Positions 1 to 41,423 of a stretch of DNA of 41,423 nucleotides are shown in pieces. The notes under the pieces are model-generated. The model had not been told where the DNA came from. It saw nothing but the letters and a program-made list of their open reading frames with translations, and searched no databases. This DNA comes from Proteromonas lacertae (lineage: Eukaryota), in assembly GCA_002245135.1 (NCBI GenBank), contig NGBS01000057.1, positions 1-41,423 of the forward strand, in the 5' to 3' direction. The translations under genes and the position numbers were made by a program. Within the stretch, counting starts at the first letter, position 1, and the number at the start of each line of letters is the position of its first letter.

Positions 1-2675
1 GGTGAGGTTAGACAGATATCATGGTTTTGATACAAAGAAATACAAAATCATGTTGCAAAGTAATCATTTACCAATATCAGAATATTGTTTACCAGGAATA
101 ATGGCCACTGATATACTAATATTTGATAATTATTTTTCTGAACAAGTATTGCAGAACAATGATTGGATATCATTTGAGTCTATGACAAGGACATTAAGAA
201 ACTTACCTTTATTCAAAAAGAGTCTTTATATTCCAGCTGGGGACAAATTAGCCTTCATGAGGTTATTATCTACACTATTTTATAGTTATAATGGCGGTAC
301 AGTTGATCAAGAGTATATATATATATATATATAATATTAAATAATTAATTTAGTGGAACAATGAATATAAATCGAAAAGAGAATATTCAAGCTTTAGAAT
401 TACTCAATTCGTGGTTTAATCATTATAAAAAGCCTATCGCCAGTTTGGATTGTTTTAAGTACACAGAAGCCAATGTAATCAACGGTACAATGAAGAGAAT
501 GTCAGTTGGTTATTTATCTACAAAGTACTTGTATTTATTAGAAGAAAATAGTTATTTAGATTATTCACTATTACCAAGTAAAGAGTATATATATATATAT
601 ATATATTATATGAATAGTCATGCCAAGTGTAATGAATGGTTATTGTTATTCAATTATCAATAATAATAATAATAATAATGACATACAGTTAAGCAGTAAA
701 ATGGTATCTTATCTTAAATCAATTGTGGATGATAATGAAGAAGCTAATGATGAAGTGATTGATGATGAATCCAGTGAATGTGATTATATACCTTATGGCT
801 TTACCACATTTGTAACATGCAATAATGATACTGTATTTGAAGGAAGTAATACTGGAAGAATTATGAAGAATATAATACGTATATAAAATATAGAATTATT
901 ATAATATAATAAATAGAAAAAAGTCAATCCATTTCTTTATTATCACATTTTACTAAATATTATACCAAAGCAATTGATTTAATATACAACAAAATATCAT
1001 TTATGATAATAACCAATAATACAAATTACAATGTAGAATTAGCTGAATTACAAAAGAATTTGGAAGAATTATTAAAGGCAGAAAATGACACTTCTATTGA
1101 TGTATTATATATTCCTTCAATAGTTGAAACTATAGAGTCAGAAACAACCTTTGATGCAGTTATGTTTGTTTTAGGATTATTATTAGGATTAATAGCTTCA
1201 GCAATTATGTTATTGTATATATATATTTATATTTATATTTATATTTATATATTGATTAGTGGTATATTACAAACAACACATATTCCAATTTTTGGTAAAA
1301 GAAAGAATGCAACAGTTGTCCCAACAAGTTTTGAAGAAATGACAAAAGTCTCCTCATTTATAGATCACGAAATTAGAAATATATTAACAGCCATTATTGG
1401 TATAGGCGAATATCTCTCAGACAATGTATTATCTATCCAAGAATCAATGAAACCAAAGGTCTCATCAGTAGAAAGAGATAAAAGAGTATTATCTTTAGAA
1501 AGAAATGTTGCTTCCTTAAATGCAGCTTGTGAATTATTAACTGATGTGTGAATAATGGAATGGATATAAGGAAACTTCAAGAAGGTAAATTATTAGCCAA
1601 TCCAGTGCCTTATCGATTTAGTGATTTAGTGGAAAGAGTATTTCATATTTTACAGCCAAAGATAGCAGAATTACCTGATGTTCGTTGTTTTTATAAACTA
1701 TTTGATCGACAAGGTTGGTATATATTTGATAAACATCGTGTACAACAGGTTTTAACTAATCTCTTAACAATCGCATTGACGAATACATCAGTTGGAAGTA
1801 TTAATGTAAAAGTAGTAGAAGAAGGTTATAATAGAATCAAAATATCAGTTGAAGATACAGGTAAAGGAATTCCTAAAGAGAAATTAGATACAATTTTTGA
1901 TAGTCCATTTGCACAAGATCAAAATGGTGGTGGAGGTGGTGGTAGTAATAATGGTAATAGTACTGAGAATAAAAACTTAGGATTAGCATTATATTTGTGT
2001 AAAATATTAGTGAAAGAAGTATTGAAAGGTGAAATTGGTTGTCAAAGCACTGTATGAATATATATATATATTTATTATTTATTATTTATATATGTATAGG
2101 AGAATGTTGGTACTTTATTTTATTTCATTTTCCCAGTTGAAAAGTGTCAAGAACCACCTGAAGAGAAAGGTCAAATGCATCAAACAGTTCAAACAGCTGA
2201 TATGTCAAAGAAACATATTCTAATAATAGATGATTCTCAATTATCTCGAAAGATTGTCTTAAAAGCATTGAAACTATGTAATGCAACAGGAGATGAAGCT
2301 TGTGATGGCACTACAGCATTGAAATTAGTACAGAGCAATCATTATGATGCAATAATTACTGATTTAAATATGCCACAAATAACTGGTTATGAATTGGCAA
2401 AGTTGTTGAGGAAGAATTTGAATTATTTAGGTCCAATCATCACATTGACAGGTGAAAATCCTAAAGAGATATATAAAGTGTGTAAAGAAGCAGGTATTGA
2501 TGAGATTGCTACTAAACCATTACAACCTAGAGAGTTAGTACATATTGTAATGGAATTAATTCAGAGATATAAGTCACATTCACCATTCTGTGTTAATAAA
2601 AGTGTTAATATTGAGGAACTTTTACCATCTACAAAGTCTAAAAGTACTAAAAGTGGAGATACACCAGATTTATAA
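1..2675 (+). CDS. Hybrid sensor histidine kinase, 5'-truncated by the window edge: solute-binding-protein-like ectodomain, one TM helix, HisKA, HATPase, receiver
   Basis: H-box SFIDHEIRNILTAIIG, N-box RVQQVLTNLL, G1 VEDTGKGI, G2 ENVGTLFYFIFP after splicing, receiver ILIIDDS...ITDLNMP...TKP. TM VMFVLGLLLGLIASAIMLL. Predicted introns 313-353, 585-617, 879-916, ~1215-1259, 2052-2099. Single-base frameshifts near 622 and 1548 (possibly assembly errors). Confidence 0.9.
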
Positions 2676-2821
2676 TTGTTTTCAAATATATTTTAAATTT
2701 TATTTATTTAATATGAATTATTTTTTGTTTTTATGCTTTTATATAATAGAAATGATGAGTAATGGTTGTTTTATGATATTCAAAAATATATTCGTTTCAT
2801 TATTAGTTTTTTAAAAAGAGT

Positions 2822-3764
2822 ATGATCAAGAGGACTATTGGGATTGTAGTTGTTCTTATATTTGCTATTATACTATTAGTAAGCTTTATATTACCAGCTT
2901 TTTCTTCAGTGTGTTCAAATTGTGCAGCTATTGCTTATAACACATTAATCAATAGATTTGTTGATAAAGAAGTATATACTGAAGGACTTTATTATACTGG
3001 ATATTATAAATCATTCAAAACAGTTAGTACTCTTAAACAATCCTACAGATTCACCAATCTAAAAGCTAGATCGTCTGATGGATTGGAATTGCCTATTGGA
3101 GTAGTAGTGGTATTTAAATATATAATTACATTTGATGATATTAAGAAAGTGTTGTTTGATTATGTAGATTATGACACAGTATTGAAGAATGAGATTACAA
3201 TGATATTATGTGATGTGTTCAGTTCCTTTGATGCATTTCAAGTATATCAAGGTAGATCAAATATTGTTGCAAAAATGAAAAAGGATTTGAGTGAAAAACT
3301 GATAAAGTATTCAGTCAATGTAACAGAGGTTTATTTTACTGATTCGGACCTACCAAATGAAATATCAAACGCTATACAATCTAGTGTAAATGCTGAACAA
3401 AATATATCAGTAGCAACAGCAGAACAGGAATTAACAAAAGTAAATTTATTGAATTATATATTATTGTTTATAGATTAAAGCAGAAACGTTAATAGAACAA
3501 TATACAATGCTTGCTGAGATAGAGAGAATAAAAGGTCAATTAGAAGCTGAAGTATTGTATCTGAAATCAATGGCAAATGCCAATTCTACATTAATAATGA
3601 GAAAAATCGAATCAGAAACTTACAGTAAATTCATCAATCAAATTGATAATTCTACAAAAGGATTTGGTGAGGATGAATTTATGAAATATCTATGGGTTGC
3701 TAGTAATAAGGATACACAATCTTCTGAATCGATTTTGAAGATAAAGAAACCAAAAATCCTTTAA
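2822..3764 (+). CDS. SPFH/band-7 (prohibitin-like) membrane protein
   Basis: N-terminal TM, ARSSDGLEL motif, C-terminal coiled coil; a 34-nt intron at 3440-3473 joins ORFs 2822 and 3507 in frame. Confidence 0.8.
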
Positions 3765-3904
3765 ATTGTTGTATATTTATTTCTAATTGTTTTTATCTAA
3801 TGCATATTATATTAAGTGTTTGTTTTACTATATTGTATATATTAACATAATAAGATACACTTACTCATAATTTAAATCGGTGAGTAGAGGGTTTTCTTAA
3901 CATA

Positions 3905-4367
3905 ATGACAGATGTTAAGGATGTAGTTTTGTATGTCAATAAGGATAACACCGTTTTCAAATTTTATCCTACAGGGAAATGCTTTATAAATGGGATATCA
4001 AATCATTATGATAATACTTACCCAGAAGGATTAAATAACATAGTATTAAATAATATTATTCATAAAATAGTTAACAAAGAAAGAATTTGATTACGGAATG
4101 AGCATAATCAACCACATATGTGAGGGTTACTGGCCTTGTAATTTATGTTATTATTTTGGATGGATTGGAATGATATTTACACTTGGTCTATCCTTATTAC
4201 TTCCTTCTATATGTATTAACCAATTATTAGGTATATTGAAAGAAGAGTTAGAAATTCTAAATGATAATCCGATTTATACATCAAAACATATTAGATGGAG
4301 TCTTGAAAGAAGATGTCTGTGTTGTGGATCTTGGATTCAACTCACTTATCTACCAAATGATATATAA
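3905..4367 (+). CDS. Erf4/Golgin-A7 family protein
   Basis: A 28-nt intron at 4043-4070 gives YPEGLNNI|LTKKEFDYGMSIIN; Cys-rich hydrophobic segment and W-x-L...WIQL C-terminus typical of the family. Confidence 0.65.
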
Positions 4368-4460
4368 TTTTATGTTTATAAACTCCATTAAGTCTTTTAC
4401 ATGTTTTTTTAATTATTAATATTATAACAACAAAAACAAGTAAAATGTAAATCAAATTCA

Positions 4461-5951
4461 TTAAATATTGAAAGTGTTTAAAGATTCGACTATATTTTAA
4501 TAATAATAATTAAATATCTATAAATACGAGGAAGTGGTGATAATAAAGAATCATTATCATTATTACTATTTGAATTATCTTTATCTATTTCACAAAAGCT
4601 TAAATCCATTTTATCATTATTATTATTTGTATTCTTTGAATAACAGGATGATGAACAAGAAGGAGACAAAGGACTTAGTAGGAGAGGACTAATATCCATC
4701 ATTAATGGAGAACATAAGAAATCATCAGTACCAGATAACGTATAAGGAACTGATTCAGAAATATCAAATAAATTACAACTATTATTGGATGTATAGGAAT
4801 TATTATTATTATTATTATTGTAAGTTGGAAATGGTAATGAGTAACCTCTGGTTAAATGAGGCCTTTTTCTACTTTTACTAACCTAATTATAATATATATA
4901 TATATATATATATTAATATTATAATAAATACATTAAAATTAGATGGAAAGGGAATATTTAATAATTGCGAACTGCTGTTACTTATTTCATTCTTATATTT
5001 TCTTTTTTCTATTTTGAATTGTCCATTATAATGATCATTGTCATTTATAATCATATCTGCACAAGGTATATCATTAAAAATTGGAGTTGAAACTGCCGTA
5101 GATGTTGTAGAGGAAGCTGCTGCTGTGATATGAATCAGAACATATGGACCAATTTCATTCATGGAATATGTTTTATTATTTTTGTTACATTTTGTATTAT
5201 TATTTTTATGATCATTTTCTATTTTCATTACTGCATGCATTCTGAATAAAGGATCTACATGAGAATAAGCTCCACCACCTTTATTTCCACATCTGACAGC
5301 TAATATATATATAATAAAACAATATATTTACTTTGATAACAATTTGCTGTTATATATCTAACGATTGGATTATTTTTTGGTAAATCTGTAGTAAATCCTT
5401 GCTTCTTCCATGTATAATATTTGATCCTTTTATTACTTAATCTTGGAAATCCGAATGATGGTTTGCCATTCTTCAAATGTTCACATTTCAGTATATACAA
5501 TGTTGGTGTTGGATTTGAATAGATATCTTCAGGGTGTACTGTAATTCCTCTATCATCAATGCCGAGATCGTAACTGAATAAAGTTGAAATCGTATATATA
5601 TTCGTACAATGGGTATAAATAATTGCCATTTTCTGCCTCTTCTAATATATGGTAGTAATCATTATAATTAAGCCATTTCTTTGAATTTTCACAATGAGAG
5701 AAGTTGCTTTCATCATTTGCTTCACTATTAATCAATAGTTGATCTGAGTTTGATTCAGAATCAAAAGTCTACAAGGTTAATATATTCTGTACATCATTTA
5801 GTATGTTTTCATTTGGTAATTTATTTGGAGAGGGTATATTTAAAGATTGAAGATCTTCTAATGGAGGTGGAGTATTGATATATTCGCAGTCAAATGATTC
5901 TTCATATTGGTTTTGGAGAGACTGTTCATCATATTGTTGAGTTTCTGACAT
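4461..5951 (-). CDS. Multi-exon protein with a CG-1 (CAMTA-type) DNA-binding-like domain and a low-complexity tail
   Basis: Short introns (e.g. 5769-5792, 4490-4527) join the track ORFs. The motif order KWLNYNDYYHIL...P..LYIL...YTWKK...F.MH...YVLIH parallels CG-1 domains. The domain call is tentative. Confidence 0.5.
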
Positions 5952-6056
5952 AATTTGAATTTTAAATTTAGATTCAAAATTTTGGCAGAAGGATTTTTTA
6001 TACCCCAGAATCACTTTTCAAATAATTGAGTGATATCTATTTAGCTAGTTAGTAAA

Positions 6057-7432
6057 ATGTCATCTTATCGGTCGAATCTTTCTTTGAATTCAGATTACTC
6101 TGCCACTATTAAAGCCAAATGGATGAGCAAAGAAAATGTAGGGAAGTTCATTTCTGGATCTAAACACAGTATAAAATGGCTTTTGGAAATTAATGAAAAA
6201 GATATTGTAATTGGATTAACGCACTCGTTAGGAGCAGGAAATATGTAGATTAATTTCAATCACTTATCTAGTCGAGTATTCTGTAACAATCGTTTAGTTT
6301 ATGAAGGTACATTAGTTGAAACAACAGATTTCCAATATAGTTTTGAATATCATGATACAGAGTTTGTTGTGTTAATGGGAAGATTAAAAGGTCATTGTAT
6401 TTTTATATATTAGTTTTAATTACTTGAATAGATCAATATGATTTAGAAATCAATGGTATTGCATTTGCAGATATAGACAAACAACTAAAAGAATTCAAAA
6501 AATATGAAGAAGAAAAGCAGTATCAAATACAAACAAACACAAGAATATTTGAAGAACAAGATGAAGTTAAGAATTCTAATATTAAAGAAAAAGAGAAAGA
6601 ATACAATGTGTTTGAAGATAATGAATTTAATGAAGTATCCACTGATTCATACGATTTATTTGATTCATTGTTTTCTACACCTGTATCAACAAATGATAAT
6701 GATAATAATAAAAAGGATATTAAAGAAAATAAAAAATTAACATCATTACCAGTTGGTCCACCACCACCATTACCACCTAAACCATTGCAATATCAAAGTG
6801 ATAATAATAATAATGCATTTGTACCAATACCAGTGAAAATACCAACTCAAGAAAGAAGACTACCTCCTCCACCACCACCACCTCCACCTCAGCAACAGCA
6901 GCAGCAACAGTCATATAATAATGAACAACAAAGTCAGCAGAATATTCCACCTCCTCCTCCACCAGCGCCACCATTACCTCAACCACCAGTGAATAATCAA
7001 CAACAACTTAATGTTCAATTACCACCTTTGCCTCCAAATAATGATAGTAAACAACAACAACAACAACAACAAATATCAATAAATCAACAACATTCACTAT
7101 TTGTTCCACCTCCATTACCACCACCACCATTACCTCAACTAACAAATATTAATGAATTACAACAACAACAACAACAACAACCTTTGTTTGTACCACCACC
7201 TCCACCTCAGCCACCAGTGAATTATCAACAGCAAGTACAGCAGAATATACCTCCACCATTACCGCCATTACCTGTTTTAACCAAAACAGAATTACCAATA
7301 TCAAATAATCCTGATGATTTATTACAGAATGATAATAATAATAATGCTGAACCTGTTATGTCTATTAAACAGTTGTTGATGATGTCACAACCAATTAATG
7401 ATCCAAATGGATGGTTAAATGAAAGAAAATAA
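6057..7432 (+). CDS. FAIM1-like N-terminal domain protein with a long Pro/Gln-rich C-terminus
   Basis: Introns 6245-6271 and ~6391-6431 give KWLLEINEKDIVIGLTHSLGAGNIRVFCNNRLV...YDLEING, then poly-Pro/poly-Gln tracts in frame with ORF 6608. Confidence 0.6.
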
Positions 7433-7651
7433 CTTGATATTCATTTTAATTAATAATTTAAAAATAATATATAGTTTTTTTATATGTATAGTTTTTTTTA
7501 AATAATAATAATATTTGTATATAATTTGTTGTTCAACATCAGGATGATATTAAAATATGATGAATAATACTCATTAATGATTAAATGTTGTAATTCTAAT
7601 ATACATCCTTTTAAAATGTTTCGAATAAATAAAAATAGCAAGTATATATTA

Positions 7652-9093
7652 CAGGGTTGTATAAATAGGTCATGACCTTCTGGTAAAACCTATCTGTCAT
7701 AGGTTTTCAAAATTACACTGACCGACAGTGACCTCTAGTAACTATTAGCTAACCTCTTTTGTAGTATGTGTTTCTAATCATAAAATCATGTACATAAATA
7801 AAATATAAACCTATATATATCATTTTAAAACTTATATTAAATATATTAAGTAATAATATTACTCATTACAAAGTATAAAATCAAATTACAAGAACAGTAA
7901 ATACTAACCTCCTTTATCATGATTATTTCTCATTTATTCAATTTTTAGCTAAGGTTAATATTATGTATAGGAAATATATTTATATGATGTAGGAACATAT
8001 TACTTCCTCAATGTGCATGTGCAGAAGTGAAAAGATTAAAAGAAGCTAATCAACTTGAGTATCTCGATTTCAAATATCAAAAATCTTATTGGAACAACGT
8101 GCTGAAAATAAAACATACTGAAATGTGTATATGTCTTCAATGTGGATGTCGTTATACTTGCAATGTGAAAAATGGTAAAGCTATTAAAAGCCATCAAGTT
8201 AACTCGCATAATTATCAAGATGTGGATGAGAAAATAAATAAGGATGAGATGAAAAACCTTCTCTTCAATTTCATCACATACAACAATATCAGTAGTACCA
8301 TTCTTGATAGTAGTTATTTTAGGTTGTTGTGCGTGTTGTGCGCCGTTGAGCCGGTTGCGCCGTTGAGCCGCTCTCATCATACAATTACTTTTAAAACAAA
8401 CTAATATCATTTTTATCTTAGTTATAAAGAGTTATTAACAAATATATGGTTAATTTGTCATATGACCTATATCTGCGATTTGCTTTTTTATGAACTTCAT
8501 TATTCTCAATATTAAACTAATATTTGTATTTTTTATATTTTAATGTATCAGTGACTGCTACAGTCTAAAATACATTATTTGATATTAATAGAATTCACTA
8601 TTTTTTATGTTAAGGTAGTGAAAAAAGAAAAAATAAGTTCAAGCCTCACTCAAGCCAGCTTTTTAATTTCTTTTTTAAATAAGTTGTTATTGAAACTATT
8701 GTAATCTATTCATATCAAATAATGTATTTTAGACTGTAGTAGTCACTGATACATTAAAATATAAAAAATATAAATATTAGTTTAATATTGATAATAATGA
8801 AGTTCATAAAGAAGTGTGTCACAGATATAGGTCATATGACAAACTAACTATATATTTGTTAATAACTCTTTATAACTAAGATAAAAATGATATTAGTTTG
8901 TTTTAAAAGTAATTGCATGATGAGAGCGGCTCAAGGGCGCACAATAAGAAGTAATAATAAATATAAGATTTGTACTTCCTCAAGTAAAATATCGAAAATA
9001 TATTCTACAATCAAAAATTTAAAGAATTTAATATTATATCATTTAAAGAAAACATGTAATATTGAGAGAATATCACTAAAAATCTATAAATGA
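7652..9093 (+). mobile_element. Decayed hAT transposon: left end plus BED-finger transposase fragment, interrupted by a fold-back element
   Basis: Terminus CAGGGTTG at 7652. ORF 8027 has W...CxxC...H-x4-H (BED-like) and LFNFITYNNISSTILDSSYFR. The frame resumes after 8947 (EVIINIRFVLP, then ISLKIYK* after a frameshift). Confidence 0.7.
8324..8947. mobile_element. Fold-back/MITE-like element, family A
   Basis: Inverted arms of roughly 260-280 bp, ends TTGTTGTGCG...CGCACAATAA, central motif TCAAGCCTCACTCAAGCC at ~8639; partial duplication of the left terminus. Confidence 0.85.
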
Positions 9094-9227
9094 TGTAATT
9101 ACATAAATATCTTTTTTTTCAAAATCTTCTTTAGAGTTAATTATTTCCTCAATATTACCTTTGTTAAAAATTATTCTACCTATATTATTTATTTTGTTGA
9201 TTTAGTAGCAGAAGTAATGAAGAAATG

Positions 9228-9606
9228 AGAATGGATTGCCTTTGTTAGCCCGAGTTTAAATTAATTATTAGTATGGGAATGGAAGAGTGAAACACATATA
9301 TTGAAACAGCAACGTCATTTTTATGATATTAATTGTGTATGAATATTTGTTTTTTGTTATGGTTTGAATATATATGAAAATGACGTTACTACAGGAAGTG
9401 ATGATAGTAAAGTCAAACTATGAAGTATATATGAAAATATAAATAAATATATTTATTTAGTGGATTTTGTATTGTTACATTCAATAATTTAGATGGTACT
9501 GTAAGATGTTATAATACAATCAGATATAGAAACTTTAGAACATTTGTACCAACAGAACCATTTCAATTTTCCTGTGTTAGTTGTGATAATGGTGGCGAAA
9601 TATTAG
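9228..9606 (+). pseudogene. PWP2: PWP2/UTP1 (WD40 SSU-processome protein) pseudogene fragment
   Basis: Reads EWIAF...*LLVWEWKSETHILKQQRHF, TGSDDSKVKL*, GFCIVTF and LDGTVRCYNTIRYRNFRTF...FQFSCVSCDNGGEIL, matching conserved PWP2 motifs, with stops and deletions. Confidence 0.85.
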
Positions 9607-9649
9607 TTCTTGATCCCTAAGAGTTATCTAAGGAGTGGCAAGATGAAGT

Positions 9650-10287
9650 TTGTTGTGCGCCGTTTGTCATAGTTGGCCATTTGTCTACCAGACAATTTTA
9701 AAGCAAAATAAATGTATATTCTTACTTGTCTTGATGAAAAATTGTTACTTTTATACTTACTTTGTTATATGACCTATGTCTGCAATATACTTTTTTGTTA
9801 ATATAAATAGTTTGAATATTTGCGCCGTTTGTTTTCTAGAAATTTTGAAGCAGACTAAATGCATATTTAGCTAATATAGATTAAAACACATTAGCTGAAA
9901 TAATTAGAATATAATAATTATTAAATCTTTCTATATAAAAAAGAAATGTAAAAAGCAGGCTTGAGTGAGGCTTGATTCTATATTTTCTTTTTTCATTTTA
10001 AATGTCTTATGATCAACATTAAGTTGTTCTAATCATTTCAGCTAATGTATTTTAGTCTATATTAGCTAAATATGCATTTAGTTTGCTTCAAAAATTTCTA
10101 GAAAACAAACGGCGCAAATATTCAAACTATTTATATTAACAAAAAAGTATACTGCAGAGGTAGGTCATATAACAAAGTAAGTATAAAAGCAACAATTTTT
10201 CATCAAGACAAGTAAGAATATACATTTAGTTTGTTTTAAAAGTGTCTGGTAGACAAACGGCCAACTATGACAAATGGCGCATAACAT
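9650..10287. mobile_element. Fold-back/MITE-like element, family B
   Basis: Long inverted arms, ends TTGTTGTGCGCCGTTTGTCATAG...CTATGACAAATGGCGCATAACA; central motif in reverse orientation (GGCTTGAGTGAGGCTTGA, ~9958). Confidence 0.85.
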
Positions 10288-10309
10288 CATATATGAAATA
10301 TGAGAAATC

Positions 10310-10377
10310 AAAAGTGTCTCATAGACAAACGGCGTGAGAAGATTTAGAAATACGCCGTTTGTCTAGCAGACGTTTTT
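10310..10377. repeat. Short inverted repeat derived from the family B subterminal sequence
   Basis: TAGACAAACGGCGT ... ACGCCGTTTGTCTA. Confidence 0.6.
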
Positions 10378-10911
10378 CACTTCACAATTTTCTTCTGTGA
10401 CTTATGTGCATCATTTCATAATTATTGATACTATTACTTAAAACAAAAAACAACACAAATTAAATAATTTTGTATATTATACAAAAGAAGCTAAGTGTTA
10501 AAAAATAATTGTAATATGAAATATGAAATATGAAATACATTAATTTATTGTAACTTTGAGAATCATGTTGATTAAAGATTGTATTTCTGTTTATATTCTA
10601 GATATTAACTATGCTACTGAAATTATCGCTTTAGATGAAAAACATATGCATATAGAACAAGTATTTATATCAAAATATTGATTTTCGTACAAATAAGGGG
10701 GTAAGAAAATTCAAGTTTTTAGTTACATTTTTTTATTTATATCAACAACAGAAATGAGTTGTAAGATAATATTTTATATCATATACAAAATGCTAATATA
10801 ATATAAACAATTTTAATTAAAAGAAGTGTAATTATGAATTTAGTCTGACAAACTGCGACAACAAATCCAATAGAGTAATATAAATTTGATTAAATAACTA
10901 TATTCAACTAA

Positions 10912-11700
10912 ATGAAAAAGATTGTGCATATAACATTCATTTTATTTATTTTTGTTATTATTATTATATATATGAATATAAATATTGAAAAGAAAATAAA
11001 TAATGTAGTTGATGATAAAATATTCCATTTAAGAAAGATATATCAAAGAATGTTAAAGAATAATAGAATAAATATAGATATATGTGAAAATAATGATATG
11101 CTAGGAAAAACTAGAAATAATATATACAAAATAGGTAACAATTGCGAACCATGGTTTGCAAGAGAATGTATATTCATATTAGATCACATATTGCAATACA
11201 ATTCATATGGATTAGAATGGAGTTCTGGGTCAAGTACATTGTGGTTAGGATATAGGATTAAATCATTGATTTCAATAGAAAACTCATATCAGTGGTGGAA
11301 TATAGTAAGAGATACAATAATAAGATTAAATATTAGTGAAAAGGTTATATTGTATAACATAAAATCTGATGATATTAAATTATGCCAAAGTGAAAGAAAA
11401 TATCTTAGTACATTTTTAAGAAAAGAAAAGTGCTATAAAACATATGTTGAAAGTAATTTAATACCAAACATAAAATTTGATTATATAAGTGTAGATGGAA
11501 GAGCAAGAACAGGATGTTTACTAAGAGCAATAAAATTATTAAAAAAAGAAAATGGAATATTAATTTTGGATAATTCAGAAAGACTAAGATATCAATGGGT
11601 AGTAAATAAAATACCTAAATGTTGGACGAGATATAATTTTAACTATTCAAATGGAGTTGTATCTTTGTGGATATCACATAATCCTAAGTGGACTTTTTAA
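10912..11700 (+). CDS. Type II membrane class I SAM-dependent methyltransferase (Methyltransf_24-like)
   Basis: N-terminal TM, LEWSSGSSTLW, FDYISVDGRARTGC, GILILDN. Confidence 0.75.
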   Translation: MKKIVHITFILFIFVIIIIYMNINIEKKINNVVDDKIFHLRKIYQRMLKNNRINIDICENNDMLGKTRNNIYKIGNNCEPWFARECIFILDHILQYNSYGLEWSSGSSTLWLGYRIKSLISIENSYQWWNIVRDTIIRLNISEKVILYNIKSDDIKLCQSERKYLSTFLRKEKCYKTYVESNLIPNIKFDYISVDGRARTGCLLRAIKLLKKENGILILDNSERLRYQWVVNKIPKCWTRYNFNYSNGVVSLWISHNPKWTF

Positions 11701-11713
11701 TATTTCTTCAATT

Positions 11714-13083
11714 ATGATTATACATTTTAATTTAATTATCTTTAGTTTTATTATAATATATTATATAAAATTCATTACATTCTTTGTACATAGAAGAATG
11801 TGTTTTTATTTCAACTACTATTGTATTTTAGATAGAGTAAAACAGAATTTAATAAAATATTCAATTATAACCAGCTCTATGATCTATAACACACTAAATT
11901 TTCATTCAAATTTTATCTTAAAATACCAAATAAAAGGACATTATTATATTGCTCTTGATGCAGAATCATTTTATTTTATGAGGAATTATACTTCAAACAT
12001 ATTCTTTTATTTACTAAATTTAACTAATTTAAGTGTAGTTGATTATGGAACTAAAAATTATGGAAAAATTGTGATGAGTAAAACAAAAATAAACTCTATT
12101 CTGTTGAAAGTGAAGAAAAACATATTCCTTACAGATATTGATATTTATTATTATAAAAACCCAATAAAGGATTTAGTTAGTTACAAGGAAGATTTAGTTA
12201 TAACTAAAGATGGATATAGTAGTGTCAATACAGGCTTATAGTATATTTTTTATTACAATTAATAGTTATTTAAAATATAATAAAAATACATTAATATTCA
12301 TTGATAGTATATTATTATTATCAAAAAGAATCTACTCTAATAGTGAGCAGAGGTATTGGAATATAGTTTTAAAAAGAAACAAAACGATTAGTGTAAAATA
12401 TTTGAATATTTCTAAATACTGCAATGGAAATTTATTTTATACAAAAATGCATCGACATTTTTTTGATGATATACATGGTATATATTTTATAATCTTGTAT
12501 AGATAATGAATGTATCACTGTTCACAACAACTATATAAAAGGAGCTGACTCAAAACTATATAGAGAAAAAGAAATGTTATTCTTTAAAATTGATATAAAC
12601 AAATACTACAGCTCCTTAAATAGAAAATATTTTACATTTATAATTAATAATGTATTAACAATAGATGATATGGAAATATTAATATGGAAAGGTTTATTAT
12701 TTTCTAATATTACAAAAAAAATATTCATATTACCTAGAGTATTATGTAAAATATGTAATATATCAAATGCAAAATGGTGCTCTTATATTGATTGTTGGAG
12801 AATAAGAAATCTAAACAACTGTTTTTATTTAAAATATAGAGAAAATGTATAATGTATATGTATAATTATATAGTCTTTTATGAAGAATGAATTAGTTCCT
12901 AAAATTATAAAGAATAATAAAAAATTGCAAAATATCAGTAGTGAAAGAATTACCTATGATAACTTATTGAGCGCATTTGAAGAAAATATAAATTTCATAA
13001 TATTTAATGTTGTAAATCCTATAACTAAAAGCACATATTCTGCTAAAGAATATAATTATTCTAGGTGTATTATTAGACATTAA
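11714..13083 (+). CDS. Nucleotide-diphospho-sugar transferase (GT77-like)
   Basis: TM, IALD, FLTDIDIYYYKNP (DxD), NTGLYY and HNNYIKG..KLYREKE after removing introns 12241-12265, ~12478-12502 and ~12847-12873. Confidence 0.8.
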
Positions 13084-13106
13084 ATTCTAAATAATTTTCA
13101 TACATT

Positions 13107-14138
13107 ATGAAAAATGTATGTAAATATTATAAATATATATTAAATTTTACTATACTTACAATTATTTTTACAATTGTTATATTTAATAATTCGATTAATT
13201 ATTTATTTACAAAGAAAAATGACTATCTAAATGAAAGAATTTTAAAAACAATAAAGTGCTTTAAAACAGTTGAATGTAAACAGAAGTGCTTAAAAATGAA
13301 AAACACAAGAACAATTCAAATGAATTATTCAAATAATGATTATCCTCATCCATTTCCTTATTACTATTATTTTATACATTATTCAGTATGTAATAAAAAC
13401 ACATATATATTTATATATATTGTATCTGCATGTATACAATATGAGGAAAGAATGTCTGTAAGATTAACATGGGGGAAAAAGAAAAATTATGTTACATTAA
13501 AATATATAATAGGAATAAGTAGTGAATGTACAAAAGCATATAATTATGAAAATAGTTTATATGGTGATATTCTTCAGATTAACATATATGAATCTTTTGC
13601 AAATGAAACTTTGTTCAGTCTTTATATAATGAAATATCTAAATATAATATGTCCATATGCTCTATTTTTTGCTAAATTTGATGTTGATACATTTGTAGAT
13701 TTTAAGAAATTGTTGAATTTTATTGAACCATATGAGAATAAGAGTAATCAATTTTGGGGAGCTGAAGTTCAGACATGGAAAAAAGTAAATGATAATCAAC
13801 GATTCAAATACAGCTCACCTATAAACGTAGCAAAATTTTATAACCACATATTTCCTCAAAATGGAATAAAAGTATATTCTGGATTTGTAACAATTTTTTC
13901 ACCAGATTTGCCTATGATAATATTCAATTATTCGTTAAATTATCCAATTTTAATGAGAATTGATGATCAATATATTTCATGGATTTTATATAAACTGAAT
14001 ATCCATATAAAAGGTGTTTCTAGCTATGCAATACTACCTACTAGATGTACTATATTTAAAAATGTGCTAATAATTCATAGAATCACATCAATTGATATGA
14101 TTTCTTATTCACTTTTTTATAGTAATTATACTTTATAG
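13107..14138 (+). CDS. Galactosyltransferase (GT31-like)
   Basis: R..VR.TWG, ENSLYGDIL, FFAKFDVDTFV, IDDQYI; intronless. Confidence 0.8.
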   Translation: MKNVCKYYKYILNFTILTIIFTIVIFNNSINYLFTKKNDYLNERILKTIKCFKTVECKQKCLKMKNTRTIQMNYSNNDYPHPFPYYYYFIHYSVCNKNTYIFIYIVSACIQYEERMSVRLTWGKKKNYVTLKYIIGISSECTKAYNYENSLYGDILQINIYESFANETLFSLYIMKYLNIICPYALFFAKFDVDTFVDFKKLLNFIEPYENKSNQFWGAEVQTWKKVNDNQRFKYSSPINVAKFYNHIFPQNGIKVYSGFVTIFSPDLPMIIFNYSLNYPILMRIDDQYISWILYKLNIHIKGVSSYAILPTRCTIFKNVLIIHRITSIDMISYSLFYSNYTL

Positions 14139-15309
14139 TAACATTTATTTATTCCTTATTTTTTATTTTATTCTTCTTGTAATAATTGCAAATGAAATAA
14201 AGTATTATAGTATTTCTATATTTAGAAATAAAATTGATAATTTCTTATTTAATAGTTTTACTAAATTGAATAATATGGCTATTGTTAATTGTTCAAATAC
14301 ATTAATTATAAAATGTTTAGTTTACAGAAATACTAATATCCCTAATCTATTATTATTTATTTCAAAAATAATTTATGTAAAGACTAGAGTATCAATTCAA
14401 AAACTATACTATCCAATTGAAAATGAAATAATTAATAAAACAATTTATAAAAAATTTATATATGTAAAATCACAATTAAAAGTAATTGGATTTAAAGAAG
14501 TAACATTGTCATCAACAGGAACAGTTCATTCTCAATGCTGGAATATTTCAACAAAAGGAGGATGTATATGTTCATACATCCCGCAACTATCAACAAGAGG
14601 TTTATATAATCATTATAATAAAGTAGTATCTATAAGTCATAACTGGTGTAATGCTGTTTTCCATTCTATAATTGAATGTTTAGTTAAATTAGGATATTAT
14701 ATACAAGAATTATTATTAGATACATCTATAAAGATCCATACTATTCTATCTGCTAGTATTAAATATCTACATTTTCTTGGATTTAATAATTCAAGAATTA
14801 TTTATGGAAATGTATATGCAAAGAGATTGTTGATTCTAGAAAAAGGAAGCTGTGGTTCGTCACCACCACTTATTCATTTATATTCTATTAGATCCGAATT
14901 AAGAAAAAAAATAAATTCACAAAGAATATTTGATATTGTTATAATAAAAAGATATGGAATTAGAGAAATTATTAATCATAATGATGTTTATAATACAATT
15001 AATATGTTTTATCCAGATATGAAAATCGGATTATTCTATCCCAATACATCCTTCTACAACACTTTAAATTATTTTAAACATGCAAAGATGATAGTAAGTC
15101 CACATGGAGCAGGATTATCAAACATAATTCTCTCTGCTAGGTGTATAATAATTGAATTTCTTACAAATAATTTATGTTACTCATCTTTATCCTCAACTCT
15201 TGGATTAGATTATTACGGAATATATGAAAGAACAATACATAAGAAATTCTTTGTAAATATTACGTTTTTTTGGTTAATCCTAAATAATATTAACAAATTT
15301 ATAAAATAG
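14101..15309 (+). CDS. Glycosyltransferase family 61 (DUF563); start uncertain
   Basis: IVSPHGAGLSNII...IIEF motif. The frame is open from 14101 with a TM-like stretch but no in-frame ATG until 14275. Confidence 0.75.
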   Translation, partial: FLIHFFIVIILYSNIYLFLIFYFILLVIIANEIKYYSISIFRNKIDNFLFNSFTKLNNMAIVNCSNTLIIKCLVYRNTNIPNLLLFISKIIYVKTRVSIQKLYYPIENEIINKTIYKKFIYVKSQLKVIGFKEVTLSSTGTVHSQCWNISTKGGCICSYIPQLSTRGLYNHYNKVVSISHNWCNAVFHSIIECLVKLGYYIQELLLDTSIKIHTILSASIKYLHFLGFNNSRIIYGNVYAKRLLILEKGSCGSSPPLIHLYSIRSELRKKINSQRIFDIVIIKRYGIREIINHNDVYNTINMFYPDMKIGLFYPNTSFYNTLNYFKHAKMIVSPHGAGLSNIILSARCIIIEFLTNNLCYSSLSSTLGLDYYGIYERTIHKKFFVNITFFWLILNNINKFIK

Positions 15310-15427
15310 TAAGGTTGTTAAATGTGATTATCATATGCATCTATCATTCCTTTTTAGTGAGTTAGATAAATAAGAATTAAATCTTAGAGAAAAATTATGT
15401 AATTCTTTTACATTTAAAATATATATG

Positions 15428-16739
15428 TTATATTTCCCATCTTTTATTGTTCGTATAATATATAAAAAATTCATGATAGTATAAGACATATACTTTATTG
15501 AACTTTTTACTTCAGTTGGTAGTATTGGATTATCTAGAAATGTCTAAAATAATATAATAATTATATATACGCTCTCTCTATATATATCTTTAGCATATTT
15601 ATTTAATGCTCTAATCTTCCACAATTCAATAAATGAACAAAATTTGTGATTAACGCAATATTTACACAATCTTTTACAATGATTACATTTAAATTGTGGA
15701 AGAATGAAAAATGAATTTGTTAAATAAGCTATATTTAGACCTAATTTGAGAATATTCTCATCTTCATTCATATTATTAGTATTCGCAATAATTATTATAT
15801 ATTTGTTATTTACAGAAGAATAATATCCATTTATATCATATACAAACAAATGCATTTCTTTTTGCCTATATATTTTATTATCCATACCTGTGATCCAGTT
15901 GTTATGCATAATTATATAACTATAATCTACAGTATATAAATGTTTATACTTAATAAATCAGTGTAAAAAATCCTATTATTCTTGATATAAAATTCATCTC
16001 CACATGGAAATAATTTTATTGAAAGATATGTTGCAGTAATTGTACTATTATTTTTTAATGCATAATTCCAATGAGCTTGTTCTCCTAATTTAATTATTAA
16101 TCTATTTTTTTGAAGAATATTCATAAAATCTATCATTCTTTTATTTGACTTTGCATAGCTACAAGAAATAACAATTCATAAATTATAATACTAAAATCCT
16201 GAATTCATTATAGGGCATTTATGATCACATGATGTAACTAAGTCTGTATTATATTTGAATATATAATCTCTAGGATCCTTAAAGAAAATTAAATCAGAAT
16301 CACATAATATAACATCATATTTACTTTCTAATAATAGTTTTACATAATCAGTTTTAGAATATACAATTTTCCAATATAAAGGAGTATTGTAATCAATGTG
16401 TTGAGTAATATTTCTATTTAAATCTGCAATAAACACATTTGGCAACAAATTAAGTGATAAATGGTATCCATCATAATCCAAAGAAATGAATATTGCATTA
16501 TTAATGTTAAATTTAAATATTGATGATAAATAAAAATTAATTGTTTCTTCTATTATATTAGAAGTGAATATAATCAAAAATAAATGATTTATATTATTGA
16601 ATTGTTTGTAAAACTGTTTACTCAAAAAATAATAAGGCTGTTTACATTGATTGTATTCTTTATAAGAGTATAGTGTATATACTGCATAGCAAAGAAATAT
16701 TACATTATATAGATAATAAAATATAATATAGTTATGCAT
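15428..16739 (-). CDS. Nucleotide-diphospho-sugar transferase (GT77-like), paralog of 11714-13083
   Basis: ISLD, LCDSDLIFFKDP, MNSGFYY across intron 16159-16191 (same position as in the paralog), HNNWITG..NKIYRQKE. The 3' end is approximate. Confidence 0.8.
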
Positions 16740-17331
16740 ATATTAAGTACAGTCAAACTCTTTTATATCGAACTTTTTCTTATAAAAACTCATTTAGCAT
16801 TTACAATGTATATCAATACTTATTTAGAAATATTGTAATTAAATTAAATATATTATGTATATATAATAGTTCCATTTTGTTTAGATTCTACAACTAAATC
16901 TACTTAATTAACACATTTTTCTATCTTATTTTCTTTCTAAAGATATCAATTAACAAATACTTTTGTACTAGCTGGTAAAAGTGAAATTAATTCATCGCCT
17001 AAAAGAAATATAAAACAAAATACCTATTTCATTTAGAAATTTAGTCGTTACATTATTCATTTTTCTCTCCTTTTTCATAGAATATACTATGAATGCGAAG
17101 TTTATCTTTCATTTTGTTATATATGCACTGCAATCTATAGATTTAAAACAAAAACAAACATTACATAATTTGATTTAAAAGCTATAAATAACAGATTAAA
17201 AACCATATCATATCAAAATAAACTACACTTATTTTTCATTTATCTATAAAATTACAACCCAAAACAACAACTGCATGAGAAAAACGAAAAATTCGATATA
17301 TAAATATCGATATATACGGGTTTGACTGTAT

Positions 17332-18259
17332 ATGAAAATTTATAGTATTATATTATTAATTATTCTCTTTAATACCATTTTTATATGTTTAAATTATATT
17401 TTGTTAATTAGAAGAAATAAATATATATTAGTTGTTTATACATTATTCTTTATGACAAATAATAATACTAACAGATATGCTATTCAAAATCTAGTATTAC
17501 AAAATCTAAAACAACTAAATCAGAATAAATGTAGATTTGCAATATTTATTGATAAAAATAAAACAATCTATTATAACTATCGGAAATTATTATTTGTACA
17601 GTATAATTTATAGTATAATATAGAAATGAAGAAATATTTATGGAACTCCAATGTTTGGTCAACTATTACATAAAGTAACTATATTATTCAATTCAGAATT
17701 CTATATGTATATTAATGGAGATATATTAATATCCCCTTTATTATTAGACTTCTTTATTACATATAATTTTAAATTACATAATAATAGAATATATTTAACT
17801 TGTGATAGACATAATATATATATTAATAACTCTTACTATATTCAATCTAACAGACATGAACTTATATATATAAAAGGACAACAATACACTCGATGTGGTC
17901 AAGATGTGTTTATCACTATGAAAAACACATTTAATAAGGAACAAATGTTTATTTTAAATAATCTCGCAATAGGAAGAATTGGAATAGATAATTTAATATT
18001 AGGTATTGCTATTAATGATGAAAATATTCTCACAATCGATATTAGTGATATAATTCAAGCTGTACATATCCAATATTCTAAACCAAATGAATATACATAT
18101 ATTATAAAGAAATATGACTATAACTGGAATTATGAGATTATTAAATTATTAAATAAAAGAATAATTAAAGTAGCTTGCTTAAATAAAATAAACTGCTATT
18201 ATAATAAATATTTATCAAAATTTATAGGAAGGAAGAATTGTTTTAATTTGAATTATTAA
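17332..18259 (+). CDS. Putative glycosyltransferase (GT-A like)
   Basis: TM; a 31-nt intron at 17601-17631 gives FVQNIYGTPMFG; FYMYINGDIL, GQDVFI, GRIGIDN. Confidence 0.6.
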
Positions 18260-18343
18260 TATATATGATTATATAAAGCAAATAACAGGATATAACATTT
18301 TAAATAATAGTCAAATAACAACGCTACAATAAACCTAGTTTAA

Positions 18344-19195
18344 ATGATTTTATTATTATTTTTAATATTTTTTCTATTATTTACTTTTATAATGATTTCA
18401 AATACTTATAGAATTATAAATAATCATTGTCCAACTCATTACAAATTAATATCATCTGGATCTTCAGATAATCATTTTCATTTATTATTATTATTTCTAT
18501 ATAGATTATATACAGTAGAAGATAAAATATGTATTGTTATATGGAACTTAGGATTATCATATACTAATAGACTCCAATTAAATAATGCAAAGAAATATAT
18601 TGAAAAGGATAGTATTTTTGTTGATGTAATTACATTTAATTATACAAATTATCCTACTCACTTCAATATCAACATAAACGCAGGATACTATTCATGGAAG
18701 CCGTTTGTAATATGGGAAACTTATATAAGATATAAAAGAACAATGCTTTGGTTAGATTGCGGTTGTTATATTCATTATAAATTAGATTATGAATTTCAAG
18801 AAATTATCAAAAATCAGATATATACTATTAATGCTACTTGTAAAATCAAACGTTGTACACATTATGGATTACTTCAACTTTTTAATGTAAATGAGAGCTT
18901 GTATAACAAAGTAATGTGTGCAGCAGGAATATTAGGTATAGCTTATTATTCTGAAAGAGTTAATTATATTTTCAATATTTGGAAAGCTTGTGCATTAATA
19001 AAAAATTGTATTTCACCTCCAGGATCTCGTAAAGGAAATCATCTACAAGATCAAAGTGTACTGTCAATAATACTATATCAAAATAATATAAATTTTAATA
19101 ATTTTAAAAGAAAAGGATTTTCAACACATTTTGATAAAATCTATAAATTCTATAACGATTCATCATTTAATGATTTTTTAAAAGTAATAAAATAA
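18344..19195 (+). CDS. DUF1647-like putative glycosyltransferase
   Basis: SSDNHF, WNLGL, YSWKP, WLDCG, NHLQDQSVLSI. Confidence 0.7.
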   Translation: MILLLFLIFFLLFTFIMISNTYRIINNHCPTHYKLISSGSSDNHFHLLLLFLYRLYTVEDKICIVIWNLGLSYTNRLQLNNAKKYIEKDSIFVDVITFNYTNYPTHFNININAGYYSWKPFVIWETYIRYKRTMLWLDCGCYIHYKLDYEFQEIIKNQIYTINATCKIKRCTHYGLLQLFNVNESLYNKVMCAAGILGIAYYSERVNYIFNIWKACALIKNCISPPGSRKGNHLQDQSVLSIILYQNNINFNNFKRKGFSTHFDKIYKFYNDSSFNDFLKVIK

Positions 19196-20220
19196 TGCAT
19201 TATTTTATAGACAGTTATTATTTATACTTCTTTATAATTATATTTATATTATCATTTAACTTATTCACTAACATTTATGAGAAAACAGATTTATCCTACC
19301 AAAATTACTTTATGAATGAATTATCTGCAATTAATGCTTGTTGCGCAGATACTGCACCAATTTCATGTAGCAGAAAATATACATTCTCTAACAATAATAT
19401 AAAAAAAATTGGGCCAAATGCAAATAAAAAGAAATATTATAGATTCTATTCAGCTAAATATGTTAATTCTTTTTCAAGTAGAAAATCAAAAATACTAATA
19501 GCATTACACTCGCATATATCTTTATTCTACCATAGATACGTTTTTAGAAATATTTATAAACCTTACAAAAATATACAATTATTATTTTTCATTGGTTTGA
19601 ATATTAATGAAACATATAATTTTGAGTTATACAAGGAAATGAAGAAATACAAAGATATAGTCTTATTTAACTTTTTTTGTAATTATTATAGACTCTGTCT
19701 TTTAACATACAATTTTCTTATGTGGGTAAAGGAATATCAGAGTTATTATGATGTTATAATAAAACATGACACAGATACATTTTTAAATCTATTGTTAGTA
19801 GAATCAGTAATAAATAGGATAATTGAATCAAATATATCGTTTGTACTTGGTAAAATATGGCATTTACATTCAAAGAATAAAATGTATCCTAGTGGAATGT
19901 CATACATTTTTTTATCTAGATCTATTGATAAACTTATTAATAATGTAGATAAAATTATATATAATATGAAATGTAGTTTTGAAGAAGATATGTTGTTTGG
20001 GCTTTTATCAAGGATGGCAAATTTTACTTTTCTTGATACATATGAATCATTTAAGTTTAAGTCTTATATACACATACCAAAGTTCAATTTTAATATAAAA
20101 ACTACTTTCATGATTCATACTCTCAGAATAGCAGAAATAGCTTTTTTGAATTACTTACTAAATAATAAATTTAGCTGCAAAACCTGTTATCTAAATAAAA
20201 CTTGTAATTTACATAATTAA
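19195..20220 (+). CDS. Galactosyltransferase (GT31-like)
   Basis: EMKKYKDIV, IIKHDTDTFLN, YPSGMSYI, EEDMLFG; the start overlaps the upstream stop (TAATG). Confidence 0.8.
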   Translation: MHYFIDSYYLYFFIIIFILSFNLFTNIYEKTDLSYQNYFMNELSAINACCADTAPISCSRKYTFSNNNIKKIGPNANKKKYYRFYSAKYVNSFSSRKSKILIALHSHISLFYHRYVFRNIYKPYKNIQLLFFIGLNINETYNFELYKEMKKYKDIVLFNFFCNYYRLCLLTYNFLMWVKEYQSYYDVIIKHDTDTFLNLLLVESVINRIIESNISFVLGKIWHLHSKNKMYPSGMSYIFLSRSIDKLINNVDKIIYNMKCSFEEDMLFGLLSRMANFTFLDTYESFKFKSYIHIPKFNFNIKTTFMIHTLRIAEIAFLNYLLNNKFSCKTCYLNKTCNLHN

Positions 20221-20601
20221 TAAGTTCATTCTATGAAAAGAATTAGTGTAGAGTGTAAAATCTAAAACATCAGCTGCTCATACATCATAATATGACAAAA
20301 TGAAAATATATTCTAATATTTAATAATGAATTGTAATTCAACACATCAATACTAAAATATTATAATATAAAGTTTGAAAATATTATAAGTCTAAAAAATA
20401 TACCAAAGATATAAAACCATTATATTTTTATCTCTTTTATATCAACTTAAAAGTTTGAATATTAAATTGATATTTCTCATAAGTATTATGAATATTATAT
20501 CAACCTAACCGAAAAACACCGCTATTCAAAAACAAATAAGCAAGGTTAATAATTATCATAATATTAATATTTGAAATATATTCGTTTCATTTTATTATTT
20601 T

Positions 20602-20955
20602 TTGTATATTGTGTTCTATGGATTCAAACAATATCATAATACCATACACGTTATAGGGATAGTGGGTAAATCAAATGATCAAGACCAAAAGAAACAAAAT
20701 TTAGAAGATAAGAAAATGCGATTCAGTCAAAAAAGAAAAAGGGAAAGGGATATGATTGATAATGTGTGTAAGTACTTGTATGGAGAAGCAGAATGTACTG
20801 ATGATGAATCAGATGGCTATGATCCAGAAGATGATCCAAATGCAAGTGATGATAATGATGATATAGAATATGATGGTGAGTTCAATGATGAGGATGAAAA
20901 TGACATATGGTATGACGATTATGATATTGCTGATATTTTTGATAGTGTAATCCAC
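20602..20955 (+). other. Acidic ORF fragment of unknown function, cut off by the GC-richer relic
   Basis: Basic patch followed by a D/E-rich tract; no clear ATG start; runs into the relic terminus. Confidence 0.3.
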
Positions 20956-21870
20956 ACCATAGTCCCATTTACGTGAGGCTCTTACGTAACGATCTCTTAC
21001 AAGATGATTTAAGAGCCTCTCTATTCTATGGGGTCTCTACGATTGTGATTCATTATCCAATATTAAGGGTATTTTGGCCTTATTGTAGCTTTCATTTTCC
21101 TAGTGATCTTGATTTCAACAACTCAATACTCTTTTGATCTTATGAAGAGTTAGCAATCTTCCTCATCGTCTGATGATATTCCTAAGTGCAAGGGTAAGCA
21201 TCATCGTCTACAAACAGACTCTGAGATCTTTGTAAGCACTATGGACAACATTACGATCGATGGTATCTCATTGACTAAGCCTAAGAGAAGATCATCATCC
21301 ACGTTGAAAGCAAAGCAACAGAAACTCAAGGTAGTTGAACTAGATGGAATACAACAAGCGATCCGGGCTGCTTTAATGAAGAAGAGTAAGGAAGATGTCT
21401 TTACCTAGTTATCCTAAAGAGCAACACGCCTTATTTCCATCTACACCATCATTCAATGCCCAGGAGAATCTCTCTTACAATGACTACTTGGATCAGTTAA
21501 GGAAGAAGTTCAAGAACCTCGGAACCTACTTGAAAGTCATCCTCAAGGAGTACATACACTTGATGATCTTTCCCAATGAATGCTACAATGCTCTTGTCAA
21601 GATGATAACGTAGTAGGACTCCGAAGGAGTTTTCTTAATCTGCATCACTAGATCAAGATCCATTGATAAGAACAACTTCAAGAAGATAGAGCATGAGTAC
21701 TTGCTTACCCGTCGCTATCAACTCAAGATTATCTCCTAGAGAATGGATATTCTAAGATCAGCCTTAAGAACCATCCAAGAACGCCTTGAAGATATACAAC
21801 ACTTTGTCAAGGACAGCTAACATCAATTGAATATCAGTTGGATAACTTTGGAGCTTTTTGAACTTTAAAC
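20956..21870 (+). mobile_element. Truncated relic related to the hairpin-ended element, carrying a decayed ORF
   Basis: 20956-20986 matches ITR 28975-29005 at 25/31 nt; GC-richer; reading frame ~21142-21868 broken by TAG/TAA stops and one frameshift. The right boundary is approximate. Confidence 0.6.
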
Positions 21871-22517
21871 AATAAGATTAAAAATAAGTTAAAAATATAG
21901 TCAACAAAAATCAAAAATTATTAATGAATCAAAGAATAGAAATATCGTTAGCAATATTGAATCATTATTATGGAATGAATGTTCATCTACTTAATATTTA
22001 GAAATGGAAATGATAATTAATAATTCAAATTCTGATGAAAATTAGTATATAACAACAATTCATAATAAAATCAATTGTAGTTTTAATAAATACAGTTACA
22101 AAGGTATAGCTAATGGTTGTTTTTAAGATTATTTTATTTCCGATTAAAGTTAAGAATGATTATACCAGTGATATTGAAAATAATATTACATAGTACATTA
22201 ATAGATAATATTGAACGTGAAATAGTTGAAAATTATAATGTAAAAGAAATTAATAAAAAAGAAAAAAGAGTTAAAAAATAAAGTATAATAATATGCTTAC
22301 AGAAGTAAATATTTATTATATTATAAATCAATTATCTTATAATAGAAACGAAGAAATATTAATATTAGCAATTATCCTTTTTCTAATAAAGAAAAATAAA
22401 TAATTTAATGTAATTGAAAATGATATTGTAATTAAATATATTAATGATGAAATTTTAAAAGAACATAATATGGAAAAAAGAATAGATGTTCAAACATATT
22501 AAAAATATAGTTGATTG

Positions 22518-22790
22518 TTGTTGTGCGCCGTTTGTCATAGTTGGCCGTTTGTCTACCAAACGCTTTTAAAACAAAATAAATGTATATTCTTACTTGTCTT
22601 GATGAAAAATTGTTACTTTTATACTTACTTTGTTGTATGACCTATATCTGCAGTATACTTTTTTGATAATATAAATAGTTTGAATATTTGCGCCGTTTGT
22701 TTTCTAATAATTTTTGAAGCAAATTAAATGTATATTTAGCTAATATAGACTAGCTGAAATAATTAGAATATAATAATTATTAAATCTTTC
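22518..22790. mobile_element. Solo left arm of a family B fold-back element
   Basis: Near-identical to 9650-~9930. Confidence 0.8.
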
Positions 22791-23349
22791 ATACATATAT
22801 AAAGATAAATAAATCTAATCATTCTAAAGGAAATATATAAATGATTCTACACTCTAAATAAATTACAATGTATTATTTATATATTCACAAATATAATTTC
22901 ATTATAATTAATTAAAATTGCTTCTATTAAATGAAATTAATATAAATGCAAAAATGATATGTGCAATTTTTATTGATTTAATAATTACAATCATCTTTTA
23001 AAATATTAAGAAATTATATAATTCCTTAATGATGCTACGTAAAAATTATCATAACACTCATAATATTTATTATGAAATATGCAATCGATTGTGATGCTTA
23101 TTTTATGAATTATCTTCTTATATACCCCATGCTCAAAATTTAAATCTATGTTGAAAAAATTTCTCATTCAATATTTTGAAGTAGTTATATTATTAAAGCT
23201 GAAACTTATTATATTATTAATAAACATAAAGATGCACAAGTATATCTAATTAGAATTGACGAAATCCCTCTAGAAACCCCATGTTCAATCTATTGAGCAC
23301 ATGTTCAAATGTAAAATACCCATAAATAATCATACTTGATTGTGCAATT

Positions 23350-24390
23350 TTGCATATGCAAATTAAATATATAACAATTTTTCATATTAGTTTTATTATG
23401 ATTATTATATACATTTATTGTGTATATGATGGTCTTTCAATAATAATATATGTTGTATTTCCTAATAAAGGTAAAGGAGGCCCGAAATCTTTATCGTATA
23501 ACATTAATAGAGCAATAAAGTTATGGAATGAAAAAGAAAATTTAAAAAAATTAGCAATACTTATATCAGAAGAGAATATGGAATTGAATAGACTAAAAAA
23601 TCTAACTCAGAGAAGAAGAACAATTATATGGCTGCAGAGATCAAGTTATATATATTTGGCAAAGAATCCGATGTATAATAGTGTATTTGCTAAAGTTATA
23701 TATGGCCCGAATGTTACACCATTAAAATGGTTTAATTCAATAAATAATACATATGAGAAATATTGGTGTAGTATTATGAGAAATATTTTTGGATATGTAT
23801 TGCACTCTAATAGAGTAAAGAAACAAGTCATTAAAAACACTAACTGTTATTTCTATGATAGAAAGTATTACTTCCTTAAACCTTGCCTTGAATTTGATTT
23901 AGACATAAATAAGATTAATGAATTGTATAGAAGACCGATAGATTTTTTGATATACATAAAATATGCTGATATAAATAGAAAATTGGATGAATTCATTTTA
24001 GTAGAATATCTAAAACAAAAATATAAAATTAAAATTATCAAATATGGAAATCATTCTAAAGAATATTTATTATTCATAGCAAATAAATCAAAGTTTGTGA
24101 TATATTTTTCATTTTATGATACTGGAGCTCTATCATTATTGGAAATGAAATCAATGGGTACATGGCCTATTTCACATCAAATAGAATTTATTGAAAATGG
24201 ATTTGGTAGTTATGTAAAAGAATTAGATACTAATATATATAATTCTCTAAGTAAAATAGATGATATATATAAAATAAAATATAATCCTAAATATCTGGCT
24301 AAAAATGTATACAACAACTTAAACTGTGAAAAATCATTATATAACTTAATAAAATATATTAAACAATCATTTGATTTGGCTGTACAATAA
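23350..24390 (+). CDS. Putative GT-B (GT4-like) glycosyltransferase
   Basis: TM, GKGGP, YGPNVTP, FVIYFSFYDTGALSLLEMKSMG (D-x7-E motif). First ATG at 23356. Confidence 0.65.
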   Translation: MHMQIKYITIFHISFIMIIIYIYCVYDGLSIIIYVVFPNKGKGGPKSLSYNINRAIKLWNEKENLKKLAILISEENMELNRLKNLTQRRRTIIWLQRSSYIYLAKNPMYNSVFAKVIYGPNVTPLKWFNSINNTYEKYWCSIMRNIFGYVLHSNRVKKQVIKNTNCYFYDRKYYFLKPCLEFDLDINKINELYRRPIDFLIYIKYADINRKLDEFILVEYLKQKYKIKIIKYGNHSKEYLLFIANKSKFVIYFSFYDTGALSLLEMKSMGTWPISHQIEFIENGFGSYVKELDTNIYNSLSKIDDIYKIKYNPKYLAKNVYNNLNCEKSLYNLIKYIKQSFDLAVQ

Positions 24391-24645
24391 TATTTTAAAA
24401 GTAATAATACAACAAACAGCGCACATTATATTAAGAGTAATACAGATTCTTGCAATTAAATGTTTCTCTACGAATCTCAAACTCTTAATACCTCCAATGT
24501 TCTTTTAATTTTTATAAATGAAATAATTCTTTGTTGATTATGGTATATTATATTTATATAACATTTACAGACAATACGTTACGCAAATTTAAGCTAAATT
24601 AAGATTATTTCTTCAATGCGTCACCTTGGTAATAAACATAGAGTA

Positions 24646-25265
24646 TTGTTGTGTGCCGTTTGTCAAAGTTGGCCGTTTGTCTACCAGACACTTTTAAAAC
24701 AAACCATATGCATATTCTTATTTGTCTTGATGAAAAATTGTTACTTTTATACTTACTTTGTTATATGACCTATATCTGCAGTATACTTTTTGTTAATATA
24801 AATAGTATGAATATTTGCGCCGTTTGTTTTCTAGAAATTTTTGAAGCAAATTAAATGTATATTTAGCTAATATAGACTAAAATACATTAGCTGAAATGAT
24901 TAGAACAACTTAATGTTGATCATAAGACATTTAAAATGAAAAAAGAAAATATAGAATCAAGCCTCACTCAAGCCAGCTTTTTAATTTCTTTTTTAAATAA
25001 GTTGTTATTGAAACTATTGTAATCTATTTATATCAAATAATGTATTTTAGACTGTAGTAGTCACTGATACATTAAAATATAAAAAATATAAATATTAGTT
25101 TAATATTGATAATAATGAAGTTCATAAAGAAGTGTGTCACAGATATAGGTCATATGACAAACTAACTATATATTTGTTAATAACTCTTTATAACTAAGAT
25201 AAAAATGATATTAGTTTGTTTTAAAAGTAATTGCATGATGAGAGCGGCTCAACGGCGCACAACAA
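24646..25265. mobile_element. Chimeric fold-back element (B-type left half, A-type right half)
   Basis: The left part equals the reverse complement of B (10287 to ~9955), the right part equals A (~8639-8947), and the switch lies in TCAAGCCTCACTCAAGCC at ~24957-24974. Confidence 0.85.
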
Positions 25266-25397
25266 GTCTCTAACTTTCTCAGTTTCTGAAAATAAATAAT
25301 GTTTATAAACCTTCTAAATTCTGGTGAGACTAAATAGGTCTTTGTTAAGAGAATCTGAATTGACTTTGGCTTTAGCATATTTAGACTCGGGCTACTG

Positions 25398-26690
25398 GCG
25401 CACCGAACCAAACTTTTTAAAAATACGTGACCTATGTCATATTATGTAATGTTGATTTTAGTAAATTTCTAAAATATTCTAATATAATTTTCTTAGAATT
25501 TTCTTTATTTTGATTTTTGGTTTATATTATTTATATAATTGAATTAATAAATTCTACATTACATTTAATCAACAAACACCATTTCAATCTATAATTTTAA
25601 TTTAATTAATTATTATTATATTATAATTATCAGTCTTCTTCATCCACATCTACTACGTCGACCTTGTTATGTTTTAAAAGCATAATTAGCTGCTATTTTT
25701 CGTATTCTTCTTATTCTCTTTCTTCTTTCCTTCTTTTTCTATCATCTTCACTATATAATCTACTAAAGAATCTAATTCTCTTAATCGGATTATTTTCTGC
25801 TTCACTATACATACTACTGTGTTTCTTTTGTCTTTTTCAGTCTTTTCTTTAACTTCTTCCTCTAATGTATACTTTAATGACATTGCATTACAACATTCTC
25901 TGAAATATATACTTTAATTCCTCTAATTATTCAATATCATAATCACTTGTACTATCATTTATTATTTATAATTTATAATTTAGACAAATTAAATGTATTA
26001 TCATTTATTATAATTTCAAATTAAGTTATAAATGAATTCATAAACTCCGCATAATTAGGATTATTAAAATTTCTTGAGCAAATATCTAAATTATTGTAAA
26101 CACCTCTTCTTCTACTGCAATCCATTGTTGATATATCTGTATTATATAATAAATATTTCTTAATTACATTAAGAATATTAATATCTTCAAAGCTATTGTA
26201 GTTTTTAATTGATTCTATAATGACATGTAGATAATTCAAAGGTATAATAATAATGTATACTGATAGTAACTTAATAAAATAAATAATACTGTGCTTTCAT
26301 ACCAGTCTACAATAACTTCTCTTTTAAAATTATGTATTAATTTTAATATTTCATCAACAATAACTACCAAAGTCATAATTTAGATCATCTAGCACAATTA
26401 TACTACTTGTATTTATAAATCGCCGTAAATATATTCATTTTCTATAAAATGCAACATATAAATAATACCAGCTTTTAATCGAACTTTTAAATCCTCATTT
26501 TGTTTATCATTAGTTTCATACTAAAAATAAGAGAGCAATATTTATACTGTAACTCTATTAGGTATAATTCCACTCTATTATATAAAAAATAGCAATAATT
26601 AGAAAAAATAACGTAAATTGGGTTATTTTATTTTTGTTATTTTAATAACCTCTAACGTATTTTAAAAAAGTTTGGTTCAGTGTGTTAGGA
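25398..26690. mobile_element. Putative TIR element with a decayed minus-strand gene
   Basis: Inverted repeats CACCGAACCAAACTTTTTAAAAATACGT / ACGTATTTTAAAAAAGTTTGGTTCAGTG; internal stop-interrupted minus-strand frames. Confidence 0.5.
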
Positions 26691-26899
26691 AATACCCGAG
26701 TCATGCGGCTCGGTGTGCCAAAACGTTTAATACAATTATTATCATATGCATTATCCATATTTTTTTATATATTATAAAGTCTTATAAATATTGAGTAATT
26801 ATGCAATTAAATTTATCTAAATTTTAAATATACAATTCGCCCTATGAAGGAAATACCCGTATGATATTCATGATGTTAGGAGTTAGTTATTTTAGAATA

Positions 26900-27030
26900 T
26901 ATAGTTAGTTAGTCAAATGACCTACATTTGTGATATACTTTTTAATGAATTTCATTATTACTAATATTAAACTATTTTTATTATATTTTTATTTTGATGT
27001 GTCAGTCTCTACTACAATCTAGAATATTTT
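26900..27030. repeat. Degenerate family A arm fragment
   Basis: Resembles 8460-8575 (ATGACCTA...TTCATTATT...AATATTAAACTA...TCAGT..CTACA.TCTA). Confidence 0.45.
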
Positions 27031-28785
27031 TTAAAGTATTTATGTGTATTATCTATTTCATTCTCTATATGCGTTATACAATCTATACAATTCATCATCG
27101 CAATTATCAACATATATATCAGCATCCAATTTACATTTCAGTATATTATTCAATGTATTACTCCAGATTTTACTCTTTGCATAATATTACTCAAATTAAC
27201 CATTACTGTCGAATAATCATTTTAATTAATAATAATTAAAGAAGTAATGTTATTCATTAATTTATGTAGAAAAATGATAATTTGTCTCGTATTCTTTGTT
27301 TTTCATTTTTTATTTGGTTGCATGAATAGTATTGATAAAAATTAATATTTCTATTTAATAACCAAAATATTATTATTATGGCGTAGTTATGCTTTCAAAT
27401 CTCAACATTTATTAAAAAAAAAATAAACAAAAGTTGCAAATTACATGACAATAGATCAGCATGAGATTTTAGAGATTTTGTATGAAAACTTGATAAAATA
27501 AGGAAAGAAGGCTTGATGCAAGTTTGAAACAATCACTTCAGAATCATTAGTTTTTTTAGTTTTATTTAAATTTTCTATTTTAAAATGTATGTACTATTCG
27601 TAAGAGAATTATTTTCATTTCAATAATTACTTCAATAGAAAGTATGGTTATTTCTAAGTGGTGCAACCGTTTCCAACGGTTGTAATTCCGTTATGTCCAA
27701 TCGTTATTGAATAAATTAAGATTGCGCAAAATGTATTTTTGCATCTAATAAAATCTTCATATGTTGAGGGAATAAATAAAGATATACAAAAAGTATAATC
27801 TAATGAAAATGATATTACATATAAACTTGAAAGAGCAATAATGTAATTTCCATTTTTAAAAATTATGTTATATCTTAGGTATGTTATAAATAGTCTTGGA
27901 TTATCTGTGCATTAGATTATGCTATAGAAAACACATTTGAGTTTTTGACAATTCTTTTTTTAAATTATTCTCAGTATATATAAAGATGCTGTGAAAAATT
28001 TTAATGCATGAAAGTACAAATCGAACTTAGCAGGATGCCAAAATTTTAGCATTTAACTATATGAAATATTGAAAAATGAAAAAGAAAAAGGTACAATCTG
28101 ACAAGTTTTGTAAACTCGATCTGAGTGAAGTATTAAATCCCTACTTTCGAAATACAATTTAAATTTCGAATTATCAAGTTTTGTCTTATAGTGAATATAT
28201 AGTTTTTTCTTTCCTATTGTTTTTATTATTTTATACTTTCATGCCTAACAAGAATGCTTTTTCTGTTAACATATTCTTTTAATACGTAGAAGTAAAGTCA
28301 TTTACAAGTTGGGGAAGTAATTTCCTTAAGTTGATAAGCACATTTTCAATTTGAGGAAAGATAAGTTGTAATATTTTCATTTTTTTCTACTTATGAAATT
28401 TGTTTATCTTCAATTATTCAAGGGCAGATATCAGGAAAGCGACTTGTTTTTATAAACCTGGCTAATTTTAATATTCTGAAAAAAATATATATATTTATAC
28501 TCTTTTATCTATATTTTTATAACATTTATTTTACAATATATTTTATTTTATTTAAAAGTAATAATGTTATGAATGAAAGAGATATTCCATTTAAAAGAGT
28601 AGTATTGAATAGTTTCTATTTAAGTAATTCTTATTACGATATACGATTTCAAATGATAAGAGTTTTAATTTCATATAATCCATTTAATAAATATAAATTT
28701 AGAATAACTGATTTATATTCTAATGAATTAAATTATTCAGTTATAGTATATGACAAATGTATGAGGTCTGAAGATATATAGTATA

Positions 28786-28990
28786 TAAATGTGACCCTGG
28801 TACAATTGTCACAGAGTTCTAACGAGTGTTCTAGGAGTCCGTCCCTTTCTAGATTCAGAGTTGACTTTTACGGGGCCTTCATCGATTGCATCGATGAAGC
28901 TCCCGTAAAGGTCAACTCTGAATCTAGAAGGGGACGGACTCCTAGAACACTCGTTAGAACTCTGTGACAATTGTACCAGGGTCACATTTA
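28786..28990. repeat. 205-nt terminal hairpin
   Basis: Arms 28786-28886 and 28890-28990 (101 nt each, 4 mismatches by manual comparison), loop TGC. Confidence 0.95.
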
Positions 28991-29159
28991 CGTAAGGTTC
29001 CTACGGAATTCCTCCTACGGGGTCTACTTCCTAAGGAGTCTACTTCCCTACGGGGACTCTTGGAAGCTATTTCTATACCTATCTATACCTATCTATGAGA
29101 CGATCTCCTACGGGTACTCCTGGAAGCTATCTAGAAGTGTTGGTCACCTCGAGGTGATG
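28966..29159 (+). repeat. Left inverted terminal repeat
   Basis: Reverse complement of 36498-36691, 4 mismatches in 194 nt. Confidence 0.95.
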
Positions 29160-29249
29160 ATTCTAATCACGCTCTTGACTCTCCTTGCTACGCTGGTGAC
29201 CTTGTAAGGGCTTTTAATTGAATCGTGGAAACCAACTGGGGAACCGGGA

Positions 29250-29339
29250 GTTTACAATTGTTAACTTGTTACCAATTGTTAACTAGTTACCAAATGGTAA
29301 CAAGTTAACAATTGTTAACAAGTTACCAAATGGTAACTC
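29250..29339. repeat. 5 x 18-bp tandem palindromic repeats (iteron-like)
   Basis: GTTTACAATTGTTAACTT, GTTACCAATTGTTAACTA, GTTACCAAATGGTAACAA, GTTAACAATTGTTAACAA, GTTACCAAATGGTAACTC. Confidence 0.9.
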
Positions 29340-29359
29340 CGGGAGGTTCTAGCTAGTTG

Positions 29360-30501
29360 CGGATTTCTCAAGGGCCCTTGAAGATAATGATTAGCAATCT
29401 CGGAAGGCTTGTGAAGGTATGTTTTATCATCCTTATAACTCTCCTAGATAAGTTCATCCACGACCTTCCCGAGAAGAATAGCCGTGTTGGCAAGGAAGGG
29501 AATCTCCCACGATGGGAGATTCCCTGACGCAGTCATGCACGGCTGGACGTATCTGGGAAGGTCTTGATGGTTCTTCTATTAATCAGTGACTTTATAACTG
29601 GAGGTTCTGGTTAGTACTGGATTTTCTCAAGGCCTTGAAGATCATCGTAAGCATTCTCGCTTCCTAGAGGTAAGTCTAATCGTCCTTGTTAATCAACTAG
29701 GTAACATTCAACTATCATCTATCCTAGCAAGGAAGGGATGTTCCTCCTTGAGTTACAGCTCAAGGAGGAACCTCCCGACAAAGCCATGGAACTTCCATCA
29801 AGAGAGACTTCATTACAAAGTCAAGGAACATCCACGGGATCATTGCCTAGGTATGCTTCATTGTCCTTATAACTCTTCTAGGTAAAGTTTAATTACATTG
29901 TCCAGGAGCTCACCGAGGAGATCACCATGATGACAAGGACGAGAGAAGTCCTCCTGAAGGCATAGCCGTAAGGAGGAGTTCTCTAGGACGTAGTCATGAA
30001 TGGTGATCGTATCAGGGGAGGTACTACACTTTGAGCAATAACAAGACCAGGAGATCTTCATCCAGTTAAAGGACCATTATCAGAACCTCTTTAAGCAATC
30101 AACAACTTTGTTACCACTCCAGTTAGGCTTCAATTTCTCAAGGGTCCTTGAAGATCATTGTTATCAATCTTGGGAGCCTTATAAAGGTAAGTCTTATCGT
30201 CCTTGTTAATCAACTAGGTAACATTCAACTATCATCTATCCTAGCAAGGAAGGGATGTTCCTCCTTGAGCTGTAACTCAAGGAGGAACCTCCTGACACAG
30301 TCATGGAACTTCCATCAAGAGACTGCATTACAAAGCCAAGGAACAGGATCATTGCCTAGGTAAGTTTCATTGCCCTTCTAAGACTTGAATCCAAGATGCT
30401 CCAGCTAGTTCTGAATTTCTCAAAGGCCTTGAAGATCGTGATAAACAATCTCGGGAGGGTTCTGTAGGTATCTTCCATTAGCCTTGTAAGTCATCTACTA
30501 G
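29360..30501 (+). ncRNA. Array of putative spliced non-coding hairpin RNA units
   Basis: Repeated leader TTTCTCAA(G)GG.CCTTGAAGAT (~29363, 29622, 30134, 30416); 31-nt GT..AG segments (29417-29447, 29670-29700, 29851-29881, 30187-30217), each followed by a stem-loop with conserved AAGGA/GACNNA internal loop. Expression unproven. Confidence 0.5.
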
Positions 30502-30549
30502 GAAGCTCCTTACATACCAGTTTAGTTTATTTATTCCTGAAGGTAAAGT

Positions 30550-31615
30550 TCATTCCCGAGGACAGCATCATCATCTAAGCAATCGTAGAAACGTGAATAC
30601 CATGATTGGGAAGCTTAGGATAAGTAGGAACTTACCTGAGCACTTGTTAGAGATGTTACTGGAGGTAAGCTAATGAGCAATTTCTTAAGGTCAATTCCCC
30701 ATCATCTGTCCAATGGAGATTGAATAGGAATCATTCTGAAGCTATTCACTAAATACTGTAGCTGAACAATACATATACTAGGATCAGCAATCCATAAGCA
30801 AGGTCAAGATGCCCTAGTGGGCAGACCAGGTACCAACATCCCATCCCCTCCGGGTTCGAACCCCAGTACAGCTACTGCTTATATCTGAACCACCTCCTAC
30901 ATAGCCTTGCCTCATCAACTCAGGAGATCGCCAGCAACTTCTAAGATCCAAATTCTAAAGAAAAAATTGAATAGAGATGAATCTGAGATGAACAGTTCAC
31001 TACGTAGTACAACAACAGATACCCTAGCACTAGAACGAGATCAACTGCAGGAGCTTAGGAAGCATTGAGTGACCCCTACTACAAGAAGCCTAGGAGTTGG
31101 AGGTGCATTCACAACTCTGATAAGGAAGGTTTAAAAATAGGGACATAGAAAATAGATCCTGGACTTAGTTGCTAAATTCCTGGACTTGGTTCACTACTGA
31201 TTACATCTACAGATCACTAAGCTAGGTTGCGTGATTGCCTAAGCTGATCCAAGAGGATATGGTAGTTAAGGGAGTCTTCAATAGCATAAGCTATGCTTAC
31301 CATGGTTCAATGTGACTGAATAGAAGATGCTATTCAAGTAAGATCAACAAGAGTTAACATCCATGGTTCACTACAAAGTACGTCTACAGATCAACTAACA
31401 TAAGCTGAAGGATTAACTGATTGAATGTATGAAGACTCTGGAATAGAAGTATAATCATAAGCATGATCAGGTGTTTAAGGATGTTGATAACTAGAACATC
31501 AAAGAAAGCAATACCTCCGATAGAAGGAATGATAAAATCAGACTTCATTGAAGAGATATCGATAGTTCATTACATAGTACAAGTACATATCACCTACTAG
31601 TAACTTAGGATCCAT
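30550..31615 (-). pseudogene. Possible heavily decayed minus-strand gene of the element
   Basis: ATG-led frame MDPKLLVGDMYLYYVMNY, then stretches broken by many TAG/TAA stops and frameshifts; no homology recognised. Confidence 0.3.
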
Positions 31616-31690
31616 TAGCGTAAGTCCAATACCAATGTAACAACAACAACAAATGCTAATATCAATAGTTCATATACGATACAACTACAG

Positions 31691-32575
31691 ATGAGATTGT
31701 CTAGTTCAATTTTTCCCTTGCAATCAGAAACAATGATTAAATGCTCATCTTGTCATATCAGGGCCTCTAAGGAAACCAATGCTGATGGATCTGGGTATTA
31801 TAAGACTTGTAGTAGATGCCGAGAAAGAGCAAGTAGACGCACAATCACTCTTATTGAGAAGCATCACAAGGAAAGGAACTTGTTGAAGAATGATACTAAG
31901 CCCGTAAGCGATAAGCTATCCTGCAGTAGATGTCATCGAAGCTTAAGTCTATTGTTCTTTAAGAATCCCGATGGAGGTTACTTCAATTGTTGCCATCGTT
32001 GTAGGTGTAGAAGGAGCCTGGCTAAACATAAGCAACAGTCCAAGAACTCCACCAATGCTACTCCCGATCCAGCTCTTGACGAATTAAGGACAAGGATGAA
32101 CCTAAAAATCCAACGCAATAGACAAGAGATAGTGAAGATGATCAAGGAGAACTCCGATCTATTCAACTGGGATGAAGTCTTCAATCAGACCTTTATAACT
32201 CCATGCAATAATTATCAACCAGCAAAAGAGCCTTGCAAGACCTTGATCTCGTTAGCATTAAGGAACAAGCAAGTCAAGATAGAGATAGATCCTCCGGTAA
32301 AGCCACTTCCAACCTGCTGCTTTATTACTCTCTACGATTGCTTAAGCATATTCAAGAATGATCTTCAACACGAGGTAGATTCAGCAAAGAATCGTAAAGA
32401 CCTTGATAATCCTCCTGTAAAGAGACCGATAACAAAACTCTCAGTATCATCACGAGGTGCTTCAAGTGATCCTCCAGCGAAGCATCTAAAGCTAGCTTCT
32501 GAAGCAACTCCTTACCCGGCGAAGTCATCAGAAGCAGTAGTAGTAAACGCATCTACTGATAAGGAACGTGATTAA
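31691..32575 (+). CDS. Cys-rich putative zinc-binding protein with two tandem CxxC...CxxC modules; likely start 31733
   Basis: CSSC...NADGSGYYKTCSRCR and CSRC...KNPDGGYFNCCHRCR; intact 294-codon ORF. Confidence 0.65.
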   Translation: MRLSSSIFPLQSETMIKCSSCHIRASKETNADGSGYYKTCSRCRERASRRTITLIEKHHKERNLLKNDTKPVSDKLSCSRCHRSLSLLFFKNPDGGYFNCCHRCRCRRSLAKHKQQSKNSTNATPDPALDELRTRMNLKIQRNRQEIVKMIKENSDLFNWDEVFNQTFITPCNNYQPAKEPCKTLISLALRNKQVKIEIDPPVKPLPTCCFITLYDCLSIFKNDLQHEVDSAKNRKDLDNPPVKRPITKLSVSSRGASSDPPAKHLKLASEATPYPAKSSEAVVVNASTDKERD

Positions 32576-32599
32576 CATTGTTGGTACATAGTAAAATGT

Positions 32600-33690
32600 T
32601 ACCTTGGGTATGACCGAGGACAATAGAAATAATCAATTCAAGGAGCCTTACGGAGATGAGCAACTCAAGGACATGGTAAGTAATCAATTCAATAAACTAA
32701 AGGAGTCTTGGATAAGTTAATGATAGTAAGGACATCAACAACCCCGAGATAACAACCTTGGATCAATGACTCTGAAGATCATGAAGTAGTTGTAGGTACA
32801 TAAAGAGTTACAATTGCAGACTATAGGAAGTGTGATCGATAATCCTTTACATGAGTAGTCCTTACTTATGATGCTAGGAATCATTACTAGTAAGTAAGTA
32901 AGTAGACCAGAGATATCGTATACTCCTCAAGTAGCAACACTGGCATAGATGTCCAAGAGTCTATAAGCTATCGATCGTAAGGTGATTATCAGTAGATAGG
33001 TAAATACACTGACTTCAATAACAATACCGAGACTAGTAGTGATCAGACTGAAGGCTAGTACATTACTGAGGATCAACAACTTCGATGAACTAGAACTAGA
33101 AGGAATTGTCACTTGAGGGGTTACCATCAGTTCAAGAGAGAGGTATCGGTAAAGATCACAAGTAGTTCTTCAAGAGATGTTAAGGATGAGATCAACTCTA
33201 ACTTCAACAGTCAGTCTCAAGGTACTTACCAGAGTGAAGACAAAGTACTTTATAGGTAATGCCTGCCACGTCCGAGAAGTCCAAGAAGGTAAAGGAGCAT
33301 CTGGAATAGAGACGATTAGTAGATCCTTGGAAGTCAAAGGTGCAAGTGAAGTCTACGGAGAGTAGTTGAACTTCAAAGGAGGCTTCTGACCATCGTATAA
33401 GTCTTATCGGAATAGAAGCATTGTAAGTTAAGATGGTAGATGATGATCGAGACTATGAAGTTCACAGCATAGAGATCACGCAACTCATTACAAAGACCGA
33501 TAAAGTCATCTACATCCATCAGCTAGTAATCGTAAGGAGTTGAAGTTCATCGTGTGGATAGAGTAAGCAAGGTACTTCTCGGGAGGTAGGTAAAGCTGTT
33601 GAAGGCCAGGACATGTTATGATATAAGAGATACCTGAGAAGTCATCTAAGTAAAGTAGCTCCTGGATCTATAAATAAAGTTCTAATCTGG
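32600..33690 (-). pseudogene. Possible decayed minus-strand gene of the element
   Basis: Successive protein-like minus frames (QELLYLDDFSGISYIITCPGLQQLYLPPEKYLAYS; MDVDDFIGLCNELRDLYAVNF; VDFTCTFDFQGSTNRLY) separated by frameshifts. Confidence 0.35.
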
Positions 33691-33706
33691 AATCATTACC
33701 TAGGCA

Positions 33707-36164
33707 ATGTTCAACACCGGGAACAACTTACGGGAGAACGATGAGGAGATGTTAAGGTTACTTAATACTATCGACAAGACTACTTACGATGTGAAGCAAA
33801 AGATAGATGGAAAGGTCGTTGTTAAGTATGATAAGGACGTGTTGTTCCAAGACTCCCAGGAAGTGATTCAAAAGGCTTTGAGTTCTGGTGAACTCAAGGC
33901 CGTGATAGACTATGATAAGATCAATCCTCCATTGGTAAGCACTATCCAAGAAGTCCTCCGAGGAACACCAGTCAGTATCAATCAGAAGCAACAAGAAGAA
34001 GTAACCTCATCCACAACAGCTATCAAGAGAAAGTTGGATGATCACTCGGAGGAGTCATCTACGAAGTTGGCTAAGCTAGAGACTGATCATCATCAACTCC
34101 ATGAGTACCTTCAAGGTACCTTACAACCAGATCATAAAGCTATTCAATCGACCTTAAAGGAAGTGCTAGATGAGACTGATAAGATTGAAGGTATCGATCA
34201 GAAGCTCCAGGAAGTCAAGAACCTATGTACTTTGCTTAACAACAAGATCCCTAAAGACTTCGGAGAGACAACTATCACATCCTTGAGCAATATTGCTACT
34301 TGCAGCAATGAACTTAAGCACTACACGGAGAAGCAATTACCAGAGTTGTATAAGAGCATGGAGGATGTAAGCTATATCCTTGAATCCACCAACACTTCAA
34401 TCGATCAATTGAAAGCATCGGAGGATGAGAAATTGGATCGTCTAAGTACCTTGTTGAAGTCATTATGCGAGAGTCTCAACATCGGGGATGTTAACGTCTA
34501 CGATATGATCAAGTACATCACTACGATGGATGATAAGAGCCTTACGAAGCTCACTGACTTAGAGAAGCAGATCAAAGTAGCCTCCGAGGAGTTGATCAAG
34601 ATGAAGAACAACTACGAGGAGTACAAGGCAATCAATACTGTGATTAACAATAACATGATTAAGTTCAAGGAGGTCTTACAAGAGATTGAGATTGCCAATG
34701 GTTACAACAAGGACTTCAAGAACCAGATGAATGCTATGGAGGAAGAGATCGCCGGGTTGAATGGAGAAGCTGACAAGACGAATACCTTCTGCACTGAGGA
34801 GAGAGCTACCGCTATTGACAAGACCAAGGGATATTGTAAGTAAGATAGATATCGATGATATCAACCAGTATTGTAGTAGCTCACAGAAGGAGAAGATTGA
34901 TAAAGTCCATGAGCTGATCACCGGCATAGCCATCGAAGATATTAACAACTACTGCTCCTTGGAGAGACTTACCATTGTCAAGAGTATTGAGGAACTGATC
35001 AAAGGATTCATTACCGATAAGAGAACTAAGGAGATCGACATACCGACAACACAATCAAGGAGTTTTGTACTTTCCGAGAAGTGCTGCTATCGATGAGACC
35101 AACACTGTTGTGAAGCACTTCTGTACTTCGGATCGATCGGAGAAGATAGATAAGTGTTATGAGCGTGTCCATGACCTCAACAAGGAGAGTATTAACCAGT
35201 TCTGTACTGAAGGCCGAGGTAACTTCATTGATACAACAAAGGCCAACACCGATGCAATCAAGATCAAGGTGGATTCTCTAAGTATCACGATGTGAATGCA
35301 ACCTGTGGCGTGGCTAGAAGGACTGAAGAAGACAACCTCCGAAGGAACTTTGGATGGCTTCTTTAACAACACTCGTAAAGGACTCATCGACACAGCTATC
35401 AACAATGCAGCTGCTATCAGAACCAAGATCGATGGATTCAATACTGGGAATGTCAATAGCTTCTGTTCACCAGCTCAATTAACCAAGGTCAATGAAGTAC
35501 ATTCAAAGATAGGAGACTGCCAGACAAGAGTCATTGAAGTCCAAGGCAAAGTCAACAACCTCAACAACCTGGCCGTAACTCAAGTAAACAACATTACCAG
35601 TGCAGCTCAATTAAGTAAGATCAACTCAGTCGATAGCAATGTCCAGGATGTCCAGAAGAAGTTGACCGAGTTGAAGACATCAGTAGAAAGTCTGGCTTCT
35701 CAAGGAGATGGATCATCGGAGATCAAGACCGTACTTAACCAGATGAGTAACACCTTGTCTTCGATATTGAACATGACAGCAGCTAGCATGGACTCTCCTC
35801 TGGTGGCAGTTCCCATAAGCTTCTATAGTACAGTAAGACCTGATTGTAAATTCGAATGTTTACTTAAGGCTTATGTCAATCGTGTAGAGCTGGAGTTCAT
35901 ATCAAGCAGCGGATGGATCGGGAAAGTGTGGGTGAAGGATGTGAATGCAAAGGGCTTTGCTAAGTTAAGGAGTGGTTCCATCTTGATAAGAAGATAAGTC
36001 ACTGGGTTGTTCCCAATCCTAGAGATCCTAACATGACTGATTATGACAGACACTTCCTTGAATTCATCCCCGCCGACAATTCAATTCATTGTGAATTCGG
36101 TATGATGCCAGGTAATGGAACAAGAGCAATCTGTATAGATGCTAACTTCAATGGTCCTCAATAG
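33707..36164 (+). CDS. Large (~800 aa) coiled-coil/repeat protein with a C-terminal globular domain, disrupted
   Basis: ORFs 33707, 34761, 35065, 35296 and a final frame (FHLDKKISHWVVPNPRD...FNGPQ*) join via frameshifts near 34828, 35040-35070 and 35975 and a TGA at 35293; shared repeat N-x-(F/Y)C-x3-(R/Q)-x3-(I/V)D. Confidence 0.7.
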
Positions 36165-36497
36165 TCGATGTGTGTTGGGTGAACTATCGGAGGATAACTA
36201 TAAGCAGTGACCACCTTCGGAGCTGCCCAACCATGCTGCAAATAGTTTACCTTGCTTTGTTGGGCAGCAACAACTCCAAGAGATTCAACAACCCTGGATG
36301 ATGATCAAATGAAAGTTCCTTCTCAATGATCCTGGTAATGAAGAAAGCAGTTCTTCTTCCGGGCATGGACAAGAACGTCTACGACGGAACCTTCCTTACC
36401 AAGTCCGATATTGCTCCGCAACATCGTCCTTGGTAAGGAAGCTTCCTCTGAGACGTTCTTACCCATACTCCGAAAGAGATCACTGCTTCTTCATTAC

Positions 36498-36698
36498 CAT
36501 CACCTCGAGGTAACCAACACTTCTAGATAGCTTCCAGGAGTACTCGTAGGAGATCGTCTCATAGATAGGTATAAGTAGGTATAGAAATAGCTTCCAAGAG
36601 TCCCCGTAGGGAAGTAGACTCCTTAGGAAGTAGACCCCGTAGGAGGAATTCCGTAGGAACCTTACGTAAATGTGACCCTGGTACAATTGTCGGAGTCC
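36498..36698 (-). repeat. Right inverted terminal repeat with a truncated hairpin arm
   Basis: 36498-36691 is the ITR; 36692-36698 GGAGTCC matches the hairpin arm after a 23-nt skip. Confidence 0.9.
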
Positions 36699-37475
36699 AT
36701 TTATATAGGTATATAGTGGTTAATAAATAAACATATCAATTACAAAAGAAATAATGTTAAATAAATATTCTAAGATTAAAATGTTAAATCAATATGCGTT
36801 TTTATAGCATTTTTCTTAGACTATCGCACATATAATTTGAACTAAATATATACCTCACGTTGCTTTTACTTATATAAAATGAGATTTTTTACTTATTTCA
36901 TTTCTTCACCACTAAACAATTTACACATTAATATGCCAAATAAGAAATCAACTGACAAAGCAACTATCCTACCTCTCAAAACACATACTACATCACTCAA
37001 AAAAAGAAATAATAAAAACAATAAAACCATCACTAAAAATATAGTCGTTTCAATAATTTAAAAATATCTTTCTTGTTAAGATGGTGTTGTCTACTAAAAA
37101 TAATATAATTCTAAAGTATTTTACTAGTAGCAATTATTTTGTTGAATAGATAAAAGGTATGACCTCATTGAGCGTTATTGAAGCAATTTAATAAGATGAA
37201 TATTTAAGCAATAAAGTTCCATTGTTCAATAAAAAATTGAAATGATTCGAAATATTCTAATAGTTCCATTATTTCAATAGTTGTATTAATGTAATAATCA
37301 CATTATTTTATACCAAACACAGTTTTATAGAAATATGAGAATAAGAAGTTCGATTTAGAAAAATATTCAAAAATTGTTTAATATTTGGGAATAGAGTAAG
37401 ATATAAGTAAATAGAGATAATATGCATATGTTTTAATGTATTTATTAATTGCTATTCTTATTCAATAAGAATGTA

Positions 37476-39340
37476 TCATTCTGCAATATAGAGTTCCGCC
37501 ATATTGGTAACAACATTCTTGATATCTTGGAGAAACGATGATATGAATGAACTAGTGTCACTGCAGTTGAACGTGAATTCTTTACCTTTACTGAGTAATG
37601 ATAAGTACCTTGGACTTCTTATGAGTAGAAGTAGCCATAGGCTCACGCTGTTGTAATTCAAGGCTAGAGGAAGTACGGGTAGATAATGCTTGTTGAGTAT
37701 TCATAAGGCAATGTCTTTCTCTCTTCTCTCGGAGGATCAGAAAAAAATGAATACAGAGATGCCTGATATTATAAGTCCATCCCAAGAACATCTGCATTAT
37801 CAGTAGAAGGATGGTAATCAAGATACATCGGATAAATCTAACAACATCTACTATACTCAATAGCTGGGTGATCTTCAAGGAACATCTGGACGTTCAAGAC
37901 AAGGAGGATTCAAAAGACTCTTACCAGCGCTTCGCCATGACAGAAGAACTCACGGAAGCTATAACTCCAGTAGCGACAACTTCTTTCAGCGACAAGCACA
38001 AAGCGATCAAAGTCAAAATCCATTACTCGGTAAGATCCAAGGAAGTGAACGATTAAGTAAATTGGTAACTCCCGCCGGAAGAAGTTCCGAAATGTTAACA
38101 TTCCGAAGTGAGTTGTGAATCGACATTCCCGGCATTGATCAATTTTCTTGCCTTTCAATCATGGTCATCTCAACTACTAATAGATCGATTGCTCCTTACC
38201 GTCCTCCTTTAGTTATGGAGGCTATACTTCATGGTCAACCTCAAATAGCCTTCATAAAAGCAATGCCTTATGAACACACTCACATGGAGTATAGCAATAG
38301 CCCGCAATTTGTTAATGGATTACTAGGACTCACCAGCCAAGATAATCCTTGTAATTTGATTTTGATCAAAGATGTTCCCTTAACAACCTCAGGGTTGAAG
38401 ATCATAGCATCATGCAGCAACTGGACTATACCATCGGTGAGCTCCTTATGCAATGTATGAGCCTATCTTCAAATCTACCGATAGTGATCCTTACCAATGC
38501 TACTCGAGATCATGTCTTTAACATCACTGATAAATATAACTTCTTCGTCCTCTCGGCAAAGGAACGATACGGACAATTGAGTTACAATAACAAGATGTGG
38601 AAGGTGGAAGCACTGCAATGGATCATGAACTACTACTTCGATGGCCCAATAACTTAGGGTACTTGATAAGGATCCCTTGGATGCACTTCATCTATCAGTT
38701 TCAATCCTTAAGAAGGCGATTCAACTAGAAGTAGGCCAGGCTGCTGATGGAGAGAAGCTCATTGGTACCATAGAGAAGTTGAACCTCAACCTTGCTTCCT
38801 TCTGTAGAGATCTCCGATCCTTCCACGTCCACTTAAAGAAGTAATTAATTAGTCTTTGTTTATTTTTTGTTGTCTTTGCTTAAATAACACTAAGCGTCCT
38901 CGTAAGTGATAATGTTCTTGGACCTTTATGTAAAGTCGTAGGAAGCAGATTGAGCTTCATAAGGTGATGATGGAACTTGGCAGAAAGGTTCTCAAAGTAT
39001 ATACAGTCATTATCAGGAGTAGGATCGGTATACCTGACCATCACTCCGAGATTCCTTATCTGTTGCTTCCTTATTGTTAAAGATCACGTACTTAGCTTCT
39101 TCATTCAAGGTGATCTCCTCCTACACATAATTGTAAAGGGCATCTAGGAACTAGTTCAAACAACATCGCTTGCATTCTTTAAGCGTCTTATCATGTTCTA
39201 ACCCTTTGTTCATAACTTGATCTAGATTCTCCCAACTTGTTCTAAATCTCTATTATAAGGAATGCAATTATGCACTCTTGTTGTACACCGTTGGGAGATA
39301 AATGGGTTTAGATTACGTTGAAGTTATAAACGTAACCTTA
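37476..39340. mobile_element. GC-richer multi-gene relic resembling the hairpin element in composition
   Basis: Several decayed ORFs on both strands (plus 38161-38844 via two frameshifts; minus ~38880-39215 with in-frame TAGs); TGGTAACTCC at ~38063 matches the last iteron. Boundaries approximate. Confidence 0.5.
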
Positions 39341-39928
39341 AGCTTAGTTTTCAAAATAGTTACGTTGGCTGCATATCGTATTGTTCTGTTTAACATCTAT
39401 AACATTAGCAGAAAACGAAATATAGTAACTTTAATTTCTATATACTTAATATTGAGATTGTAAAAGTAAGCTTGAAAGAAGGTTGAGCTCGATTTTTATT
39501 TTTCTCAGCTGATGTATTTTTCATTGTAGTAACGATTGAGATAAAAAAATATTGAATAAGTAAAATGAGTTTCATATATACAAGGCAGAAGCTTAAAAAA
39601 GAATATATCGAATATGTAGCTTATATGCCAAAGTAAGGTTATATTTGAATATAACTCACTACCAAACCCTCTACTGTCGAATTAGTTTTTAATAAAAACC
39701 CATTTATCTCCCAAAGGCGCAAATCTCCAAAGGCGTACGATATTTATGGTGTTTAACTAAATTAGACATATTAACTTAACATATAAATATGACAATATTA
39801 ACGAATATTTTTATATTATCTATGTTAGTCTCTATGAGTGGAGGAAACAAGTTTAAAAAGGCATTAAAATTGCAATTATTCGATGATGATTATGCCCATG
39901 TTAGATATACCAAAGTATCCATATAGAT

Positions 39929-40799
39929 TTAGAAGTTACTCTTTCTTTTAGCAAGAATATTATTCTTTGATTCTCTATTGCAATCAAATTTTTTGATAAT
40001 TTCATATCCCATTTCATTGAGAATTTGAAACATATTTTCTATTTCATAATTTCCATTCTTCTTCTTTCTTCCACATCCTACCTCCATATATATAAATTCG
40101 GATACATGAGTTTTTAAAAAATTCTTTCCTCCATCAATTAGCTCATATTCAGCACCCTCTACATCTATTTTTATCATAGCAATTCTTTTAGGAATAATTT
40201 TGTCAAATTGATCTAGTCTTTTTACATGTATATATTCCTTATAATCACTATGATTATAGTGTAAAGATGAATAACCCCAATTATTCTTCACAATTCTCAT
40301 TATTTGATTTTCATCCCTCTTTCCTAAAGCATATGGGTATATATTTATTAACTTAGAAAATTTATGATTGCTAAATGTAGTTAAACTGAATGGAAACAAA
40401 TTATTTGGAAGAGGTTCAAATGCAATAACTTTTACATTTGCACTAGCAAACACAAAGAGCATGAACCAATATTTGCTCCAAAATCAACAAATATCCCATT
40501 CTTACTTCCAGATAAATATATGTTATAAATCTCTTGACATTCAGGCCATTTACCTTTAATTCTAATGATGTTAGACACGTAGTCATCATTTCTTATAACT
40601 TGAGCAAATGACATGTTGAATATTTTGCTTGAGTAAAATATATGATTGATTATTTAATATAGTAGGTACTGTTACATATTTTAACATTTTATATTTTTAT
40701 TATTACTAATATTCTCCTTAGATACTATTTTATATTTATATGATACAAGATAATAAATATAAACACTATTAATAATGCATATAAAACCAAAAATTTCAT
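39929..40799 (-). CDS. FkbM-family methyltransferase with an N-terminal TM, frameshifted (pseudogene or assembly error)
   Basis: FVDFGANIGSCSL, VIAFEPLPNN, MIKIDVEGAE; frameshift at ~40460 and an unresolved break at ~40680. Confidence 0.8.
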
Positions 40800-41293
40800 T
40801 CTATTATTAATTCTATTAAAATATTTAATACTGAAATGAAAGAAATCTATTTGTAATTAAAAACAATAGTAATGTGAATATTTTTGATTATTTAATATTG
40901 AAATTTAATTGTTTATTAATAGTAGAATCAAAAATGGGTTTGGCTTGACCATCCCATCCTCTTTTAATACTATACATATGCATTGTCTTTATATTTTTGT
41001 ACTCTTTACAAGCTTGACTTGATAGAGTTTTTATAAAATAAAAGAAAACTACTTCGAACGATTTGGAATTTAGGCTCGAGCTTGACTTATTTTATTTTGT
41101 TAAATAGAAAGAGATATGGAATTTTATATTTTCAAAAATATATATTATGATGTATTTATTTATGATATTAGAAAATCATATAAAAAACAAAAGAAAGTTA
41201 AAAAAAAATGAATCGAACGTTCGAGCCAAATCGAACGATATTTTTGAAACTACTATTATAACCATATTAAACTATTTTGAGAAGTTCATTATG

Positions 41294-41423
41294 ATGTTGT
41301 TCAGCTTTAAAACAAACTAAATGCATATTCTTGCTAATTTAAATGAAAAATTGTTACTTTTATGCTTAGTTAATCATTTCAGCTAATGTATTTTAGTTTA
41401 TATTAGCTAAATATGCATTTAGA
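41294..41423. mobile_element. Internally deleted family B-like fold-back fragment running off the window
   Basis: TTTAAAACAAACTAAATG...GAAAAATTGTTACTTTTAT joined to TAATCATTTCAGCTAATGTATTTTAG as in 10030-10080. Confidence 0.65.

Follow-up and report, generated by a model that had tools for sequence, protein, structure and literature searches.

A foreign linear element with terminal inverted repeats and a hairpin tip in Proteromonas lacertae

Our results support the conclusion that a 7.9-kb insertion in Proteromonas lacertae contig NGBS01000057.1, bounded by inverted repeats and extending from position 28786 to a right boundary at 36701-36707, is a foreign linear element tipped by a hairpin. 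The stretch of this contig that was analyzed, here called the window, is 41,423 nucleotides long. We found no description of the element in the open-access literature. In our estimation, there is an even chance that it descends from an integrating DNA virus of protists, of the virophage or polinton-like virus (PLV) kind, and is non-autonomous, with hairpin priming for its copying and enzymes supplied in trans for its insertion. A preliminary description of this DNA had proposed an endogenized segment or satellite of an undescribed linear DNA virus or plasmid, without a target-site duplication (TSD). The foreign element bounded by terminal inverted repeats (TIRs), its hairpin tip, and the lack of recognizable replication, capsid or integration genes are upheld here, but the absence of a TSD is not.

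Limits, composition and ends of the element

The GC content of the element is 41.8%, versus 21.5 to 24.8% in four samples of the flanks (a fifth sample, positions 1 to 8000, has 27.4%), and it steps at both ends, each time within 50 nt, so the compositional boundaries are as sharp as had been described. Lysine codons in the cargo of the element are AAG and AAA at a ratio of 73:15, versus 26:107 in host genes. Runs of at least four A/T number 16 in the cargo versus 86 ± 8 expected, and 267 versus 275 in host DNA. Because codon choice and the deficit in A/T runs both differ from those of the host, we regard the cargo as foreign.

The left end is a terminal palindrome of 205 nt (28786-28990), with 101-nt arms (28786-28886 and 28890-28990) around a 3-nt loop. 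The arms differ at four positions, three of which form G.T pairs on the plus strand. Folded as DNA, the palindrome reaches -118.5 kcal/mol (z, -27), and none of 200 shuffled sequences was equally stable, which confirms the terminal fold-back noted previously. Its 155-nt core has no other copy in the window except for 7 nt at the right end of the element, and the end of the fold-back is, to the base, the mirror image of the right junction. The inverted repeats of 194 bp lie at 28966-29159 (plus strand), where the repeat shares its outermost 25 nt with the inner hairpin arm, and at 36498-36691 (minus strand). They are identical at 190 of 194 positions, in agreement with the identity of about 98% given before. 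Five CCTA(C/A)GG units within the left repeat (29000-29120) are candidate protein-binding repeats.

The palindrome is whole at the left junction, and a collapsed remnant of it, overlooked in the preliminary description, is found at the right junction (36692-36703): 7 nt at 36692-36698, identical to 28834-28840 of the left palindrome, are followed by terminal arm bases. Of the hairpin arm, the right end thus keeps the initial 25 nt, 7 nt of the middle and the final 5 to 6 nt. The left junction reads TATA|TAAATG (28782-28791) and the right junction CATTTA|TATA (36698-36707), which is the same 10-mer mirrored; with both strands counted, the host DNA (30,453 nt) contains this 10-mer twice. The TATA at 36704-36707 is a candidate TSD, and that at 28782-28785 is either its counterpart or the outermost bases of the terminus. 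Four boundary readings fit the junctions, namely, no TSD, TA, TATA and TATATA. Since host and element meet at both ends in this mirrored 10-mer, which ends in TATA, a short TSD is possible, and the earlier statement that there is none cannot be kept; with the four readings, the right boundary, previously set at 36698, moves to 36701-36707. The mirror-exact ends and the possible short duplication together point to enzymatic insertion.

A GC island at 20945-21830 (plus strand) carries a diverged version of the junction between arm and repeat at about 20955-21040, followed by an unrelated, frame-broken ORF. This terminus, also overlooked previously, scored 42, versus a best of 31 in 528 background windows, and none of 2000 shuffles matched it. 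It lies 8 kb from the element and is only about 60 to 70% alike. As a second island has a related terminus but a different ORF, the hairpin-tipped element probably belongs to a family. Another GC island (37480-39390) showed no terminal homology (scores, 21 to 24). Several fold-back, MITE-like families are present in the host DNA of the window, and self-comparison of the window revealed no match between them and the ends of the element.

Internal hairpins and cargo genes

Besides the terminal palindrome, the element contains six internal hairpins that had escaped the first inspection. A subterminal palindrome of 100 nt (29244-29343) is made of 9/18-nt repeats. It is followed by an array of diverged repeat modules (29345-30640) with stem-loops at 29445-29577, 29735-29776, 29905-30023 and 30253-30292. 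The loop of the stem-loop at about 29736-29776 is inverted in its paralogue at about 30252-30292, and 9 of the 43 pairs in the conserved stems of two paralogous modules are changed on both sides, a comparison of two sequences only. A rod-like hairpin of 167 nt (36333-36499) adjoins the right repeat and is more stable on the minus strand. In the two largest hairpins, G.T pairs fall on the strand with the nearest 5' end, 3:0 at the left (plus) and 5:0 at the right (minus); this pattern was spotted post hoc, and the smaller hairpins show it only weakly (4:3, 1:0, 1:1, 1:1 and 0:0). All 13 matches in Rfam were under the gathering score, and 12 of them were miRNA models on hairpins.

The region 29345-31620 gave no significant coding signal on either strand. 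A by-eye resemblance of 29345-30640 to a leucine-rich or other protein repeat was not supported: the counts over the codon positions were 4/7/8 (19 in total), and null runs scored as high in 20 to 21 of 100 and in 29 to 44 of 200 cases. Four 30-nt repeats within 30990-31600 (plus strand), spaced by 194, 177 and 199 nt, are decayed or noncoding.

An intact ORF of 294 aa (31691-32575, plus strand, ATG at 31691) contains two CxxC...CxxC motifs, from which its product is likely to be a zinc-binding protein; it is an orphan. Next to it lies a frame-broken region with codon periodicity (32580-33700), the strand of which is unsettled, the plus strand being significant in one run of the coding test and the minus strand stronger in another. 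A coiled-coil repeat gene in pieces then occupies 33704-36164 on the plus strand (33704-34843, which is the 379-aa ORF; 34761-35096; 34999-35295; 35296-35997; and 35964-36164), with about eight loose repeats of 25 to 45 aa and a C-terminal part of β-strands; its product is a candidate fiber-like protein. Beyond these two genes, no more than about 1.1 kb resembles coding DNA. Alternative sets of stop codons opened no long frames across the broken regions. Folding from single sequences gave poor models (pLDDT, 54 and 33), and fold searches with the first of these retrieved only generic helical hairpins and barely covered its β part.

Profile and sequence searches recognized no ORF, as the preliminary description had anticipated, and together they yielded no credible homologue, replicase, capsid or integrase. 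For the Cys-motif ORF, none of 738 candidates was related at an E value of ≤0.001, no viral locus or PDB match was obtained, the Atlas best was 0.81, and no relative was present among 1.84 billion representatives. One HMMER hit, P0001, was discarded, as it is a 52-aa tandem repeat whose weak matches were summed (best single stretch, 31 bits). The 379-aa ORF had no relative among 7691 candidates, all of longer lengths, and no locus in viral or prokaryote contigs (Atlas best, 0.84). A 233-aa ORF had no phage match and resembled only generic coiled-coil families, below the cutoff; one candidate stretch was flagged as its relative, with 0 loci returned. No match to a double jelly-roll MCP, minor capsid protein, packaging ATPase or protease was found in Pfam, PHROGs, NCBIfam or PDB sequences, using general profiles on the partly broken frames outside 28991-29159; if the ORF map is right, the element lacks the space for virion genes. 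The same databases gave no match to pPolB, a primase-helicase, an RVE integrase or a tyrosine recombinase, at a sensitivity lowered by frameshifts. In Pfam, no HUH Rep/NS1, SF3 helicase, single jelly-roll capsid or protelomerase was matched by intact ORFs or six-frame reads of the broken regions, and neither a transposase remnant nor a transpoviron helicase was detected in these ORFs and reads. Elements of the DIRS type are not indicated, as the same ORFs and reads contained no reverse transcriptase or tyrosine recombinase match, and self-comparison of the window gave no internal match to the hairpin. The terminal DNA patterns had 0 matches in metagenome contigs and 0 in viral contigs, and the left end had none among plasmids.

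Origin of the element

With no recognizable gene for replication, capsid or integration, dependence on enzymes supplied in trans is the natural reading, and for the derivative of an integrating virus we infer a viral origin, hairpin priming, a TSD and a helper. Each end of the free molecule would consist of a repeat of roughly 374 bp, the outer 205 nt of which form a fold-back. Strand-displacement synthesis would start from the folded 3' tip as a primer, and a nick at the base of the hairpin would restore an open end with the whole palindrome. An integrase provided in trans would then join both open ends to a TA-rich site, leaving a duplication of 2 to 6 bp, and the center of the right palindrome would have been lost later, in the cell or in the assembly. 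Such a derivative is favored by the junctions, which both end at the same arm base, by the foreign composition of the cargo and by the related terminus 8 kb away. End repeats that are 98% alike beside a region without coding signal are expected if the ends are maintained in cis and the cargo is not, and G.T pairs on the strand with the nearest 5' end would follow from a displacement of each strand that starts at its own 5' end.

TIRs of hundreds of base pairs around an insert of contrasting GC content, as in virophages and PLVs, are present. In a 2026 preprint on Halocafeteria seosinensis, palindromes are located within TIRs beside TSDs in virophage subtypes 1, 2, 5 and 6 and PLV subtype 4, fragments without most core genes still keep their TIRs and TSDs, and hairpin priming is put forward as a proposed model only (bioRxiv 10.64898/2026.07.28.741278); this kind of end is thus not undescribed. 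The P. lacertae element shares with these elements a protist host, a GC contrast, TIRs of several hundred base pairs, a TIR palindrome and possibly a TSD, and differs in size (7.9 versus about 24 kb), in palindrome length (205 versus 52 nt in virophage subtype 5), in a GC content above rather than below that of the host, in its extra internal hairpin modules and in having no detectable MCP, ATPase, protease, integrase or replicase. Mavirus-like elements of Cafeteria burkhardae are likewise GC islands bounded by TIRs, with mavirus-related genes, which are not detectable here, and with TSDs of 1 to 9 bp, mostly 3 to 5 bp, without target specificity; those of mavirus and polintons are 5 to 6 bp (PMC8547959). 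Transpovirons are also linear DNAs of about 6 to 7 kb with TIRs, a zinc-finger gene and a helper, but they ride with mimiviruses, have a conserved helicase and are mentioned without a terminal palindrome (PMC8877843). Of the transpoviron set of helicase, zinc-finger protein and core hypothetical protein, no helicase was matched here, and the Cys-motif ORF has no relatives. Against a virus derivative stand the TSD, which is one of four readings, the palindrome, which is whole at one end only, and its length, four times the 52 nt of virophage subtype 5. Since no viral hallmark gene or homologue was found, the link to virophages and PLVs is drawn only from end design, size and composition.

An unlikely alternative, though the best placed of those considered, follows the preliminary description: the chromosome would have captured one segment, or a satellite, of a linear DNA virus or plasmid that is undescribed, multipartite and hairpin-ended, of the parvovirus-like rolling-hairpin or the closed-end type. 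Homotelomeric parvoviruses and densoviruses, as well as AAV, have a terminal hairpin within a longer inverted repeat, and a truncated hairpin at one integration junction. The 205-nt tip, with its few unpaired bases, recalls these ends, and a terminal hairpin in inverted repeats is indeed found at the left; the element is larger, has a protist host and a possible TSD, and gave no NS1/Rep or jelly-roll capsid match. The terminus at 20955 precedes a different ORF, as segments of one virus would show, all proteins are orphans, that of the Cys-motif ORF even against the largest database, and the paired changes suggest a single-stranded phase. However, segments of one virus are usually near-identical at their ends, unlike this terminus, the Pfam search gave no sign of an HUH Rep, an SF3 helicase or a protelomerase, and base-exact mirrored junctions with a possible TSD suit an integrase better than repair.

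Slightly less probable is a DNA transposon of the fold-back (TIR) type, non-autonomous, targeting TA or TATA and loaded with orphan cargo; its hairpins would be products of template switching that play no part in replication. Among non-autonomous TIR transposons, fold-back elements included, TIRs are long and contain internal repeats, as here, and a TA duplication may occur, which is among the possible readings here; the host has several fold-back, MITE-like families, and a loop inverted between two paralogous stems is a product expected of template switching. Cargo composition and codon use unlike those of the host, the missing transposase remnant and ends that match no fold-back family in the window argue against it, and for cut-and-paste transposition the palindromic tip would be superfluous.

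Less likely again is one segment of an unknown multipartite DNA virus of an AT-rich protist, made up of linear molecules with hairpin telomeres, a shared terminal signature and differing orphan genes, and inserted with base-exact ends by an integrase accepting opened hairpins, in which the 21-kb island would be another segment and folded single-stranded modules would lie at each 5' end. It is improbable that the element is small but autonomous, with a replicase, integrase or capsid gene that extreme divergence and frameshifts from the assembly conceal. The region 32580-33700 is periodic in codons though broken, a host kinase gene in the window has an apparent one-base frame break, and false stops and frameshifts from assembly errors are documented for multi-copy EVEs (PMC10120064), so the term non-autonomous may be wrong if such errors hide genes; yet 29345-31620 is filled by hairpin modules, and the coding-like DNA that remains is short. 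The whole hairpin at one end only would suit an ordinary TIR element to which sequencing or assembly added an artefactual fold-back, which is highly implausible given arms that differ at four sites, a core unique in the window but for 7 nt, and a fold-back that stops at the mirror image of the right junction.

For PLVs and virophages that lack a protein-primed polymerase, hairpin priming has been proposed, in a single 2026 preprint, as the way in which the ends are copied (bioRxiv 10.64898/2026.07.28.741278). Mismatches in the arms and loop of the 205-nt tip can serve as markers and make this model testable by sequencing, as long reads could reveal the nick site, flip and flop forms, and episomes with hairpin ends. 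A minimal element would delimit the sequences required in cis. Because the proteins of the element have no detectable relatives, the discovery of a helper would point to a highly divergent lineage of viruses in a protist that has been little sampled.

Ends and junctions of the element

The element, a 7.9-kb insertion (about 28786 to 36703) bounded by inverted repeats, has the terminal fold-back and the 194-bp repeats claimed for it in a preliminary description. The left palindrome consists of two 101-nt arms (28786-28886 and 28890-28990) with 4 mismatches and a 3-nt loop (-118.5 kcal/mol, z -27; 0 of 200 shuffles equally stable), and the two repeats (28966-29159 and 36498-36691) are identical except at 4 of their 194 positions. 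At the right end, positions 36667-36691 equal the arm's initial 25 nt; the next 7 nt match exactly those at 28834-28840, midway along the arm, and are followed by the last 5 to 6 nt of the palindrome. We read this end as probably a formerly whole hairpin that has lost its centre, not a mere 25-nt stub, and the original terminal repeat would have measured about 374 bp, its outer 205 nt being the palindrome.

The junctions end at the same base (left, TATA/TAAATG; right, CATTTA/TATA). Across both strands of 30,453 nt of host DNA, the junction 10-mer is found twice, and a match at the expected position is therefore unlikely to have arisen by chance. Because TATA mirrors itself, four boundary readings fit, with no duplication (28782-36707) or one of TA (28784-36705), TATA (28786-36703) or TATATA (28788-36701), and the earlier claim that there is no target-site duplication (TSD) is therefore unproven. 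With a 6-bp duplication, the empty site would consist of three near-tandem TATATAG units (28770-28787 and 36702-36718), which, post hoc, mildly favor that reading.

Composition and coding content

The sharp compositional boundaries described previously were also recovered: GC content is 41.8% inside the element, versus 21.5 to 24.8% in four of five flank samples and 27.4% in the remaining one, and the step at either end is completed within 50 nt. Codon use in the cargo differs from that of the host (Lys codons AAG:AAA, 73:15 versus 26:107). The cargo has 16 A/T runs of at least 4 nt, where 86 ± 8 would be expected, and the host has 267, where 275 would be.

An intact open reading frame (ORF) at 31691-32575 has two CxxC...CxxC motifs, which suggest a zinc-binding product. 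A long gene in at least five pieces (33704 to about 36164) encodes mostly predicted helix, about eight loose repeats and terminal beta strands, a shape that may indicate a fiber-like protein; in its broken middle, the coding signal is clear, with none of 200 null runs as high. The stretch at 32580-33700 is periodic with its strand unsettled, one coding test giving + and the other a stronger - with + marginal (4/200), and the tests gave no signal at 29345-31620 and 35995-36330. None of our searches yielded a credible relative, one counted candidate yielding no locus, in agreement with the initial report of only unrecognized ORFs. Frame breaks in the cargo may partly be assembly errors; false stops are documented in endogenous viruses (PMC10120064).

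The surrounding DNA is that of an AT-rich, intron-bearing eukaryote and encodes a hybrid histidine kinase, a band-7 protein (relatives at 79-86%), glycosyltransferases and an FkbM methyltransferase (domain at 39929-40483, - strand). The kinase gene (913-2675; HisKA, HATPase, receiver) seems, judged by the expected motif, to lack one base near 1545, where its frame breaks; either leftover indels of the assembly or a pseudogene may account for this. A glycosyltransferase-like cluster (10912-24390), several of whose genes are intronless, comprises two nucleotide-diphospho-sugar transferases, two galactosyltransferases and one GT61. AT-rich, MITE-like fold-back families with long terminal inverted repeats (TIRs), some copies nested or recombined, lie at 8356-8941, 9651-10286, 22509-22780, 24637-25259 and 41306-41423, and none matches the element ends; the repeat at 9651 truncates a WD40-like fragment (9380-9620) that we take to be PWP2-like. 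Host features are at most compatible with those of one Blastocystis lineage, for which a GC content of 21-23% and longer introns are reported (PMC12129017).

Hairpin modules and related GC islands

The repeat contains five CCTA(C/A)GG units with a period of 16 nt. Among 74 sliding 150-nt windows of the element body, 9 had z below -3 (seven at 29190-30340, one at 36290, one at 32790). The right subterminal hairpin (36333-36499) folds as RNA at -95.7 kcal/mol (z -14) on the - strand and -72.6 on the +. All G.T pairs lie on + in the left tip (3:0) and on - in the right subterminal hairpin (5:0); the ratios in five smaller hairpins are 4:3, 1:0, 1:1, 1:1 and 0:0. Two paralogous modules share a long stem; of its 43 predicted pairs, 9 differ between the modules in both bases, a count from two sequences only and a structure fitted to those same sequences. 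The loop of one stem is inverted between two copies. The pattern would be expected from selection for folding as well as from deamination of a displaced strand, and either implies a single-stranded phase; for the loop inversion, template switching is an explanation that requires no function.

Two further GC islands have the element's dinucleotide signature, avoidance of homopolymers and codon model. At the start of the one at about 20945-21830 lies a divergent version of the arm/repeat junction, with a local score of 42 (the highest among 528 background and 264 element-body windows was 31; 0 of 2000 shuffles), and the first 150 nt of this island are structured (z -4.7). A 13-nt pattern drawn post hoc from terminus sites matched three times, at those sites only (0.09 expected). 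The ORF of this island does not match the element; the island either borders or disrupts an acidic ORF of the host (20575-20976). The other (37480-39390; GC 39.5%), 780 nt right of the element, has a + strand coding signal to about 38850 and no terminal match to the element. Near 37650 it holds a broken stretch that we take to resemble a Walker A motif, with no profile hit. A 28-nt inverted repeat (39288-39315 and 39690-39717), possibly a small host TIR element, overlaps its right edge.

Origin and relationships

Parvoviruses and fold-back transposons are general comparison systems for such ends. We give about an even chance to the reading that the element is a nonautonomous derivative of a palindrome-tipped integrating virus; well-kept ends with dead or dispensable cargo fit a passenger. 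Strand-displacement synthesis would be primed by the folded tip, open ends, each with the whole palindrome, would be regained through a nick at the base of the hairpin, and a trans-acting integrase would insert these ends at a TA-rich site, duplicating 2-6 bp; these enzymatic steps are a proposal only. We consider it unlikely that the element belongs to a multipartite virus or plasmid with hairpin ends, as a segment or satellite. A fold-back transposon is slightly less probable still. An autonomous element whose genes are hidden by divergence and errors in the assembly is improbable, and an artifact very much so.

The ends resemble those of palindrome-tipped virophages and a polinton-like virus (PLV) of Halocafeteria, for which a preprint reports palindromes in TIRs, adjoining TSDs, from one PLV and four virophage subtypes (52 nt long in virophage subtype 5), links them to replication genes other than protein-primed polymerase, puts forward hairpin priming as an untested model and describes fragments without core genes that retain TIRs and TSDs (bioRxiv 10.64898/2026.07.28.741278). 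Cafeteria virophage TSDs are reported as mostly 3-5 bp (range 1-9; PMC8547959). Transpovirons are similar in size and have a zinc-finger gene but are described as carrying a conserved helicase (PMC8877843). Because our searches found no defining gene, the element cannot be assigned to virophages or PLVs. It is real and unusual: in open-access literature searches, its long tip, hairpin modules, small size and orphan cargo were undescribed, and its type of end is already known, from one preprint (bioRxiv 10.64898/2026.07.28.741278).

Follow-up and report, generated by a model that had tools for sequence, protein, structure and literature searches.

Within a 41,423-nt stretch of DNA from Proteromonas lacertae (assembly GCA_002245135.1, contig NGBS01000057.1, positions 1 to 41,423 of the forward strand; hereafter the window) lies a 7.7-kb, GC-rich, mobile-element-like insert in AT-rich protist DNA. 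The insert carries a tandem array of leaders, tiny intron-like segments and hairpins, which the first-pass annotation had read as non-coding RNA genes: either small-RNA precursors or decoys against host defence. The locus raises the question of what such an array encodes, if anything, and at which level (DNA, RNA or protein) its conserved features would be maintained.

The insert and its ends

The GC content per kilobase is 38-44% across 29001-37000, as against mostly 19-31% in the host part of the window. Like Polinton-like viruses, virophages, transpovirons and DIRS elements, the insert has terminal inverted repeats (194 nt, 98% identical); the array sits within these bounds, which supports its annotation as element-encoded (Table 1). 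The palindrome at the left end consists of 97 Watson-Crick pairs, three G.T and one C.C. At the element ends (28772-28990 and 36667-36714) a palindromic ACAATTGT core flanked by imperfect inverted arms occurs three times, a layout which we take to recall a recombinase or hairpin-telomere site. Both outer flanks start with TATATAAATG in inverted orientation; hence, the true ends of the element may lie ~20 nt further out.

The long hairpin adjoining the right repeat has 77 pairs and folds to -114.9 kcal/mol on the minus strand versus -89.8 kcal/mol on the plus strand, with a z-score of -13.9 on minus. On that strand it displays the CAAGGAC/GGAC tandem G.A motif of the array units, and it could be part of an inward transcript antisense to ORF B.

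Table 1. Positions of the features of the insert in the window (R.R, purine-purine; Y.Y, pyrimidine-pyrimidine mismatches)
Feature	Position	Strand	Remarks
Near-perfect palindrome, left end	28786..28990		205 nt; overlaps left terminal repeat by 25 nt
Left terminal inverted repeat	28966..29159	+	194 nt, 98% to 36498-36691
Hairpin of 18-nt palindromic tandem units	29244..29343		mismatches without strand bias, R.R 4, Y.Y 3
Unit 1 leader, type A	29364..29416	+	palindrome TCAAGG/CCTTGA, then ~30 nt
I1, intron-like segment	29417..29447	+	31 nt
Unit 1 long hairpin	29462..29563	+	outer GAA/GUA loop, AA/GCA loop, tandem G.A, 12-13 bp terminal stem
Unit 2 leader, type A	29623..29669	+	
I2, intron-like segment	29670..29700	+	31 nt; second GT..TAG piece 29701-29727 follows
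Unit 2 hairpin	29722..29790	+	inner module only: tandem G.A, 18-bp stem, loop TTACAG
Leader type B (ATCATTGCCTAG)	29839..29850	+	motif same as just before ORF B start codon
I3, intron-like segment	29851..29881	+	31 nt; second GT..CAG piece 29882-29905 follows
Unit 3 long hairpin	29905..30024	+	GGA/GUA, AA/GUA, tandem G.A, further GAA/GUA loop; unit 1 homologue
Unit 4 leader, type A	30134..30186	+	
I4, intron-like segment	30187..30217	+	31 nt; second GT..TAG piece 30218-30244 follows
Unit 4 hairpin	30239..30307	+	unit 2 copy, loop reverse-complemented (CTGTAA)
Leader type B and I6	30348..30395	+	I6 = 30360-30395, 36 nt, ends AAG; no hairpin after
Unit 5: leader type A variant and I5	30414..30501	+	I5 = 30468-30501, 34 nt; no hairpin after (z ~0)
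Second degenerate repeat family, GTTCAYTA…CTACAG/AT	30985..31692	+	period ~190 nt, last copy ends at ORF A ATG
ORF A	31691..32575	+	294 aa, paired CxxC motifs in N-terminal half
ORF B	33707..36164 (end approximate)	+	coiled-coil-like; predicted small beta region near end
Long imperfect hairpin	36328..36501	-	adjoins right repeat on inner side; tandem G.A motif
Right terminal inverted repeat	36498..36691	-	194 nt

Pfam and homologue searches detected no capsid, ATPase, helicase, integrase, recombinase, reverse transcriptase or transposase in the element, within the reach of methods that divergent or shredded genes could escape; among 12 ORFs and 72 further frame fragments there was no Pfam match above cut-off. 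With transpovirons, fragments of Polinton-like viruses and DIRS-type elements the insert shares several features by which these are generally known: a size of ~7 kb, inverted repeats of a few hundred bases, orphan CxxC ORFs and a GC content unlike that of the host. Unlike them, it has no detectable helicase, capsid, packaging ATPase, integrase, tyrosine recombinase or reverse transcriptase. We infer that it is a non-autonomous or decayed mobile element, to which we assign no class. This copy has probably undergone partial decay, given the frameshifts in ORF B, the missing outer stem of units 2 and 4 and the absence of a hairpin from two of the array copies. Having no relative in the databases, the element also marks an unclassified family, and we know of no such non-autonomous inverted-repeat element with a spliced hairpin array.

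Protein genes of the element

The frame of ORF B changes several times after ~34830, and these breaks look like frameshifts. Protein searches found no homologue of ORF B; one candidate was confirmed in one search, without a locus. A single-sequence model of its end (pLDDT 47) gave no Foldseek match at E<=0.001 and is uninformative. The sole match of ORF A is a repetitive low-complexity protein, which we rejected as a homologue; no relative was found among viral contigs, and the best atlas score, 0.85, is a lead only. None of the possible introns in the element's protein genes could be validated as a calibration for those of the array.

The second repeat family, upstream of ORF A, is not structured, and its CTACAG/AT ends are acceptor-like. 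In it GTAAG at 31338 and 31620 could define introns of 54 and 72 nt, the latter of which would end exactly at the ORF A ATG. On the minus strand at 33731-33668, two back-to-back 32-nt GT..TAG pieces span the start of ORF B; these may echo the array, with chance also possible (palindromic CCTAGG motif).

The array units and their splice signals

The four 31-nt segments are present as annotated, with AG/GTAAG or AG/GTATG at their start (slash at the segment boundary) and CTAG at their end, and so is the 34-nt variant I5; a sixth copy, I6, had been missed. The pattern AGGTA[AT]G-N22-CTAG, chosen after inspection of the data, occurs four times on the plus strand and zero times on the minus strand, as against at most 0 in 200 shuffles of the array, 1 in 200 of the element and 1 in 40 of the window. 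The observation that most segments follow a conserved leader holds for type A, whose palindrome has three exact matches (0 in 100 shuffles) and a variant near 30415; the copies at 29851 and 30360 follow the ATCATTGCCTAG leader instead.

I2 and I4 are identical at 30/31 positions and I1 and I3 at 26/31, with 21-23/31 for the cross pairs, and the ~250 nt around units 2-3 at 29623-29872 are 85.5% identical to those around unit 4 at 30134-30381, in a duplication of ~510 nt. Judged by these identities, the segments are paralogues, i.e. duplicated copies of one module, so that their equal length of 31 nt counts as about two observations rather than four; since all copies descend from one locus, none of the counts given here are independent. 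HMMs of the units revealed no further convincing copies in the window. Introners, similar introns at unrelated sites, present a different picture: the copies here have homologous flanks and are confined to the array.

Anchored on the donor, AGGTA is invariant in 6/6 copies, as against one of 18 upstream columns; anchored on the acceptor, the terminal AG is invariant, as against none of 16 downstream columns, with the I5 and I6 ends having been placed at an AG. A profile of this form fits selection for splicing. The segments have a U2-type GT donor with extended donor consensus and an AG acceptor (YAG in 5/6, AAG in 1/6), and by eye a TAA, a putative branch-point motif, is seen ~9-15 nt before the AG in all six. 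Directly 3' of the segment, units 2, 3 and 4 have another GT…YAG piece (27, 24 and 27 nt, respectively); the true acceptor is therefore uncertain, and the real intron in these units could be 55-58 nt. The distal acceptor lies at the base of the rod in unit 3 and in the CAAGGA motif in units 2 and 4.

The lengths had been said to match the tiny introns of the host, and they do so loosely. The 16 gaps in host genes of the window that we interpret as introns (the three of at least 50 nt being doubtful) measure 25-68 nt, with a median of 36.5 nt; however, none is of 31 nt, and their GC content of 4-30% is lower than the 32-35% of the array segments.

Besides these differences in length and GC content, it speaks against selection for splicing that predicted folds pair most donor bases and bury the donor in most units. 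TCCTT, the invariant core of the intron-like segment, is complementary to AAGGA, a likewise invariant loop strand within that unit (29682-29693 with 29725-29733, with a copy in unit 4), and the fold predicted for units 2 and 4 before splicing has nine pairs across the acceptor. This pairing is a possible switch between splicing and folding, made of words that are common in the element.

Coding potential of the array

The first-pass annotation had seen no consistent ORF in the array, and our counts agree: across the 64 splice combinations of the six segments the longest ATG ORF has 49 aa. This ORF arises in spliced unit 1 and has no counterpart in the other units. None of the 90-nt windows of the array looks coding under a codon model that was trained on ORFs A and B: all score at most 3, as against more than 5 in untrained coding stretches of the element.

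A still smaller product might be envisaged, in the form of micro-ORFs. The ATG within the GTATG of I1 and I3 opens a frame of exactly 10 codons, with a TAA just after the segment that would fix its length, and these frames, like the 49-aa ORF of spliced unit 1, can be read directly. In I2 and I4, however, AAG replaces the ATG and an internal stop is present, and the other units have nothing corresponding to the longer ORF, which leaves this reading hardly credible.

Hairpins and possible selection on RNA

A stem-loop after each of the four 31-nt segments had been claimed and is confirmed, with scan z-scores of -3.7 to -5.5 on the plus strand; for the unit 1 hairpin itself the z-score is -5.76 (0/200 shuffles). 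The fold-backs of units 1 and 3 comprise 38-40 pairs, with loops interrupting them, and those of units 2 and 4 comprise 24-28 pairs. Three elements are common to units 1 and 3: on the outside a loop G(A/G)A/GUA, then a loop AA/G(C/U)A and, beside the terminal stem, a tandem G.A.

On which strand these structures were maintained may be read from their mismatches, counted by a strand-neutral alignment of arm to arm. Purine-purine mismatches outnumber pyrimidine-pyrimidine ones on the plus strand by 7:1, 5:1, 13:0 and 4:1 in units 1 to 4, i.e. 25 versus 2 in units 1-3 pooled; the ratio is 4:3 in the 18-mer hairpin and 6:1 in the right-end hairpin read on minus. The pooled ratio of 35:6 (excluding unit 4 and the end palindrome) has a nominal P of 5e-6, which is overstated because the units are related and the strand of the right hairpin was chosen by energy. 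The bias of G.U over A.C (7:2, P 0.18) is not significant, and the kilobase 29001-30000 is almost without strand skew. Unit 1 folds to -64.1 kcal/mol on plus versus -53.2 on minus and unit 3 to -58.2 versus -45.6, whereas units 2 and 4 fold 0.3-1.5 kcal/mol better on minus. As a whole these counts and energies favour hairpins structured on the plus strand, the same as that of the splice signals.

Comparison of units 1 and 3 gives a further indication. As MAFFT misaligned them and RNAalifold on that alignment recovered local structure only and not the rod, the pairs were counted by script in two registers. In a structural register, fitted to the structure by hand, the 24 pairs of unit 1 comprise 14 unchanged, five with double compensatory changes, three kept through a single-side change and two broken; four G.A/A.G mismatches are unchanged, two unit 1 mismatches pair in unit 3, and simulation gives P values of 0.0007 (doubles) and 0.002. 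In the sequence-only alignment (n=22) there are 15 unchanged, two double, one single and four broken, with P values of 0.04 (doubles) and 0.35. Covariation of the stems is suggestive and not proven. The loops of units 2 and 4 (29753-29758 TTACAG and 30270-30275 CTGTAA) are exact reverse complements, i.e. the loop has been inverted; such loops would allow a kissing interaction of the two RNAs.

Rfam covariance models gave no match at E<=1 within 29360-30560 (0/12), and all 12 matches were below the gathering score; those to miRNA families at 29244-29343 and 36354-36478 are generic hairpin matches and were discarded. Hammerhead and hairpin ribozyme cores, SECIS, kink-turn, SRP helix 8 and Sm site, as commonly defined, were rejected on inspection. 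Nor do the array loops show AGUA or GGUA opposite GAA or AAA, the pattern of the sarcin-ricin motif, as a C precedes GUA in them.

A model for the array and its alternatives

We favour, with a probability of about 0.45, the reading that the array belongs to a non-autonomous element in partial decay and encodes hairpin RNAs that are spliced and bind a protein. Each module would be, formerly and perhaps still, a short RNA polymerase II gene with its start site in the leader: a first exon of ~10-35 nt and the tiny intron would secure normal processing, the host spliceosome is predicted to remove the 31-nt piece, and exon 2 would take the form of a rod with internal loops rich in G·A. The rod would then probably serve as a site for a protein, which would bind at the GAN/GUA and tandem G·A loops. 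This partner, itself conjectural, would be a factor that a non-autonomous element must recruit or titrate, with the element's CxxC protein, a mobilisation protein of a helper, or a double-stranded-RNA or silencing factor of the host as candidates. A decoy against host defence, as annotated, is a conceivable role. As to the start sites, ATCATTRCCTAGG is found at 29839 and 30348, in both type B leaders, and at 33692, directly before the ORF B ATG and just downstream of the element's only TATAAATA; the I6 leader and ORF B further have an equal 12-nt spacing from an upstream A(T/C)AAAG. The leaders are thus probably gene 5' ends of the kind used for the element's protein gene.

These same observations have to be weighed against a simpler account, in which the array is a dead relic: tandem duplicates of the 5' end of one ancestral gene (promoter, intron and hairpin) that have no function and owe their likenesses to descent only. 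The clear ~510-nt duplication, the several frameshifts of ORF B, the two copies without hairpin and the weak covariation in the sequence-only alignment are all as expected of such a relic, and the second repeat family, by ending at the ORF A ATG, indicates that the element duplicates gene 5' ends. What it fails to explain is that the stems of units 1 and 3 diverged with their pairing and four mismatches kept, and that conservation peaks sharply at the splice signals; these point to selection after duplication, at least in the past, and palindrome repair at the DNA level would presumably erase mismatches and not keep them. We consider the relic rather unlikely. Small-RNA precursors of the hpRNA or miRNA type, from which Dicer-like cuts would yield guides silencing host genes, a helper or a competing element, are unlikely to a greater degree. 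The ~40-pair rods of units 1 and 3 and the 77-pair right-end hairpin would provide substrates for them, and spliced tandem hairpin-RNA loci are known in Drosophila (PMC10317233). The uninterrupted stems of the array are, however, shorter than 21 bp, the terminal stems differ between units in both sequence and length, and the Rfam search of the array was negative at E<=1. Within the window no 13-mer of the unit or right-end hairpins matches outside the array. The annotation as small-RNA precursors is thus not upheld: what is conserved are the non-canonical loops and not the stem sequence, stem length is variable and no target match occurs in the window, which favours a binding site over a guide precursor.

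Two further accounts give the structures a role other than as separate RNAs. That every unit has its own leader, and that leader B resembles the ORF B start region, suits separate start sites and speaks against a reading in which the ORF A message begins in the left terminal repeat and has a single long 5' leader with several introns, its hairpins acting in cis to restrain translation or set its timing, or to tag the RNA to be packaged or copied. A structured leader of 2.5 kb would, moreover, block scanning. The splice signals do all point towards ORF A, an acceptor-like CTACAG is found directly before its ATG, and a long hairpin lies directly inside both terminal repeats, the right one being clearly more stable on the inward strand; even so, we hold the long leader to be improbable. 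Signals at the DNA level, with the palindromes and hairpins as binding sites or single-strand DNA structures for replication or recombination and the GT-AG ends incidental, are more improbable still: they leave unexplained why conservation is donor- and acceptor-shaped on the strand of the purine-rich loops. They would account for the many palindromes, namely that of 205 nt at the end, the array of 18-nt palindromic units and that of the leader with its 0-2 nt spacer, and for the loop inversion between units 2 and 4, inversion of a loop being a typical DNA-level event.

The reading as protein-binding hairpin RNAs may be extended to a more specific proposal, which we regard as speculative and, taken with all its parts, as having the odds against it: the insert would represent a new class of non-autonomous protist element with tandem miniature spliced RNA genes, encoding a rod that binds a protein and contains loop-E-like and tandem G.A modules; RNAs, and not proteins, would recruit helper machinery or soak up a host RNA-defence factor; and the uniform, GC-richer 31-nt introns would mark a horizontal origin from a lineage with ~30-nt introns. 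If expressed, the array would make RNA-based counter-defence or helper recruitment open to test in a compact system, and in a lineage from which few mobile elements have been described; if not, it is a decayed duplication of modest interest.

Comparison with known systems

Animal viruses are known to encode structured RNAs that act as decoys or scaffolds, and host genomes to contain clusters of spliced hairpin RNAs. The array would work like one or the other of these, and could be assigned to neither by the features that define them. The adenovirus VA RNAs are short, structured, protein-binding RNAs in multiple copies, made as unspliced polymerase III transcripts of an autonomous virus. The array is comparable to them in that a parasite would carry several copies of a short, structured non-coding RNA, VA RNAs acting by protein binding; it differs in that its units are intron-like and polymerase II-like and the element has no recognised viral gene.

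The submotif of bacterial 5S loop E is GAN/GUA, and the array loops resemble loop E and the sarcin-ricin motif in that GAA faces GUA and tandem G.A mismatches occur within a helix. The sarcin-ricin motif is AGUA/GAA, and the four sequences listed in PMC1865062 have a 5' purine before GUA. In contrast, the array loops are CGUA or CCGUA opposite GAA or GGA, symmetric (3x3) and without the 5' purine, and their non-canonical pairing is a prediction.

According to the description of hpRNA loci in PMC10317233, those of Drosophila are non-coding fold-backs, mostly spliced and in part in tandem clusters that arose by local duplication; their arms share homology with the gene or transposon that they target, and the Dcr-2-dependent siRNAs come from host loci. 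The array likewise presents tandem, non-coding, putatively intron-bearing fold-backs from duplication, with splicing predicted in this case. Its arms, however, are short and have no target match in the window, its G.A loops are kept, and it resides inside a mobile-element-like insert.

For the related question of intron length, the intron data of PMC12129017 indicate that in Blastocystis nearly all introns are of 30 bp in human subtypes (39-55% GC), and longer and variable in isolates of 21-23% GC. The array segments are of the length class of the former, and the host genes of the window, with short AT-rich gaps of 25-68 nt and the standard code, resemble the latter; the array pieces are GC-richer and more uniform than these putative host introns.

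Searches for relatives of the array returned none. The leader pattern has 0 matches in viral contigs; in 11 metagenome contigs that matched it, all 11 matches were limited to about the motif in unrelated context and were dismissed as relatives. A 19-mer of the terminal repeat occurs in two viral contigs, where the match is only 20 nt. The pattern of the hairpin 3' arm has 0 matches in prokaryote genomes, and blastn of the array against phages gave no match. Among the entries listed by literature searches, none describes an array of spliced structured RNA genes in a transposon-like element of a protist, and the available portion of the egovirus preprint (10.1101/2024.03.23.586382) has no link to the element.

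Other features of the window

No tRNA was found in the window, and a scan for bacterial promoters and terminators gave no more than in shuffles. Two other GC-rich blocks are present. The fragment at 20956-21860 has broken ORFs and a start that resembles the terminal repeat (79% over 34 nt, E 0.038), and is possibly the remnant of a related element. The third block, 37480-39300, has convergent, frame-broken orphan ORFs, none of which matched Pfam above the cut-off; near 38855 it has a junction rich in TTTGTT. The host DNA contains an AT-rich, palindromic MITE-like family with arms of 200-275 nt (8356-8941, 9641-10400, 22509-22790 and 24637-25260). By eye, a spliced host gene at 1-2675 resembles a hybrid histidine kinase with a receiver domain, and a cluster of AT-rich, intron-poor ORFs (10912-20220, 23350-24390 and 39929-40650) resembles glycosyl- and methyltransferases. 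A host SPFH-domain protein has two relatives, at 85% and 79%.
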